The notes below the pieces were generated by a model. It did no database searches. It had not been told where the DNA came from and was given only the letters and a program-made list of their open reading frames with translations. A program made the position numbers and the translations under genes. Source: Chloroflexota bacterium (GTDB taxonomy: Bacteria > Chloroflexota > UBA11872). Taken from it: a DNA stretch of 64,000 bases. Below, one piece after another: positions 1-64,000 of this stretch; the first letter of the stretch is position 1; each line of letters begins with the position of its first letter. Where the stretch lies: NCBI GenBank assembly GCA_047516685.1, contig JAKZUJ010000108.1, forward strand, positions 14,787 to 78,786. Reading direction: 5' to 3'.

Positions 1-58
1 GCACGATTTCGGCGTAAGCCGCCTGGAGGGGTCGGCGCCGACCTGGCGTGGCTGACGA

Positions 59-313
59 TTGGGCGCGATGGCTGGGGCCTGGCAGCGAAGCATCATCGAG
101 GTCGGCGGCGTTGCGCGGATGGGCGACGGCGTTCCGCTTGTTCGCTTTACCTGCGGCGACATCGAGAGTCGCCGTGGCTTCCCGGGCGCGAAGGTCGATC
201 CTGGCGAATTGCTGGCAGCGGCGCTGATTCGGGAGGTTGAGGAAGAAGCCGGGATCATTGCCGAACCCGAGGTTTTCGTGTCGTTGGGCATCGGGTCAAT
301 CCCGGAGAGTTGA
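59..313 (+). CDS. NUDIX hydrolase-like protein, apparently C-terminally truncated (84 aa)
   Basis: Nudix box visible (GFPGAKVDPGELLAAALIREVEEEAGI). An in-frame stop lies just upstream (nt 53-55) and another at 311-313, leaving only ~22 aa after the box. That is shorter than a complete Nudix fold. Confidence 0.35.
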   Translation: MGAMAGAWQRSIIEVGGVARMGDGVPLVRFTCGDIESRRGFPGAKVDPGELLAAALIREVEEEAGIIAEPEVFVSLGIGSIPES

Positions 314-428
314 AGCCTGACCTCGATTTTCGAATGCGGCGGACATCGAGGACGGACTATCCGCGCTCGCTGGGTCGCTTCTCCACTGACTCGTTGCAGC
401 TGTACGCCGGTTCGGGCGTTGACCGCGT

Positions 429-1631
429 CTAGAAGCTGTCCGCCAGCCAATACATGAACGGCGAATCCGGAAAGAGCCGGCGGAGGTACACGTCGACGTG
501 TGGGGGCGCGCCCACGGCGTCCAGGGCCTGGTAGCCGCCCGGCGCCCCGAGGTACAAGTCGAGAAACTGTGCACTGGTCAACTCAACCACGGGCTCGTTG
601 CCAGCCGGCTCGCCAATGATCACGTTGGCCATCGGCGTCTCCACTCGCACCGCTTCGTCATCCACTTGCAGGACGAAGGTAGGTCCGGGCAATGGCGCGG
701 CTCGGCGGCGTCGGCGAATCAATTCCGGCACCGCGCTCTCCAGCGCTCCACGCAGGGAGTTCAGCCGAACCATGAAATGCGTCGTGGGCTTGAGGCTTGC
801 GCCGGCCCGCTTTCGCAACAGGTCGAACAGCTCCGACGCCGGGTGCAGCTCGCCCGTCAGGCGATGTACGCCGTGGGCCGCCGCACGCGCCCTCCAGGCA
901 CTCAGCAAGGGAGTGGCCAGAATCTCATATTGGACGCCGCCGTCCAGGATTTGCAGCTCGTCGTCGGTCAGCGCGGTTATGGAGTACGCCACCACGGTTT
1001 GAACCTGTACCAGGACGTCGAAGTACACCTGGGTTTCGGCCGCAATGCGCGGGAGCCACTCCATGAGCGCCAGCCAGTACGCCTCGCCGCGGTCGAGCGG
1101 GCCTACCCGGTCCGCCGCGATGTCCGCGTAGATGCTCGCGACGGCCGGCAGGTCGCCGGCACGGAACGAGCGGACGACGTAGCCGCCGGCCGACTCGATG
1201 TCGCCGCTGGGAAACTCCGCTTCGAGTTGGGCCGTGGGAATCTCATGCCAGCCGCGGCGCGCATAGACGCCGGGCGTGCCGGTGGAGAGCAGCGATAGCG
1301 TCTGGCCGTCGGCCCGCATCCGCTCGACGGCAGCGTCCAGCAGCTGCCCGGCATGCCCCTGTTTGCGATGGTCGGGGTCCACGCCCACGTCTGCGACGGC
1401 GCCGACCCGCACACGTCCCAGGCCGTAGCGCATGGTTCGGTCGGCGATCCAGAGGTGGCCAACGATGGCGCCGCCATCCTCAACGACAAGACTCTGCGAC
1501 ACGTCCCAGTCAGGATCGGCGCTCTGGTGGCGTTCGAAGTAGTCGCGCGGGGTGTCAACGAACGCCCGGTCCATAACGTCCAGGGCTTCGTCGCGCCGGT
1601 CGGCGCTCAGTTTGCGAACAGTCGGGTTCAT
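429..1631 (-). CDS. Eis-like GNAT N-acetyltransferase (GNAT domains plus C-terminal SCP2-like domain)
   Basis: ORF-track 429..1751. The sequence from MNPTVRKLSADRRDEALDVMDRAF onward gives a ~400-aa protein with the acetyl-CoA motif (VDPDHRKQGHAGQLL) and the three-domain Eis architecture. ATG (cat on + strand at 1629-1631) is preferred over the 40-aa upstream extension. Confidence 0.7.
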   Translation of the reverse strand: MNPTVRKLSADRRDEALDVMDRAFVDTPRDYFERHQSADPDWDVSQSLVVEDGGAIVGHLWIADRTMRYGLGRVRVGAVADVGVDPDHRKQGHAGQLLDAAVERMRADGQTLSLLSTGTPGVYARRGWHEIPTAQLEAEFPSGDIESAGGYVVRSFRAGDLPAVASIYADIAADRVGPLDRGEAYWLALMEWLPRIAAETQVYFDVLVQVQTVVAYSITALTDDELQILDGGVQYEILATPLLSAWRARAAAHGVHRLTGELHPASELFDLLRKRAGASLKPTTHFMVRLNSLRGALESAVPELIRRRRRAAPLPGPTFVLQVDDEAVRVETPMANVIIGEPAGNEPVVELTSAQFLDLYLGAPGGYQALDAVGAPPHVDVYLRRLFPDSPFMYWLADSF

Positions 1632-1716
1632 GGGCAAAGGGTTGGTCGGTTGCAGGTGCGCAAAATCGGCCCGACGCGTTGGCGTCCGGGCCAGTAGGAA
1701 ATATAGCAAAAGGGGA

Positions 1717-2577
1717 GTGCCTGTCGCGGATAGACTCGGGTTACCGTCCACGCGATGTCACGAAGACAGCCGGCATGCACCCTCCCCCACGCTTCAGTCC
1801 CGCCCGCGGCAGGCGCCTGCCGCCGAGCTCGGTCGACTGAACGCCTGGCGGTTCTTGCGGCATCTGCGGACGCTGCGCGGCCTGCTCTTCGGGCTGCTGG
1901 GGGTGCTGGCGCTGGCGGTGATTGGCCTCCTGCTCGTGCTCGTCACGACGGCGCCAGCCGGGTCGCCGGCGTCGCAAGGCCGGGCACGCTCGCCGGCTCC
2001 ATTGCCTGGGGACACGTCGAACGTCTTGAGCGAGGCCGCGGTGCCCGACGTTGAGGCGCCGAGTAGACGGCCGGTCGTGCTCCTGCCGCCGCGGCCTCAA
2101 CCGCCTCGACTTCGGGCGCTGGAGCTATCGCCGACCGACGATGTGAGTGACGCGGCCCTGCTGGAGTTTCTGCGCGAGGTGGATATCTTGCTCACCGCGC
2201 TTGACCCATCCACGAGCTACGTCGGGCTGCTGGCGACGCAGGCGCTTCGCGGTGAGACGTCACGGCTGAGGGTCATCGTGGAGAGCGGGGGCACGGCTAG
2301 CGCGTTGGCGGACATCCAGCCGGCGCGCAGGACATCGCAGCTTCCCGCGGACGCGCAGACGCTGGCGCTGCTGCTGCGTTCGATCCTGGTTACCGGTGCG
2401 TCCGGACAGCAAAGTCTGCTCACCAGTGTCACGGGACAGCCGGCGGTTTCCGAGCGCATTCAGGAAGTTATGGAGGCGCGCGCGCTCGTCCGCTTTATCG
2501 AAGTGCATGAGGCCGTGGAATTTGCTGCCGAATTGCGCAACAGCGTCGTGCACGCCGCGGCGGAGACTCGCGGCTAG
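1717..2577 (+). CDS. hypothetical single-pass membrane protein (N-in TM helix, Pro-rich linker, ~230-aa extracytoplasmic domain)
   Basis: ORF-track 1552..2577. The 5' part would overlap the divergent GNAT gene, so a downstream start (GTG 1717, or CTG/TTG near 1837-1855) is more likely. Shows a positive-inside segment RFLRHLRTLRG followed by the hydrophobic helix LLFGLLGVLALAVIGLLLVLV. No recognisable family. Confidence 0.4.
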   Translation: MPVADRLGLPSTRCHEDSRHAPSPTLQSRPRQAPAAELGRLNAWRFLRHLRTLRGLLFGLLGVLALAVIGLLLVLVTTAPAGSPASQGRARSPAPLPGDTSNVLSEAAVPDVEAPSRRPVVLLPPRPQPPRLRALELSPTDDVSDAALLEFLREVDILLTALDPSTSYVGLLATQALRGETSRLRVIVESGGTASALADIQPARRTSQLPADAQTLALLLRSILVTGASGQQSLLTSVTGQPAVSERIQEVMEARALVRFIEVHEAVEFAAELRNSVVHAAAETRG

Positions 2578-4370
2578 CCGGCGGCCGGCTCGACTTTCGG
2601 CAGCTGCCAGGCTTCGATTGCCCGTTCGGCGTTGGCTGTCAGCAGCAGGTTGGCGCCAGGCGCGGCGGCAACGGTCCGTATGTCGGAGGAGGTAACCAAC
2701 TGTCCCAGGACGGTTCCGTCCGCGCGAATCACGCGCAAGGTGCGTTCCGAGGCCTGGGCGATCACGTAGTCGTTGGTTACCAGCAGGCGTTCGACCGCCA
2801 GGCCAGGCAGATGCCAGATCTCGGTTCCATTCACGCTGAAGGCGCCCAGCCCGTTTGGACCCGCCAGGATGATCGTGTCGGCTTGGGGCATGCGCGCCGC
2901 CGCCGTGGATGGAAAGCGGATCTGCCACACGAGATCGCCGCTGGCGCTGTCGAAGACCTGCGAGCTTTGATCGGTGACAGCGAGTGTGTGCTCGCCCGAC
3001 TGCGTGAACAGCACGTTGTGCAGCTCGCCGTCGACGCCGAAGCGCTGGTCGAGGTTTCCGTTCGGCGTGATCAGGACGATCTGGTTCTCACCCCGGCTGG
3101 ACGAGGCGACGGCCACCGTGCCGGTGACCGGATTGAGCGCCACGTCGGCGGCGCTGATGTACGACTGCGTGGGACCCCACAGCTGGCCATCGTGGTTGAA
3201 GGCGAAGACGTGCCCCACACCGCTGGCATTGGTTGAGCGGGCGACGAGCCAGTCTCCGTGCGGCGCAAAGACCACGTCTTCGAGCAGCTGATTGTCGGGA
3301 CGTGTCGGCGACCGCCAGATCGGCTGGCCCGTGGCATCGAGCAACAGAAGATCGAAGCCGTGCGCCGCCGTGAGTTCGCCGTCGGCTGACACAACGGCGT
3401 GCGACAGAGGAATCCTCAGGTCGCGGCTCCAGCGTGGGGCGCCGTCGGCGCCAAATGCCGCGATCTCACCGTTCCGGGCAATTGCGATCACGAGGTTTCC
3501 GTCGGCCGATGACGCGAGCCCGGTAATGTCGAAGTCGGTCCGCGTCAGCCAGGCCCGCTCCGTCCAGCGGCCAGCAGCCGGCTCGCGGACATTGGTTGTG
3601 GTGAATGCCAGGTCGATGACGTCCTCTATTCGGGTTCCAAAGCCGAGGAGCTGCCATTCGAGGGCCGCGGCGTCGGCCTCCGCGGCCGTTGGATAGCGCC
3701 CGGCTTCCACCCAGCGGCGGAAGACTCGGGACATGCGGAGCGACGGAAGCTGACGTCCGATCCTCGCCCGGGCTTCCGTCTCATCGGCGAAGGGACCGAC
3801 GAGGACCGCGAGCTTGGGTACCCGTAGAACGTCGATCTGAAATTCGCCAAGGTCGTCGATGGCCTGTCGAAGCCAGGTTCTGGTACGTCCCGGCCCGACG
3901 GCTTCAGCGAATGCAGCGACTGCGGTATGAGCTTGCTTCTGCAGGGTGATGACGTGCACCAGGCGTTCGGGCTCTTCAAGATTCTCGTAGGCGCGGAGCG
4001 TGGGGATGACTTCGACCAGTGCGTCGACGGCCGTGGTGAGATGCGCGTGCGCGGTGGATGCCGTAGCCGGTGGGCTGAGCGGGATGAGCGCCTGACCGAG
4101 CGCGCCGATAGCTTCGAACTGGGCCATGCTGGAGGCCGCAAACTGATCAGAAGTCTGGAAGCCTGTGCCCAGCTCGCGGATGTTGCCTTCCAGCGTCCGC
4201 AGTTCGTGGAGCGCGCTGGTCGCAACCGTGAGCGCGGGCTCCCAGTAGGGACGTGCCGCAAACTCACTGGAGGGCGGCGTCGGGTCGCCGCAGGCGGCCG
4301 CCGCGACGGCGGCGGCTGACGCCGTCAGGAAGGTGCGCCGCGGCAGGCCGCCGCGCCGCCGTTCGCGCAC
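2574..4370 (-). CDS. Tat-signal lipoprotein with SPOR-like domain and 8-bladed PQQ/BamB-like beta-propeller
   Basis: ORF-track 2574..4457. GTG at 4370 avoids overlap with miaB. Twin-arginine motif RRTFLTASAAAVAAAACGD with lipobox Cys. Segment LAVLVGPFADETEARARIGRQLPSLRMSRVFRRWVEAGRYPTAAEADAAALEWQLLGF resembles SPOR peptidoglycan-binding domains. It is followed by ~8 repeats of the DG.LxW / NG..xW type. Confidence 0.6.
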   Translation of the reverse strand: MRERRRGGLPRRTFLTASAAAVAAAACGDPTPPSSEFAARPYWEPALTVATSALHELRTLEGNIRELGTGFQTSDQFAASSMAQFEAIGALGQALIPLSPPATASTAHAHLTTAVDALVEVIPTLRAYENLEEPERLVHVITLQKQAHTAVAAFAEAVGPGRTRTWLRQAIDDLGEFQIDVLRVPKLAVLVGPFADETEARARIGRQLPSLRMSRVFRRWVEAGRYPTAAEADAAALEWQLLGFGTRIEDVIDLAFTTTNVREPAAGRWTERAWLTRTDFDITGLASSADGNLVIAIARNGEIAAFGADGAPRWSRDLRIPLSHAVVSADGELTAAHGFDLLLLDATGQPIWRSPTRPDNQLLEDVVFAPHGDWLVARSTNASGVGHVFAFNHDGQLWGPTQSYISAADVALNPVTGTVAVASSSRGENQIVLITPNGNLDQRFGVDGELHNVLFTQSGEHTLAVTDQSSQVFDSASGDLVWQIRFPSTAAARMPQADTIILAGPNGLGAFSVNGTEIWHLPGLAVERLLVTNDYVIAQASERTLRVIRADGTVLGQLVTSSDIRTVAAAPGANLLLTANAERAIEAWQLPKVEPAAG

Positions 4371-4377
4371 GGGCGCG

Positions 4378-5718
4378 TCAGCCTGCGACGTCGGCTGCCG
4401 CCGCGCCCCGGAGCGACCACGGCGTGGCTGCCGTGATCTTGACCGCATGCGTACCACCGGGCGCCAGGTATGGCTGGTCAGGGGTGAAGACCAGCTTGTT
4501 GGTTCTGGTTCGGCCGCGCCAGCGCGGCTCGTGCTGCTCGCCCTTGCCAGGCGTGAGCTCCTCGAACAGCACCTCCGGCTCAGCGCCCAGGTAGGTGCGG
4601 TTGATCGCCTCGGCGATCAGCGTCTGCTCGCGCTCGATCCGGTGCAGGCGGCGCAGCTTCTCCGCCCGCGGCACGTCGTCAACCCACTCGGCGGCCACCG
4701 TGCCTTGTCGCGGCGAGAAGGCCGCGACGTGCACCTGATCGAAGCGCAGGTCGCGCACGAGCCGCAGCGACTCCAGGAAGTGCTGCTCTTGCTCACCGCA
4801 GAATCCCACGATGATGTCGGTGGTCAGCGCCACGCCGGGCACGGTGGCGCGCAGCATGGCGATGGTCTCGCGGTAGAAGTCGGCGCCGTAACCGCGCGCC
4901 ATGCGTTTGAGGACCCAGTCGTCACCGGACTGGACGGGCAGATTGATTTCTTCGCAGACGCTGGGGATGTCGCGCATCGCTTCGGCCAGCGCGCGGGTCA
5001 TGAAGCGTGGATGGGCCGTCGTGAAGCGAATCCGGTCGATACCGTCCACGGCGTCGACGCGTTCGAGTACATCCGGCAGGCTGGTTCTGTCGAGGTCGAA
5101 CCCGTAGGCGTTCACGATCTGCCCGAGCAAGACGATCTCGCGCGCGCCCTCGTCACGAAAACGCCGAACTTCGTCGAGAATTTCGTCCATCGGCCGACTG
5201 CGCTGGGCGCCGCGCCGAAACGGCACGATGCAGTAGGTGCAGCGCTTGTCGCATCCGTAAATCACGTTGACGAAGCGGGACACTGCTCCGGCGCCTGGCG
5301 CCGGCTGCGCCTCGACGTCCTCGTATCCGGGCGCGTCAGCCGGCGCCGAACGCGCCAGCCTTGCCAGGAGGGGCGCGGCGTTCAGCGTGTCGAACAGCAC
5401 GTCCACGGGATCGAGGTGCGGCGCGAGTTCGTCCTCGTCCGCGTGAACGGTGCAGCCGGTCAAGCCCACCACGAGATGCGGTTTCGTCTTCTTCAGGCCC
5501 TTGAGCATGCCGAGCATGCCCCAGACCTTGCGGTCGGCGTTGTCTCGAACGGCGCACCCATTGACGACCACGGCGGTGGCATCAGCCAGCGTGTCGGCTG
5601 GCGAATGCCCCGCGTGCTGGAGTTCGCGTTGGATCCGCTCGCCGTCGGCGCGATTCATCTGGCAGCCGATCGTCCAGATGAATACACGGTGCGAGGGAAC
5701 GAGTGTCAGCGGCATCAA
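4378..5718 (-). CDS. miaB: tRNA-2-methylthio-N6-dimethylallyladenosine synthase (radical SAM methylthiotransferase)
   Basis: N-terminal MTTase motif IGCQMN. Radical SAM CxxxCxxC (CDKRCTYC). C-terminal TRAM-like region. 446 aa. Confidence 0.85.
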   Translation of the reverse strand: MMPLTLVPSHRVFIWTIGCQMNRADGERIQRELQHAGHSPADTLADATAVVVNGCAVRDNADRKVWGMLGMLKGLKKTKPHLVVGLTGCTVHADEDELAPHLDPVDVLFDTLNAAPLLARLARSAPADAPGYEDVEAQPAPGAGAVSRFVNVIYGCDKRCTYCIVPFRRGAQRSRPMDEILDEVRRFRDEGAREIVLLGQIVNAYGFDLDRTSLPDVLERVDAVDGIDRIRFTTAHPRFMTRALAEAMRDIPSVCEEINLPVQSGDDWVLKRMARGYGADFYRETIAMLRATVPGVALTTDIIVGFCGEQEQHFLESLRLVRDLRFDQVHVAAFSPRQGTVAAEWVDDVPRAEKLRRLHRIEREQTLIAEAINRTYLGAEPEVLFEELTPGKGEQHEPRWRGRTRTNKLVFTPDQPYLAPGGTHAVKITAATPWSLRGAAAADVAG

Positions 5719-5820
5719 GTGAATGCGACCTCAGGTGCCGGCGCTGGGCCAAAGTGCCACACTCGGTATCATAACCTTCCGGGGTACGCGCGCCGGATTC
5801 GCATCCTGGACGGTGACTTT

Positions 5821-6033
5821 TTGCGCTCCCGCTTCGCACTTCTCCGCCGCCCCGCCGTCGTTGCCTTTCTTGTACTGGCCACGGTCTTGACCGTGTTGGT
5901 CTTTCTGGTGTCGGCCGGCCGGGCGCTTGGCGTCCCTCAGTATTTGGGGCTGGTCACGGTGGCCGTCGTCACGGCGGCATTCGCGGTTGGGCTCATGTAC
6001 GCCGGTAGCGGATCCGGCGATTCGGAGGCGTAG
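5821..6033 (+). CDS. putative small two-helix membrane protein (~70 aa), start codon uncertain (TTG)
   Basis: Tail of antisense ORF 4333..6033. Its last 70 codons are strongly hydrophobic (AVVAFLVLATVLTVLVFLV ... LGLVTVAVVTAAFAVGLMYAG). They lie in the miaB/rmlD divergent intergenic region. The stop TAG 6031-6033 is 1 nt from the rmlD GTG at 6035. Confidence 0.25.
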   Translation: MRSRFALLRRPAVVAFLVLATVLTVLVFLVSAGRALGVPQYLGLVTVAVVTAAFAVGLMYAGSGSGDSEA

Positions 6034-6034
6034 C

Positions 6035-6880
6035 GTGGAGCGGTCGACGGTGGTGACAGGCGCCGGTGGCCAGTTGGGGATCGAACTGGCCCGGCGGCTG
6101 GACGAGTCGAGTAGCTTGACGTTGACGCGCTCTCAACTTGACGTAACGAATGCTCCGCTGGTGGAGCGCACGCTGCACGAGATCAGTCCGCGGCTCATTG
6201 TTCACGCGGCTGCCGCTACCAACGTCGACCTTTGCGAGCGGCAACGCGCCGAGGCCTACCGGACGAACGCCGTCGGGACCTGGAATGTGGCGCGCGCGGC
6301 CGCCCGTACCGGCGCCCAAATGGTGTACGTGAGCACCAACTACGTGTTCGACGGTCGGAAGCTCGGTCCGTACCTGGAGTACGACGACCCGGCGCCTTTG
6401 AGCGCCTACGGCTGGACGAAGTTGCACGGGGAGCGGGCCGCGCACCAGGTGCTGGATCGTCTGTATGTGGTTCGCACCAGTTGGCTCTACAGCCGCTGGG
6501 GCCGCAATTTCCTCAGCCGCCTGCTGAATGTCGATTCCGCCGACAGTCCGCTGCGGTACGTGGGTGACCAAGTGGCCAATCCGACCAACGCGGGCGACCT
6601 GGCAGCGGCCATTCTCAGGTTGGCGGAAACCGAGGCCTTTGGCACGCATCATCTCGTCAACGAGGGCGCGACCAGCTGGTACGGCTGGGCCGCGGCCGTG
6701 CTCGCGGCGCTCGGTCGCGATGACGTGGCGCTGGAAGAGATCAGCGCGGCCGAGTTTCCGCGCGCCGCGGCGGTCCCAGCCAATGCCGAACTGGCGAACG
6801 AGATGGCCCGCGCGGTGAATGTGACGTTGCGGCCCTGGGGTGAAGCGCTGTCGGCGCATGTTCGTGAGGTGGCGTCGTAG
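6035..6880 (+). CDS. rmlD: dTDP-4-dehydrorhamnose reductase
   Basis: ORF-track 5927..6880. GTG 6035 gives VERSTVVTGAGGQLG (Rossmann GxxGxxG) at the N-terminus. Rest matches RmlD/RfbD: YVSTNYVFDG, active-site YGWTKLHGE, ANPTNAGDLA. Confidence 0.8.
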   Translation: MERSTVVTGAGGQLGIELARRLDESSSLTLTRSQLDVTNAPLVERTLHEISPRLIVHAAAATNVDLCERQRAEAYRTNAVGTWNVARAAARTGAQMVYVSTNYVFDGRKLGPYLEYDDPAPLSAYGWTKLHGERAAHQVLDRLYVVRTSWLYSRWGRNFLSRLLNVDSADSPLRYVGDQVANPTNAGDLAAAILRLAETEAFGTHHLVNEGATSWYGWAAAVLAALGRDDVALEEISAAEFPRAAAVPANAELANEMARAVNVTLRPWGEALSAHVREVAS

Positions 6881-7846
6881 GTGGACACCGACGGCGAAGC
6901 TTCCCCGCCACGCTGGTCAGTGCTGATTCCCACGTGGAACGGACGGCATCTGCTCGAAGAGGCCCTGGACGGCTTGGATGCCCAGATCTTGCAGGACTTC
7001 GAAGTATTGGTCGTGGACGATGGCTCGGACGATGACACCGTGGTCTGGATGCGGGCCCAGCGGCCCGTTGACCGCCTGATCGAGCAACCGACGCAGTGTG
7101 GGCTGGCCGCCGCATTGAACCGTGGAATCGCGGCCGCGCATGGTCGCTTCATTGCAGTGCTCAACAATGACGCCGTGCCGGAGCCGGGCTGGTTGGGGGC
7201 GCTGGATCGCGCGTTCGCGGCTGCTCCGGACGCCAGTTTTCTGGCCTCGCGAATCCGCCTGTACGACGACCCGTCCCGATTGCACGCCGCCGGGGATACG
7301 TTCGGCCGCAACGGGCTGCCCGGCAATCGTGGCGTCTGGAAGCCCGACGGTCCGCCCTATACCGAGTCGTGTGAAGTATTCGGCGCCTGCGCGGCCGCGG
7401 CGGGCTATCGCCGCGAGCTCTTCGACGACATTGGGGTTTTCGACGAAGACCTGGTGATGTATTGCGAGGACGTGGACCTGGACTGGCGCGCTCAGATGGC
7501 CGGTCATCGCTGCCGCTACGTGCCAGACGCGGTCGTCCGGCATCGACTCAGCGCCACCGCCGGCGGCGAGATCGCCAGTTTTCTCGTGGCGCGTAACCGG
7601 CCGCTGGTGGCCATCATGAATATGCCGGGTTTTCTCTGGCGGCGCGGATGGTGGCGGATTGCCGGGGCGCAGCTTAGACTGGCGGCCGCGGCGCTGCGCG
7701 CGATTCGCGGACGAGCCGCGCGCGCCACGCTGGCGGGCCAGTTAGCGTCGTTAGGACAGCTGCCCCGGGCTTGGAGCAAGCGGTCGCGCCGCCAGCGGTC
7801 ACGCCGCGTGGCAGACGCTTATATCGAAGGTTTGCTCGAGCGTTGA
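6881..7846 (+). CDS. glycosyltransferase family 2 (rhamnosyltransferase-like)
   Basis: WSVLIPTWNGRHLLEEALDGLDAQ ... VVDDGSDDDT ... NNDAVPEPGWL ... CEDVDLDWR. GT-A fold DxD and ED motifs. GTG start immediately after rmlD stop. Confidence 0.75.
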   Translation: MDTDGEASPPRWSVLIPTWNGRHLLEEALDGLDAQILQDFEVLVVDDGSDDDTVVWMRAQRPVDRLIEQPTQCGLAAALNRGIAAAHGRFIAVLNNDAVPEPGWLGALDRAFAAAPDASFLASRIRLYDDPSRLHAAGDTFGRNGLPGNRGVWKPDGPPYTESCEVFGACAAAAGYRRELFDDIGVFDEDLVMYCEDVDLDWRAQMAGHRCRYVPDAVVRHRLSATAGGEIASFLVARNRPLVAIMNMPGFLWRRGWWRIAGAQLRLAAAALRAIRGRAARATLAGQLASLGQLPRAWSKRSRRQRSRRVADAYIEGLLER

Positions 7847-7864
7847 CGCAGGTGGAGGACGACG

Positions 7865-8239
7865 ATGGGCTTTATACGGCGACTCTTCGGCGGCGGTGAC
7901 GGTGGAGCGAAAGAACCGGTCGATACCGCGTGGCACTTTTTCGTCAAGAGCAAATACGCGGACGAGATCATTGATGTCCGCGTGGATCCGAACGCCGACC
8001 TTTCGCCAGAGTTCGACGGCCCTGGGGACGGCACGTCGCACTACACGTCGAACAAGGACATTATCGGTCGCAAGAGCTTTCGAACTATCAATCTGCACCT
8101 CATTTTCAGTTCGAGTCGGGCCTATACCGGCGACTACACCATCGAGGGCGGTGAGCTGGTTGATCAGGCGACCTACGAGGACTGGAAAGCGCGGGAGACA
8201 GCCGCGAGCGCTGGCGACGACACTGGGGACGGGAGCTAG
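7865..8239 (+). CDS. hypothetical protein (124 aa), compositionally atypical (lower GC, rare codons)
   Basis: Strong SD GGAGGA 5 nt upstream of ATG 7865. Codons such as ATA, TTT, AAA and ATT are rare elsewhere in the window. No family recognised (MGFIRRLFGGG ... acidic C-terminus). Confidence 0.5.
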   Translation: MGFIRRLFGGGDGGAKEPVDTAWHFFVKSKYADEIIDVRVDPNADLSPEFDGPGDGTSHYTSNKDIIGRKSFRTINLHLIFSSSRAYTGDYTIEGGELVDQATYEDWKARETAASAGDDTGDGS

Positions 8240-8269
8240 CCCTCACTCGGGTCCGCGGGCGTCAATGTA

Positions 8270-9655
8270 GTGACCACTGCCAGGTTGCCCAGCCGGCGCG
8301 CGGCGCCGATGCTGCTTGCGGCCCTGGCGGTCGCGGCGATAGTTGCCGGCGTATTGGGCGGCGCGCGTCCACCGCCCGCGGCGCTCGCCGGCGGTTTGGC
8401 TGTTCTGGGCGCCGCGCTCGGTCTGATGAGGCCGGCACAGGGCCTGATGGCGGCCCTGGCCGTGGCCCTGCTGGCCCCATTCCTGGTCGTACCGCAGCGG
8501 TTCGGCGTGCAGCCGCCAGTTGTCGACGGCATCGTGGCCGCGACATTTCTGGGAGTCGCCCTGCGCGGAGTCACGGGACGGCGTGGAGAGTTTCCGGGAT
8601 CGGAGTCGACTCCACGCTGGCTCGTGGGTGTGACAGCCGTGGCGGCGGCGCTGCCACTGGCGGCCGGAGCGGCGGCCTTTGCGGCTTCGCACGACGGCCA
8701 GGCGGCTCAGGTTGCGGTCAAGATGTCGCTCTACGGCTTGACGCCGGTCATGGCTGCGCTCATGTGCCCACGGGCATGCTCGCTGCGAGCCGTGGCAGCC
8801 GTTGTCACCGCGGGCGCCGCGCTTCAGGCCCTGGTCGCAATTGTCATTCACCTGTCCGGTCCGGCCGGTATACAGGCGTTGGAGGGACTGGGCACGGCAG
8901 GCTATCCGTCGACCGGCGTCGCGCGATTCCTGCCAGATCAGGTCACTCCGCGCGCGACCGGCTTGCTGGTCGATCCGAACGTGCTGGGCGTCACCCTGGC
9001 GGCCGCTCTGCCGTTTGGGTTGGTGTGGATCGGCGGCAGCGGACGGCGCACGGCGTTGGGTCTGGCCGCCTTGACGCTGATTGGGGTGGCACTGATATTC
9101 ACGATCTCGCGCGCGAGTTGGATTGCGGCGGCCGCCGGTTTGCTCGTATGGCTGGCCCTCGTCCGCCCTCGCCTGGCCGCCGCCGCGGCCGCGGTTCTTG
9201 GCGTCGCAGTGATTGCCGCCCCCATTGAACCGTTCGAAAGGATTCGCCAGGGATTGTTGGCGTCCGACCGCTCGGCAGCCCTGCGGGTGAACGAGTTCCG
9301 CGAAGCGACGCGTGTAATCGGTCGGTTCCCGCTCCTGGGAGTTGGGTATGGGGACGCGCCGCATCCGGACGTCTTCGTCGGGGTGTCCAATGCCTGGCTC
9401 TGGCTGGGTGAACGGGCCGGCGTCGCCGCTGGACTGACACATCTGGTCATGCTGGGCGGCGCGGCGCGGGCCGCCATCACGTCAGCGACCGTCGATCCCG
9501 CGCTGCGGCCGCTGCTCGCGTCGCTGGCGGCGTTCACCACGGCAGGACTGTTCGACCATCACATCGTTAGTTTTCCGCACCTGGTCTACATGGTGGGGGG
9601 GCTGGTTGGGCTAATCGCCGCGCGAGCGATCTACGCGGCGAGGAGCGCCGAATGA
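8270..9655 (+). CDS. O-antigen ligase / Wzy_C-family polytopic membrane protein (candidate ligase, polymerase or O-oligosaccharyltransferase)
   Basis: ~11 predicted TM helices. Wzy_C core GVALIFTISRASWIAAAAGLLVWLAL. Downstream loop carries H ... N.WL...GE.G..G (HPDVFVGVSNAWLWLGERAGVAAGL), as in WaaL/PglL/WsaB-type enzymes. Confidence 0.7.
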   Translation: MTTARLPSRRAAPMLLAALAVAAIVAGVLGGARPPPAALAGGLAVLGAALGLMRPAQGLMAALAVALLAPFLVVPQRFGVQPPVVDGIVAATFLGVALRGVTGRRGEFPGSESTPRWLVGVTAVAAALPLAAGAAAFAASHDGQAAQVAVKMSLYGLTPVMAALMCPRACSLRAVAAVVTAGAALQALVAIVIHLSGPAGIQALEGLGTAGYPSTGVARFLPDQVTPRATGLLVDPNVLGVTLAAALPFGLVWIGGSGRRTALGLAALTLIGVALIFTISRASWIAAAAGLLVWLALVRPRLAAAAAAVLGVAVIAAPIEPFERIRQGLLASDRSAALRVNEFREATRVIGRFPLLGVGYGDAPHPDVFVGVSNAWLWLGERAGVAAGLTHLVMLGGAARAAITSATVDPALRPLLASLAAFTTAGLFDHHIVSFPHLVYMVGGLVGLIAARAIYAARSAE

Positions 9656-10719
9656 AGTCCGTAGTGCTCGACGGGCGCATGCTTCGGCACGACCAAGCGG
9701 GGATCGGGCGCTACATCTGGCGGCTACAGGAGGCCCTGGCGGCGCTTCCCGAGCCGGGCATCGACCTCGAGTTGCTCGTGGATCGACGCGGCGGGCTTCC
9801 GGGCACGCCAGCGCTGCGCGCGCGCCGGACGATTGTGCCCGCCCGCAATCGGCTGGAGCGTCTGCTGCTGCCGCGTGCCCTCGCCGGCGTTGACCTGGCG
9901 CACTTCCCCGACCACGGGATTCCGCCGGGCGTTACTCGGCCGTCAATTGTGACCGTGCACGACATTTCGTTCCTGACGCACCCCGCCACCCATTCAGCAT
10001 CCAGCCGGCGGCACTATGGAGACACGATTCGAACCGTGCGGCGTGCACGGGGGGTTATCGTCCCGTCCCAGCACATGCGCGCGGCGCTGGTGGATCGCGA
10101 CCTTGTGGAGGCGGACCGGGTGACGGTTGTTCCGTATGCGTCCGGGTTGGCGGCGGCGGCGAATGGTTGCCAGCGCAGCGAATGGCCTGCGCCGTTCGCC
10201 CTGATGGTTGGAACCATCCAGCCGCGTAAGAACATCGAGCTGGCGGCGCGCGCGTTTGGGTTGTCCCGTTTCGCTCGGGAGGGAACTCTGCTGATTGTGG
10301 GGTTGCTTGGTTTTCGTGGGCCGGAGATCATTCGCGCCATCCGGTCCGATACCGGCTCCCGCAAGGCCCGGTTTCTTGGTCGGGTAGCCGACAATACGTT
10401 GGCGCGCCTCTTTGAACAGGCGGAGTTCGTGCTCATGCCGGCGCAGGATGAGGGATTCGGTCTGCCCGCAATAGAAGCCATGATGTTTGGGACGCCGGTT
10501 ATCGCGGCTCGGGCGGGCACCCTGCCGGAAGTGGTTGGAGATGACGCGCTGCTGGTCGACGCGAATGATGTCGAGGGGCTAACGGCGGCTATCGACCGGC
10601 TGGCCGACGACGCTGGTCTGCGAGCCGACTTGGGAACTCGCGGTCGCGCGCGGGCCGGAGGCTTCAGCTGGGAGCAAACGGCTCGAGGCACGCTGGCGGT
10701 GTACGAGGCCTGCGCGTGA
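9652..10719 (+). CDS. glycosyltransferase family 1 (GT4-type, GT-B fold)
   Basis: C-terminal EGFGLPAIEAMMFGTPVIAARAGTLPEVVGD motif (EX7E-type). Start overlaps upstream stop by 4 nt. Confidence 0.75.
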   Translation: MKSVVLDGRMLRHDQAGIGRYIWRLQEALAALPEPGIDLELLVDRRGGLPGTPALRARRTIVPARNRLERLLLPRALAGVDLAHFPDHGIPPGVTRPSIVTVHDISFLTHPATHSASSRRHYGDTIRTVRRARGVIVPSQHMRAALVDRDLVEADRVTVVPYASGLAAAANGCQRSEWPAPFALMVGTIQPRKNIELAARAFGLSRFAREGTLLIVGLLGFRGPEIIRAIRSDTGSRKARFLGRVADNTLARLFEQAEFVLMPAQDEGFGLPAIEAMMFGTPVIAARAGTLPEVVGDDALLVDANDVEGLTAAIDRLADDAGLRADLGTRGRARAGGFSWEQTARGTLAVYEACA

Positions 10720-11930
10720 ACATTCTGGCAATCACGTCAACGCCGCTCTGGCCGCCGACCCACGGCGCGGCACTGCGAAACAGCCTGCTGCTCGAGGCCC
10801 TGGCCTCCGAGCACACCGTCGATCTGGTCACGCTCGACGGGCCCGGTGCGCCGTCCGTTGCCGCGCCATCGTCGATCCGTCGAGTCGTCCAGGTTCGCGC
10901 CGCGCCACCCACGGTCTGGCGGCGGCTGCGGGGTGGATGGCGCGGCGGTGTGCCGGACCTGCTCATCCGACACGGATCCCGCAGCCTGCGCGGCCGCGTG
11001 CAAATGCTCCTGAGCGGCGGTGACTATCACGCCGTCCATGTGGCGCAGGCCCAACTGGCGCCCCTGATTCGCGACGTGCGGACCGCTTCGTCACGTCACA
11101 CCAGACGGCCGCGGGTGATCTACGACGCCCACAACGTTGAGTGGATGCTGCAGGCGGCGCTGGCAGGCGCCAGCGCCGGCCCGCGCGCCCTGTGGGCGCG
11201 CCGACAGGCCAGACTGTTGCGGCAGGTGGAATCGTGGGTGGCTCGGACCGCCGACCAGGTAGTGGCCGCGTCGCCCGACGACCGTGACGGTCTGGTGGCT
11301 CTCGGCGCCCGCACGGCCGTGTACATCCCGCATCCGGTACGGGTTGGGGCGGAGCGTCCGGGCGGCGAGGGTCGGGCCAAACAGCCACGCGTGCTCTTTG
11401 CCGCGAACTTTGCCTACCGCCCGAACATCATGGCGGCGGAGTGGCTGTTCGGACAGGTGTGGCCGTCCGTCGCGCGCAACGTGCCAGCCGCGGAACTGCG
11501 AGTGGTCGGTCATCGGTCCGACGACCTGCGCTCGATCATGCCTGCGCGGTCGACGCTGGGCGGAGTCGTGGACGACATTGATGGCGAGTATCGGCGGGCC
11601 TGGCTGGCTCTCTCACCCACGGCGATAGCCGCGGGAGCGCCTTATAAGGTCTTGTCGGCCCTGGCGGCGGGTCGTCCCGTGGTCGCCCGTGCGCAGGGGT
11701 ACGTAGGCCTGCCGGCCCACACCGGAATTGGTGTCATGACGCCCTCGCGGAGCGACGAATTCGTGGGCGCCGTGACGACCCTGTTGACGGACCCAGCGGC
11801 CTACGAACGGGCGGCCGCCGGTGGATTCGACTACGTCAAGGCCAAGCACGACGCAGCCGCCGTTGGTCGGCAGCTCCTCGACGTTTATGCGCGCGTTCAG
11901 GCGCCGGAAGCCACGGGAGCGGCGGTGTGA
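10716..11930 (+). CDS. glycosyltransferase family 1 (GT4-type)
   Basis: N-terminal MNILAITSTPLWPPTHGAALRN (GT4 N-domain). C-terminal GT-B region with AAGAPYKVLSALAAGRPVV. Overlaps neighbours by 4 nt on both sides. Confidence 0.7.
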   Translation: MNILAITSTPLWPPTHGAALRNSLLLEALASEHTVDLVTLDGPGAPSVAAPSSIRRVVQVRAAPPTVWRRLRGGWRGGVPDLLIRHGSRSLRGRVQMLLSGGDYHAVHVAQAQLAPLIRDVRTASSRHTRRPRVIYDAHNVEWMLQAALAGASAGPRALWARRQARLLRQVESWVARTADQVVAASPDDRDGLVALGARTAVYIPHPVRVGAERPGGEGRAKQPRVLFAANFAYRPNIMAAEWLFGQVWPSVARNVPAAELRVVGHRSDDLRSIMPARSTLGGVVDDIDGEYRRAWLALSPTAIAAGAPYKVLSALAAGRPVVARAQGYVGLPAHTGIGVMTPSRSDEFVGAVTTLLTDPAAYERAAAGGFDYVKAKHDAAAVGRQLLDVYARVQAPEATGAAV

Positions 11931-12859
11931 CCGTTGCCATCTGCGCCACCGTCAAGAACGAAGCCGCCGCCGCCTCGGCATTGGTGGCAAGTCTCCGCGA
12001 GCAGGACCTGGCCGCGGACGAGATTGTGATCGTTGACGGCGGATCGACCGACGCCACCTTCGAGGCGTTGCGCGCGGCAGCGCAGGGGGATCCGCGGTTC
12101 AGCCTGCGGCGCGCACCGGGCGCCAATATCGCCAGCGGCCGCAACCTGGCGATTGGCGCAACGCAGTCACCCTTGATCGCAGTGACGGATGCCGGCCTGC
12201 GGCGCTCGGCGCAGTGGCTCCGGGCACTCGTTGCGGCTGTGCAGGATGAACCGCTCGCCGCGGGGTCCTATGGCTACATTCTGGCTGCGCCGGAAACGAC
12301 GTTCGAGGCGGCGCTGGGCGCCGTGGCGCTGCCGCTGGCGCCTCAGATCGACTCCGCACGCTATCCACCCAGCAGCGGGTCGGCGCTGTTTCGACGCGAG
12401 TGGTTGGACCGCGTCGGGGGCTATCCCGAGTGGCTCGCGCATGGCGAAGACCTGTGGCTGGACCGCGAAATCTGGCGCAACGGCGGCTGGTTCCGCCACG
12501 CCCCAGGCGCCGATGTGGGCATTCGCCCGCGACCCTCGGTCCTGGCCTTCTTCCGCCAGTACTTCCTATACGCTGCCGGCGATGGCCATGCCGGCATGCT
12601 CGTGCGGCGCCATGCGCTGCGCTACGGGGCCTACGCGCTGGGTCTTGCGCTGATGCTGCATCGGTCGCCAGCGGCGTGGGCATTGCTGCTTGCGCTGACA
12701 GGCGCTTACCTGGGCCGCTCCCTGCGCCGTACGCCGGCAATGATCCGACGCACGGCCACCGCCAACGCTCTCGGCGCCGCCGCGCTGACGCCGGCTCTGC
12801 GGATCATTGGCGACTTGGCGAAGATGAGCGGATTCGTCGCCGGGCTGGCCCGTCGGTGA
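11927..12859 (+). CDS. glycosyltransferase family 2 with C-terminal membrane segment
   Basis: VAICATVKNEAAA ... IVIVDGGSTDAT ... ASGRNLAI ... VTDAG (GT2 DxD). Hydrophobic C-terminal third. Confidence 0.7.
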   Translation: MTVAICATVKNEAAAASALVASLREQDLAADEIVIVDGGSTDATFEALRAAAQGDPRFSLRRAPGANIASGRNLAIGATQSPLIAVTDAGLRRSAQWLRALVAAVQDEPLAAGSYGYILAAPETTFEAALGAVALPLAPQIDSARYPPSSGSALFRREWLDRVGGYPEWLAHGEDLWLDREIWRNGGWFRHAPGADVGIRPRPSVLAFFRQYFLYAAGDGHAGMLVRRHALRYGAYALGLALMLHRSPAAWALLLALTGAYLGRSLRRTPAMIRRTATANALGAAALTPALRIIGDLAKMSGFVAGLARR

Positions 12860-13761
12860 CGGCGAAGATGCCCGACGCTCCTGACGTCGCTGTTGTCATC
12901 ACCACCTTCAACGTGCGCGCCCTGCTGGAGCGCTGCCTGGCCAGTCTGTCAGCGGCCCGCGGCTCGCAAACGCTGGAGATCGTTGTCGTGGACAACGGCA
13001 TGGGTGACGACACGTGGCCGATGTTGCTAGCCCGCGACGACGTGCGGGCGATTCGCGGCTCGCCGGAGCTTGGCTATGGAGGCGCCAACAACATCGGCGC
13101 CGCCGCGACCCGTGCGCCCCTGATTCTGTTCCTTAACCCGGACACGGAGCCGGAGCCGGAATCCATCGCCGTGCTGGCCGACCAGCTACGGCGGCGTGCT
13201 GACGTCGGCGCCGCCGGTCCTCGATTGGCGCTATCCGACGGGAGCCTGGACCCCGCCGCGCGTCGGAACTTCCCGCGTCCGGCCAACGCTCTGCATCGTC
13301 TTCTCGGTGCGCCGCGCGTTCTCCGTCCGGCCGCCGCCAGGCCCTACAACCCCGGCGAGCCGTCGTACGCGGCCGTAAGCGAGATTGACGCCGTATCGGG
13401 CGCGTGTTTGATGATTCGCCGCCCGGCCTTTGAGGGCGTGGGTGGATTTGACCCGACGTTCTTCATGTACGGCGACGATCTGGACCTGCAGCGGCGACTG
13501 GCCGACGCCGGCTGGAAGGTCCTGTATGTGCCCGCGGCACGCGTGTGGCACCGCAAGCGGCAATCGTCCCGCCAGCGCCCGCTCCGTACCCGGTTCGAGT
13601 TTTACCGGTCGATGTGGCGCTACTACGACAAGCACCATGTTGGCGACCCATGGCCATTGCGCGCCGTCGTGAAGAGCGGGGTGCTTGTACTCGGTTGTTG
13701 CAGCGTGCTACGCGCACTTGCGGCCTGGCGACGAGGGGGAACGGTAGGCACGACATGCTGA
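12856..13761 (+). CDS. glycosyltransferase family 2
   Basis: ORF-track 12400..13761 is an upstream extension. GTG 12856 (GTGA overlap) or ATG 12868 gives MPDAPDVAVVITTFN ... VVDNGMGDDT ... YGGANNIG ... GACLMIRR ... DDLDLQRR, a classical GT2_2 signature. Confidence 0.7.
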   Translation: MTAKMPDAPDVAVVITTFNVRALLERCLASLSAARGSQTLEIVVVDNGMGDDTWPMLLARDDVRAIRGSPELGYGGANNIGAAATRAPLILFLNPDTEPEPESIAVLADQLRRRADVGAAGPRLALSDGSLDPAARRNFPRPANALHRLLGAPRVLRPAAARPYNPGEPSYAAVSEIDAVSGACLMIRRPAFEGVGGFDPTFFMYGDDLDLQRRLADAGWKVLYVPAARVWHRKRQSSRQRPLRTRFEFYRSMWRYYDKHHVGDPWPLRAVVKSGVLVLGCCSVLRALAAWRRGGTVGTTC

Positions 13762-15167
13762 CCTGGGCGCAGCGCAACTGGGGCGGCCTGGTCTCCACGT
13801 TTTCACTCGTGGCCGACGTGGTAGCTGTCGGTCTGGCTCTGATTGCGGCCTACTACGTGCGCTATCGCTTTGGCTGGTTCGAGGGAACGCCGCCTAACCG
13901 TTTCCTGTTTCTGGCTCCCGTCACTGTCGCGTGTGCCGCCGCGACCGTGGTCGGCGGTCTGTCACTGGGCATGTATTCGCGCTTTCGGACGGCCGGACCG
14001 GTGGATCGGGTGGCGCGCAGCGCGGGCATGGTCACGATAGGTTCGCTACTCGCGGTCGCGGCCACGTTTTTCGTCTTCACCGACCGCCTGGAACCTGTGC
14101 GAAACGTCATGCCAATGGCATGGCTGCTCGGCATAGTTTTCGTAGCGTTGGGGCGGTCGCTGCTGGCCGCACTCCTTCGGATCCTGGCGCGGCGTGGCGT
14201 CGGCGTCCAACGAGTGCTCGTGATCGGCGCCGGGGCTGAAGGACGCGAGGTCGCCGGTCGCCTGCTCGGGGACCCAAGCCGCCGATATCAACTCATCGGC
14301 TTCCTGGACGACTTTGAGTCTCGCGTATCGGTCGGCGAACGCGAGGCGCCGGTACTGGGCACATCCGCCGCGCTACCGGACCTGCTCTCCGAGCACGAAA
14401 TCGACAAGGTCGTCGTGGCTATTCCGTCGCTCTCACACGACGACCTGCTCGCCATCCTGGCCGATGTTGAAGCGTCCTATGCCGATGTGTGGCTGTTGCC
14501 CGATCTCTTTCAGCTCATGGTGTCTCCGGTTGTTGAAGGCGGGGTCCGCGGGCTTCCGCTGATTGCGGTCAACGAAGTGCGCCTGCGGGGCCTCAGCCGC
14601 TTCACCAAGCGCACGCTGGACATGGTGATGGCCTCATTGGTGCTCGTTGTGGCCTCGGCGCCGATGCTACTTGTCGCCCTCATCATCAAGTTAGACTCCC
14701 GAGGACCCGCCTTTTACGTGCAGACACGCGTTGGACGCGACGGTCGACCGTTTCCAATCGTGAAGTTTCGAACGATGGTCAGCGGCGCCGATGAGTACGG
14801 GCAGACGTGGACCGTGGCCAACGATCCTCGCCGGACTCGCGTCGGACGTTTCCTGCGACGCTACTGGATTGATGAATTGCCCCAATTCCTGAACGTCATT
14901 CGCGGCGACATGAGCCTGGTTGGCCCACGCCCGGAGCAGCCGGACTATGTGGACCGTTTTCGAGGCGAATTCTCCCGCTACATGGTTCGCCACCGCGAGC
15001 GCGCGGGCTTGACCGGCTGGGCGCAGGTCAACGGCATGCGCGGCGACTCGTCGATTGAAGAGCGCACCCGTTACGACTTGTACTACGTGGAAAACTGGTC
15101 ACTGCTCTTCGATTTGCGGATTCTGTTGCGAACGCTGCTGACGGTGATGCGTGGCGATGCGAGCTAG
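13755..15167 (+). CDS. undecaprenyl-phosphate hexose-1-phosphate transferase (WbaP/WsaP-type priming sugar transferase)
   Basis: ORF-track 13545..15167. ATG 13755 (ATGCTGA overlap with upstream stop). Five N-terminal TM helices. C-terminal bacterial sugar transferase domain: RGPAFYVQTRVGRDGRPFPIVKFRTM ... DELPQFLNVIRGDMSLVGPRPE ... ENWSLLFDLRIL. Confidence 0.8.
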   Translation: MLTWAQRNWGGLVSTFSLVADVVAVGLALIAAYYVRYRFGWFEGTPPNRFLFLAPVTVACAAATVVGGLSLGMYSRFRTAGPVDRVARSAGMVTIGSLLAVAATFFVFTDRLEPVRNVMPMAWLLGIVFVALGRSLLAALLRILARRGVGVQRVLVIGAGAEGREVAGRLLGDPSRRYQLIGFLDDFESRVSVGEREAPVLGTSAALPDLLSEHEIDKVVVAIPSLSHDDLLAILADVEASYADVWLLPDLFQLMVSPVVEGGVRGLPLIAVNEVRLRGLSRFTKRTLDMVMASLVLVVASAPMLLVALIIKLDSRGPAFYVQTRVGRDGRPFPIVKFRTMVSGADEYGQTWTVANDPRRTRVGRFLRRYWIDELPQFLNVIRGDMSLVGPRPEQPDYVDRFRGEFSRYMVRHRERAGLTGWAQVNGMRGDSSIEERTRYDLYYVENWSLLFDLRILLRTLLTVMRGDAS

Positions 15168-17952
15168 CGGCCGAGCCTCCCCGGTTTCCCGTCGGTTTCT
15201 CCTGGGCGTCATTGCCGCCGCCACGGCGACCACGGCCTGCGAAATCGGCGGCTTCGGGGGAGATGCCTCGCCAACAGCCGATCCCAGCGCGACAAGCACT
15301 CCGCCACCCTATCCAGCTCCCGTTTCGCAACCGCTACCGCCCCCGGTTCGCCTGCCCGCGTTCATGTCGGACTTTGCCGGCACGGGAGATATTGGGGACA
15401 GCGGCGACGGCGGACCGGCGGTTGCGGCACAGTTTCGCAGTGTCGGCGGGGTCGCGGTTGCTTCCGACGGGGTGATCTATCTGTCCGATCCCAGCGCCAG
15501 TCGTATTCGCCGGATTCGGGCGGGCGGGGTGATCGAGGCACTGGCAGGCACCGGCACGCGCGGTTACGGCGGCGACGGCGGTTATGCCCTCGCCGCGGAC
15601 TTCACCGACCCGACGCGATTGCTGGTCGATCAGGCCGGCACGCTATTCGTCGCCGAGCTGGACCGCGTGCGACGGATCGATGCAGCGGGGCTGGTGTCCA
15701 CGATTCTGGGCGACGGTCATGCAGGCCTGGAAGGCGACGGCGGGCCGGCGGCCTTTGCCAGAACGGCTGGCAACGAAGGCATGGCTGTTGACGGTGAAGG
15801 AAACCTGTTCATCGCCGAACGCGCGGCCAATCGGGTGCGCCGTATCGATACGCACGGCAACGTGGTTACCGTGGTTGGCACCGGCGCCCCGGGGAGCGAC
15901 GGCGACGGCGGACCAGCGCTTTCGGCAACGCTCAACCAGCCGGTCGATGTGGACGTTGACGGTCTGGGCAATCTCCTCATTGCTGAACTGGCCGGCAATC
16001 GGATTCGTCGAGTGTCCACCAGCGGCGTGATCGACACTATTGCCGGTGTTGGCCTCCCAGGCGGGGCCGGTGACGGCGGACCGGCGACCGCGGCTGAACT
16101 CCACGGTCCCCAAAGCGTGGTGGTGGATGCGAGCGGCGCCATATTCGTCGCCGACTGGAACAACCGGCGCATTCGCTGCATTCACCCCGATGGAACGATC
16201 CAGACGGTGGCCGGGCTCGTGGGCGGTCGCGTGGAGTCCGGCGGGCCGGCGCTGGAGTCGCGGCTTACGCTACCGCTCGACATAACGCCAACTCTTGACG
16301 GCAGCTTGCTAGTCGTGGAGCAGGGCGCGCGACGGGTGCGGGCGCTCGTGCCGGCGCCGGGTTCCGAATCGCCACAGCCGGGGACGGACGCCGGGCCCGC
16401 CGGATCCGGGGACACCCAGCAAGCCAACGCTCAGACAGCCCCGTCAGCCTATGTGGCGCCCGCCCCCGCCCTGCCAAGCGGCGCACCGCTTGCCGGCGAC
16501 CTGGTGGCCGAGGTCTTTGCCGGCACGGGTGAATCCGGCAGCGCCGCCGATGGCGAGTTTCGACTGAGCGCCTTGTTTGCGTCGCCGCGCGGGATAGCCG
16601 TCGACAGTGTTGGTCGAATCCTGATCGCCGATACCGGCAACCACCGGATTAGCCGGATCGAACCGGACGGCTCGGTCCGGATCGTGGCTGGAACCGGGGA
16701 ACCGGGTAACGCCGGGGACGGCCAGGCCGCTCGGGCGGCCCAGCTCAACCGTCCATCCGCGCTGGCCGTGGATGCGCAGGGGTCAATCTACGTCGCCGAC
16801 TCGGGCAATTTCCGAATTCGCAAAATCGACCCGGATGGCGTCATCACGACGTTTGCCGGAAGCTCTCAGCCAGGCGTTGCCGGCGACGGCGGGCCCGCGC
16901 GCGACGCCCAGTTCACCGAACCAAGCGGCCTGGCCCTGGGTTCTGACGGCTCATTGTTTGTAGTGGATGCGCCGGTTCATCGTGTGCGCGTGATTCGACC
17001 TGATGGCGTTGTCCGTGCTTTTGCGGGCAACGGAGTTGATGGGCTGGGCGGCGACGGCGGGCCGGCGGCAGAGGCCACGCTCGGTTTCCCACAGCGAGTC
17101 GCGGTCAACGCGGACGGATCGGTGCTCGTCACCCAACTCCAGGCGGGCGTGGTTCGTCGCATCGGTCCCGACGGGATCATTGAAAGCCTGGCCGGGTCCG
17201 GCCGAGCCGAGGCCCCGACCGAGGGTCCAGCCCGCGAGGTGTCGCTTGACGCCCCGATCGGCGTCGCGGTGGACACGGTTGGCGCTGTCTATGTGGCAGC
17301 CAGTGGCAGCGGCCAGATCACCCGAGTCGACCCGGGCGGGCACGCCCAGGTGATTGCCGGCAACCCTCTGGGCCAGGGCCAACCCGGGGGGCCGGCTCGT
17401 GATATCCCACTGTTCACGTCGATTGACATTGCGTTGGGGCGGGACGGAACGGCCTACCTGCTGGAGGCCCGCGGGCTCATCTGGCGGATCAGTTCCACGA
17501 CTCCAGGCGTCGCGCCCGGAGCGACCCAGCCGCCAGACGGGCTCACGCCGACGCCAACGTTAACCCCAGCCCTGGACGTTGGAGCTAACGAATCGGCCGG
17601 GGCCGCCAGCGTGGTACTGACCCTGCAGCTTGGGCCGGGGCAGGAACCGATCCAGCCAACGCTCACGTTCCACCCCGGCGAACGTGTGAACGTGTCGATT
17701 GAATTCGTGGATGTGGCGCAGGGATCGCGCCTCGGAATCCGCTGGTTTGCGGGCGACACGCTGCAGGGAACGTTCCTGACCGATCCGCAACCGGCGTACA
17801 ACAGGGCGCGATTCGGCTTCTGGTTTGGTCTGCCGCCCACGGCCGCCCCCGGTCCCTGGCGGGTTGAGATTTTGGTCGGCTCCCGGGCAATTGCTTCCGT
17901 GGACTTCGTGGTGACTGCCGGCGAGGTCCGCGTGACGCCGCCTTCGGCATAG
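15151..17952 (+). CDS. NHL-repeat double beta-propeller lipoprotein (933 aa)
   Basis: Tat-like signal SRRFLLGVIAAATATTAC with lipobox. About 12 NHL repeats (GDGGPA ... P.G.A.D..G.lyvAD..N.RIRRI) in two groups, separated by a Pro/Gln-rich linker. C-terminal ~150 aa beta-rich domain. GTG 15151 / ATG 15157. Confidence 0.7.
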   Translation: MAMRASGRASPVSRRFLLGVIAAATATTACEIGGFGGDASPTADPSATSTPPPYPAPVSQPLPPPVRLPAFMSDFAGTGDIGDSGDGGPAVAAQFRSVGGVAVASDGVIYLSDPSASRIRRIRAGGVIEALAGTGTRGYGGDGGYALAADFTDPTRLLVDQAGTLFVAELDRVRRIDAAGLVSTILGDGHAGLEGDGGPAAFARTAGNEGMAVDGEGNLFIAERAANRVRRIDTHGNVVTVVGTGAPGSDGDGGPALSATLNQPVDVDVDGLGNLLIAELAGNRIRRVSTSGVIDTIAGVGLPGGAGDGGPATAAELHGPQSVVVDASGAIFVADWNNRRIRCIHPDGTIQTVAGLVGGRVESGGPALESRLTLPLDITPTLDGSLLVVEQGARRVRALVPAPGSESPQPGTDAGPAGSGDTQQANAQTAPSAYVAPAPALPSGAPLAGDLVAEVFAGTGESGSAADGEFRLSALFASPRGIAVDSVGRILIADTGNHRISRIEPDGSVRIVAGTGEPGNAGDGQAARAAQLNRPSALAVDAQGSIYVADSGNFRIRKIDPDGVITTFAGSSQPGVAGDGGPARDAQFTEPSGLALGSDGSLFVVDAPVHRVRVIRPDGVVRAFAGNGVDGLGGDGGPAAEATLGFPQRVAVNADGSVLVTQLQAGVVRRIGPDGIIESLAGSGRAEAPTEGPAREVSLDAPIGVAVDTVGAVYVAASGSGQITRVDPGGHAQVIAGNPLGQGQPGGPARDIPLFTSIDIALGRDGTAYLLEARGLIWRISSTTPGVAPGATQPPDGLTPTPTLTPALDVGANESAGAASVVLTLQLGPGQEPIQPTLTFHPGERVNVSIEFVDVAQGSRLGIRWFAGDTLQGTFLTDPQPAYNRARFGFWFGLPPTAAPGPWRVEILVGSRAIASVDFVVTAGEVRVTPPSA

Positions 17953-18098
17953 CCGAGTGGAGATCCGATGTCGCTGCGACAAGGGCTTTGGCCTTGCACT
18001 GGTTGGGTCGCCGATATTCCGGGTATGCACCGGATTGTCCTTGGTGACCTGTCTCCCACCCGTAGAATGGCGCTGATCGCCAAAAACGCATAGGCCGC

Positions 18099-18785
18099 AT
18101 GGCAAGTGAAAACAACGGCGCTGGCGGCGCCGACGATGAACCGCTTATCGAGGTCCAAGTCACGGACCATCGATCCGCATCAAGCGCCGACGCTGACGAA
18201 TCGTCCCCAGCTTCGGACGTAGCCGGCGCGGCTGAGCCGGTGACGGATGAACTGGAGGATCTGCGCGCGCAGGTCGCTCAGTTGGACGCCCGGCGGCAGG
18301 ATCTTCTCAATCGGCTGACCCGGGCGCAGGCCGACTTTGCGAACTATCGCCGGCGCACCACGGAAGAGGCGCAGGAAGTGGCCAAATTCGCCAATCAGGC
18401 CTTCGCTTTCCAGGCGCTGAGCGTTCTGGATGCCTTGGAACGGGCGTTCGCGTCGCTCCCGGCCGACTTGCGGCTGCTGACCTGGATCGACGGCATAGCA
18501 TTGATCCAGGCGCAGCTGAGCCGTGTGCTGGAAGCTGCCGGAGTCACCCCGATCGAGTGTCGGGCCGGCGACCAGGTCGACGTCCAAATCCACGAGGTCG
18601 TCATGACCGAAGGGGATGAGGCAACGGCAGTCGTCGCTGAAATGCAACGCGGCTACCGCATGCACGATCGGGTCATCCGGCCGGCGCTCATCAAGGCCGG
18701 ACCCGAGCCGGAGGCCAGCCAGCCCTCGGGTGATGATCCTGGGCTGATTGACCAGCCCCAGGGCGACGGCAGCGAGCACGCGTGA
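18099..18785 (+). CDS. grpE: nucleotide exchange factor GrpE
   Basis: Acidic N-terminus, coiled-coil (LEDLRAQVAQLDARRQDLLNRLTRAQADFANYRRR). C-terminal GrpE beta domain (GDQVDVQIHEVV ... GYRMHDRVIRPALI). Confidence 0.85.
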   Translation: MASENNGAGGADDEPLIEVQVTDHRSASSADADESSPASDVAGAAEPVTDELEDLRAQVAQLDARRQDLLNRLTRAQADFANYRRRTTEEAQEVAKFANQAFAFQALSVLDALERAFASLPADLRLLTWIDGIALIQAQLSRVLEAAGVTPIECRAGDQVDVQIHEVVMTEGDEATAVVAEMQRGYRMHDRVIRPALIKAGPEPEASQPSGDDPGLIDQPQGDGSEHA

Positions 18786-19888
18786 GCGCCAAGCCCGACT
18801 ATTACGACGTCCTGGGCGTTGAGCGCACGGCGGGGTCGGACGAGATTCGCAAGGCGTACCGTGACCTGGCCCGACGACATCACCCGGATGTCAGCCGCCA
18901 GCCTGACGCCACGGCGCGGTTTCAACAGATTAACGAGGCCTATGAGGTTCTGCGCGACGACGAGAAGCGCGCCAGCTATGACCGCCACGGCCACGGTGGT
19001 CCGGCGTCGGCCTTTGGGAGCGGATTCGATGACTTCGGCGGGATTGGCGACGTGTTCGACGCCTTTTTCGGCGGCGGACGCCGCTCACGGCCGGGCGCCG
19101 TTCAGCCCGGTACCGACGCCCGCGTTGAGCTTCAGCTCGAGTTTCTGGAGAGCGTCTTTGGCGTTGAGACAAGCGTTACCTATCGTCGTCTCGAGCCTTG
19201 CGGCACCTGTGCCGGAAGCGGCGCCGCGCCGGGAAGCGGGCCCATCACTTGCTCGGCCTGCCGAGGTTCGGGTCAGGTTCAACGCGCCCAGCGTTCGATC
19301 TTTGGTCAGTTCGTCAACGTCACCGCCTGCGACACGTGCGGCGGCGCGGGCCAGGTGGTCGAGAGCAAGTGCCCGGCTTGTACGAGCGTCGGGTTGGAGC
19401 GGGTTGAGATTCAGCGCAGTGTCAGGGTGCCCGCCGGTCTGCAACCTGGCACCGAACTTCGACTGACCGGCGAGGGCAATCACGGCCCGCGCGGCGGGGC
19501 GGCCGGGGACCTCTATATCGGAATCGATGTTGCGCCCCATCCCGTGTTGGAGCGCGACGGCGACAACATTCTGAGCAATGTCGTAGTCAACATTGCCGAG
19601 GCGGCGTTGGGCGCCAAACTCGACGTGGAGACGGCGGACGGTCCCGCCAGCGTCAATATTCCAGCCGGCATTCAGGCCGGCACGCCGATCCGAATGCGTG
19701 GCAAGGGCGTGCCGCGAGTCCGGGGGACGGGACGGGGCGACCACTACTTATTTGTTCATGTGGCTACGCCCACCAAGCTGAGCCGAAAGCAGCGCGGGAT
19801 GCTTGAAGGTCTGCGTGAAACCCTGCCCGGCGGCAGCGATTCGGACGGGCGCGGTTTTGTGGAGAAAGTCCGGGCGGCGTTTCGGTGA
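18782..19888 (+). CDS. dnaJ: chaperone DnaJ
   Basis: J-domain YYDVLGV ... HPD. G/F-rich region. Four CxxCxGxG zinc-finger repeats (CGTCAGSG, CSACRGSG, CDTCGGAG, CPACTSVG). C-terminal substrate-binding domains. Confidence 0.9.
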   Translation: MSAKPDYYDVLGVERTAGSDEIRKAYRDLARRHHPDVSRQPDATARFQQINEAYEVLRDDEKRASYDRHGHGGPASAFGSGFDDFGGIGDVFDAFFGGGRRSRPGAVQPGTDARVELQLEFLESVFGVETSVTYRRLEPCGTCAGSGAAPGSGPITCSACRGSGQVQRAQRSIFGQFVNVTACDTCGGAGQVVESKCPACTSVGLERVEIQRSVRVPAGLQPGTELRLTGEGNHGPRGGAAGDLYIGIDVAPHPVLERDGDNILSNVVVNIAEAALGAKLDVETADGPASVNIPAGIQAGTPIRMRGKGVPRVRGTGRGDHYLFVHVATPTKLSRKQRGMLEGLRETLPGGSDSDGRGFVEKVRAAFR

Positions 19889-20826
19889 GCCACCAATGGT
19901 CGGCCATTAGCGTTCCGATGCAGCCGGAGGCTCTGGACGACGTATCGACGGCGCTCGAGCGATTGGTCGGACCAGATTTCGCGGTGGAGACGCGGCCGCG
20001 GCCGAAGCCGGGAGGCTGGCCGGTCACCGCGCGTGCCTACCTGGCCCCTGGGGATGGACAGGACGCCGCTCGGCTCGAGGTATTGCGAGCGCTCGAAATG
20101 TTGCGAATTGCCGGCGCGGGCGCCGTAGGCGCGGCGTCCGAGGAGTTCGTGGACGCCGACGCGTATCACACGCGCTGGCGGGCGTTTTACTCGCCGCTCG
20201 CGGTTGGACGGCGTCTCGCGATCATTCCTGCCTGGCTGGAACAGCCAGAGGCGCAGGCCGGGCGGATTCCGATTTTTCTCGATTCGGCAATGGCGTTCGG
20301 TACGGGGCGCCACCCGACGACCCGGCTTGCTCTGGAGGCGTTGGAAGCCTCGCTCGAGCCTGGAGATGTGGTTGCTGACGTGGGAACCGGATCCGGCGTG
20401 CTGGCGATTGCGGCGGTCAAGCTGGGCGCCGCGCGCGTCTACGCTTTCGACCGGGATTCCCAGGCCGGCCCGGCGGCTTCAGCAAACGTCAGCCGAAACG
20501 GCGTATCGGATCGGGTCCGACTGACAATCCCCAGCACGGCCCTGACCGCGCCCGAGCCCGCGACGCTCGTGGTTGCCAACATCGTGGCTTCGGTGCACCT
20601 GAACCTGATGAAGGCGTATGCCGCTCTGCTGACGTCGCCTGGACGACTGCTGCTGGGCGGAGTGATGAGTGACCGCGTCGCCGAGGTGGTCGCCGCGGCC
20701 CGGCGGTTCGGTTTCAGGTTGAGCTCCACGATGGCCGCCGAGGAATGGCGACTTCTCTCCTTCACGACAGAGGCGCCGGCGACCGCCCAGCCAGCGGAGC
20801 AAGCCATGCAAGGACGAACCCCGTGA
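19885..20826 (+). CDS. prmA: ribosomal protein L11 methyltransferase
   Basis: SAM-binding motif DVGTGSGVLAIAA. PrmA N-terminal domain. Typical dnaJ-prmA linkage. Confidence 0.85.
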   Translation: MSHQWSAISVPMQPEALDDVSTALERLVGPDFAVETRPRPKPGGWPVTARAYLAPGDGQDAARLEVLRALEMLRIAGAGAVGAASEEFVDADAYHTRWRAFYSPLAVGRRLAIIPAWLEQPEAQAGRIPIFLDSAMAFGTGRHPTTRLALEALEASLEPGDVVADVGTGSGVLAIAAVKLGAARVYAFDRDSQAGPAASANVSRNGVSDRVRLTIPSTALTAPEPATLVVANIVASVHLNLMKAYAALLTSPGRLLLGGVMSDRVAEVVAAARRFGFRLSSTMAAEEWRLLSFTTEAPATAQPAEQAMQGRTP

Positions 20827-21182
20827 CTGCCGCCTCATCCGCGAGCGACTGCATCTTCTGCGCCATCGCCCGCGGCGACATACCTAGTGATCAGGTCTAT
20901 GCGGACGACCATGTGGTTGCCTTCCGCGACATCAACGCGCAGGCGCCGACGCACATACTGGTCGCCCCTCGTCGGCACGTGGCGAGCGTGGACGCGCTTA
21001 GCGACGATCAAGAGTTGCTGGGTCGGGTGATGGCCGTCGCGGTAACGGTGGCGCAGGCCGAGGATCTCGCCGAGTCCGGCTATCGGCTCGCGACCAACCA
21101 CGGTCGCGACGGAGCACAGACCGTTCCGCACCTGCATGTGCACGTGCTGGGAGGTCGAGCGTTGAGTGGCCAGCTCGGCTAG
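20823..21182 (+). CDS. HIT-family (histidine triad) nucleotide hydrolase
   Basis: ORF-track 20745..21182 is an upstream extension. GTG 20823 (GTGA overlap with prmA stop). CIFCAI motif. Histidine triad HLHVHVLGG. Confidence 0.8.
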   Translation: MTAASSASDCIFCAIARGDIPSDQVYADDHVVAFRDINAQAPTHILVAPRRHVASVDALSDDQELLGRVMAVAVTVAQAEDLAESGYRLATNHGRDGAQTVPHLHVHVLGGRALSGQLG

Positions 21183-21309
21183 CGTCAGTCCGGCTATCGC
21201 TCGGCATGCAGGCTGCGACCGCGGTTCAATGGGTGATCCAACGAATCCATCGGTCAGCCGTTCGAATTACGACTGCATTGCGTCAGCGGCTATGACGCCG
21301 CACTGTGTG

Positions 21310-21318
21310 TGGTATGAT
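21310..21318 (+). promoter_or_regulatory. candidate extended -10 promoter element TGgTATGAT in the rpoB upstream region
   Basis: TGGTATGAT at 21310-21318. AT-rich island in high-GC DNA. An alternative TTACGA-N18-TATGAC lies at 21267-21296. Confidence 0.3.
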
Positions 21319-21383
21319 GCCGACAACGTGGGAGTGTCCGAATAGCCGCGCGGCCGCGACTCAATTGAATAGCCGTAACCCAT

Positions 21384-21410
21384 CCGGTGCGTGCACCGGT
21401 TGGGTTTTTG
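21384..21410 (+). terminator. candidate intrinsic terminator/attenuator hairpin with T-tract
   Basis: CCGGTGC-gt-GCACCGG perfect 7-bp inverted repeat at 21384-21399. Followed by TTGGGTTTTTG. A U-run this long is rare in this GC-rich sequence. Confidence 0.35.
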
Positions 21411-21441
21411 CGCCTTGTGGAAAAAAGGGCACCTTGTCGAA

Positions 21442-21477
21442 AACGGATGTGACGCGGTCAATAACGGATGTGACGCG
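21442..21477 (+). promoter_or_regulatory. tandem direct repeat 2 x AACGGATGTGACGCG (21-nt period), candidate transcription-factor site in rpoB leader
   Basis: Identical 15-mers at 21442-21456 and 21463-21477. Each contains a TGTGA core. Confidence 0.3.
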
Positions 21478-21656
21478 CTGACGCAGCATTTTCTTCAGGT
21501 TCTGGTGACGCCCGTGGGTTGCGCGCGTTGGCCCACTGCGTCAAGTCAACCGTCCCACGTCTGGCTATACGTAGGCACAGGCGCCGTGCGCCGTCGCGGC
21601 GGCTTTTCCGGCCGCTGTCGATTCCTCTCGCCGGGGCACGAAGGAGCAGGCGATTC

Positions 21657-24600
21657 ATGATTTCAAACGGCACGAATTCGAGCTTCCCCGAACGGTCCTA
21701 CGGAAATGCGCCCAGCATCCTCGAGATGCCGCACCTCGTCTCGACGCAGATCGAGTCGTTCGAACGGTTCAGGAACGAATACCTGCGGGAACTGTTCGCC
21801 GAGATTTCGCCCATTCAGGACTTCACCGGGAAGAACCTCGAACTCCACTTCGAAGTGCCGGACGACGCGTTCGACCAGCCGAAGTACAACGAAGAAGAGT
21901 GCCGCGAGCAGGACCGGACCTATCAAGCGCCCCTGCGAGTGAAGGCGCGTCTGCACAACAAGCAGACTGGCGAGATCAAGGAAATGGTCGTGTACATGGG
22001 TGACTTCCCGCTCATGACGCGCCAGGGAACATTCATCTACAACGGGGCTGAGCGCGTGGTTGTGAGCCAGCTCATGCGCTCGCCCGGCGTCTACTTCTCA
22101 GCCGAGAGCGACCCTTCGACCGGCCGGCGCCGCTTCGGCGCCAAGCTCATTCCGAAGCGTGGCGCCTGGCTGGAGTTTGAGACGAGCAACCAGTCCATCA
22201 TCAACGTCAAGATCGACCGCAAGCGCAAGCTGACGGTTACCACATTCCTGCGCGCCATTGAACCGAAACTGGGCGAGGACGCCGCGCTGGTGGAGGCGTT
22301 CGCCGACGTGGACAGCGATCCGGAGCACCGCTACATCGAGTCGACCATCGGTACTGCCGAGAGCCGTCGCGATCTGGCTTTCAGCACGGAAGACGGCCTG
22401 ATTGAGCTGTACCACCGGCTGCGCCCGGGCGACCCGGCTACGGTTGACAACTCGCGCTCGCTCATCGAGCAGACCTTTTTCAACATTCGTCGCTACGACC
22501 TGGGACCCGTCGGGCGCTACAAGCTCAACAAGCGCCTCGGTCTCGAGACCGAAGAGACCACGCGCACGCTCCAGCCAGCGGACCTGGTGGCCATCGTGCG
22601 CGAGATCGTTCGCCTCAACGTCACGCAGGGCATTCCCGATCACATCGACCACCTGGGCAACCGTCGCGTGCGCGCCGTCGGCGAGCTCCTGGCTGATCAG
22701 TTCCGCGTCGGTCTGCTGCGCATGGAGCGCGTGATTAAAGAGCGGATGAGCATCCAGAACGCCGCTGAAGCCACGCCCTCCGGGCTTATCAACACCCGGC
22801 CGGTGACCGCCGCGGTCAAGGAATTCTTTGGCGGGAGCCAACTGTCGCAGTTCATGGATCAGGCCAACCCGATGGCGGAACTCGCCCACAAGCGGCGGCT
22901 TAGCGCCATGGGGCCGGGCGGCCTCTCGCGCGAGCGCGCCGGATTTGACGTGCGCGACGTGCATTACAGCCACTACGGGCGGGTTTGTCCCATCGAGACT
23001 CCTGAAGGCCCGAATATCGGCCTCATTAACACGCTCGCGACGCTCGCGCGGGTGAACTCCTATGGCTTTATCGAAACGCCCTACCGTCGCGTGATCACGC
23101 GCGTGCCAGCCACGGACGCCGCCGGGCTGGTTGGCCGCTCGGTGGCCGAAGCCTTCGGTTCTAACGGCGAAGGCGAGCCATTGGCGCAGGTCGGCGATGT
23201 GATTGACGAAGCCCTCGCGGCGGCTATTGGCCAGGTTGAGGGCGGCGACAAACTGGATGTTCGCATCCGTCCAGTGGTCACGACCGAGATCGAATACCTG
23301 GCCGCGGACGAAGAAGAGCGCCACACGATTGCCCAGGCCAAGACTCAACTGAATGCGAAGAGCGAAATCGAAGTGGACCGAGTCTCGGTTCGCAAAGGAC
23401 CGAACTTCTACGAGGCGGACGCGGCTGATGTCGAGTATCTGGACTCGTCCCCGCAGCAGATTGTCAGCCTGGCGACGGCCATGATTCCGTTTCTCGAACA
23501 CGACGACGCCAACCGCGCGCTGATGGGCGCCAACATGCAGCGGCAAGCCGTTCCGTTGATCAAGCCGGTGGCCCCACTGGTGGCCACGGGCATGGAGAGA
23601 GTCAGCGCGCGCGACTGCGGGCACATGGTACTGGCCGCTGCCGGCGGTCAGGTGACCCGTACTACCGCTCGTGAGATCGCTGTCGACCAGGGCGATGACG
23701 GCGGGGAGCGCATCTACCGGCTACGTAAGTTCGAGCGATCCAACACCGCCACGTGCATCAGCCAGCGGCCAGTTGTGGCCATCGGCGACCGCGTGGAGGC
23801 CGGGCAGGCGATCGCCGAGAGCATGGCCACGGCCGACGGCATGATCTCGTTGGGCCAGAACATCGTGGTCGCGTTTATGTTCTGGGAAGGCGGGAACTAC
23901 GAGGACGCCATTGTCGTCAGCGAGCGTTTGCTCAAGGACGACGTGTTCAGCTCCATTCACATCGAGAAGTACGAAGTCGAGGCTCGCGACACGAAGTTGG
24001 GGGCTGAGGAGATAACGCGCGACATTCCAAATCAGAACGAGGAGGCCCTGCGAAACCTCGACGACACCGGCGTCGTTTACGTTGGAGCCGAGGTCGGACC
24101 CGACGACGTTCTGGTCGGAAAGATCACGCCCAAGGGTGAAACCGAACTCTCGGGCGAGGACCGCCTGCTCCGCGCCATCTTTGGACGCGACGCGCGCGAA
24201 GTGAAGGACACGTCGAAGCACGTGCCGGCCGGCGAATATGGCCGCGTAATTGACGTCCGCCGATTCTCGGCCGAGGCGGGCGACGACCTTCAGGCCGGTG
24301 TGACCGAGATGATCCGGGTCAGCGTTGCCTCGAAGCGCAAGCTGATGGTCGGCGACAAGATGGCCGGCCGCCACGGCAATAAAGGCGTGATCTCGATGAT
24401 CCTGCCTGAAGAGGACATGCCCTACCTGGCGGACGGCACTCCGGTTGACATCATTCTCAACCCTCTGGGCGTCGCGTCCCGCATGAACGTGGGGCAGACG
24501 TTGGAAACGCACCTGGGCTGGGCCGCCGACAAGCTCGGCTTTCGCGCCATTAGCCCGGTGTTCGACAGCGCGGACGAGGACGACATTGCGGCCGCGCTCG

Positions 24601-25124
24601 AAGAGGCTGATTTGCCGAGCAATGGCAAGGCGGTGCTCTACGACGGTCGCACCGGCGAGCGGTTTGACCAGGAAGTGACCGTTGGCATCATCTACATGAT
24701 GAAGCTTGGCCACATGGTGGATGACAAGATCCACGCCCGGTCCACCGGTCCGTACTCGCTCATCACTCAGCAGCCCCTGGGAGGCAAGGCCCAGATGGGC
24801 GGACAGCGGTTTGGTGAGATGGAAGTTTGGGCGCTCGAAGCCTACGGCGCCGCCCACACGCTTCAGGAAATGCTCACGGTGAAGTCGGACGACATTCTTG
24901 GCCGTGTCAAGACCTATGAAGCCATTGTGAAGGGCGAGACCATCCTCGAGCCCGGCATCCCGGAGTCGTTCCGGGTGCTGGTGAAGGAACTTCAGAGCCT
25001 TGGCGTTTCCGTGGACATTCTCGACGACGCCGAGGAAGAAATCGCGCTGGTCGGCGAACACATGCACGACCAGCTGCCCGACCTGGATGGCATCAACATC
25101 CAGGGACGTGAATACCGTCTCTAG
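21657..25124 (+). CDS. rpoB: DNA-directed RNA polymerase subunit beta
   Basis: ORF-track 21519..25124. ATG 21657 preceded by AAGGAG (21641-21646). Conserved beta blocks throughout ([24 protein letters not shown]-equivalent regions, GRHGNKGV). Confidence 0.95.
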
Positions 25125-25138
25125 GAGGACCCGAACGA

Positions 25139-28100
25139 ATGCTTGAGGTCAACAAGTTCAGCGCGATTCGGATCCATCTGGCGTCGCCTGACCAGGTTCG
25201 ATCCTGGTCATACGGCGAGGTTGCGAAGCCGGAGACCATCAACTACCGCACGCTCAAGCCCGAGCGCGACGGCCTGTTCTGCGAGCGTATTTTCGGTCCG
25301 ACCAAGGACTGGGAATGCGCCTGCGGCAAGTACAAGCGCGTGCGCTTTCGCGGCATCATCTGCGACAAGTGCGGCGTTGAGGTCACCCGATCGCGAGTCC
25401 GGCGCGAGCGGATGGGTCACATTGAACTGGCTGCGCCGATCACCCACATCTGGTTTCTCAAGGGCACTCCCAGTCGCATTGGGCAAGTGCTCGATATCAC
25501 GCCGCGCGACCTCGAGAAGATTGTCTACTTCGCCTCATTCATTGTGTCGGATCTGGACGAGGCGGCGCGCGACGAGGCGCTTGGCCGGGTTGATCGAGAC
25601 CTGGCCGACTACATCGAGGAAATCGAAGATTCGGCGGCCTTGCGTCTGACAGATGAGCAGCAGCGTTTGGAAGATCAGCTCGCCCAACTCGAGTCCCAGC
25701 TCGACGATGAACTGACGCGCCTGGACATTGAGGCGCAGGCCAGCGTCGAGTCCGCCAACAAGGAGACGGCGACCCTCCGCAACCTGCTGGCGGTCGTCGG
25801 CCAGCGCAAGCTCGAAGTCGACGCTACCTTGAGTTGGTTGAGCGAGCCCTTCGTCGCCGCGGGCGACGTGCCGCCGGAGGATGCGCTGGGGCAGCTTGAT
25901 GCGGCGGCCGAAGCGGCGACCGCCGAAGTGACCGCCCGTTTTGAGGCCGAAAAGGCCAGCGCTCGCGACCGCTTCAACGCCACCAAGGCCGCCGAGCGAC
26001 GCGAGAGCGAACAGGCCGTGGCCCGCATCGAAGAGGATAGGGTTCGGGACATCGGCGACGCTCGCGAGTTCTATGAAGAGCGCCGCAAGGACCTGAGCAC
26101 GCTGGAGCTACGCCAGCTACTCTCAGAACCTCGTCACCAGGACTTAACTCGCACCTGCGGCGATGTGTTGGACGCGGCCGGTCGGGTGCGGCATCCGAGC
26201 ATCTTCGAGGCCGGAATCGGCGCGGAAGCGGTGCGCGAACTCATTGCCAACGTCGACCTGGACGAACTGGCCGAGTTTCTGCGCGAGGAGTTGGAAGCCA
26301 ACTCCATCCAGCGCCGCAAGAAGGCCGCCAAGCGGCTCAAGGTTGTGGAGGCGTTCCGGCGTTCCCGCAACCAGCCGGAGTGGATGATCCTGAACGTCCT
26401 GCCCGTGCTGCCGCCCGAATTGCGGCCCATGGTGCAGTTGGACGGCGGGCGCTTTGCCACCAGCGACCTGAACGATCTCTATCGCCGGGTGATCAACCGC
26501 AACAACCGGCTCAAGCGGCTGGTTGAGTTGGGCGCGCCAGAAATCATTGTGCGCAACGAGAAGCGCATGCTTCAGGAAGCCGTGGACGCGCTGATCGACA
26601 ACGGACGTCGCGGCCGCGCCGTGACAGGCTCATCCAATCATCCGTACAAGTCACTGAGCGACCTCTTGCGCGGCAAGCAGGGCCGGTTCAGGCAGAACCT
26701 CCTGGGTAAGCGCGTGGACTACTCCGGCCGTTCGGTGATCGTGGTGGGTCCGCATCTCAATCTGAACCAGTGCGGCCTGCCCACCAAGATGGCCCTGGAG
26801 CTATTCAAGCCCTTCGTCATGCGCAAGCTCGTGGATGACGGGCACGCCAGCAACATCAAGAGTGCCAAACGAATGGTCGAGCATCCGGAGCCGTTGGTTT
26901 GGGACGCGCTGGAGGAAGTTACGCGCAACCATCCGGTGCTGCTCAACAGGGCTCCGACTCTGCACCGGCTGGGGATCCAGGCATTCGACATCGTGCTGGT
27001 CCGCGGCAGTGCCATCCAGATTCACCCTCTGGTATGCACGGCCTTCAACGCCGACTTCGATGGCGACCAGATGGCCGTCCACGTGCCGCTCAGCCGGGCG
27101 GCTCAGGACGAAGCCCGCAACATTATGAAGAGCACCCACAACATCCTGTCTCCGGCGGACGGAACCCCCATCGTCAGCCCCACGAAGGACATGGTGCTGG
27201 GCGCGTATTACCTGACCGAAGTCAGCGAAGGCGCCCATGGCGAAGGCAAGCTGTTGGCCAATTTTGCCGACGCCGTTCTTGCCTTCGAGCACGGTGCGGT
27301 GAACCTCCAGGCTCCTATTCGCCTGCGCGTTACACCCGAGGACTTTCCTGTGGAGGCCATGGGTCCGGATGGTCCTACCTCCATCGTGACCACCATCGGC
27401 CGCATCATTCTGAACCAGGCCATTCCGCGAGAACTCCGCTTCGTCAACGAACGCCTGGACAAAGGCGCTCTGCGGCGCGTGATCGAGATGGTCTTCTACA
27501 GCACCGACATGGAGGTTACGGGCGATGTCGCCAATAACCTTAAGAACCTGGGTATGCACTGGGCCACGCGCTCGGGCGTGACCATGGGGATCAAGGATCT
27601 CGAGATCCCCGAGGTCAAGCACCAGGTTGAGAAGGAAACGGATGCGCGGGTCAGCGGAATCAGGGCCAGCTACGAAAACGGTCTGATTACCAATGACGAG
27701 CGCTACCGGCTCACGGTCAAGGCCTGGACCGACGCCATGGCCACGGTTTCCAGTTCCGTTGAGGAGAGCATGGATCAGATGAGCCCCGTCTTCATGATGG
27801 GCAACTCAGGCGCGGCCAAGGGCAACTTTGACCAGATCCGGCAGATTTCCGGCATGCGTGGGCTGATGTCGAACCCTTCCGGCCGAATCATCGAGATGCC
27901 AGTGCGCGCAAATTTCCGGGAAGGCATGTCCGCGCACGAGTACTTCATCTCCACGCACGGCGGGCGCAAGGGGCTGGCCGACACGGCCCTGCGCACAGCC
28001 GACAGCGGCTATCTCACACGCCGTCTTGTGGATGTGGCTCAGGATGTGATTGTGATGAGCCGCGATTGCGGCACGCTCGCAGGCGTTCCCGTCGAGGTCG

Positions 28101-29767
28101 GTTCCCTGGACGAAGTGCTGGACTCCGTTGGTGTCCGATGCTTTGGCCGCTTTGCGGCCCGGCCAATCGTGCATCCGGAAACGGGCGAGATCATCGTCCC
28201 GCTGGAAACGCTCGTCGATCACGAACTGGTCAAGGCGATCGATGACGCCGGAGCGCAATCCGCTGTCGTTCGATCGCCCATGACCTGCGCCAACGCCCGC
28301 GGACTCTGCCAGATGTGCTACGGCATGGATCTGGCGCGCCACAGGTTGGTGGCCGAGGGAGCGGCCGTCGGGATCATCGCCGCGCAGTCCATGGGCGAGC
28401 CGGCCACGCAGTTGACGATGCGTACCTTCCACCTGGGTGGTATCGCAACGGGAGCTGACATCGTAGACAAGGAGCAGGGCCTGCCCCGCGTCCAGGAACT
28501 CTTCGAGGCGCGCATCCCCAAGGGCGTGGCCGTGATGAGCGACATCGACGGGACGGCCGAAATTGTCGAGGAGGACGAGAAGCGTCGCGTACGCGTGGTG
28601 GCGGCCCATGTGCATGAGTACGACTACGCGATTGAGCCGGGCATGGTCTCCATCGTGGAGGAAGGGGCGAGCGTTGCCAGGAATGCGGTTCTGGCCGTGC
28701 CGCAGGTTCACGCCGAGGACCTGCTGGCCCGCAAGGCCAAGAGCAAATCCAACACGATCAGCAAGCGTGCGCTTGCCAAGGTTGCCGGCATCGGCGTCAC
28801 AGCCGAGGCTGACGGTGTTGTCGAGCTACGCGAGGGACGTATCGTCGTTCGGTCGGAGGAGGAGGACGTCAGCGAATACCCGATGTCACTCGCCGCCGAG
28901 GTGCGCGTGCAAAGCGGAGAGCTTGTTCGCCGAGGCGACCAGCTCACCGAAGGCCCATTGAACCCGCACGACATCCTGCGGCTGCGCGGCCGCCCCGAAC
29001 TGCAGGAGTACATCGTTGGCGAAGTCCAGCGTGTCTATCGGATGGTCGGGGTGGCGGTGAACAACAAGCACATTGAGATCATCATCCGCCAGATGTTGCG
29101 CCACAACGCGATCGACACACCGGGAGATACCGCGGTCCTGCCGGGCACATTGGTGGACCGGTCCACGCTTGCCCAGATCAACGTGGAGGTCGCCGAGACC
29201 GGCGGTCGCACCGCGGATTCGCACGAGGTCTTGCTGGGAGTGACCAAGGCCTCGTTGAATAACGAGAGTTTCCTGGCCGCCGCCTCATTCCAGGACACCA
29301 CGCGCGTGCTCACCGAGGCCGTGGTGGAAGGCAAGACCGACAACCTCCACGGGTTGAAGGAGAACGTGATCATCGGCAAGCTCATCCCCGCGGGCACCGG
29401 CTGGGCTCGCTATCACGGTCCAGAGTTGGAGGCGCCCGCTCAGTCGGATGTCCTTATCGATACCGAAGCCATGCACATGGCTGAAGGCGTGTCGCTGGAC
29501 GATCTGCGCGAGCAAGCCGATGGCGCCGACGGTGCGTCGGACTCCGAGGATGCCGCCCCGGCTGGTGTGGTGGCCGCTGGCGTCCCGCCGATGGATGCCG
29601 CCGAGCGCGACCTGCTCGCAGGCATTGAGACGTCGTCGAGCGGCGCCAGCGACGAGTTCGCCAACTTCCTGCGTCCGTCCGACGATCTCGGTGTCGACGA
29701 ATCGTCCGTTGTTCGACCGGACCCACCGTCGGAAGGGGAAGGTGTTGACGGTGAAAACGGCCAGTGA
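25139..29767 (+). CDS. rpoC: DNA-directed RNA polymerase subunit beta' (1542 aa, with lineage-specific insertion and acidic C-terminal tail)
   Basis: Zn-binding CxxC motifs near the N-terminus. [12 protein letters not shown] catalytic loop. Trigger loop/bridge helix regions. ~200-aa coiled-coil insertion between YFASFIVSD and [15 protein letters not shown]. Confidence 0.95.
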
Positions 29768-29839
29768 TAGATTCAAGTCTGTCGTGGCTGGCCGTGTGCA
29801 GTCGCGCCTTTTCCACGTAAGGAATCCTTAGGTCTTCTT

Positions 29840-30253
29840 GTGCCGACAATTAACCAGCTAGTCCGTAAAGGACGAAAGCGGCGCCGCAGCAAGCTGAAGG
29901 CGCCTGCCCTGCATTACTCGTACAACGGGTTGCGCCGGCGCATGCAGTGGAGCGACGGCTCGCCCCAGAAGCGCGGTGTCTGTACGTTGGTGCGTACTGT
30001 CACGCCGAAGAAGCCGAACTCCGCGCTGCGCAAGGTGGCCCGTGTCCGGCTGTCAAATGGTATTGAGGTCACGGCCTACATTCCGGGCGAAGGCCACCGA
30101 CTCCAGGAACACTCCGTGGTTCTCATTCGCGGCGGTCGGGTTCGCGATCTGCCCGGTGTGCGCTACCACGTCGTTCGCGGCACGCTTGACGCTGACGGTG
30201 TTGAAGGCCGTCGCCGCAGCCGGTCAAAGTACGGCGCAAAGCGCGGCGGGTAG
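29840..30253 (+). CDS. rpsL: 30S ribosomal protein S12
   Basis: [12 protein letters not shown] ... [14 protein letters not shown] start. Confidence 0.95.
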
Positions 30254-30325
30254 CCGCGGGATACGACTGCAATTGCCCGGACTCTTGACCGCCAGCACCG
30301 CTCCCGAGCGGGTGAGTGAGGACTG

Positions 30326-30796
30326 ATGCCACGCCGCAAGCGCCCAGAGCACCGGGTAGTTCCACCCGACCCGCGGTTCAACAACCGCACGGTGCAGCGA
30401 TTCATCAACAAGGTCATGCGAAGCGGCAAGAAGTCGCTATCGCAGCGAATTGTCTATGGCGCCTTCGACATCGTGGAGGGCCGTACCGGCACGCCGGCTG
30501 TTGATGTCTTTGAAGCCGCCGTTCGGAACGCCATGCCGCAAGTCGAAGTCAAGCCGCGCCGCGTCGGCGGCGCGAACTACCAGGTGCCGGTGGAAATCCG
30601 CGGGGACCGGCGATATTCGCTGGCCGTACGTTGGTTGATCGACGCCTCCCGCAGCCGAGGCGGCCGTTCCATGCGCGAACGCCTTGCGGCTGAACTGATG
30701 GAAGCCGCCGACGGCCAGGGTGGGGCTGTTCGCCGGCGCGACGACATGCATCGGATGGCGGAAGCGAACCGCGCCTTCGCCATCTACGCCTATTAG
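30326..30796 (+). CDS. rpsG: 30S ribosomal protein S7
   Basis: MPRRKRPE ... [17 protein letters not shown] ... [10 protein letters not shown]. Confidence 0.95.
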
Positions 30797-30830
30797 CCGC
30801 CATCTCTCGGAATTCCGAAACACAAATCCC

Positions 30831-32903
30831 ATGAACACCCCAGACATTTCGCGTACGCGCAATATCGGCATCATTGCGCACATCGACGCGGGCAAGACAA
30901 CGACAACTGAACGCATTCTGTTCTTCTGCGGTCGCATTCATCGCGTTGGCGAGGTCCACGACGGCAATGCCCAGATGGACTGGATGGCCCAGGAACGTGA
31001 GCGTGGCATCACCATCGTTGCCGCTGCTACCACGGCGACTTGGAACGACTACCGCATCAACATCATCGATACGCCCGGGCATGCCGACCTCACCGCCGAA
31101 GTCGAACGATCATTGCGCGTACTTGACGGCGGCGTCGTTGTTTTTGACGCCGTCAATGGCGTGGAGCCCCAGTCAGAGACTGTCTGGCGCCAGGCTGACC
31201 GCTACAGCGTTCCCCGAGTCGCCTTCATCAACAAAATGGACAGGCGTGGATCGGATTTCGACGCAACGATCCAGTCTATTCGCGACCGTCTGGGCGCCAA
31301 CCCGGTTCCGATTCAGATCCCGATCGGCTTTGAGGTCGACTTCGAGGGTGTCGTGGATCTCGTTCAGATGCGGGCCATCCGTTGGCAAGCGGATGGCCTG
31401 GCAGCCCTGGCTCCAGAGCCGATCCCTTCTGAACTGGAAGCGACCGCTCTGGAGGCGCGCGAGCGCATGATTGAGGCGTTGGCCGAATTCGACGACGACA
31501 TCGCCACCAAGTATCTCGACGGCGAGGATCTCACTGCTGACGAACTAGCGGCGGCCTTGCGAGAGATGACTGTTTCGGCGCAGGGCGTTCCGGTGTTGAT
31601 GGGCTCGGCGTTGCGTAACAAGGGTATCGAGCCCTTGCTGGATTCAATCACGGCCTACCTGCCCTCACCGCTGGACGTTGCGCCTGTTACCGGTATCAAT
31701 CCGAAGACTGGCTCGGAGGAACAGCGTCGACCGGCGGAAGACGACCCGTTTACGGCGATCGCGTTCAAGATCGTGGCCGACCCGCACGCCGGCAAGCTCG
31801 CGTACTTTCGCGTCTACTCCGGTTCCATTGAGCCCGGCGCCACGGTACTCAATACCACCGCCAACAAGCGCCAGCGCTTGTCGCGGGTGCTCCGCATGCA
31901 CGCGGACAAGCGTGAGGAAGTCACCGACACCATCCGCTTTGGGGACATCCTGGCTGCGGTTGGGGTGCGGTCGACGAACACCGGCGACACATTTACCGAC
32001 CCGAAATACCCTCTGCAGCTGGAATCCATTACGTTCCCCGAACCGGTAGTTACGATCGCGATCGAGCCGAAGAGCCGCGGGGACCAGGACAAGATCATCG
32101 AGGCGCTGCGGCGACTTGGGGAGGAAGACCCGACCTTCCGAATCAGTGGTAACGAAGAAACGGGACAGACGCTCATTGCCGGCATGGGTGAGCTCCATCT
32201 TGAAGTCATTGTCGACCGGCTGCTGCGCGAATACCGGGTGGGCGCCAACGTCGGCCGGCCCGAGGTTTCCTACCGCGAGCGGCCGCGCAAGCCAGCTACC
32301 GGGCGTGGACGCTTCGTGCGACAAACCGGCGGGCGCGGCCAGTACGGCGATGTGACGATTGAACTGGAGCCGCTGCCCCTTGGCACGGGTGTTCAGGTTG
32401 AGCGCCGCATCGTTGGCGGCGCCATTCCCGTCCAGTTCGTCCCAGCCGCCGAGCGCGGAGCGACGCGTCGATTGACCAGCGGTCCCAAGGGCATGCCGGT
32501 CACGGACGTACGTATCACCTTGGTCGACGGCTCGTACCACGATGTCGACTCCTCGGAGTTGGCGTTCGAGATTGCCGGATCCATGGCTGTGGAGGACGCG
32601 CTCAAACGGGCTCGAACCGACGTGATGGAGCCGGTCATGAGCGTCCAGGCCGTGGTTCCCGAGGAATATGTGGGCGACTGCCTGGCGGGCTTGTCCGCGA
32701 AGCGAGGCACGATTCACGGCGCCGACATGCGCGGCGGATCGCACATCATCACGGCAGAGGTACCGCTCGCGACAATGTTCGGGTACGCTAACGAGTTGCG
32801 CTCGGCGACACAGGGTCGCGGGACGTTCTCAATGGAATTCTCACACTACGCGGTCACTCAACGAGCGGGTGTCGCGGACGGACTTCTGACGCCGGTTTCG
32901 TAA
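30831..32903 (+). CDS. fusA: elongation factor G
   Basis: ORF-track 30720..32903. ATG 30831 gives [30 protein letters not shown] (G1 motif). DTPGHADL and NKMD motifs. Confidence 0.95.
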
Positions 32904-32932
32904 CCGCGCACTGCGCAGGAGCACAGGAGCGA

Positions 32933-34135
32933 ATGGCACGCCAACACTTCGAACGAACCAAGCCGCATGTCAATGTCGGCACGATTGGCCATGTGGACCA
33001 CGGCAAAACGACGCTGACCGCCGCTATCACCAAGGTGCTGTCGTTTAAGAACCTGGCCGAGTTCATGGCTTTTGACGAGATCGACCGCGCGCCGGAGGAA
33101 AAGGAACGCGGCATCACGATTTCGATCACCCACGCCGAATACGAGACGGAGATCCGGCACTACGCCCACATCGACGCTCCGGGCCACCGGGACTACATCA
33201 AGAACATGATTACCGGTGCTGCCCAAATGGACGGCGCGATTCTGGTCGTTGGCGCCGATGACGGTCCGATGCCCCAGACCTACGAACACGTGCTGCTGGC
33301 TCGCCAGGTGGATGTTCCCGCGATTGTGGTGTTCCTCAACAAGGCGGACATCGTGGAGGACGAGGAGTTGATTGAACTCGTCGACCTCGAACTGCGCGAC
33401 CTGCTGAACAAGTACAACTTCGACGGCGACAGCGCGCCCATCATTCCCGGTAGCGCTCTCTTGGCCCTCGAGTCGACTAGCACCGACATCAATGCGCCGG
33501 AGTACCAACCAATCCTGGCGTTGATGGAGGCGGTGGATAGCTACATCCCCCAGCCGGACCGTCCGATCGACCAGCCGTTCCTGATGCCGGTGGAAGATGT
33601 CTTTGGCATCAAGGGACGCGGCACCGTGGTTACCGGTCGTGTCGAACGCGGCAAGGTGACGGTTGGCGAGCAGATCGACATTGTTGGTATGCGATCCGAG
33701 ATCGAACAGCACGTCGTAACCGGCGTCGAGATGTTCCGCAAGACGCTTGACGAAGGCGTGGCTGGTGACAATGTCGGCTGCCTGCTCCGCGGCGTGGAAC
33801 GCGATGATGTCCAGCGCGGAATGGTGCTGGCCCAAACTGGCTCGATTACGCCGCACATGGAGTTCAATGCGCAGGTCTATGTGTTGACCCGTGACGAAGG
33901 CGGACGACACACGCCCTTCTTCCCTGGATATAGACCACAGTTCTACATTCGGACCACGGATGTGACCGGCGAGATTGAATTGCCGGAAGGGACTGAAATG
34001 GTTGTGCCCGGCGACAACGTGGAGATGACGGTTCGCCTGCACCAGCCGATCGCGCTGGAGGACGGCGTCAATTTCGCAATCCGCGAGGGCGGTGTCACGG
34101 TTGGCGCCGGCGTCGTGACGAGAATCCTCAAGTAG
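32933..34135 (+). CDS. tuf: elongation factor Tu
   Basis: [22 protein letters not shown] motifs. 400 aa. Confidence 0.97.
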
Positions 34136-34138
34136 CTG

Positions 34139-34531
34139 ATGGCACAAGCGCGCGCCAGACCTTCCCACCCGGCTACATTCCCAGCCTCGCCTCGGCGTGC
34201 GCCCGCGCGTCCGCGGCGGCAGTCGCCCACCCAGCGGATCAGGATTCGTCTGAAGGCCTATGACCACCGGGTTCTGGACGATGCCGCCCGACGCATCATT
34301 GATACGGCGGGTCGGACAGGCGCCGACGTACGCGGTCCCATTCCTTTGCCGACGGAGCGCAAGGTTTGGACTGTGATTCGCTCGCCCTTCATCGACAAGG
34401 ACTCGCGTGAGCAATTTGAAATGCGTACCCACAAGCGCCTGATCGACGTTATCGATCCGACGCCCCAGACGATGGATGAACTCCTGCGGCTGCAGTTGGC
34501 CGCGGGTGTAGACATTGAGCTCAAGTCATAG
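34139..34531 (+). CDS. rpsJ: 30S ribosomal protein S10 with ~30-aa Arg/Pro-rich N-terminal extension
   Basis: Core [14 protein letters not shown] ... GPIPLPTE. No in-frame ATG/GTG/TTG lies between 34139 and the core, so the extension appears real. Confidence 0.85.
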
Positions 34532-34533
34532 CC

Positions 34534-35175
34534 ATGCCTGTCGGACTGATCGGCCGCAAACTCGGCATGACACAGATTTTTGACGAGCAGGGCCGCGCCT
34601 TTGGGGTTTCGGTTATCCAGGCCGGGCCGTGCCACGTCACCCAGGTGCGCACCGAGACAAACGAGGGCTACTCCGCCGTGCAACTCGGTTTTGATCCCGT
34701 GCCCGAACGCCGGCTGACGCGCGCAGAGCGCGGGCACCTGGGGCGGCTGCCGTCCTATCGCATCCTGCGTGAGTTTCGAGCGCAGGATGCCGCTGAACTT
34801 TCGGTGGGGGACGAACTGAACGTCGGGAATGTCGATCTCGGCGCGCGCGTCGACGTTGTGAGCGTGTCGAAGGGCAAGGGTTTTGCCGGGGTGATGAAGC
34901 GGCATGGCTTCAAGGGCGGCAAACGAACCCATGGACAGTCGGACCGGGAGCGCGCCCCGGGATCCATCGGCGCCGGAACATCGCCAGGCCGAGTATTCAA
35001 GGGCACCCGTATGGCCGGACGCATGGGCGGAGCCCGAACGACGGCCCGAAATCTGATGGTGGCGAAGGTCGACGTCGAGCGCGGCCTTGTGTTGGTGGTC
35101 GGGGCCGTGCCTGGGCCGCGGAACACGGTCGTGACGATTCGGCCGGTTCGCAAAGCTCGTCGGCAGGCGGACTGA
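34534..35175 (+). CDS. rplC: 50S ribosomal protein L3
   Basis: [20 protein letters not shown] ... VGDELNVG. Confidence 0.95.
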
Positions 35176-35783
35176 TGGTCAACCAGACATCCGCTGACAT
35201 GCTGGCGCCTGTTGCCAATGACTGCTTTGGCGCCGCCGACGTGTCCGCCGAGTTGTTGAAGCGAATGTTGACGGTGCATGCCGCTAATCAGCGCCAGCGC
35301 ACCTCGAACACGAAGAGCCGTGGCGAGGTAGTGGCCTCGACGGCGAAGCTCTACCGACAAAAGGGCACTGGAAGTGCGCGAGCCGGAAGCGCCGGATCGC
35401 CCATTCGCCGCGGTGGGGGGATCGCCTTCGGGCCCAAGCCCCGCCCGTCGCGCCGGCAAGTGAGCAAGCGCGAGCGTCGGCAGGCGGTACGAGCACTGCT
35501 GGCGGCGAAGGCCTCCGAACAGTGCATCAGCGTGGCGGCGACCTGGGGTAGCTCGCCCAAGACAGGTGACCGAGCTGCCTGGTTGCGGGCCGCCGGATTG
35601 TCGGGACGGGTGCTCTTGGTTGACGTGGATCCACCGGAGGACCTGCGACGCTCAACACGTAACATTCCGCATGTGGAAGTCGAGCGCGCCGACACGTTGA
35701 GCTTCTATGAAATCGCCGTCGCCGATCACATCGTGGCCAGCCAGCCGGCTCTGGATGAACTCCTGAAGCGGGTAGGCGCATGA
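35175..35783 (+). CDS. rplD: 50S ribosomal protein L4
   Basis: L4/L1e family. TGATG start-stop overlap with rplC. Confidence 0.9.
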
Positions 35784-36064
35784 ATCCCGCCGACATCATC
35801 ACCAAGCCGATTGTGACGGAGAAGTCCACCGCCCTGGGTGAGCTCGGGAAGTACGTCTTCCAGGTTCGCGGCGGCGCGTCGAAGCAGGCGATCCGTCGTG
35901 CGGTCGAGGCCATGTTTCACGTGGAGGTGTCGTCGGTCAACGTGATGAACATGCGCGGCAAGCCGCGGCGTTTTGGCCGGTTCGAAGGTCATCGTCCCGG
36001 CTGGCGCAAGGCTATCGTCACGTTGCGTGAGGGCCACGTGATTGAAGTGGTTCCAGGGGTCTGA
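35780..36064 (+). CDS. rplW: 50S ribosomal protein L23
   Basis: IITKPIVTEKS ... YVFQV. Confidence 0.9.
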   Translation: MNPADIITKPIVTEKSTALGELGKYVFQVRGGASKQAIRRAVEAMFHVEVSSVNVMNMRGKPRRFGRFEGHRPGWRKAIVTLREGHVIEVVPGV

Positions 36065-36898
36065 TTGATGGGGCTTCGAACTTTCAACCCAACCTCACCT
36101 GGTCGCCGCGGCTATGTTGCCGTCGACAATGAAGAACTTTCCGGCGACCGCCCACTGAAGAAACTGCTGCGGCCCCTTGCAAATCGGGCCGGACGGAACA
36201 ACACCGGGCGCGTAACCGTGCGACACCGCGGGGGCGGCGCCAAGCGGCGCTACCGCGTGATTGACTGGCGGCGCGATAAGACCGGGGTGCCAGCGGTGGT
36301 TGCCAGCGTGGAATACGATCCCAATCGGTCGGCCCACATCGCTCTTCTGCACTACCGCGACGGCGAGAAACGCTACATTCTGGCGCCCGTTGGGATTGGA
36401 GTGGGCAGCAACATCATCTCCGGCCCGGGAATTGAGCCGAGGCCTGGTAATGCCATGCAGTTGGCGCGGATCCCGGCAGGTACCGAGGTACATGCGGTGG
36501 AATTAACGCCAGGGCGCGGCGCTCAGTTCGTACGGTCGGCCGGCATGGTGTGCCAGCTCATGGCGAAAGACCGCGGCCTGGCAACCCTGCGATTGCCCTC
36601 GGGGGAAATGCGCCAGGTGTCCGATACGTGCATGGCGACGGTCGGGCGCGTAGGCAACGCCGATCACAGTAACCAGTCGGCCGGAAAGGCCGGGCGAATC
36701 CGGTGGCGGCGCCGCCGACCACAGGTACGCGGAGCCGCCATGAATCCCAACGATCATCCCCACGGTGGCGGCGAAGGTAAGGCCCCCATAGGCATGCCAG
36801 GACCCAAGACGCCTTGGGGCAAGCCCACACAGGGTCGGCGGACTCGTGTTGGCCGGCGTCCCAGTGACAAATTCATCGTCCGCCGGCGGAACAGGTAG
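36065..36898 (+). CDS. rplB: 50S ribosomal protein L2
   Basis: [12 protein letters not shown] ... HPHGGGEG. Confidence 0.95.
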
Positions 36899-36904
36899 GA
36901 ACGT

Positions 36905-37189
36905 ATGTCACGCAGCACCAAAAAAGGTTGGTACGTTCATCCGAAGCTTGAGAAGCGCGTGGCCGAGGCTTCACGCAGCCGGAGAAAGCAAGTCATTCGA
37001 ACCTGGAGTCGAGCCAGTGTCATCCACCCGGAAATGGTCGGGCTGACGATCGCTGTTCACGACGGACGGCGCCACGTTCCGGTGTATGTTTCCGAAAACA
37101 TGGTGGGACATCGCCTGGGCGAATTTGCACCCACCCGAACCTTTCGCAGCCATGCACGTGGGCGCTCCACCGCGCCGATGGGACTCTGA
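36905..37189 (+). CDS. rpsS: 30S ribosomal protein S19
   Basis: [11 protein letters not shown] ... [11 protein letters not shown]. Confidence 0.95.
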
Positions 37190-37192
37190 CGC

Positions 37193-37531
37193 ATGGACGT
37201 TTCGGCCACCGCCAGGTACGTGCGAATGTCGCCTCAGCGAGGACGAACTATTGCCCGAGAGCTCTCTGGTCTTGAGATTGACCAGGCAATGGCTACCCTG
37301 GCGTTCATGCCCAACCGAGCTGCATCTGAAATCGCCAAGGTCGTCAAGTCCGCCGCCGCCAACGCCGAACACAACTACGCGTTGGATCGGGAGGCGTTGC
37401 GGGTCCGGTCGGTCGTGGTTAACGACGGACCGACGCTCCGCGGCTTCCGGGCCAGGTCGCGAGGGCGCGTGGGGATGATCAAGAAGCGTTCCGGTCACAT
37501 TACCGTGACCGTTGCAGACGGGATGCCGTAA
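37193..37531 (+). CDS. rplV: 50S ribosomal protein L22
   Basis: ARYVRMSPQRGRTIAREL ... beta-hairpin. Confidence 0.9.
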   Translation: MDVSATARYVRMSPQRGRTIARELSGLEIDQAMATLAFMPNRAASEIAKVVKSAAANAEHNYALDREALRVRSVVVNDGPTLRGFRARSRGRVGMIKKRSGHITVTVADGMP

Positions 37532-37533
37532 GC

Positions 37534-38283
37534 ATGGGTCGAAAAGTTCACCCCATCGGCTACCGACTGGGCTACACGACACGCTGGGAGAGCACCTGGT
37601 ACGCCGATCGCGACTACACGGAACTTCTGCTTGAGGACCTGTCGATTCGCAACCTTGTCCGCGGCTATCTCGAGGCGCCCAACGGTCAGAATTCGCCGGG
37701 TCGCGGTGGACGCCGACGCGGTGGCTACGGCGCCGGCGTTTCGAAGATCGAGATCGAGCGCCAGGTCAGCCAGGTGCGAGTTGTGATCCACACGGCTCGG
37801 CCCGGCATCGTGATCGGGCGGGGCGGCAGCAACCGCGAGGAAATACAGAACCGCATCGAGCGTCATACGGGCAAGCGTGTCGTGGTGGATGTCGAGGAGA
37901 TCGGCCAGCCTGAACTCGACGCCTTCCTTGTAGTCCGCAACGTTGCCGACCAGCTCGAGCGACGTGTCTCATTCCGACGGGCTATCAAGATGACGGCAGA
38001 GCGAACCATGCGCGCCGGAGCGCAGGGCGTGAAGATCATGGTTAGCGGCCGCCTGGGCGGCCGCGAAATGTCACGAAGTGAATTTGAACTCCTGGGCACT
38101 GTCCCGCTACAGACGTTGGACGCCGATATTGACTACGGCTTTGTCGAGGCGAAGACGACGGCTGGCCGGATCGGAGTCAAGGGCTGGGTTCACCGCGGCG
38201 CGGCCCGCGACGCTTCCGGGTTGCTGGCCGAGCCGATGTCCCCACCGGGTGCGGGCCGCCGCCGCCGGCCGCCGCGAGGTTAG
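37534..38283 (+). CDS. rpsC: 30S ribosomal protein S3
   Basis: [13 protein letters not shown] ... KH domain. Basic C-terminal tail. Confidence 0.95.
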
Positions 38284-38285
38284 CC

Positions 38286-38711
38286 ATGTTGATGCCTAAG
38301 CGAACCAAATTTCGCAAGATGCACCGGGGCCGTCGTCGTGGCCGGGCTGCGCGCGGGGATACCCTTGTCTCCGGAGAGTTCGGCTTGCAGGCCACAACGG
38401 TTGGTTGGGTCGATAGCCGTGAGATCGAGGCGGCTCGCCGAGCCATCACGCACGCCGTCAGGCGAAGCGGCCAGTTATGGATCCGCATCTTCCCCGACAA
38501 GCCGGTTACGCAGAAGCCCGCCGAAGTTCGAATGGGCAGCGGCAAGGGCAATGTTGAAAGCTGGGTCGCCGTTGTCAAGCCGGGACGCATCCTCTTTGAG
38601 TTGGCCGGAGTCGAAGAAGACATGGCTCGTGAGGCGATGCGTTTGGCGTCACACAAACTTTCGGTTCAGACCCGCGTCGTATCGCGTACCGCGGAGGTCG
38701 CCGTTGGCTAA
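38286..38711 (+). CDS. rplP: 50S ribosomal protein L16
   Basis: [16 protein letters not shown]. Confidence 0.95.
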
Positions 38712-38919
38712 GGCTGAGCAGTTCCGGGATCTGGGCGACGACGAGTTGGCAACACGGATTTCGGAAACCAAGGAAGAGCTGTTCCGGCTGCGGATACAGC
38801 ATGCGACGCTACAGTTGGCTGATACGTCGCAGCTACGCCATGTGCGCCGCGACATTGCCAGAATGCTGACGGTACAGCGCGAACGAGCGCTCGTGCCCCA
38901 TGAGATGGAGGAGGCCTAA
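38704..38919 (+). CDS. rpmC: 50S ribosomal protein L29
   Basis: ORF-track 38338..38919 is an extension running inside rplP. TTG 38704 gives (M)[31 protein letters not shown], a 72-aa L29. Confidence 0.8.
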
Positions 38920-38922
38920 CCC

Positions 38923-39261
38923 GTGCCTGGAGCTCGTGCTCGTCGGGTCGGCCGCGTCGCCAGCGATCGAGCCGACAAGACCATCATCGTTGAGGTGGAG
39001 TCTGTCCGCCGCCATCGGTTGTATAAGAAGCCGGTCCGCGTACGGCGGAAGTTCATGGCCCATGACCCACAGAACTCCTGCCGCATAGGCGACGTGGTTC
39101 AGATTGAGGAATCGCGTCCAATAAGCCGGCGCAAGCGCTGGCGCCTGGTTGAGGTGATCGAACGCACCCAACTGACGGATGAAGAGCGCCAGGCGGCCTT
39201 CAGCACCGGCGCGGGCGAGGATGAGTCCGACGCCAATTCCCAAAACACCAGTAACGCCTAA
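38923..39261 (+). CDS. rpsQ: 30S ribosomal protein S17 with acidic C-terminal extension
   Basis: [18 protein letters not shown] ... core. ~25 extra C-terminal residues. Confidence 0.9.
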
Positions 39262-39266
39262 CCGAC

Positions 39267-39632
39267 ATGATTCAGCAACAGAGTCGGCTTCGAGTTGCCG
39301 ACAACAGTGGCGCGCGCGAGATCATGTGTATCCGCGTGCTTGGCGGGTCATCCCGCAAATACGCCCGTGTGGGCGACATCATTGTAGGTAGCGTCAAACA
39401 GGCGGCGCCCAATAGCGCCGTCCCGCGTGGATCTGTCGTCCGCGCGGTCGTCGTCCGGGTAAAGAAAGAATACGGGCGTCCCGACGGCTCGCGGATTCGC
39501 TTTGACGACAACGCGGCCGTACTGCTTGAGGGCGACGCGCCGCGCGGCACGCGAATCTTCGGTCCCGTGGGGCGTGAACTGCGTGACCGCCGGTTCATGC
39601 GCATCGTATCGCTGGCGCCCGAGGTCTTGTAG
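39267..39632 (+). CDS. rplN: 50S ribosomal protein L14
   Basis: [24 protein letters not shown]. Confidence 0.95.
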
Positions 39633-39634
39633 CA

Positions 39635-39964
39635 ATGTCAATTCGCAGGTTTCGCGTTCGCAAGGGCGACACAATTCAAGTGCTCCACGGTCGCGACGTC
39701 GGACGGCGCGGAGTCGTTGAGCGCATTGTTCCGGCGACCGGCCGCGTCGTGGTTGAGGGTGTGAACGTCCGCAAGCGTCACGCCAAGCCGCGGGCCATCG
39801 GGCAGCCGGCCGGTATCATTGACTTCAACGCCCCGCTTGATGTCTCAAACGTCATGGTGGTGTGTCCCACCTGCGACCAGCCGGCGCGAGTCGGCCATAC
39901 GGTGGGTGATGATGGTGTGAAGCGGCGCCGCTGCCGCAAGTGCAATGAACAGATTGACGAGTAA
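39635..39964 (+). CDS. rplX: 50S ribosomal protein L24
   Basis: [19 protein letters not shown] (KOW motif). Confidence 0.9.
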
Positions 39965-40518
39965 TGGCCCGCCTTCTCACGCGCTATCGGGAAGAGATTC
40001 GACCGCAGTTGATGCGGGAGTTTGGCTATACCAACCCGCTCGCCGTGCCGCAGTTGGACAGGATTGTGGTGAATATCGGGCTAGGCGAAGCGTTGGATAA
40101 CGATGGCGCCGTGGACCATGCCGTGCGAGATGTCGCCACAATCACTGGGCAGCGCCCGGTGGTGACGCGCGCACGCAAGAGCGTGGCGGCCTTCAAGCTG
40201 CGCGCCGGACAGCGAGTGGGCGTCAAGAACACGGTGCGCGGCACTCGCATGTATGAGTTCCTTGACCGACTTGTGACCGTGGCGCTGCCGCGCATGCGAG
40301 ACTTTCGAGGCGTGCTGCGTACGTCGTTCGACGGGCGCGGCAACTATGCACTCGGACTGTCGGAGCAGCTTATTTTTCCGGAGATTGACTACGACCAGAT
40401 TGATCGAATCCGTGGCCTGCAGGTCGTCATCGTGACAACCGCGCCAAGTGACGGAGAAGCCCTGCGGCTGCTCGAACTCCTCGGCATGCCGTTCCAGCGC
40501 CTCGACGAGGCGGCCTGA
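39964..40518 (+). CDS. rplE: 50S ribosomal protein L5
   Basis: [37 protein letters not shown]. Confidence 0.95.
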
Positions 40519-40527
40519 GGTTCGGAA

Positions 40528-40767
40528 ATGGCCAGAAAAGCAAAAGTAGAAAAGTGGAAGCGCGAGCGAGCAGCCTGGCTCGACCCGGAATTCGAGTCCA
40601 AGTCGATTCGCGGGCGCAAGTTGCGCTTCAAGGTTCGGTATCGCAACCGGTGCCGGCTTTGTGGGCGGCCGCGCGCGTATATGCGCCACTTCGGCGTCTG
40701 CCGGATTTGTTTCCGTGAGTTGGCCGTTAAAGGCCACATTCCGGGCGTGACGAAAGCTAGTTGGTGA
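40528..40767 (+). CDS. rpsN: 30S ribosomal protein S14 type Z (zinc-binding), 79 aa with N-terminal insertion
   Basis: [38 protein letters not shown]. The 4-Cys form is ~18 aa longer than typical S14Z. Confidence 0.9.
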
Positions 40768-40774
40768 GCCGACG

Positions 40775-41164
40775 ATGACCGACCCGATCGCGGACATGCT
40801 GACGCGTCTTCGGAACGCCGTGGCGGCGCGTCATATCAAAGTCCGCATGCCACATTCCAAGACCAAGGCTCGGATCGCGGCGCTGCTGGTTGACGAAGGG
40901 TTCGTTGAGTCTGTTGAAACGGTCCACGAGGATCATCGGGTCTGGTTGGACGTGAACTTGCGCTATCCGAACGGCGAGGCCGCCTTCGTCGGCGCCAAGC
41001 GCGTGAGCCGGCCAGGTCTGCGAATCCACAGTCGGGCCCGCGAGATTCCGCGCGTCATGGGTGGAATCGGTACCGCCGTCATATCTACGTCGCAGGGAAT
41101 CATGACCGGTCGTGAAGCCGCCAAACGCCGCCTCGGCGGCGAAGTCCTGTGCTTCGTCTGGTAG
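40775..41164 (+). CDS. rpsH: 30S ribosomal protein S8
   Basis: MTDPIADMLTRLRNA. Confidence 0.95.
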   Translation: MTDPIADMLTRLRNAVAARHIKVRMPHSKTKARIAALLVDEGFVESVETVHEDHRVWLDVNLRYPNGEAAFVGAKRVSRPGLRIHSRAREIPRVMGGIGTAVISTSQGIMTGREAAKRRLGGEVLCFVW

Positions 41165-41168
41165 ATAA

Positions 41169-41717
41169 ATGTCTCGTATTGGCTTGACCCCCATTGATGT
41201 GCCGGACAGTGTCACTGTCAGCTTCGGCGCGGACAACGTCGCAACCGTCAAAGGCCCCAAGGGTGAGCTTGCCCAGGCGCTCCCGCGCGTGATCAGCTTC
41301 AGGCGCGAGGACGGGCGCCTGCTGGCTACTCGGTCCAACAATGAACACCGGGCGCGCGCCCTGCATGGGCTGGCCCGGCAGTTGGTGGCCAACATGATTC
41401 AGGGCGTCACCCAGGGGTACGAAAAGAGGCTCGAAATCCAAGGCACCGGCTACCGGGTGCAGTTGCAGGGCAGCACGCTGGACCTGCAGTTGGGTTTCAC
41501 GCACCCGCAGCGGCATCAGGCGCCCGACGGCATTGAGTTTGAGGTTCCCGACCCCACGCACATCGTGATTCGTGGAATCGACAAGCAGGCCGTGGGCCAG
41601 GTGGCGGCGGAACTGCGCGCCATCCGGCCAGCCGATCCATACAAGGGCCACGGTCTCCGATACCAGGGCGAAGTCGTGCGGCGCAAAGCCGGCAAGACTG
41701 CTGCACAGGTCGCCTAA
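41169..41717 (+). CDS. rplF: 50S ribosomal protein L6
   Basis: [17 protein letters not shown] ... two L6 repeats. Confidence 0.95.
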
Positions 41718-41719
41718 CA

Positions 41720-42073
41720 ATGGCAGCCATGACCCGACAAGAAGCGCGCAAACGGCGGCATCGCCGCATTCGTCACCGTGTGGTTGGGCGCTCCCAGCGA
41801 CCACGTCTGGCAGTGTTTCGCAGTCTGAAGCACACCTACGCGCAGGTCATCGACGACTCCGCTGGACACACCCTGGCGGCCGCCTCGTCGCGCGAATCCG
41901 AGACCAAGGGTGACACCAAAGTTGAACGCGCGGCCGACGTGGGGACGCGCCTGGCCCAGCGTGCCAAAGGTCTTGACATAACTGCGGTTGTCTTCGACCG
42001 CGGCGGACACCAATACCGCGGGCGCGTCAAGGCTCTGGCTGACGCGGTGCGCACGGGGGGAATCGCGCTATGA
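41720..42073 (+). CDS. rplR: 50S ribosomal protein L18
   Basis: [12 protein letters not shown] ... [19 protein letters not shown]. Confidence 0.9.
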
Positions 42074-42615
42074 CGATTGACAGCGGGGCCCGATCGGGCC
42101 GTCCCGACGCGGCCCGCGACTCGGGCGATCTCCATCGGCTCGATGACCGAGTTGTCCGAATCAAGCGTGTGGCCAAGGTCGTCAAGGGTGGTCGCCGCTT
42201 TGGGTTCAACGCCATTGTGGTCGTTGGCGACCGGCGCGGCCGCGTAGGCGTAGGTGTTGGTCGGGCCAACGAAGTCGTGGCGGCCATTCGCAAGGGCCAG
42301 GAGCGAGCCCGCCGGTCCTTGATCGAGATTCCGCTCACCGAGGACGGCTCGATTCCGCATTACGTCGAACACAGCTTCCGCGCCTCCAAGGTTGTGCTGC
42401 GTCCCGCTGGGCCCGGCACGGGGGTCATCGCTGGCGGCTCAGTGCGCGCCGTGCTTGAACTCGCGGGTGTCCGAAACCTGCTCACCAAGATTATTGGCTC
42501 GACAAATGCCGTGAATGTGGTTCGCGCCACGGTGAACGGTCTGGCCAGTCTCCAGATTCCCGAAGAAGCAATTGCTCGCCGCAGGCCAGCAATGGTCGCA
42601 CCTTCCGATGACTGA
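42070..42615 (+). CDS. rpsE: 30S ribosomal protein S5
   Basis: [27 protein letters not shown]. Confidence 0.95.
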
Positions 42616-42808
42616 CCTACGTCTGCGCCAGACTCGAAGTACCATCGGCTCAAGGGACTCGCAGCGCGACACCCTGCGGGCCCTGGGTTTGGGATCGATT
42701 GGCCGGCGGTCGGCTCGGCCTGACACGCCCGATGTGCGTGCCATGATCAAGGTTGTGGAACACCTCATGGAGATCGAAGCCGAGGCATCGAACGGCGGTC
42801 AGTCATGA
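42608..42808 (+). CDS. rpmD: 50S ribosomal protein L30
   Basis: ORF-track 42572..42808. ATG 42608 gives [33 protein letters not shown], a 66-aa L30. Confidence 0.8.
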
Positions 42809-43251
42809 AACCGCACCAAATCACAGCGGCGGTGCCGCCGCGCAAGCGCCGCCGCAGGATTGCCCGTGGCGAAGGTTCAGGCAAAGGCAAGACTGCCGGT
42901 CGCGGCACCCTGGGCCAGGGTTCCCGCAGCGGTGGAATGGCCTATCCGGGATTCGAAGGCGGGCAAACGCGCTTGCTCATGCGTTTCCCGAGTCGCCGCG
43001 GCTTCACAAACCACCGCTTCAAGCGGGACTATCAGCCAGTCAATGTCGGTGCGCTGAACGTCTTTCCCGAGGGTACGGTGGTGGGCCCCGACGAACTCAA
43101 GGCCAAGGGCATTATTGAGCCTGGCCTGTTCAAGATTCTTGCGACGGGTGACCTTGAGCACGCCTTGACCGTGCGTGCACCGAAGTTTTCGACGGCAGCC
43201 AAGGCAAAGATCGAAAGCGCCGGTGGTTCTGTCGAGGAGTTGAGCGCGTGA
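42805..43251 (+). CDS. rplO: 50S ribosomal protein L15
   Basis: GRGTLGQGSRSGGMAYPGFEGGQ. Confidence 0.9.
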   Translation: MKPHQITAAVPPRKRRRRIARGEGSGKGKTAGRGTLGQGSRSGGMAYPGFEGGQTRLLMRFPSRRGFTNHRFKRDYQPVNVGALNVFPEGTVVGPDELKAKGIIEPGLFKILATGDLEHALTVRAPKFSTAAKAKIESAGGSVEELSA

Positions 43252-44528
43252 TCGAGACGGCCGTCGCTGCCTTTCAGCTTCCCGACGTTCGTCGCAAGAT
43301 CCTGTTCACCATCGGCCTCCTGGTCGTATTTCGGGCGGTAGCGCACATTCCGCTGCCGGGCGTGAACACTGAGCTTCTGGCAGATTTTTTCGCAGGTAAC
43401 CAGCTGCTGGGGTTCATGAACCTCCTGTCAGGTGGCGCGCTGGAAAACTTTTCCGTCGTTGCGTTGGGCGTCTATCCGTACGTCACGGCCAACATCGCGT
43501 CAACGGTGCTGGTGCCGTTGATTCCGCCCCTGCAGGAACTCTCGCGCGAAGGGGAATCGGGTCGGCGCAAGATCGCACAGTGGACGCGCTTGGCCACGAT
43601 CCCGTTCGCGATGCTGCAAGGGTTTGGCCAGATTCAAATCCTGAGATCGGCCCAGCAGGGATTGCTGTCGCCTACGTTGGGGCCTTTTGACATCGTGGTC
43701 ATGCTGATCGTGATGACGGCTGGGACGATGTTTCTGCTCTGGATCGGCGAATTGATCACCGAAAACGGCGTCGGTAACGGTGTCTCCATCATCATTTTTG
43801 CCGGAATCGTCGCCGGTGCGCCTGCTGCGCTGGGTCAGTCACTGTTTGCCGGCGAGAACATTGGGGGGTTCGTCTCCGTCGTGGTGATTGGGCTGATCAT
43901 GATCGCCGCAATCGTCTTCGTGCAGGAAGCCCAGCGCCGGATCCCGGTCCAGTACGCCAAGCGCATTCGGGGGACCCGTATGTACGGCGGTCAGAGCACG
44001 CACATTCCGCTCAAGGTCAATTCGGCTGGCATGATTCCACTGATCTTTGCGTTCTCGCTCATGCTGCTCCCAGCCACGGTGGCCAGCTACTTTGAGACGT
44101 CGGATGTCTCCTGGCTGGCAAACGCCGCCGGCGCGATCGCGGTCACCCTCAGCCCCAGCAATGGCATCTACTGGGTGTGTACGTTCCTGCTCGTCATCAT
44201 CTTCACGTACGTGTACACGCTGGTCGTCTTTCAGCAGCAGAATTTGGCGGAGAATCTGCAGAAGAACGGTGGGTTCATTCCGGGCATCCGCCCAGGTCGT
44301 CCGACGCAGCGCTATCTCACTGGAGTCGTCAACCGCATTACGCTGGCGGGCGCCGTATTCCTGGGAATTATTGCGGTGGTGCCGTTCGTGGCCCAGACGG
44401 TGACGGGCGCCGATGCGGTGGCGATCAGCAGCACTGGCATGCTCATCGTGGTGGGCGTGGTGCTTGACACCATGCGCCAGCTCGAATCCCAGCTGATGAT
44501 GCGCAACTACGAAGGGTTTATTCGGTAG
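43248..44528 (+). CDS. secY: preprotein translocase subunit SecY
   Basis: 10 TM helices. RKILFTIGLLVVFRAVAHIPLPGV. Plug and lateral-gate regions. Confidence 0.95.
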   Translation: MIETAVAAFQLPDVRRKILFTIGLLVVFRAVAHIPLPGVNTELLADFFAGNQLLGFMNLLSGGALENFSVVALGVYPYVTANIASTVLVPLIPPLQELSREGESGRRKIAQWTRLATIPFAMLQGFGQIQILRSAQQGLLSPTLGPFDIVVMLIVMTAGTMFLLWIGELITENGVGNGVSIIIFAGIVAGAPAALGQSLFAGENIGGFVSVVVIGLIMIAAIVFVQEAQRRIPVQYAKRIRGTRMYGGQSTHIPLKVNSAGMIPLIFAFSLMLLPATVASYFETSDVSWLANAAGAIAVTLSPSNGIYWVCTFLLVIIFTYVYTLVVFQQQNLAENLQKNGGFIPGIRPGRPTQRYLTGVVNRITLAGAVFLGIIAVVPFVAQTVTGADAVAISSTGMLIVVGVVLDTMRQLESQLMMRNYEGFIR

Positions 44529-44532
44529 GCGC

Positions 44533-45105
44533 ATGGGCGAACGTCCAGTGATCTTGGTTCTACTCGGACCGCCTGGCGCCGGGAAAGGCACGCAGGGCGA
44601 GCGCTTGGCCCGCCGCATCGCGCTTGATCATGTGTCAACGGGCGACCTGTTCCGTGACGCCGTCACCACCCGGTCCCCGGCGGGTCTGCGCGCCGAGTCT
44701 TACCTGCGCAGCGGTCAGCTCGTGCCCGACCAGGTCGTGCTGCAGGTGATCGAGGAGTACCTGGGAAACGCTCGGGACCGCGACACCTGCTTTGACGGAT
44801 TCCCTCGTACTCGCAACCAGGCCGAGAAGCTGGACGAGCTGCTCAAACAGTTCAACCTTTCGGTGACGGCCGTGGTTTATATCGACGTGCCCGATGATGT
44901 TGCCTTGGGGCGTCTGCTTGGCCGGGGTCGAGCGGACGACACCGAAGAGACGGCCCGCTATCGGCTGCAGGTCTACCATGAGGACACCGAGCCGTTGATC
45001 AACTATTACCGTGAGGCGGGCGTGCTCGTGCAGGTGGACGGCACCGGCGACGTTGAATCAGTCGCGGGCCGCCTCTGGATCACATTGAAAGCCGCAATTC
45101 GATGA
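44533..45105 (+). CDS. adk: adenylate kinase (short, lid without zinc knuckle)
   Basis: P-loop LLGPPGAGKGTQ. NMP-binding and lid regions. 190 aa. Confidence 0.9.
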   Translation: MGERPVILVLLGPPGAGKGTQGERLARRIALDHVSTGDLFRDAVTTRSPAGLRAESYLRSGQLVPDQVVLQVIEEYLGNARDRDTCFDGFPRTRNQAEKLDELLKQFNLSVTAVVYIDVPDDVALGRLLGRGRADDTEETARYRLQVYHEDTEPLINYYREAGVLVQVDGTGDVESVAGRLWITLKAAIR

Positions 45106-45884
45106 TGTCGGGTTCCATCAAACCCAAGACTCCAGGCCAGATCGAAGCCATGGCCGCCTCAGGGCGCGTGTTGGCGGGGGCGCTGGACGAGATTGAGGCC
45201 GCGGTTCAGCCAGGCGTCAGCACGGGAGAACTCGATGCCATTGCCAAGACCTACATTAGGGACCATGGCGGTATTCCCTCGTTCCTTGGGGTGCCCGCGG
45301 CGGATTCTGACATCAAGCCTTTTCCGGGTGCGATCTGCGCATCCATCAACGACGCGATCGTGCACGGGATTCCGGGTAGCGCAGTACTACATGAAGGCGA
45401 TATCATTGGGTTGGACTGTGGAGTGATTCTTGACGGTTGGCACTCCGACTCAGCGCGTACGCTCGCGGTTGGCGAGGTTGGCCCTGACGCGAGCCGCCTG
45501 CTTGATGTAACTCGCGCCGCACTCGCTGAAGCGATTCGCGCATCCGTCGCGGGTGGTCATGTCGGAGATATCGGAGCCGCTGTGCAGAAGCTGGTCGAGG
45601 AGGCCGGACTTACTATCGTGAGACGATTCGTCGGACACGGGATCGGGCGCACCATGCACGAGTCGCCGCAGGTGCCTAATTTCGGGCGGCCCGGCCGCGG
45701 ACCGGAATTGGTGCCAGGCACTACCCTCGCCATTGAACCGATGGTCAACACGGGGTCCGCTGGCGTAGTGTTCGACCCCGATGGCTGGACCGCTCGAACG
45801 GATGACGGCTCGCTCTCGGCCCATTTCGAGCACACTGTGGCAATTACCGACGCCCGACCACGCGTCCTCACGCAGGCAACCTGA
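45102..45884 (+). CDS. map: methionine aminopeptidase type I
   Basis: Metal ligands in DIIGLDCG ... HGIGR ... EPMV context. Confidence 0.9.
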   Translation: MMSGSIKPKTPGQIEAMAASGRVLAGALDEIEAAVQPGVSTGELDAIAKTYIRDHGGIPSFLGVPAADSDIKPFPGAICASINDAIVHGIPGSAVLHEGDIIGLDCGVILDGWHSDSARTLAVGEVGPDASRLLDVTRAALAEAIRASVAGGHVGDIGAAVQKLVEEAGLTIVRRFVGHGIGRTMHESPQVPNFGRPGRGPELVPGTTLAIEPMVNTGSAGVVFDPDGWTARTDDGSLSAHFEHTVAITDARPRVLTQAT

Positions 45885-45892
45885 ACTTCACA

Positions 45893-46237
45893 ATGCCCCC
45901 ACCCAGAAACCGAAAGAAGGATGCGTCGGCTCAGCCGGACGAATCCTCCAACAAAACGCCGGTCATCGAGATCGAAGGCGAGGTCGTTGACTCGCTGCCG
46001 AATACGATGTTCCTCGTCAAGCCAATTGGGCCGGACGGTGAGCCGCTGCGGATTCAAACCGGCGACGGGAGCGACGATGAGCCGAAAGCTATCCTTGCCC
46101 ACCTGGCCGGCAAGATGCGGTTGCGCTTCATTCGGGTTGGGGTAGGCGACCGCGTGCGGATGCAGCTCTCGCCCTATGACCTTTCACGCGGGCGAATCAC
46201 CTGGCGGCTGCGTACCGATCAGCGAGTGGAGCGGTAG
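45893..46237 (+). CDS. infA: translation initiation factor IF-1 with N-terminal extension and ~17-aa loop insertion
   Basis: S1-like core: LPNTMFLV ... [33 protein letters not shown]. 114 aa versus the usual ~72. Confidence 0.85.
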
Positions 46238-46242
46238 CGACG

Positions 46243-46356
46243 ATGCAAGTTTCAGCGTCCGTAAAACCGCGGTGCGACCGCTGTCGCGTGATTCGACGGC
46301 ATCGGCGCGTCATGGTCATTTGCTCGAACCCGAAGCACAAGCAGCGTCAAGGCTAA
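46243..46356 (+). CDS. rpmJ: 50S ribosomal protein L36
   Basis: Not in the ORF track (too short). Manual translation gives [37 protein letters not shown] (C-x2-C-x12-C-x4-H zinc ribbon). Confidence 0.85.
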
Positions 46357-46369
46357 GAACTGGAGACAC

Positions 46370-46750
46370 ATGGCTCGCATAGCTGGGGTTGATATACCAC
46401 GCCACAAACCTGTGATTATCGCGCTGACTCACATCTACGGGATTGGTCGCACCACCAGCGCCGATATCGTCCGTCAGGCCGACATCAATCCGCAGACCCG
46501 GGTCAGTGATCTGAGCGACGACGAACTGGGTCGCATCCGGGCCCTGATCGGGCGCGAGCGGGTCGAAGGCGACTTGCGTCGGGTGGTCCAAACCAGTATC
46601 GCGCGTCTCCGTGAAATCGGGTCCTACCGAGGGCTGCGTCACCGTGTCGGTCTCCCAACGCGTGGGCAACGTACGCGCACCAACGCCCGCTCGCGCAAGG
46701 GGCCGCGCCGCACCGTCGGCATTCGCAAGCGCGTAATTAAGCGAGGCTAA
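46370..46750 (+). CDS. rpsM: 30S ribosomal protein S13
   Basis: [13 protein letters not shown] ... IYGIG. Confidence 0.95.
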
Positions 46751-46754
46751 ACCA

Positions 46755-47144
46755 GTGGCTGAGCGTTCAAGCCGTTCCCGGCGGCGAAACCGGGCACCTG
46801 TTCCCAGAGGCGCTGCGCATATTCACGCCACATTCAATAACACCATCATCACCATTACCGACCCGATGGGCGACACCATCGCGTCGGCAAGCGGCGGGAC
46901 AATCGGTGCGCGTGGATCGCGCAAGAGCACGCCGTTTGCCGCCCAGCAGGCCGCCGAACAGGCCGCGCAGCGGGCAATGGACGCTGGGATGCGCGATATC
47001 AACGTATTCCTCAAGGGCCCCGGCTCGGGGCGCGATGCGGCAGTTCGCGCGCTTCAGTCCGTCGGACTAAATGTGTCCAGCATTTCGGACGTCACACCAA
47101 TCCCTCACAACGGTCCGCGGCCGCCCAAGCGCCGGCGCGTGTAG
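46755..47144 (+). CDS. rpsK: 30S ribosomal protein S11
   Basis: [18 protein letters not shown] ... [11 protein letters not shown]. Confidence 0.95.
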
Positions 47145-47174
47145 GCCGCAACCAGCTCAGGGAGACAAACTCGG

Positions 47175-47807
47175 ATGGCTCGTTATACCGGACCTGTGTG
47201 CCGCCTCTGTCGGCGCGAAGGCGAAAAGCTGTTTCTCAAAGGTGACCGCTGTCACACGCCCAAGTGCGCTATCGAGCGCCGCGGCGACCGCGGCGGACCA
47301 GGCGCTCGCGGCTTCAGCCGGCGGCGTCCGACTGAGTACGCCATTCAGTTGCGTGAGAAGCAGAAGGCTCGCCGGATCTTTGGCGTGCTTGAACGGCAGT
47401 TCCGCCGCCACTACCGGACGGCTGGTAAACAGGGCGGCCCGCGTGGCGAGCGGCTGCTCCAGTTGCTGGAGTTGCGTGCCGATAGCGTCGCCTACCGTAT
47501 GGGCTTCGGGCTCAGTCGGGCTCACGCCCGCCAGCTCATTCAGCACGGCCATATGGAGCTAAACAACCGTAAACACGACATCCCCTCGGCCATTCTGCGA
47601 GTGGGCGACAAGGTTCGCCTGCGCCAGAAGAGCCGCAATATCGACGCCATCAAGAACGCAATGGATCGAGCCGAATCGCTAGGTCGTCCGGCCTGGTTGT
47701 CGGTGGATCCTGAAGCGTTTGAGGGCACCATCAATGCGATCCCCGATCGCAACCAGATCGACGCGACACTCAACGAGCAACTGATCGTGGAGTTCTACTC
47801 GCGCTAG
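47175..47807 (+). CDS. rpsD: 30S ribosomal protein S4
   Basis: MARYTGPVCRLCRREGEKLFLKGDRCHTPKC (zinc ribbon). S4 RNA-binding domain. Confidence 0.95.
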   Translation: MARYTGPVCRLCRREGEKLFLKGDRCHTPKCAIERRGDRGGPGARGFSRRRPTEYAIQLREKQKARRIFGVLERQFRRHYRTAGKQGGPRGERLLQLLELRADSVAYRMGFGLSRAHARQLIQHGHMELNNRKHDIPSAILRVGDKVRLRQKSRNIDAIKNAMDRAESLGRPAWLSVDPEAFEGTINAIPDRNQIDATLNEQLIVEFYSR

Positions 47808-47857
47808 CCCATTTGTGCGGGAGTCCGGTCAACCGGACAGGAAGGTAAGGACCAGCG

Positions 47858-48835
47858 GTGTTTCTTGGACCCGTTGAATCAACTCAGGCCGAAGCCGAAA
47901 TCCAGCCGGCCGTGCATATGGTCGAGACTATCGACAACTATGCGCATTTCCAGATCGAGCCGCTGCGTCGCGGCTTTGCGCACACGTTAGGTAATCCGTT
48001 GCGTCGCGTCCTGCTCTCGGCCCTGCCGGGAACCGCGATGTCGACCGCTCGCGTGGACAGCGCCCTGCATGAGTTCAGCACACTGGACTTCATGCGCGAA
48101 GATCTGGTGGATTTCCTCCTCAACGTGAAGGGAGTCCGCCTCAGATCTCACGACTCCGAAGCGGCCATCTGTTACCTGGAAGTTGAAGGGCCCGCGGAAG
48201 TTTCCGCTGGCGATCTTGAAGTGCCGAGCGGGGTTGAGATTGTCAACCCCGAGCATCATCTCGCCTCGCTGACCGACACAGGGACTCTGCGGGCTGAATT
48301 TTCAGTCGAGACCGGCGCCGGATACGTGGGTAGCGAGACGCGCGGCGATCTCCCGATCGGCGTGATTCCGCTGGACATGGTCTTTAGTCCGGTTACCAAG
48401 GTTGAATACCACGTTGAGCCGGCGCGCGTTGGACGAGAATCTGAGTATGACCGTCTGGTTCTCAAGATTTGGACCGACGGCGCTGTCACTCCAGCTGACG
48501 CCTTGCGAGGCGCCGCTCAGCAGCTCATCGAGTCCTTCCAGCTCATTGCCGGCGTCGACGAAACAGTTGACGTGCTGTCGTCGGCGTACGTACCGCCAGT
48601 GCCCATCTCCGAAGGTGATCCACTGGAAGACCTGAAGCTCTCGAACCGCGCACTGAATAGCCTGAAGCGGCACGAACTCGAGACGGTGCAGGAACTCGTG
48701 CGAATGTCCGAGAACGACCTGTATGAACTGCGCGGCATGGGCGAGCGCCTCGTGAACGAGATTCGCGAAGCCCTGGCGCTGCGCGGGCTCGCGCTCGCGG
48801 ACAACGTGGCCGCGACGGAAGACGGCCAGGAGTAG
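47858..48835 (+). CDS. rpoA: DNA-directed RNA polymerase subunit alpha
   Basis: GTG 47858. (M)FLGP matches the conserved EFLKP start of alpha. IEPLRRGFAHTLGNPLRRVLLSALPG. C-terminal alphaCTD. Confidence 0.9.
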   Translation: MFLGPVESTQAEAEIQPAVHMVETIDNYAHFQIEPLRRGFAHTLGNPLRRVLLSALPGTAMSTARVDSALHEFSTLDFMREDLVDFLLNVKGVRLRSHDSEAAICYLEVEGPAEVSAGDLEVPSGVEIVNPEHHLASLTDTGTLRAEFSVETGAGYVGSETRGDLPIGVIPLDMVFSPVTKVEYHVEPARVGRESEYDRLVLKIWTDGAVTPADALRGAAQQLIESFQLIAGVDETVDVLSSAYVPPVPISEGDPLEDLKLSNRALNSLKRHELETVQELVRMSENDLYELRGMGERLVNEIREALALRGLALADNVAATEDGQE

Positions 48836-48840
48836 TTCGC

Positions 48841-49191
48841 ATGCGGCACCGTCGACGTGGGCGCCACCTTGGTCGCAATCCCACGCAGCGCCGTGCGCTG
48901 AAGCGCAGCCTGGTCCGATCGTTGATATTGCACAGCCACATCGAGACCACCGTGACCCGGGCCAAGGAGATCCGGCGGGATGTCGATCACTTGATCACGC
49001 TTGCCAAGCGTGGCGATCTACACGCCCGCCGCCAGGCGATTGCGCGCATTCCGGACCCCGAAACGATCGAGCGTCTCTTCGAGGACCTGGCCGATCAGTA
49101 CGCTGACCGCCCCGGTGGCTATACGCGGATTCGCCGCGTGGGTGTGCGACTCGGCGATGGCGCCCCTCTGGCCCGCATGGAGTTGGTGTGA
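48841..49191 (+). CDS. rplQ: 50S ribosomal protein L17
   Basis: MRHRRRGRHLGRNPTQRRALKRSL. Confidence 0.95.
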   Translation: MRHRRRGRHLGRNPTQRRALKRSLVRSLILHSHIETTVTRAKEIRRDVDHLITLAKRGDLHARRQAIARIPDPETIERLFEDLADQYADRPGGYTRIRRVGVRLGDGAPLARMELV

Positions 49192-49979
49192 GGGAAGCCC
49201 GCACCGTTCGCGCCACGGTCGAATACGACGGCGCGGCATTTCAGGGGTTTCAACGTCAGAGCAACGCCCCTACCGTGCAGAGCGCGCTGGAAGCTGCAAT
49301 TCAGGGCGCCACCGGTTGTGAGGCAACCGTTGCCGGGGCCGGACGAACTGACAGCGGCGTGCACGCGCAGGGTCAGGTAATTGCCTTTCGCACGTCCACT
49401 CGACTGGATGATGCGTCGCTGCTCAAGGCGCTCAACGCCCATCTCCCTGCCGACGTTGCAATCCGTGAACTGGCAACGGCAGCGCCTGAGTTTGACCCTC
49501 GGCGTGATGCGGTCGCGCGTGTCTATGAATACCGAATCGAGCAACGGCCCGTTCGGCCGGTCCTGGACAGAGGCCGCGCCTGGCACGTCGCTCAACCGCT
49601 CGACCTTGTGCGAATGCGCGACGCCGCTGTTCAACTGGTCGGCCGCCACGATTTCGACGCGTTCACGGCTGGCCCTCAGGCCAGCACGCAGCGCGAGGTC
49701 TACGCGCTTGAGGTTTGGCGCGAAGGCCCCACCATTTTCATCCGGATATCCGCCAATGCGTTTCTGTACCGTATGGTGCGGCGCATCGCGGACACGCTGG
49801 TTCGTGCCGGCCGGGGCGAGCTCTCGGCCGCCGACGTTGCGGCGCTCTTGCGTCCGGCTCCGCGCGCGAAGGTCCGAGGAACGGCCCCAGCACACGGGTT
49901 GACGCTGCTAAGGGTGGACTATTCGGGTCTCGAGCCTCAATACAATCGGCAATGTTTGCAACAGGCGGTGATGTCGTGA
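49188..49979 (+). CDS. truA: tRNA pseudouridine(38-40) synthase
   Basis: VEYDGAAFQGFQRQ ... RTDSGVHAQGQV (catalytic Asp). Usual position after rplQ. Confidence 0.85.
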   Translation: MREARTVRATVEYDGAAFQGFQRQSNAPTVQSALEAAIQGATGCEATVAGAGRTDSGVHAQGQVIAFRTSTRLDDASLLKALNAHLPADVAIRELATAAPEFDPRRDAVARVYEYRIEQRPVRPVLDRGRAWHVAQPLDLVRMRDAAVQLVGRHDFDAFTAGPQASTQREVYALEVWREGPTIFIRISANAFLYRMVRRIADTLVRAGRGELSAADVAALLRPAPRAKVRGTAPAHGLTLLRVDYSGLEPQYNRQCLQQAVMS

Positions 49980-50392
49980 GGGCACAGAGCAGTCGTCGGT
50001 GGATTGTGGTGGATGCCTCCGAGCAGACACTCGGACGATTGGCCACGCGGGTGGCCCATGTGCTGCGCGGCAAGGACAAACCGACCTACACTCCCAACGT
50101 TGACGACGGTGCGGGCGTCATCATCATCAACGCCGCGCACGTCAGGGTCACCGGGCGCAAGCGGGAGCAGAAGTTATACGCTCGACACAGCGGTTATCCC
50201 GGCGGCATCCGTATGACGCGGCTGGACGAAATGCTGGCCCGCCATCCCGACCGGGTTATTCGGTTCGCGGTTCGCGGCATGCTGCCTAAGAGCGCGCTCG
50301 GTCGCCGCGCCTTGAAGCGGCTGCGCGTTTACGATGGCCCCCAGCATCCCCACGAAGCCCAGCGGCCCCACACACTTGAGGTTGGCGCATGA
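49952..50392 (+). CDS. rplM: 50S ribosomal protein L13
   Basis: ORF-track 49715..50392 is an extension inside truA. ATG 49952 (or GTG 49976) precedes RRWIVVDASEQTLGRLATRVAHVLRGKDKP. Confidence 0.85.
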   Translation: MFATGGDVVRAQSSRRWIVVDASEQTLGRLATRVAHVLRGKDKPTYTPNVDDGAGVIIINAAHVRVTGRKREQKLYARHSGYPGGIRMTRLDEMLARHPDRVIRFAVRGMLPKSALGRRALKRLRVYDGPQHPHEAQRPHTLEVGA

Positions 50393-50784
50393 CGCATGAA
50401 GGCCACTACTACTATGGGTTGGGACGTCGGAAGGAAGCGATCGCGCAAGTTCGCGTCTACGCCGGTGTCGGACCGTTCGTTGTCAACGGCCGGCCGATCG
50501 AGGAGTTCCTTGCCGTTCCCGATCACCGCTTCCATGCGCTAGAGCCCCTGCGAATTCTGGAAGATATGTCGGTCGGCATTTCCGCCCGTGTCACAGGCGG
50601 CGGCACTCGAGGTCAGGCCGGGGCCATTCGGCTTGGCCTTGCACGAGCGCTCGTAGTCATGGATGCCGAGAATCGCCCTAAGCTCAAGCACGCCGGTATG
50701 CTGACCCGCGACCCGCGGGTCAAGGAACGCAAGAAGCCCGGTCTCGTCCGTGCGCGCAAGGCCAAGCAGTTCACCAAGCGCTAG
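50389..50784 (+). CDS. rpsI: 30S ribosomal protein S9
   Basis: YYYGLGRRKEAIAQVRV ... basic C-terminal KRKKPG...RKAKQFTKR. Confidence 0.95.
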   Translation: MTHEGHYYYGLGRRKEAIAQVRVYAGVGPFVVNGRPIEEFLAVPDHRFHALEPLRILEDMSVGISARVTGGGTRGQAGAIRLGLARALVVMDAENRPKLKHAGMLTRDPRVKERKKPGLVRARKAKQFTKR

Positions 50785-51386
50785 GCACTCGGCGCCGCGT
50801 CGGTTGACTCACCAGGCGCAATCTCCAGGTCCAATTGCGGTAAGTCGTCCAGCGACGTGAGTCCAAAGTAGGCCAGGAACGTGTCGGTTGTCGTAAAGAC
50901 CGCTGGCCGCCCTGGGGCATCCAGTCGCCCGGCTTCCCGGATCAGATTTCGCGCCAGCAGGGTCGCAAGCGCACTGTCCGAATCGACGCCTCGCACCCGC
51001 TCGATCTCGGCGCGCGTTGCCTGGCCCTGATAGGCGACGATTCCCAACGTTTCCAGCGCCGCGCGTGTCGGCTGCCGGCGGTGATCCAGGCCGAGTAGAC
51101 GCCGGCAAGACTCCGCCAGGTCGGGAGCGGAAGCCAGCCGGAATGCGTTCCGGTGCTCCAGCAACACGATCCCGCGTAGTCGATAATCCTCGGCCAGTTC
51201 GCCGAGCGCCACTCGTGTTTCAGACTCGGACGCCCCGGTGACGCTCGCGAGTTCGGCCGCGGTCAGCGCCCGATCAGCCACGAACAGCAGCGCCTCAATC
51301 GTTCGGGCGAGCCCAAAGTCGCCTTCCAGTGCATCCGACGCGGCGTCGGCGCCGGGCTCGGACCTTCCGCCGTTATCCGTCGCCAT
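50781..51386 (-). CDS. scpB: segregation and condensation protein B
   Basis: ORF-track 50781..51536. ATG 51386 (MATDNGG...) is preferred. Two winged-helix repeats (IEALLFVADRALTAAELASVTG ... LETLGIVAYQGQATRAEIERVRGV). Confidence 0.8.
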   Translation of the reverse strand: MATDNGGRSEPGADAASDALEGDFGLARTIEALLFVADRALTAAELASVTGASESETRVALGELAEDYRLRGIVLLEHRNAFRLASAPDLAESCRRLLGLDHRRQPTRAALETLGIVAYQGQATRAEIERVRGVDSDSALATLLARNLIREAGRLDAPGRPAVFTTTDTFLAYFGLTSLDDLPQLDLEIAPGESTDAAPSA

Positions 51387-52128
51387 GCCTGGCGGTGGAC
51401 GCGAGGATGATTGATCCGAATGGACTCGATTGCTCGACGGTCGCCGTGCGCTGCTTGACCAGGTGCAGGACCGCCACGAAAGTTGCAATGAGTTCAGCGC
51501 GGTCGGCGCACGCGGCGGCAATTGTGTCAAAGGCAAGTCGTCCCTGGACTCTCAGCAGTGACTCGAGGTCGCGCACCTTGTCCGCAACTCGGAATCGGCG
51601 TGTGGGTTCGCTGACCAGCGCCTCAATGGGCGCATCCACACGAGTCAGACGATCCAGTGCCTTGATGAGACGCGCCAGATCGCCGGCTCCAGGTTCCGGA
51701 GCAGGCTGCGGAAGATCGGGCGTCGCGACTCGGATGAATGAGGCGTTCCCGGCACGCAGGCGCGCATCCAGATCAACGGCAACCGACTTGAACGCTGCGT
51801 AGACCCGCAGGCGCTCCGCCAGATCGTCTATCGACTCTTCGTCCTCTTCTGCCTCAACCCGCGGCAGCAGTGCCCGCGACTTCAGCAAGGCGAGCCGGGA
51901 CGCAACGAGCAGAAACTCCGACGCCGCTTCAGTAAAGCGCTCATGCAATTCGTGCGCATAGGTAACAAACTGGTCTGTCACGGCCAGTACCGAAACGCCG
52001 GTGATATCCAGTCCCTGCTTTTCGATCAGTTGGACCAGCAGGTCGAGCGGACCCTCAAAATCCTTGATGTCAACCTCAAAGCCGCCCAAGGCAGTGGCCT
52101 GCCCGGCCGGGCCCCACGTGGCGGTCAT
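51373..52128 (-). CDS. scpA: segregation and condensation protein A
   Basis: DIKDFEGPLDLLVQLIEKQGLDITGVSVLAVTDQF kleisin N-terminal motif. Confidence 0.85.
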   Translation of the reverse strand: MTATWGPAGQATALGGFEVDIKDFEGPLDLLVQLIEKQGLDITGVSVLAVTDQFVTYAHELHERFTEAASEFLLVASRLALLKSRALLPRVEAEEDEESIDDLAERLRVYAAFKSVAVDLDARLRAGNASFIRVATPDLPQPAPEPGAGDLARLIKALDRLTRVDAPIEALVSEPTRRFRVADKVRDLESLLRVQGRLAFDTIAAACADRAELIATFVAVLHLVKQRTATVEQSSPFGSIILASTARHGDG

Positions 52129-52613
52129 AGCCGGGCGTCCAGTTCGGCTAGCCGCCGCCCGCGCGCATGCTCGCGGTAGCCGTAGCAGCGCAGCGTGTCC
52201 ACAACATCCGCGTGCGATCCCGCCAGTTCCGCCAGACGCGCGCTGTTCTCGGTGTCCTCAACGAGACGGGCAATTCGTCCCCGGCGCGACGTCGGCGGGT
52301 GGCGTTGCCATCGCAGGAGCAGCCACGGCGCAAGAGCCTTGGTCAGCGTGAGACCCGTGCGGTCGGGCAATCCGGGTCGTCCTTTGCCTACGTCGTGCAG
52401 CAGTGCCGCGATGTGTAGCGCCACATCCGCTGGCCAGGCGTCCTGCGCCGCCGCGTACACCGCCAGCGCGTGGCGCTGATCGGCTGCTGATAGCCGGCGA
52501 AACAGCGCCTGCTCGTCCGTGTTCAGCCCACCGGTGGCCTGCTCGCGCGCCCCCGCGGGAACGCGCGGATCGAAAAATGCCACAGCTTGCCGCAGCCGGT
52601 AGCTAGCTCCCAA
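52125..52613 (-). CDS. HD-domain protein (small metal-dependent phosphohydrolase)
   Basis: H..(A)LLHDVGK motif. 162 aa. 4-nt overlap with scpA start. Confidence 0.6.
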   Translation of the reverse strand: MGASYRLRQAVAFFDPRVPAGAREQATGGLNTDEQALFRRLSAADQRHALAVYAAAQDAWPADVALHIAALLHDVGKGRPGLPDRTGLTLTKALAPWLLLRWQRHPPTSRRGRIARLVEDTENSARLAELAGSHADVVDTLRCYGYREHARGRRLAELDARL

Positions 52614-53232
52614 GGAGCAGACCCATGGCCCAAAGCACGGGGCGACTGATGACTCCGCTGGCCCCCGGCACGATGGCGACCACCAGGAACAGGCCGATCA
52701 GGAGTCCGGGGCCGTACGAGCGCAGCCTTTCCAACGGGGCGGCCATGTCTTGCGGGACCAGGCCGACCAACACGCTGAACCCATCCAGCGGCGGCAGCGG
52801 TATCAGGTTGAAAATGGCCAGAAAGAGATTGAGTTGAATGATCAGGACGACGGCGACTGTGACCGGGTCCGCCCTGGAACTGGTCAGGAGCTGCCGGGCA
52901 ACCGGTGTGAGCGCCAGTGCCAGCACAATGTTGGACGCCGGCCCCGCCGCGGCGACCAGCGCCATGCCGCGGTGCGAGCCGAAGCGCAGCCGGTACGGGT
53001 TCACCATCACGGGCCGCCCCCAGCCGAACGAGGCGATCAGGATCATGATCGTCCCTAGCGGGTCCAGATGTCGCAGAGGGTTTAGCGTCACCCGGCCCTG
53101 TAGCCGTGGAAGATCGTCGCCCAGCCAGGTCGCCGCCAGGGCGTGACTGGCCTCATGCAAGGTGATCGCCACCACGAACGCAATCGCGACAATTAGGAAG
53201 AGCTGTGGGTCTTGGGCCAGGCGCAGCAGCAT
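52603..53232 (-). CDS. M50-family (site-2-protease-like) membrane zinc metalloprotease
   Basis: HEASHAL (HExxH) in first TM helix. 4-5 TM helices. 209 aa, matching small S2P-like proteins. Confidence 0.7.
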   Translation of the reverse strand: MLLRLAQDPQLFLIVAIAFVVAITLHEASHALAATWLGDDLPRLQGRVTLNPLRHLDPLGTIMILIASFGWGRPVMVNPYRLRFGSHRGMALVAAAGPASNIVLALALTPVARQLLTSSRADPVTVAVVLIIQLNLFLAIFNLIPLPPLDGFSVLVGLVPQDMAAPLERLRSYGPGLLIGLFLVVAIVPGASGVISRPVLWAMGLLLGS

Positions 53233-53344
53233 GTAGTTAGGTCAATCCCGCCAAACAGGGGACGCCGGCGGAACTCTGGGCCCTGATCCCCAGACCCAAG
53301 CTGCATGGTCGCACCAGGCATTGAAGGGTGATGGCCGCTCGCGC

Positions 53345-54112
53345 TTAGTCATGAATTCGCTCGACGGTCACCGCCGTACCCACACCACAACCCAGCGCTT
53401 GCGTGGCCGACTTGCCCGGTAGCGCGATCTCGAGCAGATTCCAGCTTCCGATCAGCGCTACCGGAGCATCACCCGTTCCGTACGTCAGCGCCAGCCCATC
53501 AATTCGAATGTCGGCAACTCGCGTGTTCAGCATGCATGAAGTTTGCACGAATGCGGCCGGAACGTTTGTGATTAAGTTCCCAAAGGCATCGACGTGAATA
53601 ACCTTGCCCTGGGCGACCTGTCCGGCAACACTCGCGGTTGGCCGCTCGACGCGCGTTGGATTTCCGATTGGCGAGCCGAGCCACTCCGGACGCTCGTAGT
53701 TCGCCAACCGCGCGGCTATTGGTGCGAAGACGTCGCGCGCATGAAATGTTGGCGCGACGCTTTCTCGCCAGGTTTCAGGTCGGTCGATAGCCCAGCACCT
53801 CACCACTCCCTCGGCGGGTGCCAGCAGGCCGTTGTCCGGGCCAACCAGCCAGCGGCCGCCGCGACGCACGATCAGTCCCCTGCGCGCCGTACCTACCCCG
53901 GGGTCGACCACCGCCAGGAGCACGGCGCCCGTGGGCAGGATCTCAAGCGAGGCGTCCACGATGTGCGCGCCGAGCTGGATGTCGTACGGCGGCACCGCGT
54001 GCGTGAGGCTCACGACCCGTGCGTCAGAGTCCGCCGCAACGACCGCGGCCACCTGGCCGGCGTAGGGATCGCCCGTTCCAAAGTCTGTCACCAGCGCCAC
54101 GAGCCGTTTCAT
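53345..54112 (-). CDS. SAM hydroxide adenosyltransferase family protein (DUF62; fluorinase/chlorinase/SAM-hydrolase fold)
   Basis: N-terminal VTDFGTGDPYAGQV. Central TFHARDVFAP. 255 aa, typical of the family. Confidence 0.75.
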   Translation of the reverse strand: MKRLVALVTDFGTGDPYAGQVAAVVAADSDARVVSLTHAVPPYDIQLGAHIVDASLEILPTGAVLLAVVDPGVGTARRGLIVRRGGRWLVGPDNGLLAPAEGVVRCWAIDRPETWRESVAPTFHARDVFAPIAARLANYERPEWLGSPIGNPTRVERPTASVAGQVAQGKVIHVDAFGNLITNVPAAFVQTSCMLNTRVADIRIDGLALTYGTGDAPVALIGSWNLLEIALPGKSATQALGCGVGTAVTVERIHD

Positions 54113-55014
54113 ACGTGCGCCGCCGGCAGTCCGTATGCCGGCCGTGCCTGCAGGGCCCCTTGCACTACGGCGGCGGCAAACGCCTCGGCCGCGGCGTGAC
54201 CAAGCATCGTCAGATCGACGTCCTGGGAAGCTCCACCCACGGCCACGGCAAAGATCGTGTCGCCGTCGTGCATGCCGTGAGCCGGTTGTACCGCCCGCGC
54301 CAGCCCGTCGTGCGCCATCTCTGCGATCTTCCGTACCTGCCAGCGCTCCAGCGCGGCATTGACACCGACAACGCCAATAGTTGTGTTCTGACCGAAGGCC
54401 GGGCTGTAGGCGCCGCCGATTCCGGCAAGCTGCCGCCCGGTAGCTGGGTCGTGGACGGCGCCCGACGGATTCACCACGGCGAGGGCGCCGGCCAGGGCGT
54501 GTCCAACGCGAACCAGCGCGCTGCCAAGGCCTCCCTTCATACGGCCGTTCCCCGAACCGATGGTCGCCCCGGTTCCAGCTCCAACGTTGCCTTGCGCCAC
54601 GGGGTCCGCGGCTGCGTTGTCCACGGCGGCTTCGCCTGCCGCGGCGTCTGGACGCACCGAGGAGTCGCCCACTGACAGGTCATAGATCACGGCGGCCGGC
54701 ACGATCGGCACCGGACCGGCTGGAGTTGGGAATCCGCGGCCGCGAGCTTCCAGACGGCGCATCACCCCGTCCGCCGCCGCCAGTCCAAAGGCGCTTCCGC
54801 CTGTCAGCACAATCGCGTCCGCTTGTGCAACGAGGCCGCCCGGATCCAGGGCGTCCGTCTCGCGTGTGCCCGGGGCCGAACCGCGCACGTCCACCGCGGC
54901 CGGAACGGATTGATCGAAGAGCACCACCGTGCAGCCGGTTCCGGCCGAGACGTGCGTCCAGTGACCGACCCTAATGCCTGGAAGCGCGGTTAGCGTCGGA
55001 TTGGCGTCGGCCAC
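54109..55014 (-). CDS. DmpA/S58-family (P1) aminopeptidase
   Basis: LTALPGIRVGHWT ... GTGCTVVL ... SAFGL. Ntn-hydrolase-like. 4-nt overlap with downstream DUF62 gene. Confidence 0.75.
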   Translation of the reverse strand: MADANPTLTALPGIRVGHWTHVSAGTGCTVVLFDQSVPAAVDVRGSAPGTRETDALDPGGLVAQADAIVLTGGSAFGLAAADGVMRRLEARGRGFPTPAGPVPIVPAAVIYDLSVGDSSVRPDAAAGEAAVDNAAADPVAQGNVGAGTGATIGSGNGRMKGGLGSALVRVGHALAGALAVVNPSGAVHDPATGRQLAGIGGAYSPAFGQNTTIGVVGVNAALERWQVRKIAEMAHDGLARAVQPAHGMHDGDTIFAVAVGGASQDVDLTMLGHAAAEAFAAAVVQGALQARPAYGLPAAHV

Positions 55015-55086
55015 TCACCGCGCCTCCTGGTGGTTGATGTGGACAGATTGTCACAGACCCACCGAAGGTGTTGAATAGAATCGCGC

Positions 55087-56367
55087 ATGGTGCGACGCCT
55101 GTCTCGACGTGCCTTGATCGCGGTGGCGGCGAGCGCTGTCGCCGCTTGCGGCGCCGCCGTGCAGCCGGACGACTTGCCGCAGACGCTGGTGGTCGCGGCC
55201 GCAGGCGACGAACCGCAGAGCGATCGTGCGCCGTCCGCGCTCGGCTCCCAGCAGAGGCGCGCGAGGCTGCTGGCGGATGTGGCCAACCTGACGGCGCTGG
55301 ACGCGAGTGAATCGCTACGTACATCCGCTCTTGGCGACGCTCTCGTCCAATCCATCGATGCCATTGGCCTGGACGCCGAGCGTCGGTCCTTTCTGGCCGC
55401 CAGCCGCGAACTCCCGTCCGTCAGCGTGCGCGTGGACGGCGATTTTATTCTGGCCGCCGGCATGATCTATTCGGCGGTCGGAGTTGCCGAAGGCCCGCTG
55501 CGGCGCGCCGAAGTGGACGACACGGGAACGCTGCACGGGTCGAATTACCAGGGCGCCGTGGTTCTCGTGTCACGCGGTGTCACGCCTTTTCGTGCGATCG
55601 GGCGTCTGCTCGAAGACGCCGGCGCCGCGGCTGTCATCATCCAAAACGACCGCCCGGGACTCCTCTACGGCACGCTCAGGCATCCGTCGGGCATTCCGGT
55701 CGTGGCCGTTACCGAGGAAGCGGGCGAAGACCTCGTCGAGCGTCTTGACCGCGGCGACGTGCGCGCAGTCATTGACGTTTCGCCTCCGCCCCGATCATTT
55801 GAGGGCGCCAATGTGATTGGCCATCGTGCGGGGCCGTTGCGGCGGAAAATCGTCGTTGCCACCCCAGCCGACACTCCACGAGGTGACTACTCCAACGGCG
55901 GCAACGCCGACGGTCTGGCGCTGCTGCTGGCACTCGGGCGCTATGCCGCGGAACTCGAACCACGGCATTCCGTCACCTTCATCGCTTTCGATGCTACGCA
56001 TCGCGGCTATGTCGGGAGCCGCTGGTATCTCGCACATTTGCCGGACGACGTGCTCGCCTCCGTCGACGCTGTTCTTACCTTTGACCGACCAGGCCGTTTC
56101 CATCCGTTGCAGGTCGGAGCATCCCCAAACCTGGCGACGCTGGTCGATCAGCGCCTTCAGGCTGACGGCCACGACCTCCGCGTGTCACCCGGTTTCGGTG
56201 TGGGACGGGGCGACCACGACACCTTTGCCGCACGTGGAATCCCCTACGTCTTTCTTGCAGGCGACGGCGCCGGCGAAATCATGGCTGAGCCCCTGCTGCG
56301 TGCCTTCCAGGTCGCTGCGGCAGCGCTCGAAGTTCTGGATGGCGTCGACTCGACCACGACGACCTAG
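55087..56367 (+). CDS. M28-family aminopeptidase with PA domain, Tat/lipoprotein signal
   Basis: RRALIAVAASAVAAC signal with lipobox. ANVIGHRAG ... HSVTFIAFDATHRGYVGSRWY zinc-ligand region. Confidence 0.75.
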   Translation: MVRRLSRRALIAVAASAVAACGAAVQPDDLPQTLVVAAAGDEPQSDRAPSALGSQQRRARLLADVANLTALDASESLRTSALGDALVQSIDAIGLDAERRSFLAASRELPSVSVRVDGDFILAAGMIYSAVGVAEGPLRRAEVDDTGTLHGSNYQGAVVLVSRGVTPFRAIGRLLEDAGAAAVIIQNDRPGLLYGTLRHPSGIPVVAVTEEAGEDLVERLDRGDVRAVIDVSPPPRSFEGANVIGHRAGPLRRKIVVATPADTPRGDYSNGGNADGLALLLALGRYAAELEPRHSVTFIAFDATHRGYVGSRWYLAHLPDDVLASVDAVLTFDRPGRFHPLQVGASPNLATLVDQRLQADGHDLRVSPGFGVGRGDHDTFAARGIPYVFLAGDGAGEIMAEPLLRAFQVAAAALEVLDGVDSTTTT

Positions 56368-56425
56368 CCCTCGCTTCGAACCACGCCGAGACCGAACACG
56401 AGGTCGCCGGTCGCTCCGGGGTGAT

Positions 56426-57640
56426 CTAGCAAGGACTCCCGTTATCCCGAAGCCTCTGACGCAGCCGCCCATTCGCGTCCCTCAGCGCCATATCCAGGTC
56501 GATGTCAGCTGCATCGGCCCGTGAAGCCACCCACAGCAGCGCGTCGCCCAGCAAGTCCGCGTCGTCGCCGGCCGCCAGCACCGCCAACGTCTCCGCCTCC
56601 TGACCGGGCTCGTCAAGCGGTAGCCCCGCCCGGCGCAGCGCGCGAACCGCCGACCGCGCAAACGTCAGGCTGGGCATTGAGTCGGGCAGGCCGTCCAGCG
56701 GACCGGACGTCCCGCCTTTCTCAGCCGCCTTAATCCTCGCCCACGCCGTGCGCAGGTCCGTCAGTCCGGTGGTGTGCGCGTCGCCGAATACGTGCGGATG
56801 TCGTCGGATCATCTTGGCGCTGATGGCGGCAACGACGTCTGGCCAGGCGAAGCCCCCGCGCTGTCGGGCAATCTCCGCGTGCAGGACGAGGTTCAACAGG
56901 ACGTCGCCGAACTCGTCCGCCATCGCCGCGTCATCCCCTTGGTCGATGGCGGCCAGCGCTTCGTGTGCTTCCTCGACCAGGTAGGGACGCAGCGTCCTAT
57001 GCGTCTGACGCTTGTCCCACGGACAGCCGTCCGGGCCGCGCAAACGGCGTGCGATGTCGCGTAGCGTGTTCGTGTCCCGAAGTCTTGATTGCTCCGTCGG
57101 CCAGGCTCGCAACGACGCTGGAAACGCTACTGATCCGTTGTCGTCAGCTACCCAATGCGAGCTTGACCAGGGCCTGATCTCGATAGTTGCGTCCGACCCA
57201 TACGCTGCGCGCAGACGGTCCCGCCAGGCCATGCGCACATTGCCGTCGGCAATCCCTCGCACCACGGTGAGCAGCCCAGGTGCGGGCCGCCAGTCCATGC
57301 TGGCTGGCCCGGTTAGCGTGGGTCCGGCGGCGGCCGGTGCGGACTCAGATCCAACAGTCAGACCGATGGATGCGCGATCCGCCAGGTCCAGCAGCACGGC
57401 GACACCGGGGTCGTCGTCTCGGCCCTCGCCGGGAGCCAAGTACAACACGCGTTCGGCGTGCAAATCGTTAAGGGCATGTTCCCAGGTCGCTGCCTCCGGC
57501 GGCGCTGGCAACGGAGCAATCTGGTACGCGGAGGCGATGGGCACCCACGACACCAGGCGCTCCGCCGGCTCTGGCGCGGCGCTGGCCAGCCGCTGGAGGT
57601 TCCCGTCGCCAATAAATGCTGTGCGTACGGCAACGTTCAT
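56426..57640 (-). CDS. mazG: MazG-family NTP pyrophosphohydrolase fused to N-terminal methylase-like domain (YabN-like)
   Basis: CPWDKRQTHRTLRPYLVEEAHEALAAI ... EFGDVLLNLVLHAEIA MazG motifs in C-terminal half. N-terminal ~200 aa resembles the degenerate tetrapyrrole-methylase-like domain of YabN. Confidence 0.7.
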   Translation of the reverse strand: MNVAVRTAFIGDGNLQRLASAAPEPAERLVSWVPIASAYQIAPLPAPPEAATWEHALNDLHAERVLYLAPGEGRDDDPGVAVLLDLADRASIGLTVGSESAPAAAGPTLTGPASMDWRPAPGLLTVVRGIADGNVRMAWRDRLRAAYGSDATIEIRPWSSSHWVADDNGSVAFPASLRAWPTEQSRLRDTNTLRDIARRLRGPDGCPWDKRQTHRTLRPYLVEEAHEALAAIDQGDDAAMADEFGDVLLNLVLHAEIARQRGGFAWPDVVAAISAKMIRRHPHVFGDAHTTGLTDLRTAWARIKAAEKGGTSGPLDGLPDSMPSLTFARSAVRALRRAGLPLDEPGQEAETLAVLAAGDDADLLGDALLWVASRADAADIDLDMALRDANGRLRQRLRDNGSPC

Positions 57641-57718
57641 CGGTTAGAACCAAGTCTTGCAATCTGGCGCCACGCGCTGCGATATTCTAGAGCTTGGCCC
57701 TAGACGCTCTTTCCCGGT

Positions 57719-58111
57719 GTGTTGATGTACCCAGACAACCTTCGCTATACCCGCGAACATGAGTGGGTTCGCGACGAAGGCGACCGCTTGGTCGTCGGAA
57801 TCACGGCCTATGCGCAGGAAGAGCTTGGGGACGTTGTCTACGTCGAACTGCCAACGCCGGGGGACACCTTCGCGGCGGGCGATGAGTTTGGGACGGTCGA
57901 GTCGGTCAAGGCCGTCTCACCCCTCTACGCCCCCGTCTCGGGCGAGGTCCTGGAATCGAACGAGATCCTGGAAGGTCAGCCGGAACTCATCAACGATGAT
58001 CCGTACACGGCCGGCTGGATGATCCGTCTGGCGCCCAGCGACCCCACCGAGCGCGACTCCCTGCTCGACCGGCAGGCGTACGAACAGCTCGTGAATGACT
58101 TACGCGCCTAA
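57719..58111 (+). CDS. gcvH: glycine cleavage system H protein
   Basis: YTREHEWVR ... VESVKAVSPLYAP (lipoyl-lysine). Start may be ATG 57725. Confidence 0.9.
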   Translation: MLMYPDNLRYTREHEWVRDEGDRLVVGITAYAQEELGDVVYVELPTPGDTFAAGDEFGTVESVKAVSPLYAPVSGEVLESNEILEGQPELINDDPYTAGWMIRLAPSDPTERDSLLDRQAYEQLVNDLRA

Positions 58112-59450
58112 CACCGACGCCGACCGGGTCACAATGCTCCGCGCGGTCGGCGTTGAGTCCATTGACGATCTCTTTGCAGACATCCCGGCTCAGCACCGCG
58201 ACCCGGTGCTTGACTTGCCGCCAGCGCTCCCCGAAACCGACGCCATCCGCCACCTCCAGGCGCTCGGCGAACTGAATGCCACCTCAAACGACCTGCCAAC
58301 ATTCCTGGGCGCTGGGTTCTACCGCCACTTCGTGCCGGCGCTGGTCGATCAGCAGTTGCTGCGCTCGGAGTGGTATACGGCCTACACGCCCTATCAGCCG
58401 GAAATGGCGCAGGGCACCTTACAGGCAATGTACGAGTTTCAGTCGCTCGTCTGCGACCTCACTGGCATGGAAGTTTCGAACGCCTCGTTGTACGACGGAG
58501 CATCGGCGCTGGCCGAGGCCGTGCTCTTGTGTCGCGGTCTTACCCGACGTCCACGCGTCGTCATTGCCGACACCGTGCATCCGGCCTATCGGGAAGTCGC
58601 AGCCACCTACACGAGTGCATTGGACGTCGAGTTCAAGGTCGTGCCGGCGGCCTGCCGAGACGGGACCAGCGTTCGACCGGACGTTCAACCGCTGATCGAA
58701 GCCATTGACGAACGAACCAGCTGCGTGGTGATCCAGCGCCCGGACTTTCTGGGCATGGTGATTGATTCCGATCCGGTCGTTCAGGCCGCCCGCCAACACG
58801 GCGCTCGGGTGGTGATTGTCGTCGGTGATCCCGTGTCCCTGGGCTTGCTGGTCTCGCCCGGCGATCTCGGCGCGGACATCGTGGTCGGCGAACTGCGCTC
58901 GCTGGCCGGCCCGCCCGCCTACGGTGGGCCTGGCGCTGGCATGTTTGCCGTCAGGAACCAGTTGATCCGTCGCGTTCCGGGCCGCATCGCCGGTCGCACG
59001 CTGGACCTGGACGGGAAGACGGCATTTGTCCTGACGCTTCAGACCCGCGAGCAGCACATTCGTCGCGAACGCGCCACGTCCAATATCACTACCAACCAGG
59101 CCTTGGTGACGCTGGGTGCAACGCTCACGCTGAGTGCATTGGGCCGTCGCGGCCTGCGTGAGAGTGCGGAGCAATGCCTCAGCGCCGCGCACCATGCGGC
59201 CGAGGCTCTGAGCGATGCGGGGGCCGTGATTGCTACCGACGCCCCATACTTCAACGAGTTCGCCGTGCACGCGCCCGAAGGCGCGGCCGCGCGGCTCGAC
59301 CGTCTCCGCCGCGAGGGCAACGTTCTCGCCGGCCTTGATCTCGGTTGCCTGTCCGCCTACTTCGGTGACCTGATCCTTGTCGCCGCCACCGAACTGACGA
59401 CCGCCAGCGATGTCGAAGCGCTGGCCGCGGCCTGGGCGCGCACTCGATGA
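58095..59450 (+). CDS. gcvPA: glycine dehydrogenase (decarboxylating) subunit 1
   Basis: MLRAVGVESIDDLFADIP ... YTPYQPEMAQGTLQAMYEFQ. Confidence 0.9.
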   Translation: MTYAPNTDADRVTMLRAVGVESIDDLFADIPAQHRDPVLDLPPALPETDAIRHLQALGELNATSNDLPTFLGAGFYRHFVPALVDQQLLRSEWYTAYTPYQPEMAQGTLQAMYEFQSLVCDLTGMEVSNASLYDGASALAEAVLLCRGLTRRPRVVIADTVHPAYREVAATYTSALDVEFKVVPAACRDGTSVRPDVQPLIEAIDERTSCVVIQRPDFLGMVIDSDPVVQAARQHGARVVIVVGDPVSLGLLVSPGDLGADIVVGELRSLAGPPAYGGPGAGMFAVRNQLIRRVPGRIAGRTLDLDGKTAFVLTLQTREQHIRRERATSNITTNQALVTLGATLTLSALGRRGLRESAEQCLSAAHHAAEALSDAGAVIATDAPYFNEFAVHAPEGAAARLDRLRREGNVLAGLDLGCLSAYFGDLILVAATELTTASDVEALAAAWARTR

Positions 59451-60907
59451 CTGAAGAGCCCCTGATCTACGACCTGTCCAGCCCGGGCCGTCGAGGCGTG
59501 CGTCCCCCGTTGCCGCAGTTCGAGCCTGTCGATCCGGCCGAGGCGCTTCCGACATCGGAACTTCGGACTGATCTCCCCTTGCCCGAAGTCTCGGAAATCG
59601 ACGTCATGCGTCACTTCCTGCGCCTTTCGCACTTGAACCACAGCGTGGACACCGCCATGTACCCGCTGGGTTCATGCACCATGAAGTACAACCCCAAGGT
59701 CAACGAAGTCACGGCCCGAACGCCTGGCCTGGCCGACATCCATCCGCACCAGCCGCCCGAAACGGCCCAGGGCGCTTTGGAGTTGATCTATGAACTCGAG
59801 GCCCTGCTGGCCTCGATCACGGGCTTCCCGGCCGTCTCAACCCAGCCCGCCGCCGGCTCGCAGGGTGAACTTTGCGGTCTTCTGAGCATCCTGGCCTGGC
59901 ACCAGTCGCGCGGAGAGACTCGCACTCAGGTTCTCGTTCCCGACTCGGCGCACGGAACGAATCCCGCCACCGGGACCATGAGCGGCCTGCAGGTCATCAG
60001 TCTGCCCACGGACGACGATGGCGGAATTAATCTGCAGAATCTTGAGGAGAGTCTTGGCCCTGGCGTCGCCGCCATCATGCTCACGCTGCCCAGCACCCTT
60101 GGTCTGTTCGAGCGCCGAATCCTCGAAGTCGTTGAACTCGTCCATGCCGCGGGCGCGCAGGTGTACTGCGACGGCGCCAACATGAACGCCATGCTGGGCC
60201 GCGTGCGACCCGCGGACCTGGACATTGACGTGATGCACCTGAATTTACATAAAACTTTCAGCACGCCCCACGGCGGCGGCGGCCCCGGCGCGGGCGCGCT
60301 TGCCGTGCAAGCTCACCTGGAAGAGTTCCTGCCGGGACCGCGAGTGGTTCGTCGCGGCGACGCTTACAGACTGGCAGAGCCGACGCCTGCCAGTATCGGG
60401 CGCGTGCACTCGCATCTTGGGAACTTCGGCAACCTTGTCCGCGCCTACACGTACATCCGCTCGCTGGGCGCGGAAGGGTTGCGTGAAGCCGCCAACGACG
60501 CCGTACTTAACGCCAACTACTTGCGCGCCTCACTAGCCGACGACTACGACCTGCCCTACGACCGCATCTGCATGCACGAAGTTGTCCTGTCAGGCAGTCG
60601 TCAGAGGCGTATGGGAGTGCGCACTCTCGATATTGCCAAACGGCTCATCGACTACGGCATCCACCCGCCCACCATCTACTTCCCGATCATCGTGGACGAG
60701 GCGCTGATGATCGAGCCGACCGAGACGGAGTCGCGCGAATCGCTGGACAATTTCATTGACGTCATGCGTCGAATCGCGCGCGAGGTGGAATCGGATCCCG
60801 ACAAACTTCATGAGGCGCCTGTCAACGCTCCCGTTCGCCGTGTCGATGAAGTGACCGCGAACCGTCGCCCCAACGTCCGTCGCCAACCTCCGGCTAGCCA
60901 GGCCTGA
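59447..60907 (+). CDS. gcvPB: glycine dehydrogenase (decarboxylating) subunit 2
   Basis: PLGSCTMKYNPK ... PLP-lysine context NLHKTFSTPHGGGGPGAG. Confidence 0.9.
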   Translation: MTEEPLIYDLSSPGRRGVRPPLPQFEPVDPAEALPTSELRTDLPLPEVSEIDVMRHFLRLSHLNHSVDTAMYPLGSCTMKYNPKVNEVTARTPGLADIHPHQPPETAQGALELIYELEALLASITGFPAVSTQPAAGSQGELCGLLSILAWHQSRGETRTQVLVPDSAHGTNPATGTMSGLQVISLPTDDDGGINLQNLEESLGPGVAAIMLTLPSTLGLFERRILEVVELVHAAGAQVYCDGANMNAMLGRVRPADLDIDVMHLNLHKTFSTPHGGGGPGAGALAVQAHLEEFLPGPRVVRRGDAYRLAEPTPASIGRVHSHLGNFGNLVRAYTYIRSLGAEGLREAANDAVLNANYLRASLADDYDLPYDRICMHEVVLSGSRQRRMGVRTLDIAKRLIDYGIHPPTIYFPIIVDEALMIEPTETESRESLDNFIDVMRRIAREVESDPDKLHEAPVNAPVRRVDEVTANRRPNVRRQPPASQA

Positions 60908-61126
60908 CCCCAAGGCCGCGACCAGGCGCAAGTCGCGCAGGTCATTTTGTCCGGTGGGATGCGCAGTTGACTGCATCGTTCTTCAGGCTTGGAAAACCGT
61001 GCGCGGGCGGTACGAATCTGGAGTGGGGTAGGCTGCGATCCCAAGAGTTATTCCATGCGGCACGCGGTAAGGCCATGGGCTATGGGCCGTCTTGAACGAC
61101 ACGCTGGCCAACCAGGGAGAACAACG

Positions 61127-61951
61127 ATGAAGATCGTGCGCTATCAGACCGACGCGGGTCCGGCCTACGGTTCACTTGGTGAGGGCGGCGCCGTCCACGC
61201 GATCAGCGGGGATATTTTCGGCGACTTTGACGTAGGCGGACGGGTCGCGGATATCGACGATTTGAAGATTCTGGCGCCCGTCGACCCGCCGAAGCTGATC
61301 GGCGTTGGCGGCAACTATCTCGAGCACCTGCACGAGGGTGGCGACGATGCATTCGTCCCGCAGTTCCCGATGGTGTTCCAACTCCCGTCGACGTCGGTGA
61401 TCGGGCCGGGCGATTCCATCGTGATTCCGAATAAGGCGGGTTTTCGGCACGCGATCAACAACCCCGATCTGCAGAACGAACCGTTTACCCCCGTGGACTA
61501 CGAGTCAGAGCTGGTTGCCGTGATTGGCAAGCCGTGCCACCGCATTGACCCGGACGAGGCCCTGGACTACGTGCTGGGATACAGCTGTGGAAACGACGTG
61601 AGCGCGCGCCCGTTGCAGGTGGCGGAAATGGCCACCGGTGTCCTGATGCTGGGCAAGGGGCTGGAGACGTTTAAGCCGCTGGGTCCGGTGATTACTACCG
61701 ACCTGGATCCGACGGATCTCAGGCTGAGGGGCCGGCACAACGGGGTGGTTACGCAAGATACGAGTACGTCCGACCTACTGTTCAGCGTGGCTTCACTCGT
61801 CACCTACCTGGCGCAGGCGATTCGGCTGGAGCCCGGTGACTGTATCTACACGGGCACGCCTTCGGGCGGTGGGTCGCTGGTGGCGGGAGACACGATCGAG
61901 GTCGAAATCGACGGCATCGGCGTGCTGAGCAATCCGGTCGTGGCGGGGTAG
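61127..61951 (+). CDS. fumarylacetoacetate hydrolase (FAH) family protein
   Basis: ORF-track 60989..61951. ATG 61127 with GGGAGA SD. MKIVRY ... GVGGNYLEHLHE ... ESELVAVIGK ... GYSCGNDVSAR. Confidence 0.8.
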   Translation: MKIVRYQTDAGPAYGSLGEGGAVHAISGDIFGDFDVGGRVADIDDLKILAPVDPPKLIGVGGNYLEHLHEGGDDAFVPQFPMVFQLPSTSVIGPGDSIVIPNKAGFRHAINNPDLQNEPFTPVDYESELVAVIGKPCHRIDPDEALDYVLGYSCGNDVSARPLQVAEMATGVLMLGKGLETFKPLGPVITTDLDPTDLRLRGRHNGVVTQDTSTSDLLFSVASLVTYLAQAIRLEPGDCIYTGTPSGGGSLVAGDTIEVEIDGIGVLSNPVVAG

Positions 61952-62121
61952 CTGGGCGCGGACTTAGGCACGACGCAGGGCGCGGGAATTGGCTTGTGTA
62001 GGTTGCCGCCCGCTGGTCGGTGGCAGGCCTCGGCCGTCCACGCATCCGTCCGCTCGGGCGGTGACGCTTGCTGCCTCGGTGTGGTGATGTCCCAGCGTGG
62101 CGACCCGACAGGTTCGTCGCG

Positions 62122-63222
62122 CTACGAACGGCTCCCGTCCACACGGCGTTGGGCGAGCCAGTCCTCGCGGTATTCGAGGCCGAAGCCGGGCCGGTCCGGA
62201 ACCTGGACCATGCCGTTGACGATGCGCACCGGTTCCACCCAGCACTCGTCGTGGGTGTTGCCGCTGGCCTCCAGGTAGATGCTATTGGTCATGGCGGCGA
62301 GCAGTTGGGCGTTGTGCTGCCAGCCGCCATGAGTGGCGATGCGGACGTTGTAGGCGTCGGCCAGGGCGGCCATTTCCATGATTTCCATGACGCCGCCGGC
62401 GCGGCGGGCGTCGGGTTGCAGGATGTCCACGCCGCGCTGGGCGAGCAGGTCTAGCACGGCGTGCTTGCCGTAGATGTTCTCGCCGGTGGCGATGGGGACG
62501 GAAACGGCAGCGCGTAGCTCGCCGTATTCGGCGTTCATCCAGGGCCGCAGCGGTTCCTCGTACCAGTAGATGTCGTATGGCTCGTAGGCGTTGCCGCGGC
62601 GGATGGCTTCGTCCACGGAGTGGATCTGGTTGGCATCAATCATGACGTGCACGTCCGAGCCGACGGCGTTACGGACGGCTTCCAGCCGGCGCAGGTCGTC
62701 GGCCAGGTCGGGCGAGCCGACCTTGATCTTGACGGCGCGGTAGCCGGCGTCGATGGCGCGCTGGCACTGCACAAGGATTTCGTCTTGGGGGAAGTTGAGC
62801 CAGCCGACCATGCCGTAGGCCGGGATCTCGCTGCGGTACTGGCCGAGCAACTGGGCGACGGAGGTGTCCCGCGCTTTGCCGAGGATGTCCCAGACGCAGT
62901 AGTCGATGACAGATATTCCGAAGACGCCGAGGCCGCTGACGCCGTAGTACTCGGTCTGGTTGAAGAGGTGGCGGCGCAGGCGGCGGGGCATTGAGGCGTC
63001 CTGGCCGACCACGAGTTTGCGCATTTCGACTTCAAAAAGCTGGCGGGTGAGTTCGCCGCCGTAGCCGGAAATGCTGAGGGTGTAGGTGCCGTAGATGCCG
63101 CTCTCGGTGTGTAGGCGTACAACCAGGTCGCGGCCGGAGGCGATGCGGTGGATGGAGTCCTCGATGACCCGCGGTGGGCCTGGCTGCTGGATGACGATGG
63201 TCTCGAGCTCGGTGATTCGCAT
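62122..63222 (-). CDS. enolase-superfamily dehydratase (mandelate racemase/muconate lactonizing enzyme family; sugar-acid dehydratase-like)
   Basis: ORF-track 62122..63381. ATG 63222 gives MRITELETIVIQ. Metal ligands in KIKVG ... IDANQ ... YEEP ... context. Confidence 0.75.
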   Translation of the reverse strand: MRITELETIVIQQPGPPRVIEDSIHRIASGRDLVVRLHTESGIYGTYTLSISGYGGELTRQLFEVEMRKLVVGQDASMPRRLRRHLFNQTEYYGVSGLGVFGISVIDYCVWDILGKARDTSVAQLLGQYRSEIPAYGMVGWLNFPQDEILVQCQRAIDAGYRAVKIKVGSPDLADDLRRLEAVRNAVGSDVHVMIDANQIHSVDEAIRRGNAYEPYDIYWYEEPLRPWMNAEYGELRAAVSVPIATGENIYGKHAVLDLLAQRGVDILQPDARRAGGVMEIMEMAALADAYNVRIATHGGWQHNAQLLAAMTNSIYLEASGNTHDECWVEPVRIVNGMVQVPDRPGFGLEYREDWLAQRRVDGSRS

Positions 63223-63446
63223 GTGGCCTCGCAGTGGCTCTGGATTCGAGCGAAGGGCAACCGTGGGGATTGCGCAGTCTAGTCTGGTCAGCTGAGCCTG
63301 GCAGTTGACATAATGCTGTGAAATGACCGTCAAGTCATGGAGCGTCGCGCTTCGGCCGAGGGGCGCCGGGTGTGCGTGCAATCATGCGGGACGGCTTGCG
63401 ATGGGGGTGCGACGTGCCAGCAGTTGATGTCCCGAGGGTTGCATTC

Positions 63447-64000
63447 ATGGGTTCGGGCCGGGTTGCGATCGACGGCATCACCGTGCCGGACCCGTCCCCG
63501 AACCAGATTCGCGTCCGCACGACCCAGTCGCTGATTAGCGCCGGTTCGGAGCGAAACAGCTTTGAGTCGCCGAGCGCCGAACCGCGACTACCGGGGTATT
63601 CGAGCGTGGGGGTTGTGGACGCGGTTGGACGGAAGGTGGCTGGCTATCGCGAAGGGGATCGGGTGTACGCGACCTCTCCACACCAAGGCGCGCACCTGGT
63701 GGAAGTGGATGCGCCGCGGGTCCTGGACGGGAAGGAGCACTACCCGCCGCCCAGGATTCCCGACACGGTGACGGACGTGCACGCCACGTTTTTGTCGCTG
63801 GCCGACGTGGCGCTGCATGGCGTACGTCGCGGGAGACCATACATTGGGGACTCGGTGGCGGTATTCGGGCAGGGCGTGGTGGGTCAACTGGTGACGCAGT
63901 TCGCGCGCATGGTGAATCCGTACCCGCTGATTGGGATCGATCTGGAGGACGAGCGCCTGACGCTGGCTCAGCGAAGCGGCGCGACGCACTCGGTCAACGC
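63447..64000 (+). CDS. zinc-binding MDR-family alcohol/sugar dehydrogenase (partial, continues beyond window)
   Basis: Manual translation from ATG 63447: MGSGRVAIDGITVPDPSPNQIRVRTTQSLISAGSE ... GDRVYATSPHQGAHLVEVD ... VFGQGVVGQLVTQFA (Rossmann GxGxxG). No stop before the window end. Confidence 0.6.
   Translation, partial: MGSGRVAIDGITVPDPSPNQIRVRTTQSLISAGSERNSFESPSAEPRLPGYSSVGVVDAVGRKVAGYREGDRVYATSPHQGAHLVEVDAPRVLDGKEHYPPPRIPDTVTDVHATFLSLADVALHGVRRGRPYIGDSVAVFGQGVVGQLVTQFARMVNPYPLIGIDLEDERLTLAQRSGATHSVN

What the first reader, a model, noticed from the sequence alone, without database searches (positions are those of the whole stretch)
6035..17952. Compact glycan-assembly locus resembling a protein O-glycosylation (S-layer-glycosylation-like) system, directly followed by a giant NHL-repeat lipoprotein
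Nine consecutive + strand genes are mostly coupled by 1-4-nt start/stop overlaps. They encode rmlD, a GT2, a small orphan ORF, a Wzy_C/O-antigen-ligase-family membrane protein, two GT1 enzymes, two GT2 enzymes and a full-length WbaP-type priming transferase. In organisms without LPS, Wzy_C proteins such as WsaB, PglL and PilO act as O-oligosaccharyltransferases that move undecaprenyl-linked glycans onto surface proteins. The next gene is a 933-aa secreted lipoprotein built from two NHL propellers, a plausible glycosylation target or cell-surface partner. No Wzx flippase or ABC exporter is present in the window, and only rmlD of the four rml genes is here. The export route and nucleotide-sugar supply are therefore unresolved. 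This may indicate an unconventional or split system.
Basis: partly seen in the sequence, partly recalled or inferred. Interest (0 to 1): 0.65.

Follow-up and report, generated by a model that had tools for sequence, protein, structure and literature searches.

The report
Conserved cell-surface sugar-assembly operon of sponge bacteria
This is a real eleven-gene operon, kept intact across an order of uncultured sponge-dwelling Chloroflexota, that builds a sugar chain on a lipid carrier and hands it over outside the cell with an unusual enzyme, but the sequence cannot tell whether the chain ends up on the neighbouring surface protein or in a wall polymer.

Summary
rmlD, three GT2, two GT4, a Wzy_C membrane protein, a full-length priming transferase and a 931-aa two-propeller NHL lipoprotein lie head to tail at 6035-17952, mostly joined by 0-nt gaps or 4-11-nt overlaps.

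I add three things.
- An uncalled 70-aa two-helix membrane gene (5821-6033) heads the operon.
- The 'orphan' ORF is a conserved soluble protein.
- The whole operon, including the NHL gene overlapping the priming-transferase stop, is syntenic in 37 species-level genomes of Chloroflexota order UBA11872 (sponge MAGs). It is a core, vertically inherited locus, not a variable antigen locus.

No wzx, wzz, ABC exporter or LCP gene lies in the window or within 10 kb on either side.

The Wzy_C protein has the WaaL fold and both diphosphate-binding arginines. The histidine shared by WaaL and PglL is an invariant serine, and the PglL_A motif is absent. It belongs to a distinct His-less clade of about 240 representatives.

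The O-glycosylation reading therefore stays possible (about 0.3) but is not supported by the family tests. I slightly favour a conserved envelope glycopolymer (about 0.4). I rate it a new variant of a known kind, of moderate interest.

The parts
5821..6033 (+). Uncalled 70-aa gene for a small membrane protein with two TM helices; first gene of the operon (TTG start; stop 1 nt before the rmlD start)
   Evidence: It is conserved at protein level directly upstream of rmlD in more than 30 loci, at 100 to 39% identity. Differences by codon position are 350/211/706 over 23 loci, the pattern of a coding sequence. No Pfam family. The metagenome gene callers did not call it.
6035..6880 (+). rmlD, dTDP-4-dehydrorhamnose reductase
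   Evidence: TIGR01214 269.8 bits against a cut-off of 224. PF04321 272.7 bits.
6881..7846 (+). GT2 glycosyltransferase 'GT2a', inferred to be the rhamnosyltransferase
   Evidence: PF00535 and PF13641. It is absent together with rmlD in the three most distant loci, L040, L041 and L043.
7865..8239 (+). Conserved 124-aa soluble protein of unknown function (seven strands plus a C-terminal helix)
8309..9655 (+). Wzy_C / WaaL-fold polytopic membrane transferase, His-less clade (alternative GTG start at 8270)
   Evidence: PF04932 37.3 bits. AF2 pTM 0.84. The only PDB fold match is WaaL 7TPG, E 3.5e-8, TM 0.58-0.64. R268 and R326 align with the WaaL arginines, and S360 replaces the His.
9652..10719 (+). 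GT4 glycosyltransferase 'GT4a'
   Evidence: PF00534 93.2 bits.
10716..11930 (+). GT4 glycosyltransferase 'GT4b'
   Evidence: PF13692 and PF13579. Weak similarity to TIGR03087.
11927..12859 (+). GT2 glycosyltransferase 'GT2b'
   Evidence: PF00535 59.6 bits.
12856..13761 (+). GT2 glycosyltransferase 'GT2c'
   Evidence: PF13641 72 bits and PF00535 66 bits.
13755..15167 (+). Full-length polyprenyl-phosphate hexose-1-phosphate transferase (priming enzyme), WcaJ-like
   Evidence: TIGR03025 432.5 bits and TIGR03023 422.5 bits, both above their cut-offs. TIGR03022 (WbaP) is below its cut-off. Four N-terminal hydrophobic segments plus one internal.
15157..17952 (+). 931-aa NHL lipoprotein: RR signal, lipobox-like Cys29, two six-bladed NHL propellers and a ~110-aa C-terminal domain
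   Evidence: Pfam. Its start overlaps the priming-transferase stop by 11 nt, and this overlap is conserved in nearly all loci. The Cys is invariant. Domain map. Blade count.

Best explanation
The operon is a vertically inherited, single-transcript pathway for one conserved cell-envelope glycoconjugate of Chloroflexota order UBA11872.

Cytoplasmic steps (supported by family assignment; chemistry inferred).
- The WcaJ-like priming enzyme puts a hexose-1-phosphate, probably Glc-1-P, on undecaprenyl phosphate.
- Five cytoplasmic glycosyltransferases (two GT4, three GT2) extend it to a unit of about six sugars.
- GT2a adds L-rhamnose, whose last biosynthetic step is supplied by RmlD.

Export (inferred). 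A flippase encoded elsewhere moves the Und-PP-oligosaccharide outward.

Outside the membrane. The His-less WaaL-fold enzyme binds the Und-PP donor with its two conserved arginines and transfers the glycan. I consider the most likely acceptor to be another repeat unit. That would make the enzyme a polymerase producing a conserved rhamnose-containing wall or surface polymer, comparable to the secondary cell-wall polysaccharides of monoderm bacteria, whose flippase and ligase genes lie elsewhere. The co-translated NHL lipoprotein would be a membrane-anchored surface partner that binds, organises or trims the polymer.

Confidence. The general part (Und-PP-linked envelope glycan operon) is about 0.9 certain. 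The choice of polymerase over en-bloc transfer is only slightly favoured.
For: - Gene content and family assignments.
- Tight coupling of all eleven genes.
- Order-wide synteny in 37 genomes, with divergence tracking the flanking housekeeping genes, for example miaB 52% / PGT 47% / Wzy_C 35% in L040. Base composition is not atypical. This is a core envelope function, not a horizontally transferred variable antigen locus.
- rmlD and GT2a are lost together in L040, L041 and L043.
- The Wzy_C protein has the WaaL fold. Both Und-PP-binding arginines are conserved in all aligned clade members (137 and 126 of the 145 representatives), while the ligase/OTase His is Ser or Ala and never His.
- In the CAZy analysis, ligases keep the His and polymerases of the same clan do not. 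One polymerase family uses an acid in the TM5-6 loop instead, which is where this clade has the near-invariant D222 of 'VDPNV' (PMC10920833).
- The gene sits among the GT genes, as wzy genes usually do.
- Outside the order, clade members follow PMT_2/YfhO-type GT-C or GT4 genes, which suggests a glycopolymer that is further decorated outside the membrane.
- There is precedent for WaaL/Wzy-clan proteins in monoderm wall-polysaccharide synthesis with the flippase and LCP ligase encoded elsewhere (B. anthracis WpaA/WpaB, PMC6030368).
Against: - No Wzx, no chain-length regulator (PCP/Wzz) and no LCP ligase lie in the window or within 10 kb on either side. A polymerase model therefore needs three unlinked components, whereas an en-bloc transferase needs only a flippase.
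- None of the out-of-lineage clade members examined sits in a wzx-wzy-wzz cluster.
- The clade has no Asp or Glu exactly at the His position, so it does not fit the usual polymerase signature either.
- A translationally coupled secreted lipoprotein is more naturally read as an acceptor.
- The role of the NHL protein is pure inference. No catalytic or glycan-binding signature was found.
Confidence: 0.4

Rival explanations
1. First reader's model. The Wzy_C protein is a protein O-oligosaccharyltransferase. It moves the completed Und-PP-linked oligosaccharide en bloc onto Ser/Thr in the flexible linkers of the co-translated NHL lipoprotein, and perhaps other surface proteins, giving a glycoprotein coat.
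For: - The NHL gene overlaps the priming-transferase stop and is syntenic in every genome of the order.
- O-OTase genes are often adjacent to and co-oriented with their target genes (PMC3643930). S-layer genes lie close to slg clusters in Geobacillus (PMC2943079).
- The operon has exactly one extracytoplasmic enzyme and no chain-length regulator, as expected for en-bloc transfer.
- The NHL protein has Pro/Thr/Ser/Ala-rich linkers after the lipidated Cys and before the C-terminal domain.
- Order-wide conservation of the glycan genes fits a general glycosylation system.
Against: - The His conserved in WaaL and in all PglL homologues (H338/H349) is Ser or Ala throughout this clade (PMC3643930).
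- There is no PglL_A domain, and no TPR or partner as in WsaB/WsfB.
- Clade members outside the order are never next to an NHL lipoprotein or a priming transferase.
- The linkers are only 9-24% Ser/Thr, and the middle one is poorly conserved.
- There is no direct evidence of any glycoprotein.
Confidence: 0.3
2. The Wzy_C protein is a ligase for a non-protein acceptor. It transfers the oligosaccharide from Und-PP onto a membrane glycolipid (a lipoglycan, as TacL does for pneumococcal lipoteichoic acid) or onto a peptidoglycan-linked unit. The NHL lipoprotein is an unrelated or accessory surface protein.
For: - WaaL is the only structural relative found.
- The clade behaves like a single-copy housekeeping gene, often beside other extracytoplasmic GT-C enzymes and never in wzx/wzz clusters.
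- There is no chain-length regulator in the locus.
- Established knowledge, not tested here: Chloroflexi walls carry polysaccharide bound to muramic acid.
Against: - The WaaL His is missing.
- No acceptor-synthesis genes lie in the locus.
- TacL-type ligases were not compared, because no reference sequence was available in the tools.
Confidence: 0.15
3. The link between the NHL gene and the glycan genes is only positional. The whole region, from the GNAT gene to dnaJ, is syntenic in this slowly rearranging lineage. The NHL lipoprotein would then be an independent 'eukaryotic-like' host-interaction protein that merely shares a transcript.
For: - Flanking unrelated genes (PQQ lipoprotein, miaB, grpE, dnaJ) are just as syntenic as the operon.
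- NHL-repeat proteins are counted among the eukaryotic-like proteins discussed for sponge symbionts (papers found, abstracts only).
- Homologues outside the lineage are generic multi-NHL proteins.
Against: - The start/stop overlap with the priming-transferase gene is kept even at 40% protein identity, and where downstream neighbours differ (hrcA is inserted in L040).
- This rival says nothing about what the glycan genes do, so it is compatible with any of the other models.
Confidence: 0.1

Closest known systems
Wzx/Wzy-dependent heteropolysaccharide loci (O-antigen, colanic acid/EPS, Gram-positive capsule)
   Same: A WcaJ/WbaP-family priming transferase, a run of GT2/GT4 enzymes, a nucleotide-sugar gene and a Wzy_C-clan polytopic protein embedded among the GT genes, all on one strand.
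   Different: - No wzx, wzz/PCP, tyrosine kinase or LCP gene in 84 kb.
- The locus is invariant across an order rather than hypervariable.
- The Wzy_C protein lacks both the ligase His and the usual polymerase acid at that position.
- A lipoprotein gene is translationally coupled to the priming enzyme.
PglL / PilO (TfpO) / PglS O-oligosaccharyltransferase systems
   Same: A Wzy_C domain, the WaaL-like fold and the two Und-PP-binding arginines. A candidate target gene is adjacent and co-oriented, and the donor is built on Und-PP by a priming transferase.
   Different: - The His (PglL H349) is replaced by Ser.
- PglL_A (PF15864) is absent.
- The candidate target is an NHL lipoprotein, not a pilin.
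- The organism is a Chloroflexota, not a proteobacterium.
S-layer glycosylation (slg) clusters of Geobacillus stearothermophilus and Paenibacillus alvei (WsaP/WsfP, WsaB/WsfB)
   Same: A monoderm context, a WbaP-family initiation enzyme, rhamnose chemistry, a Wzy_C protein, and a surface protein gene nearby.
   Different: - slg clusters carry rmlABCD and a Wzm/Wzt ABC exporter. Here only rmlD is present and there is no exporter.
- S-layer genes are transcribed separately there. Here the surface protein gene is in the operon.
- The NHL lipoprotein has no S-layer or SLH features.
WaaL O-antigen ligase (CAZy GT121; PDB 7TPG)
   Same: It is the only solved structure matched by the model (TM 0.58-0.64). 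R268 and R326 correspond to WaaL R191/R265 (7TPG) and R215/R288 (E. coli).
   Different: - About 16% identity, and no sequence-profile match to any PDB chain.
- The acceptor-activating His313/H338 is Ser.
- The host phylum is held to lack lipid A-core.
Secondary cell-wall polysaccharide synthesis in Bacillus anthracis (WpaA/WpaB)
   Same: WaaL/Wzy-clan membrane proteins proposed to polymerise or ligate an Und-PP-built wall polymer in a monoderm, with the flippase and LCP ligases encoded elsewhere.
   Different: - WpaA/WpaB belong to a different Pfam family (PF13425).
- That pathway is primed by TagO.
- No lipoprotein partner is known there, and their activity is itself unproven.

Membership tests
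PglL-type protein O-oligosaccharyltransferase | Wzy_C (PF04932) domain in a polytopic membrane protein | tested here: met
   37.3 bits against a cut-off of 31.7. About 12 helices in the model.
PglL-type protein O-oligosaccharyltransferase | Conserved Arg/Arg/His triad (NmPglL R224, R298, H349 = EcWaaL R215, R288, H338; PMC3643930) | tested here: not met
   R268 and R326 are present. The His position is S360, invariant in the family, and S/A (never H) in 67 metagenome homologues and in the 117 of 145 cluster representatives that align there.
PglL-type protein O-oligosaccharyltransferase | PglL_A motif (PF15864) | tested here: not met
   No Pfam hit other than Wzy_C at E <= 0.01.
PglL-type protein O-oligosaccharyltransferase | Glycosylated protein substrate | not testable with these tools
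   This needs glycoproteomics. Only adjacency of a candidate (the NHL lipoprotein) is shown.
WaaL O-antigen ligase (GT121) | WaaL fold with two Und-PP-binding arginines | tested here: met
   Foldseek match to 7TPG, E 3.5e-8. Arginine alignment.
WaaL O-antigen ligase (GT121) | Acceptor-activating His (7TPG H313) | tested here: not met
   Ser at that position. PMC10920833 gives the role of the His.
WaaL O-antigen ligase (GT121) | Lipid A-core acceptor / LPS pathway in the genome | not testable with these tools
   Whole genomes could not be scanned. The phylum is generally regarded as lacking LPS (own knowledge).
Wzx/Wzy-dependent polysaccharide locus | Polyprenyl-phosphate hexose-1-P transferase plus serial GTs | tested here: met
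   TIGR03025 and TIGR03023 above their cut-offs. Five GTs.
Wzx/Wzy-dependent polysaccharide locus | Wzx (MOP) flippase in the locus | tested here: not met
   No such gene in the window or within 10 kb on either side. The only polytopic proteins in the operon are Wzy_C and the priming enzyme.
Wzx/Wzy-dependent polysaccharide locus | Wzy polymerase (GT-C1 clan: one or two Arg plus Asp/Glu at the position of the ligase His) | tested here: inconclusive
   The arginines are present. Ser/Ala occupies the His position. A near-invariant D222 lies in the TM5-6 loop, as in the exceptional family GT127.
Wzx/Wzy-dependent polysaccharide locus | Chain-length regulator (Wzz/PCP) | tested here: not met
   None in the window or within 10 kb on either side.
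slg (S-layer glycosylation) cluster | rmlABCD set and Wzm/Wzt ABC exporter beside WsaP and WsaB (PMC2943079) | tested here: not met
   Only rmlD is present, and there are no ABC transporter genes.
RmlD (dTDP-4-dehydrorhamnose reductase) | Score above the equivalog cut-off of TIGR01214 | tested here: met
   269.8 bits against 224.05.
Bacterial lipoprotein (NHL protein) | N-terminal signal peptide ending in a lipobox Cys | tested here: met
   An RR-containing n-region, a hydrophobic core and an invariant Cys followed by D/E in 32 of the 33 orthologues listed; the exception, L019, has C-K. Position -3 is T/A rather than L/V/I, so lipidation is inferred, not shown.

The most novel reading that the evidence does not exclude
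An order-wide, dedicated protein O-glycosylation system in monoderm Chloroflexota sponge symbionts. A previously unrecognised His-less branch of the WaaL/PglL fold would glycosylate its own co-translated, Tat-exported NHL ('eukaryotic-like') surface lipoprotein, producing the conserved glycoprotein coat that these symbionts present to their host. This would be the first O-OTase class working without the canonical histidine and the first protein glycosylation system described in Chloroflexota.
Probability: 0.2. Interest if true: 0.7.

Novelty: new variant of a known kind. Interest (0 to 1): 0.4.

Why it matters
- Nothing is known experimentally about the cell surface of class UBA2235 Chloroflexota, which are abundant, uncultured sponge symbionts. 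This operon is a strong candidate for their one conserved surface glycoconjugate. It pairs that glycan with an NHL-repeat lipoprotein, a class of protein counted among the eukaryotic-like proteins discussed for sponge symbionts.
- The His-less WaaL-fold clade has about 240 representatives at 50% identity. Both Und-PP-binding arginines are kept, and Ser/Ala replaces the supposed catalytic His. This is a natural test of the proposed WaaL/PglL mechanism: either another residue, such as D222 of 'VDPNV', activates the acceptor, or the clade does different chemistry.
- The finding is testable in E. coli glyco-engineering strains.
- It does not in itself overturn anything. The pathway logic is standard and the key question, the acceptor, is open.

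Tried and rejected
- A sequence-profile search of the Wzy_C family against PDB chains found nothing. hhalign against E. coli WaaL also found nothing. The relation to WaaL shows only by fold and through a bridging canonical paralogue.
- Promoter and terminator scans across the operon gave no more than chance.
- No CIRCE element lies upstream of grpE.
- The fold of the 124-aa protein has no meaningful PDB match. The afdb50 library was unavailable.
- There is no Pfam family for the 70-aa protein, the N-terminal 81 residues of the NHL protein (signal peptide and first linker) or the NHL C-terminal domain.
- Homologues of the NHL protein outside the lineage are generic multi-NHL proteins, so context look-ups would not have been informative.
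- I considered GT2b as a GtrB-like polyprenyl-phosphate sugar synthase with C-terminal TM helices. I rejected this because the hydropathy scan shows no TM segment and there are no GtrB-type hits.
- I considered the 70-aa protein or another operon product as the flippase. I rejected this because two helices are too few, and nothing else is polytopic.
- My first translation of the upstream mini-ORF was in the wrong frame. I corrected it.
- I considered horizontal transfer. I rejected it on composition and on divergence that runs parallel with the flanking genes.

Full report
**Observation**

The window has about 65% G+C. On the + strand between 6035 and 17952 lie ten genes, in this order:
- rmlD (TIGR01214 above cut-off; PF04321);
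- a GT2 ('GT2a');
- a 124-aa ORF with no family;
- a Wzy_C protein (PF04932, 37.3 bits against a cut-off of 31.7);
- two GT4 enzymes;
- two further GT2 enzymes;
- a full-length priming transferase (CoA_binding_3 + Bac_transf);
- a 931-aa NHL-repeat protein.

The junctions are gaps of 0, 18 and 69 nt followed by overlaps of 4, 4, 4, 4, 7 and 11 nt. The priming enzyme passes NCBI's WcaJ-type model (422.5 against 410.75) but not the WbaP model (272.7 against 403), so Glc-1-P is a better guess than Gal-1-P. The apparent 566-aa + ORF at 4333-6033 is antisense to a miaB-like gene at 4378-5718.

**Two additions to the gene list**

The last 213 nt of that 'spurious' ORF (5821-6033) encode a 70-aa protein with two hydrophobic helices.
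- It ends 1 nt before the rmlD start.
- It is conserved at protein level directly upstream of rmlD in more than 30 related loci, down to 39% identity.
- Differences by codon position are 350/211/706, so it is a real gene that the gene callers missed.
- In the three most distant loci, a comparable two-helix mini-ORF occupies the same leading position.

The 124-aa 'orphan' is also conserved in the lineage.
- Its model is confident: seven strands plus a helix, pLDDT 82.
- It has no relative in the PDB.
- It is dispensable in one sub-lineage, being absent in L027, L029-L034, L036-L038 and L042.

**Source and surroundings**

The same locus occurs in several ENA and Logan assemblies at 99.3-99.9% identity to the window.
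- Upstream, beyond the window, lie DUF2851, lon, dnaK-grpE-dnaJ-hspR-clpB, a creatininase gene and a NUDIX gene.
- Downstream lie grpE-dnaJ-prmA-HIT, rpoB, rpoC and the ribosomal protein operons, then secY through rpoA, scpAB and the glycine cleavage genes.
- No Wzx, Wzz/PCP, polysaccharide ABC exporter, LCP ligase or rmlA/B/C gene lies anywhere in about 84 kb.
- Within the operon, only the Wzy_C protein and the priming enzyme are polytopic.

**Taxonomy and conservation**

Homologues of the Wzy_C protein come only from Chloroflexota MAGs. A scan of one genome per species found 37 loci, all titled 'Chloroflexota bacterium'. The six MAGs I looked up are sponge MAGs that the GTDB classification in the supplement of PMC8163846 places in class UBA2235, order UBA11872.

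In every locus that is long enough, the order is the same: PQQ lipoprotein(-), miaB(-), [mini-ORF, rmlD, GT2a, small ORF, Wzy_C, GT4a, GT4b, GT2b, GT2c, PGT, NHL], grpE, dnaJ. The cluster proteins diverge in step with the flanking genes. rmlD and GT2a are missing together in L040, L041 and L043. This is the best evidence that GT2a is the rhamnosyltransferase (inference).

This is a core, vertically inherited operon. That is unlike O-antigen or capsule loci, which vary between strains.

**The NHL protein**

Its start codon overlaps the priming-transferase stop by 11 nt in nearly all genomes. The overlap is retained in the most distant ones, where hrcA has been inserted downstream. Its architecture:
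- an RR-type signal and an invariant Cys, followed by D/E in all orthologues but one;
- a Pro-rich tether;
- two six-bladed NHL propellers (residues 66-398 and 446-780), separated by a poorly conserved linker;
- a Thr/Pro linker;
- a ~110-aa C-terminal domain without a family, which the most distant orthologues lack.

Its relatives outside the lineage are generic multi-NHL proteins. Nothing in the sequence shows catalysis or glycan binding.

**The Wzy_C protein**

The AF2 model (pTM 0.84) matches only one solved structure, the WaaL ligase 7TPG (E 3.5e-8, TM 0.58-0.64). Sequence profiles do not reach any PDB chain.

I located the catalytic residues by three routes: motif alignment through E. 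coli WaaL and 7TPG, family alignments, and an HMM alignment to a canonical Wzy_C paralogue from another genome (E 3.8e-11).
- R268 ('TISRASW') corresponds to WaaL R215 (E. coli) and R191 (7TPG).
- R326 ('SAALRVNEF') corresponds to R288 and R265.
- The His of the 'HN-x9-G' motif (E. coli H338, 7TPG H313, PglL H349) is Ser360.

According to PMC10920833, the two arginines bind the Und-PP phosphates and the His is thought to activate the acceptor. Polymerases of the same clan carry Asp or Glu there. The exception is one family that uses an acid in the TM5-6 loop. According to PMC3643930, the R/R/H triad is conserved in PglL O-OTases, which also carry the PglL_A motif. That motif is absent here.

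The substitution is not a quirk of one lineage.
- In 67 homologues from metagenomes the position is Ser (51) or Ala (16).
- In the 145 best representatives of an exhaustive HMM search it is Ser (109) or Ala (8) and never His. Both arginines are invariant in all sequences aligned there (137 and 126 of 145), and D222 of 'VDPNV' is nearly so (129 of 135).
- About 243 representatives score below 1e-30.

Outside order UBA11872, these proteins are not next to a priming transferase or an NHL protein. In 22 of the 37 loci with enough upstream sequence, they follow PMT/PMT_2/YfhO-type GT-C genes. Elsewhere they follow GT4 or GT2 genes, or pyruvate kinase. None of the contexts examined is a wzx/wzz cluster.

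**Interpretation**

The cytoplasmic half of the pathway is clear from family assignments. Und-P is primed by the PGT, extended by five GTs, and receives rhamnose through RmlD and GT2a. The donor for the outside step is an Und-PP-oligosaccharide, and the conserved arginine pair fits that. What the WaaL-fold enzyme transfers it to cannot be decided from sequence.

Arguments for polymerisation (a conserved wall or surface polymer):
- The ligase/OTase His is missing.
- There is a candidate acid in the TM5-6 loop.
- The gene lies among the GT genes.
- The clade associates with polymer-decorating GT-C enzymes.
- There is monoderm precedent for scattered flippase and ligase genes (PMC6030368).

- The operon has a single outside enzyme.
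- There is no chain-length regulator.
- The lipoprotein gene is translationally coupled.
- OTase and target genes are known to be adjacent in other systems (PMC3643930; PMC2943079).

A ligase for a lipid or peptidoglycan-linked acceptor is a third possibility. I put these at about 0.4, 0.3 and 0.15. The possibility that the NHL gene is only a positional passenger is compatible with any of them.

**Comparison and novelty**

The pathway logic is that of known Und-PP-dependent systems. These points are new:
- the order-wide fixity of the locus;
- the operon-encoded NHL lipoprotein;
- the two small conserved proteins;
- the membership of the outside enzyme in a distinct, apparently uncharacterised His-less branch of the WaaL/Wzy_C fold.

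Unlinked rmlABC has precedent (own knowledge: mycobacterial rmlD-wbbL, streptococcal gacA). An unlinked flippase cannot be assessed without whole genomes. I rate it a new variant of a known kind, with interest about 0.4. If the enzyme proves to be a His-independent O-OTase acting on its neighbour, the interest would be considerably higher.

Noticed in passing
window 5821-6033 (+): An uncalled 70-aa gene for a two-TM protein lies immediately upstream of rmlD. It is conserved across the order with a coding-type substitution pattern and has no known family.
   Followed up: yes
window 7865-8239 (+): The 'orphan' ORF is a conserved, lineage-restricted soluble protein (seven strands plus a helix, pLDDT 82). 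It has no PDB fold match and is absent from one sub-lineage.
   Followed up: yes
window 4333-6033 (+) against 4378-5718 (-): The 566-aa + ORF is an antisense artefact of a miaB-like radical-SAM methylthiotransferase gene, typical of high-GC DNA. Only its last 213 nt are coding.
   Followed up: yes
window 2574-4370 (-): A second beta-propeller protein (PQQ_2, 598 aa) with a twin-arginine motif (RRTFL) and a Cys after an Ala run is syntenic with the operon in all genomes. It is divergently placed beyond miaB. Any link to the glycan operon is unknown.
   Followed up: partly
window 17953-18098; L040 19654-20694: The most distant relatives carry hrcA between the NHL gene and grpE. The window lineage has only a 146-nt gap, no hrcA and no CIRCE element. 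A second dnaK-grpE-dnaJ-hspR-clpB set lies 10 kb upstream of the window.
   Followed up: partly
L061, L065, L071, L073, L110, L113 and other loci (region upstream of position ~10001): Outside order UBA11872, the His-less Wzy_C homologues usually sit directly downstream of PMT/PMT_2/YfhO-type GT-C membrane glycosyltransferases, sometimes preceded by a GT2 that is 33-40% identical to GT2c. This recurring module appears to be undescribed.
   Followed up: partly
L047 1-5187 (-): One genome carries a canonical His-containing Wzy_C gene next to genes for a sortase, a Wzz/GNVR-ParA-type kinase, an LPG_synthase_TM protein and a GT2-Bac_transf fusion. This group lies about 5 kb from its His-less paralogue, so the two types coexist.
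   Followed up: no
L045 15054-17779 (about 5-8 kb beyond the window's 3' end): A GFO_IDH_MocA oxidoreductase gene and a DegT/DnrJ aminotransferase gene, a possible amino-sugar pair, lie beside a sugar ABC importer. Any relation to the glycan operon is unknown.
   Followed up: no
whole window against L001 and L002: The window is 99.3% and 99.86% identical to contigs from two other assemblies and identical to neither, so several closely related strains of this organism are present in public metagenomes.
   Followed up: partly

Follow-up and report, generated by a model that had tools for sequence, protein, structure and literature searches.

NHL propellers (PF01436) are known from TRIM71, Brat and Thin, from the PknD sensor, and from teneurin and the bacterial teneurin-like proteins. 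Propellers of another kind, seven-bladed and non-NHL, occur in PorZ of the T9SS and in the periplasmic sensors BT4663 and BT4673, where two propellers are combined with a C-terminal beta-sandwich and bind glycans; these proteins come from diderm Bacteroidota and are tied to the T9SS or to two-component signalling. PorZ binds A-LPS and passes it to a transferase (PMC8545088). In the slg systems of Geobacillus stearothermophilus (sgsE/wsa) and Paenibacillus alvei (spaA/wsf), the gene for a surface protein lies beside a WbaP-type/rml/glycosyltransferase/Wzy_C cluster (PMC2943079). The Geobacillus S-layer structural gene adjoins its slg cluster, WsaB and WsfB, predicted O-OTases, are Wzy_C-domain proteins, and S-layer genes are normally transcribed alone and at a high level (PMC2943079).

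Very little is known about the cell envelope of uncultured Chloroflexota, and this extends to lineages that appear to live in sponges. Here, the window (64,000 nt of DNA from a Chloroflexota bacterium, analysed at its full length) contains a gene for a protein with two NHL propellers. One uninterrupted open reading frame spans 15151..17952 on the + strand. The earlier note took all of it as a 933-residue protein; the gene is real, and its start is most likely ATG 15157, giving 931 residues (15157..17952, +). Met is found here in 16 of 16 orthologous loci, and GTG 15151 is merely the mechanical start of the longest ORF. A protein 100% identical to the window product (P0001, 931 residues) is encoded by two independent assemblies, whose copies of the gene show five base differences from the window, all synonymous; full-length orthologs sit on complete chromosomes of 3-3.8 Mb. 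The gene is real and is conserved within a group of uncultured Chloroflexota; from its sequence, the product is predicted to be a surface protein anchored in the membrane.

The roughly 12 recurring units described earlier, in two groups with a linker between, are recovered as 12 NHL units of ~56 residues (168 nt) each, arranged as six and six around a Pro/Ala/Gln/Ser-rich linker, with the canonical GDGGPA in half of them (6 of the 12). The nucleotide motif reported as visibly repeated is also real: GGYGACGGCGGRCCNGCG is present in six copies, all within the NHL gene, against 0.01 expected by chance. The description of the repeats as long and near-identical did not survive. Blades share 27-57% identity in protein (mean 38%) and 52-68% in DNA (mean 60%), the two propellers are 38% identical, the longest exact DNA repeat in the gene is 20 nt, and Tandem Repeats Finder reported no 168-nt array for the gene. 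All 31 orthologs (53-84% identity) keep 12 blades, with length changes confined to the linkers. The repeats are old and diverged and therefore do not drive the recombinational length variation once proposed for them. That they form a contingency or length-variation device, or that the gene is an assembly artefact of collapsed or chimeric repeats, would find support in an 18-nt core motif common to the twelve repeats. This is extremely improbable: exact repeats of at most 20 nt, blade DNA identity of at most 68% and the constant blade number all argue against it, as do the orthologs on complete chromosomes, and the identical protein in two independent assemblies, with its five synonymous differences, excludes the mis-assembly that the earlier note raised. 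As far as sequence data allow, this explanation is already refuted, and worries over repeat instability and mis-assembly can be dropped.

The protein begins with a predicted signal peptide (15157..15240, +). The twin-arginine-like SRRFLLG and lipobox Cys first read here are both present. The motif S11-R-R-F-L-L16 lies at 15187-15204, and S-R-R-F-L-L-G is followed by GVIAAATATTA, a weakly hydrophobic h-region; this fits the (S/T)-R-R-x-F-L-K pattern of Tat signals. A lipobox-like T-T-A-C follows, with the Cys28 codon at 15238-15240. The RR motif and xxxC are found in 16 of 16 orthologous loci, and Cys28, the sole invariant Cys of the protein, is kept throughout a 32-sequence alignment (31 of 31 orthologs). 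Lipobox positions -1 and -2 are small residues among the orthologs, and -3 is Thr, Ala or Ser in most, as against the Leu, Val or Ile of [LVI][ASTVI][GAS]-C; T-T-A-C matches only the permissive PROSITE-type pattern. The signal segment is disordered in the AlphaFold2 model. Only 18 disordered residues link the putative lipid anchor to the modelled part of the protein, and propeller 1 would therefore stay near the membrane.

After Cys28, the AlphaFold2 model shows a predicted architecture of short tether, propeller 1, flexible linker, propeller 2, second flexible linker and beta-sandwich. Structure prediction thereby bears out the two six-bladed NHL propellers proposed earlier, with 2 x 24 strands. 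In propeller 1 (residues 67-399; 15355..16353, +), the N-terminal strand closes a ring of six four-stranded blades (24 strands) modelled at pLDDT ~90-97; propeller 2 (residues 448-780; 16498..17496, +) has the same 24 strands in six four-stranded blades at pLDDT ~85-95. Pfam assigns NHL (6e-39, 130.6 bits, cut-off 20) and TEN_NHL (2e-57, 195.3 bits, cut-off 27.1), with propeller 1 among the regions matched. The inter-propeller linker (residues 400-447; 16354..16497, +), 48-54 residues long and rich in Pro, Ala, Gln, Ser and Thr, is of low pLDDT (below 50 at residues 403-430, indicating disorder), has zero invariant positions and varies in length by ~25 residues among orthologs. The Thr/Pro/Ala-rich second linker (residues 781-812; 17497..17592, +) is likewise disordered, with pLDDT below 50 at residues 784-804, and varies in sequence and length. 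Invariant positions make up 25-31% of the folded domains (31% of propeller 1) and ~0% of the linkers. Among them is an acidic/amide ring in the B-C loops of propeller 1: D111, E167, E221, E277, D333-W334-N335 and E388-Q389.

With the known NHL propellers the window protein shares the repeat motif, the ~56-residue blade and the six four-stranded blades, at sequence E-values of 1e-77 to 1e-14. By sequence, propeller 2 gives the top PDB hits (bacterial teneurin-like protein, 1.4e-77; TRIM71, 7e-34), and Foldseek places the model at TM 0.8-0.87 to the single NHL domains of TRIM71, Thin and Pizza6. Unlike these, it carries two propellers in tandem on one chain, a predicted Tat signal with a lipobox-like Cys and an unnamed C-terminal beta-sandwich, and is encoded inside a glycan biosynthesis operon. 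By Pfam it is without their RING/B-box, kinase, YD-shell or toxin parts; the Ser/Thr-kinase sensor that the earlier note entertained falls away, as no kinase domain is among the Pfam matches. A bacterial teneurin-like/YD-shell toxin was also considered and rejected: no RHS, YD-shell or toxin Pfam match was found, and similarity to 9ifo is limited to its NHL part, chain residues 1065-1255.

The beta-sandwich-like C-terminal domain noticed earlier is modelled as eight strands at pLDDT 95.5 (residues 813-919; 17593..17913, +) and belongs to an unnamed domain family. Among solved structures, the carbohydrate-binding domain of the O-antigen transporter Wzt (Wzt-CBD; PDB 6o14, 7k2t, 8dky, 8dne) comes nearest in fold, at TM ~0.6 and 15-19% identity, with nearly equal scores for AlkC, macroglobulin domains, GH2/GH3 domains and UNC119, that is, for generic Ig-like folds. 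In Wzt, the CBD is joined to an ATPase and lies in the cytoplasm; the domain here follows the propellers and is predicted to be extracytoplasmic.

Upstream lies a glycan operon (5927..15167, +; Pfam and NCBIfam) in which neighbouring genes abut or overlap. Its nine genes, all on the + strand, encode RmlD (5927-6880), a GT2 (6881-7846), a conserved 124-residue ORF (7865-8239), a Wzy_C-family membrane protein (8270-9655), two GT4 enzymes (9652-10719 and 10716-11930), two further GT2 enzymes (11927-12859 and about 12856-13761) and a WcaJ/WbaP-type polyprenyl-phosphate glycosylphosphotransferase (about 13755-15167). The content is therefore an initiating transferase, five glycosyltransferases, RmlD and one Wzy_C protein, whose family match fits a polymerase, a ligase or an O-OTase alike. 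No ABC-transporter genes (Wzm/Wzt) are present in 5927-15167, and neither a co-polymerase nor an LCP-type ligase was found at the glycan locus.

The tie to this locus that the earlier note drew from position is strengthened by comparison. The order RmlD-GT2-Wzy_C-GT4-GT4-GT2-GT2-phosphoglycosyltransferase, then the NHL gene, is kept in all 16 Chloroflexota loci having the upstream flank, and the nine upstream genes are common to these 16 down to 55% identity. The downstream side is variable: hrcA is present or absent, and an 809-residue gene is inserted in L006. The NHL start overlaps the phosphoglycosyltransferase stop by 11 nt, read directly as ATGCGAGCTAG (15157..15167, +); the same overlap is found in L001, L003, L004 and L006, and in L005 once its start is corrected. 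This suggests translational coupling of the two genes. The clade also preserves gene order throughout the region (MiaB ... GrpE-DnaJ-rpoBC), and adjacency alone is therefore weak evidence for a functional link. The NHL gene is single-copy and sits in the core genome, and its rate of evolution equals that of the enzyme genes next to it (ortholog identity 55-84%, versus 61-90% for the transferase). Gene order and overlap together show it to be the last gene, start and stop overlapping, of a conserved operon predicted to make a cell-envelope sugar polymer. The locus joins a conserved core-genome glycan operon to one dedicated, predicted surface lipoprotein, a concrete candidate for building or displaying a surface sugar coat.

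We infer, with a probability of roughly 0.4, that Tat exports the product as a lipoprotein, which then binds or handles the operon's glycan on the outer side of the membrane. The folded protein would be exported through the Tat pathway and then acylated at Cys28. Outside the membrane, it may serve as a non-catalytic glycan-binding partner of the pathway, holding, presenting or retaining the rhamnose-containing glycan that the operon would build on a polyprenol carrier. The glycan would likely be contacted by the C-terminal domain, with its likeness to Wzt-CBD, and by the top faces of the propellers, which are conserved, and the protein may substitute for the co-polymerase or anchoring functions absent from the locus. 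By analogy, it would function much like such glycan binders as PorZ and the BT4663 sensor domain, with which it shares the plan of two propellers plus a beta-sandwich and, as predicted for it, the extracytoplasmic location; the hand-over of A-LPS by PorZ serves as the model. Consistent with this proposal, a Foldseek comparison of the complete model gives E 7e-21 to BT4663, the heparin sensor with a double propeller and an Ig-like domain. This likeness is of architecture only, the window propellers being six-bladed NHL and the global TM only 0.23-0.29, and it points to a possible mode of action, not to family membership. Other observations count against glycan binding: NHL propellers are familiar chiefly as enzymes or for binding protein or RNA, and not as lectins; the C-terminal likeness to Wzt-CBD is moderate, generic Ig-like domains being near-equal; and three distant multi-NHL proteins have no adjoining glycan biosynthesis genes. 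The lipoprotein part is weakened by the Thr or Ala, not Leu, at lipobox -3 in most orthologs.

The main rival to glycan binding, though compatible with it, is that the NHL protein is itself the glycan acceptor: a surface glycoprotein whose Ser/Thr/Pro-rich linkers are O-glycosylated with the operon product, the Wzy_C protein acting as O-oligosaccharyltransferase, as in Gram-positive slg clusters. The shared content (WbaP-type enzyme, rml gene, several glycosyltransferases, one Wzy_C protein), the neighbouring S-layer gene and Wzy_C-bearing predicted O-OTases of Geobacillus (PMC2943079), the lack at the locus of the co-polymerase or LCP-type ligase needed for a wall polymer, and three disordered low-complexity Ser/Thr/Pro/Ala linkers all fit. 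The ortholog alignment fits less well, as it shows unconserved linker sequence and length and no Ser/Thr or Tyr site that recurs. Moreover, the window gene is start/stop-coupled to an enzyme gene, whereas S-layer genes are normally monocistronic; the locus lacks Wzm/Wzt; and the protein has no SLH or other wall-binding domain and would use a putative lipid anchor in place of lattice self-assembly. The Wzy_C protein is not assignable to polymerase, ligase or O-OTase. We regard the acceptor role as unlikely, though a serious contender. That the protein is an extracytoplasmic enzyme that works on the glycan, for example as a lyase, a hydrolase or a trimming activity, is quite improbable. Enzymes are known among six-bladed propellers (SMP-30/gluconolactonase, Vgb lyase, PAL), many polysaccharide operons include an extracytoplasmic degrading enzyme, and JGI labels relatives 'sugar lactone lactonase YvrE'; weak Pfam/NCBIfam matches (SGL 1.9e-18, Vgb_lyase 3.4e-18, ScyF/ScyE) and the invariant ring of propeller 1 could be read in the same way. 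These matches are at blade level only. The Vgb_lyase score comes from two partial stretches and that of ScyF/ScyE, far below cut-off, from six, while for SGL the best stretch spans 36 positions of a 246-position profile. No invariant His cluster of the PAL/Vgb metal-binding kind is seen in the ortholog alignment, and the closest solved relatives (teneurin, TRIM71, PknD) are binding modules. Membership of the SMP-30/gluconolactonase/LRE-like family was rejected: the SGL match is not domain-wide, one stretch passes by itself, the best stretch lies at residues 209-244 (profile 187-222 of 246), and the score arises from repeated blade-level similarity.

A role in host interaction, as a 'eukaryotic-like' adhesin of a sponge symbiont that binds host or matrix molecules and shares no more than surface expression with the operon, is improbable. 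The MAG names RHO2_bin and COS2_bin presumably point to sponge hosts, and the best PDB relatives are protein-binding NHL domains. Sponge symbionts are reported to be enriched in eukaryotic-like domains, and NHL repeats appear in the list of these (PMC5524777). The conserved 11-nt overlap instead argues for a functional operon link, the single-copy, core-genome gene keeps pace with its enzyme neighbours, and the 18-residue tether would hold propeller 1 near the membrane.

Should the protein bind or carry the glycan, it would offer a handle for labelling and pull-downs and would show an NHL propeller at work in glycan biology; failing that, it would be an ordinary NHL-repeat surface protein. Glycan binding could take a narrower form, which we consider doubtful: a previously unrecognised, membrane-tethered accessory glycan chaperone of Wzy_C-type assembly in monoderm Chloroflexota. 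Such a chaperone would capture the polyprenol-linked chain and present it to the Wzy_C enzyme or retain the product, thereby taking over the co-polymerase and wall-ligase functions that the locus lacks. A further hint of glycan binding comes from Acidimicrobiaceae, where a glycan cluster at an unrelated locus encodes double-NHL proteins together with a fusion of flippase and propeller; if the chaperone role were true, that fusion would illustrate the principle a second time, independently.

The NHL gene sits in a single open reading frame of 933 codons (15151..17952, + strand), as an earlier note on this DNA had described, but the likely product is 931 aa. In 16 of 16 orthologous loci, the frame opens a few codons 5' of the conserved N-terminus, and the aligned Met corresponds to ATG 15157. 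Because this Met begins the conserved N-terminus, ATG 15157 is most likely the true start. P0001, a 100% identical protein in the sequence collection, is also 931 aa.

The protein contains 12 units of 46-57 aa with a 168-nt period. Six fall at aa 74-400 and six at aa 455-780 (933-aa numbering), with a Pro/Ala/Gln/Ser/Thr-rich linker between the groups; this bears out the earlier description of about 12 recurring GDGGPA-type units in two groups. The canonical GDGGPA is found in six units. The 18-nt motif that codes for it, GGYGACGGCGGRCCNGCG, has six copies in the 64-kb window, every one in the NHL gene, where 0.01 would be expected. The repetition is real and far above chance. Pfam matches the protein to the NHL repeat (6e-39, 130.6 bits) and to the Teneurin NHL domain (2e-57), and it truly belongs to the NHL-repeat propeller family. 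Source labels read either "hypothetical" or "sugar lactone lactonase YvrE". The latter is not supported, as profile coverage rules out an SMP-30/SGL lactonase; a teneurin-toxin identity is ruled out by missing domains.

Long, near-identical repeats had been proposed, with recombinational length variation as a possible consequence, and neither proposal survives. Blades share 52-68% identity in DNA (mean 60%) and 27-57% in protein (mean 38%), and the two propellers share 58% and 38%, respectively. The longest exact DNA repeat in the gene is 20 nt, and Tandem Repeats Finder reports no 168-nt or other long-period array, just short chance repeats. Full-length orthologs (905-931 aa, 53-84% identity) are present in 14 or more species-level Chloroflexota MAGs; several of these are complete chromosomes of 3-3.8 Mb, OZ240251, OZ244802, OZ242271, OZ253587 and OY282448 among them. 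Every ortholog has 12 blades, with length varying in the linkers only; invariant positions make up 25-31% of the folded domains, and the linkers are essentially unconserved. The identical protein is encoded in two independent metagenome assemblies, one of them L001, and comparison of the window with both gives five differences, all synonymous. Concerns over repeat instability and over mis-assembly, collapsed copies or a chimera are thus resolved. An apparent deletion or truncation of the second GT4 gene in L001 (6713-6812) was rejected, as the run of N there marks a scaffold gap.

The AlphaFold2 model, for which 32 orthologs were used, averages a pLDDT of 84.9 over the whole protein. Each propeller comprises 24 strands arranged as six four-stranded blades, with the ring closed by an N-terminal strand and pLDDT mostly above 90, in agreement with the two six-bladed propellers originally read from the sequence. 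Residues 1-46, 403-430 and 784-804 are disordered in the model. Foldseek aligns the propellers with the single NHL domains of TRIM71, Thin and the designed Pizza6 (TM 0.80-0.87). Its further matches (E 7e-31 to 7e-21) are to teneurins, to a bacterial teneurin-like protein and to the periplasmic part of the heparin sensor BT4663, with its two propellers and Ig-like domain. Among solved structures, the closest in sequence are the bacterial teneurin-like protein (1.4e-77), TRIM71 (7e-34) and PknD (1e-14).

The C-terminal domain (17593-17913, + strand), earlier described as beta-sandwich-like, is modelled as an eight-stranded beta-sandwich at aa 815-919 and reaches a pLDDT of 95.5 when modelled alone. 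Pfam at E up to 10 gives no meaningful match for this domain, the N-terminal tether or the linker, the matches of the domain to DUF3859, DUF6941 and PapC_N being weak and sub-threshold. In Foldseek, Wzt ranks first (E 2e-5, TM about 0.6). A profile of the domain retrieves 162 cluster representatives (E<1e-3) among 1.84 billion, many of them in tandem arrays or beside PD40 propellers and none with a named family, which places the beta-sandwich, on profile evidence, in an unnamed domain family. In this family, tandem copies number as many as 11 and proteins reach 2756 aa.

The N-terminus, MRASGRASPVSRRFLLGVIAAATATTAC, contains the twin-arginine-like motif and lipobox Cys that had been noticed at the outset. 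An S/T-R-R motif, a weakly hydrophobic h-region and a Cys after small residues are kept in 16 of 16 loci, and Cys28 is the sole invariant Cys of the protein. At lipobox position -3, Thr or Ala usually replaces Leu. This signal appears compatible with a Tat-exported lipoprotein.

Upstream, the glycan operon (5927-15167, +) consists of same-strand genes that abut or overlap, in the order RmlD, GT2, a conserved 124-aa ORF, a Wzy_C-family membrane protein, GT4, GT4, GT2, GT2 and a WcaJ/WbaP-type polyprenyl-phosphate glycosylphosphotransferase, here called the transferase (about 13755-15167, +). All 16 of the Chloroflexota loci that have sufficient flanking sequence repeat these nine genes in this order, with the NHL gene next, even where identity falls to 55%. 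An 11-nt overlap (ATGCGAGCTAG) joins the start codon of the NHL gene to the stop of the transferase gene, and it recurs in all five loci with the transferase gene end on record (L005 after correction of a mis-called start). The 3' side is variable: hrcA occurs in some loci though not in the window, and in one locus an additional 809-aa gene lies on the opposite strand. Because the upstream order and overlap are fixed and the downstream boundary is not, the NHL gene behaves like a final cistron of this operon. The earlier note had tied the protein to this locus by position. Adjacency is weak alone, since synteny extends to MiaB upstream and to GrpE-DnaJ-PrmA-HIT-rpoBC downstream, and it is the overlap that bears the operon argument. 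A promoter and terminator scan of 5500-18300 gave sites no commoner than in shuffled sequence and no evident terminator 3' of the NHL gene, and Rfam detects no RNA family in the window. In more distant loci, hrcA separates the NHL gene from grpE (L003 12869-13945, L004 12901-13917, L006 16469-17536). It is missing from the window (17953-18098) and from close relatives, which have a gap of ~100-150 nt before grpE; no CIRCE-like inverted repeat is obvious in 17953-18098. A second, unrelated propeller protein is encoded upstream of the MiaB gene by a 627-aa ORF (2574-4457, -) with a PQQ_2/BamB-like beta-propeller (3.7e-10).

Within the operon, the 124-aa ORF (7865-8239, +), which separates the first GT2 gene from the Wzy_C gene, matches nothing in Pfam. 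Its conservation at the same position in 13 orthologous loci (56-89% identity; L005 and L006 lack it) makes a real small protein likely. The Wzy_C protein has no informative PDB sequence match, and its weak NCBIfam match to IctB does not separate polymerase, ligase and O-OTase. Neither a flippase (Wzx) nor an ABC exporter (Wzm/Wzt), a co-polymerase or an LCP-type ligase is recognisable in 5927-15167, so these functions are either encoded elsewhere or performed by unassigned proteins.

The sequences show how the NHL protein is built, that its putative export and anchor signals are conserved and that its gene belongs to the operon; its role is a more tentative matter. Tat export and acylation would place it at the outer surface of the cytoplasmic membrane, with just 18 disordered residues between the anchor and the modelled part, and there it may bind or handle the glycan assembled by the operon. 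We give this reading, a lipid-anchored extracytoplasmic glycan binder or handler, a probability of about 0.4. It is suggested by the Wzt-CBD-like end domain, by the lack of genes in the locus for a co-polymerase, a wall ligase or an exporter, and by the two-propeller-plus-sandwich plan common to the glycan binders PorZ and BT4663 (PMC8545088). The latter is a functional analogy alone, as the NHL protein lies outside the PorZ/BT4663 family. The main rival, which is compatible with glycan binding though itself rather doubtful, is that the protein is the glycan acceptor. Consistent with this, the gene content is like that of the S-layer glycosylation clusters found in Gram-positive bacteria, where a Wzy_C-domain protein is predicted to be the O-oligosaccharyltransferase and the S-layer structural gene can adjoin the cluster (PMC2943079); the three Ser/Thr/Pro-rich linkers are natural candidate glycosylation sites.

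An enzymatic role is improbable: lactonase and lyase families match at blade level only, and the orthologs conserve no metal-binding His cluster. Scarcely better placed is a host-adhesin role, with the protein as a "eukaryotic-like" NHL protein of a sponge symbiont (PMC5524777), which would leave the coupling to the transferase gene unexplained.

Tandem NHL propellers, a Tat signal and lipobox-like Cys, a C-terminal domain of unnamed family and a fixed place ending a glycan operon are specific, as a combination of known parts, to this Chloroflexota family. Three distant multi-NHL proteins from other lineages have no adjoining glycan biosynthesis genes, which restricts the association to this family and one Acidimicrobiaceae locus. 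That locus, L021, which lies in a MAG, is an independent link of propellers to a glycan locus. It holds two Tat-signal double-NHL proteins within a glycosyltransferase cluster (genes at 9761-11977, +, and 12442-14802, +). Adjoining the two double-NHL genes and GT2/GT4 genes is a fusion gene (14807-17275, -), whose 822-aa product joins a Wzx-type flippase (Polysacc_synt_3) to a C-terminal Vgb-lyase-like propeller, the latter scoring 47.3 bits, slightly below the Pfam cut-off.

Follow-up and report, generated by a model that had tools for sequence, protein, structure and literature searches.

Control by bacteria of their own RNA polymerase level is understood mainly in E. coli, in which rpoBC lies behind ribosomal protein genes and the rplL-rpoB attenuator, a terminator-like hairpin located before rpoB. 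Leader RNAs of rpoB have also been catalogued in Lactobacillales (PMC2864571) and Rhodobacterales (PMC5737381): Rfam 15 includes Lacto-rpoB (RF01709) and Rhodo-rpoB, which are lineage-restricted conserved structured RNAs at the rpoB 5' region of phyla other than Chloroflexota, and which are presumed to be cis-regulatory, without a known ligand (PMC2864571, PMC5737381). In mycobacteria, rpoB-rpoC is preceded by a long conserved upstream region with two promoters, of which the upstream promoter modulates expression (PMC6181997); earlier literature on the E. coli region is cited in that paper. We analyzed a 64-kb stretch of DNA (64,000 nt; hereafter, the window) from an uncultured Chloroflexota bacterium and suggest, with moderate confidence, that the gap upstream of its rpoB contains the rpoBC promoter and a 5' leader of ~330-333 nt, which acts as a lineage-specific structured cis-regulatory RNA. 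The leader is similar to Lacto-rpoB and Rhodo-rpoB in that it is a lineage-restricted structured RNA before rpoB, but it differs from both in phylum and in architecture, combining a promoter-proximal block with two GAAUAG motifs, a terminator-like hairpin, and a second invariant block within ~330 nt. With the mycobacterial region it shares a long conserved regulatory stretch before a free-standing rpoB-rpoC operon; unlike that region, however, the Chloroflexota gap has one recognisable conserved promoter, and its conserved elements would be transcribed and are partly structured.

The gap, in which all features described below lie on the plus strand, extends for 474 nt from the stop codon of the HIT gene (21182) to the rpoB ATG (21657). 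The gene order determined by Pfam is NHL-repeat protein, GrpE, DnaJ, PrmA, HIT, the gap, RpoB, and RpoC. The initial annotation of this DNA had described rpoB as preceded by a long non-coding gap rather than by rplKAJL, and this was borne out, with grpE, dnaJ, prmA, and HIT being the upstream genes; each feature that it had listed was likewise found where it had been placed. Just upstream of grpE, positions 15151-17952 encode a 933-aa NHL-repeat/teneurin-like beta-propeller protein. The RpoB N-terminus was 92% identical to that of another Chloroflexota metagenome-assembled genome (L001), 87-89% identical to those of four others (L002-L005), ~70% identical to those of L006-L009, and ~60% identical to those of Ktedonobacteria and others. 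A search with the 119-aa HIT protein gave ~35 HIT clusters at 75-98% identity, and further loci with the same synteny were obtained by looking up some of these clusters. Eleven distinct leaders, which we call type I (window, L001-L005, L086, L088, L092, L094, and L098), represent species-level relatives and were aligned with a mean column identity of 73%; in L001-L005, the distance from the first conserved block to the ATG is 295 nt. The collection also includes a same-species copy of the locus (L100) and more distant versions, namely L084 and L085 (78-79% RpoB identity) and the "type II" loci L087, L090, and L091. Altogether, the leader module was located directly upstream of rpoBC in more than 15 related loci. 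In L095, L096, and L097 (HIT protein P0126), what follows HIT is not rpoB but a gene for a solute-binding protein on the opposite strand, and therefore the grpE-dnaJ-prmA-HIT-rpoB synteny is not universal in the clade. In L084 (1480-2090), the contig of which is a low-coverage long-read assembly, a gene beginning MALRVALFIDHHNVYRGA, whose product is presumably NYN/LabA-like, is inserted between HIT and the rpoB leader, and the leader has remained with rpoB rather than with HIT.

The rpoBC promoter (21290-21318) consists of a weak -35 region and an extended -10 element, TGGTATGAT (21310-21318). The initial annotation had pointed to this AT-rich extended -10, and conservation in every relative indicates that it is real: TGnTAnnnT occurs without exception in the type I, intermediate, and type II relatives as well as in L007-L009, and TTGRNN occurs 16-17 bp upstream of it in the relatives. 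A scan with a strict sigma-70 consensus flagged no promoter, the extended -10 included. In a six-row alignment, the closest sequences differ at most aligned positions in stretches located mostly upstream of the promoter; strong conservation begins 6-8 nt past the -10, which is the position where the transcript would begin, and continues for ~100 nt. Judging from this onset, transcription probably starts near 21324, so that the transcript would have CAACGUGGG (21324-21332) at its 5' end, and this segment would also serve as the 5' strand of a long-range closing helix with a duplex partner at 21554-21563. A second possible promoter had been proposed near the ribosome-binding site, but the alignment of relatives contains no conserved promoter between the hairpin and rpoB, and inspection by eye for sigma-70, ECF-type, and sigma-54-type promoter patterns around the second block revealed nothing convincing. 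The A-run GGAAAAAAGGG, also noted before, is present in the window but private to its species and not conserved in relatives.

Directly after the putative start lies the conserved 5' block (21333-21376), which consists of GUGUCC, a first GAAUAGCCG (21340), a GC mini-hairpin GCCGCGCGGC (21344-21353), CGCGAC, CAAUU, and a second GAAUAGCCG (21367). This block is nearly invariant across the 11 type I leaders, with indels of 1-3 nt occurring just upstream of it, at the 5' G-run. The conserved stretch of ~100 nt reads CAACGUGGGGGUGYCCGAAUAGCCGCNCGGCYGCGAGNCAACUGAAKAGYY, followed by a hairpin (hairpin B) and then by GYGCCUUGYG. The duplicated 9-mer GAATAGCCG reported earlier was confirmed at 21340 and 21367; two occurrences are mildly unusual, being reached in 4 of 100 shuffles, and for the first block no second instance of its 26-nt core exists. 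The AAUA...hairpin...AAUAG arrangement was also found in L085, L087, and L090. UAAUAGC and GGAUGU seem to us to resemble the L11/L10-binding region of 23S rRNA, with the order of the elements reversed.

Such conservation could also be expected of an ordinary long 5' untranslated region, in which hairpins stabilise the mRNA or have no regulatory role, and in which similarity would stem from the sampling of relatives that have diverged little, together with constraints on the promoter and the ribosome-binding site. This explanation does not easily accommodate the contrast between the near-invariance of ~100 nt past the start and of the 24-nt second block, on the one hand, and the stretches mostly upstream of the promoter, on the other. 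Nor does it account for the covariation of hairpin B, or for an architecture that persists at 78-80% RpoB identity despite diverged sequence. In its favor are the findings that the folding energy of the leader is not better than that of shuffled sequences, that two-sided covariation is absent from most helices, that a 5'-terminal helix is a classical stabiliser, and that the leader sequence is fully changed in the next clade, L006-L009. On balance, a plain untranslated region is unlikely.

Hairpin B (21377-21406; AACCCAUCCGGUGC and GCACCGGUUGGGUU) has a predicted stability of -19 to -21 kcal/mol and occupies the same place in relatives. The initial annotation had recognized a perfect hairpin followed by a T-run; both are present, but the hairpin is longer than had been claimed, with 14-nt arms (21377-21390 and 21393-21406) that contain one U-U mismatch and are followed by TTTTTG. 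Changes on both sides were found at 4 of 10 pairs, with 99% of cells paired, and the examples include CCGGUGC/GCACCGG versus CCGAUG/CAUCGG and a basal A-U replaced by G-C in L094. Because of these compensatory changes, hairpin B is regarded as a selected structure, and the alignment of relatives, which had been recommended as a check, thus revealed a conserved hairpin. L084, L085, L087, and L090 also have a hairpin at this place, between ACCC and GGGU, but its stem differs in sequence. For the whole fold model, none of 500 shuffles reached the observed covariation score or the observed count of cells changed on both sides, although the comparative set consists of 11 mutually related type I sequences and shuffle controls therefore overstate the significance. 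The hairpin is followed by a conserved 3' flank, GCGCCUUGUG (21411-21420), which is kept in type I as GYGCCUUGYG and may supply the 3' strands of helices enclosing hairpin B. This flank is compatible with pairing to the upstream CGCGAG and GCCR (96% of cells paired), almost exclusively with one-sided changes, and the pairing is lost in type II.

Hairpin B forms the stable GC-rich stem-loop of an intrinsic terminator, and its terminator-like tail is the U tract UUUUU (21406-21410): among all runs of at least five T on both strands of the 64 kb, the run at 21405 follows the strongest hairpin. UUUUU is present in the window, L001, L086, and L092, and UUUUC in L098; the tails of type II (L087 and L090) and of L085 are U-rich, and type II has in addition an upstream A tract. 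Of 15 homologues, 4 have a degraded tract or none, with UUACUG (L002), UGUCUG (L003), CUGCUG (L094), and GUAUUG (L084) in its place. Since the U tract is not conserved, attenuation cannot be the universal function of hairpin B or the sole reason for its retention. A regulated or partial terminator at hairpin B is nevertheless plausible in the window genome and many relatives. A consistent antiterminator alternative was not found in folds of the nascent RNA, in which pairing between the 5' GGGG and the stem's ACCC was weak and inconsistent. The earlier proposal of a cis-regulatory or attenuation module for rpoBC is therefore reasonable as far as the conserved promoter and hairpin and their association with rpoBC are concerned, and does not extend to a conserved U tract. 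The analogy that had been drawn with the E. coli attenuator holds for the position of the terminator-like hairpin and for its possible effect on the level of rpoBC transcription. It fails for sequence and family, neither of which is shared; moreover, rplL is not upstream, and the Chloroflexota rpoBC has its own promoter rather than being located behind rplKAJL, with a U tract that varies among relatives.

The same promoter and hairpin had been suggested to delimit an independent small RNA of ~80-90 nt. Such an RNA would be ~87 nt long, from 21324 to ~21410, and rpoB would then be expressed via read-through or from an unrecognised promoter. Consistent with this proposal are the conserved promoter and 5' region, the UUUUU that follows a strong hairpin in the window, L001, L086, and L092, and the A tract, hairpin, and U tract of type II, which are typical of efficient terminators. 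It fits poorly, however, with several observations. The U tract is lost in L002, L003, L094, and L084; the sequence directly past the hairpin is conserved (GCCUUGCG and the second block); and the 5'-terminal 10 nt of the leader have their predicted partner ~230 nt downstream, 140 nt beyond the hairpin. Because of these three features, a stand-alone 87-nt RNA is unlikely. There is, in addition, no conserved promoter between hairpin and rpoB, and the only place where the element was seen is directly before rpoB, with one copy in the 64-kb window and no other credible match in the related loci searched. For a trans-acting small RNA, conservation would be confined to the interval from promoter to terminator, and the terminator would be conserved; neither was found here, and we judge this explanation distinctly unlikely.

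A leader peptide is a further alternative, because a stop-free frame (...CCG AAT AGC ... CGC TGA; 21338-21481 in the window) runs through hairpin B and ends in the second block, so that translation might open up the terminator in the manner of pyrBI-type attenuation. In 10 of the 11 type I leaders, 39-40 codons lead without a stop to a shared TGA, and the open stretch of the window amounts to 47 codons; the length differences of the window and L088 inside the frame are net multiples of three, and third codon positions are more variable (24/33) than positions 1 and 2 (31/64). An open frame across a terminator-like hairpin is indeed what pyrBI-type leader-peptide attenuators have, but the Chloroflexota frame differs from them in having no conserved start codon, no conserved Shine-Dalgarno sequence or other ribosome-binding site, and no protein-level constraint. 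Potential start codons are located within the -10 element, ahead of the putative transcription start, and 5 of the 11 type I leaders (L002, L004, L086, L088, and L094) contain no in-frame start for an ORF of at least 35 codons across the first block. Furthermore, the window is frameshifted over 13 codons relative to the others, and, with a synonymous fraction of no more than 37% and 24% in the two segments, there is no synonymous excess such as a small protein would have. In type II, every frame that runs across the hairpin lacks a start codon, and gene callers predicted no gene there in six related loci. A leader peptide is thus highly improbable; a conserved small protein, which the initial annotation had named as one of the findings that would overturn its view, was looked for and not found, in agreement with a non-coding gap.

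The second invariant block, block 2 (AACGGATGTGACGCGCTGACGCAG, 21463-21486), was identified in the type I alignment. It is invariant in 7 of the 11 leaders and contains a core, CTGACGCAG, that is present in all 11; the variation in L088, L092, L098, and L094 affects the 5' half only. In the window, the identical 15-mers AACGGATGTGACGCG reported before are present at 21442 and 21463. They are the core of a 21-nt tandem duplication (GTCGAAAACGGATGTGACGCG and GTCAATAACGGATGTGACGCG; 21436-21456 and 21457-21477), the two copies of which are identical at 19 of 21 positions; the exact 15-mer occurs nowhere else in the window, and a search allowing three mismatches gave nothing beyond background. The duplication, by which the 5' half of block 2 comes to be present twice, is a variant specific to this species: the relatives have a single copy, and the only other leader with two copies is that of the same-species L100. 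This independent assembly from another sample, ENA ERZ28763718, is 99.66% identical over 5.4 kb, with a leader without differences, duplication included. The duplication is thus not an assembly artefact, and is real and fixed in the species. The gaps of the window and L100 differ at three positions only (21221, 21223, and 21267), all upstream of the promoter; the identity of the 351 nt from the -10 to the ATG is not significant at an overall divergence of 0.34%.

These repeats had been described as operator-like, and block 2 and the duplication may be explained alternatively as transcription factor sites on the same face of the DNA helix, forming a roadblock or operator downstream of the rpoBC promoter. 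Block 2 is invariant in sequence without compensatory variation and contains the direct repeats GTGACGCG, CTGACGCAG, and TGTCGCAG, and the two copies in the window lie exactly 21 bp apart. TGACGC is enriched 12-fold in the gap, which with seven copies has the densest cluster in the window, although most copies are species-private. In L094, moreover, 6.6 copies of a 21-nt unit starting with GATGTG are located upstream of the rpoB promoter. The single copy in relatives speaks against conserved tandem operators, as neither the repeat number nor the spacing that would be shared by operators or iterons is maintained, and a spacing of 21 bp follows from the tandem duplication as such. Within block 2, L088, L092, and L098 have a changed 5' half and L094 has lost it, whereas the 3' half is retained; a conserved complement of this 3' half lies ~45 nt downstream, as an RNA helix would explain. 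No further copy of block 2 was found beside another gene in the 64 kb. A DNA-level operator is accordingly considered unlikely. The tandem copies of L094 (3274-3413; unit ATGTGTCCAGTTTTGCGGGTG) were also seen in L093, and they lie ~110-250 nt upstream of the rpoB promoter within an insertion of ~660 nt, in which there is also a long palindrome (about 2897-2955). The unit shares its 21-nt period and its GATGTG start with the duplicated unit of the window, and contains GTGTCC, which is found in the leader at about +10; the 5' half of block 2 is degenerate in L094.

In the structured-leader reading that we favor, block 2 is one strand of an RNA helix. RNAalifold predicted pairing of GCUGACGC (21477-21484) with GCGUUGGC (21525-21532), and the helix between GCUGACGC and GCGUYGGC, ~45 nt apart, was found in the alignment fold of 9 of the 11 leaders with one-sided, wobble-compatible changes only; GCGTC has a constant position in relatives. 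A duplex search and compensatory changes identified CCCACGUCUG (21554-21563) as the segment that would form the 3' strand of the closing helix by pairing with the 5' end. In 7 of the 11 type I leaders, the best partner of the 5'-terminal CAACGUGGGG lies 101-113 nt before the ATG; the corresponding partner is the best one, at -118, in L087 and the second best in L092. Changes on both strands that keep the pairing occurred in L088 (CAUCG with AUGGUG) and in L092/L098 (CGAC with GUCG). Close to the gene, the alignment fold predicted a local hairpin, UCC-UC-UCG ... CGA-A-GGA (21623-21646), which holds the Shine-Dalgarno sequence AAGGAG (21641-21646) upstream of the rpoB ATG at 21657; it is kept in most sequences with changes on its 5' side only, and the ribosome-binding region GAAGGAGCAGGCGATTCATGA is nearly invariant.

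We also tested a fuller model that adds a 5' mini-hairpin, the GC hairpin between the two GAAUAG motifs, and two helices enclosing hairpin B via GCCUUGCG. In this model 96% of cells were paired, versus 29-50% with the partners slid; outside hairpin B, the changes were almost all one-sided, and the enclosing helices were absent in type II. Pairing of GCCUUGCG with CGCGAG or with CGCGCGGC constitutes two alternatives, neither of which holds in type II. In folds, the start-codon region was also paired with block 2 or with GAAUAG, a pairing that was dropped because the sole variants, L092 and L098, did not covary with it. Helices other than hairpin B and, in part, the closing helix were thus either invariant or changed on one side only. 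The folding energy of the whole leader was no better than that of shuffles (z = +0.34 for the window and -1.55 for L002), thermodynamic z-scores being uninformative in this GC-rich RNA, and hence the case for structure rests on comparison and not on thermodynamics.

A covariance model of the leader detected one copy in the window at 105 bits, with the next match at 12 bits. Its best matches in distant relatives lay right after the rpoB promoters of L090 (E=0.002), L087 (E=0.08), and L085 (E=0.25), and it found nothing in L006-L009; an alignment built from covariance-model matches was discarded, as it was polluted by reverse-strand hairpin matches. An nhmmer profile of the leader gave no match in 75 other Chloroflexota rpoB loci, so that, judged by sequence, its occurrence is restricted to a narrow clade. 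In a metagenome scan, the 20-mer GGATGTGACGCGCTGACGCA matched three times only, each time by chance inside unrelated coding DNA. At 70% RpoB identity, L006-L009 retain the HIT-rpoB synteny and the extended -10, and their leader sequence is entirely different. In L007 (3661-4000), L008, and L009, the extended -10 CTGCTATACT is followed by a leader of ~330 nt with a sequence unlike that of the window, which holds GUGGGGGUGUC and UUUGAACGGCGUUAGCUGAUCCGCC, resembling the 5' block and block 2 of the window; on the basis of these motifs, it may be a rearranged homologue of the window leader.

The covariance search of the leader against Rfam, which had been recommended as a further check, gave no family match. 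No tRNA, tmRNA, or Rfam family was found in the window. The Lacto-rpoB (RF01709) and Rhodo-rpoB models had no match at the gathering score in the window, none at E<=10 in 21100-21750, and none at E<=1 in five relatives, and other Rfam families likewise had no gathering-score match in the window and none at E<=1 in the five relatives. The L10 leader (RF00557) did not match, and rplJ-rplL are not upstream. The only weak Rfam match was that of sul1 RNA (RF03058) at 21577-21640, with 22.6 bits (E=0.077), below the gathering score of 36.2; this sub-threshold match spans a pair of GC-rich hairpins that immediately precede the ribosome-binding site, and sul1 gave no match at E<=1 in five related loci. 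As far as sequence comparison can indicate, the leader is specific to a clade of uncultured Chloroflexota, is absent from Rfam, and appears as a new lineage-specific rpoB leader motif.

On the model proposed here, transcription would start near 21324, and hairpin B with UUUUU would halt a fraction of polymerases near 21406-21412 in the window genome, which would constitute promoter-proximal attenuation. The read-through RNA would close its first ~230 nt by pairing of the 5'-terminal CAACGUGGG with CCCACGUCUG, and block 2 would pair with GCGUUGGC. With the ribosome-binding site held in a local hairpin, output may also be set at the level of translation or mRNA stability. The signal might be RNA polymerase supply, an elongation factor, or else some protein or ligand that binds the GAAUAG-containing 5' block. 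We tentatively raise the possibility, itself somewhat doubtful, that the 5' block (CAACGUGGGGGUGYCC-GAAUAGCC-hairpin-GAAUAG) and hairpin B form an aptamer-like sensor that chooses between stop and read-through, with RNA polymerase, an elongation factor, or a nucleotide-type signal as its ligand. If true, this sensor would represent a third, structurally unrelated class of rpoB riboregulator and would provide direct feedback on RNA polymerase synthesis where rpoBC is uncoupled from the ribosomal protein genes.

With its covarying hairpin and its two invariant blocks, the leader offers a defined element of ~330 nt for tests in vitro, and it would amount to a new kind of biology only if a specific ligand or a polymerase-sensing mechanism were demonstrated. 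As a third unrelated rpoB leader, in uncultured and partly sponge-derived Chloroflexota, it supports the view that many lineages have evolved their own RNA-based control of rpoBC.
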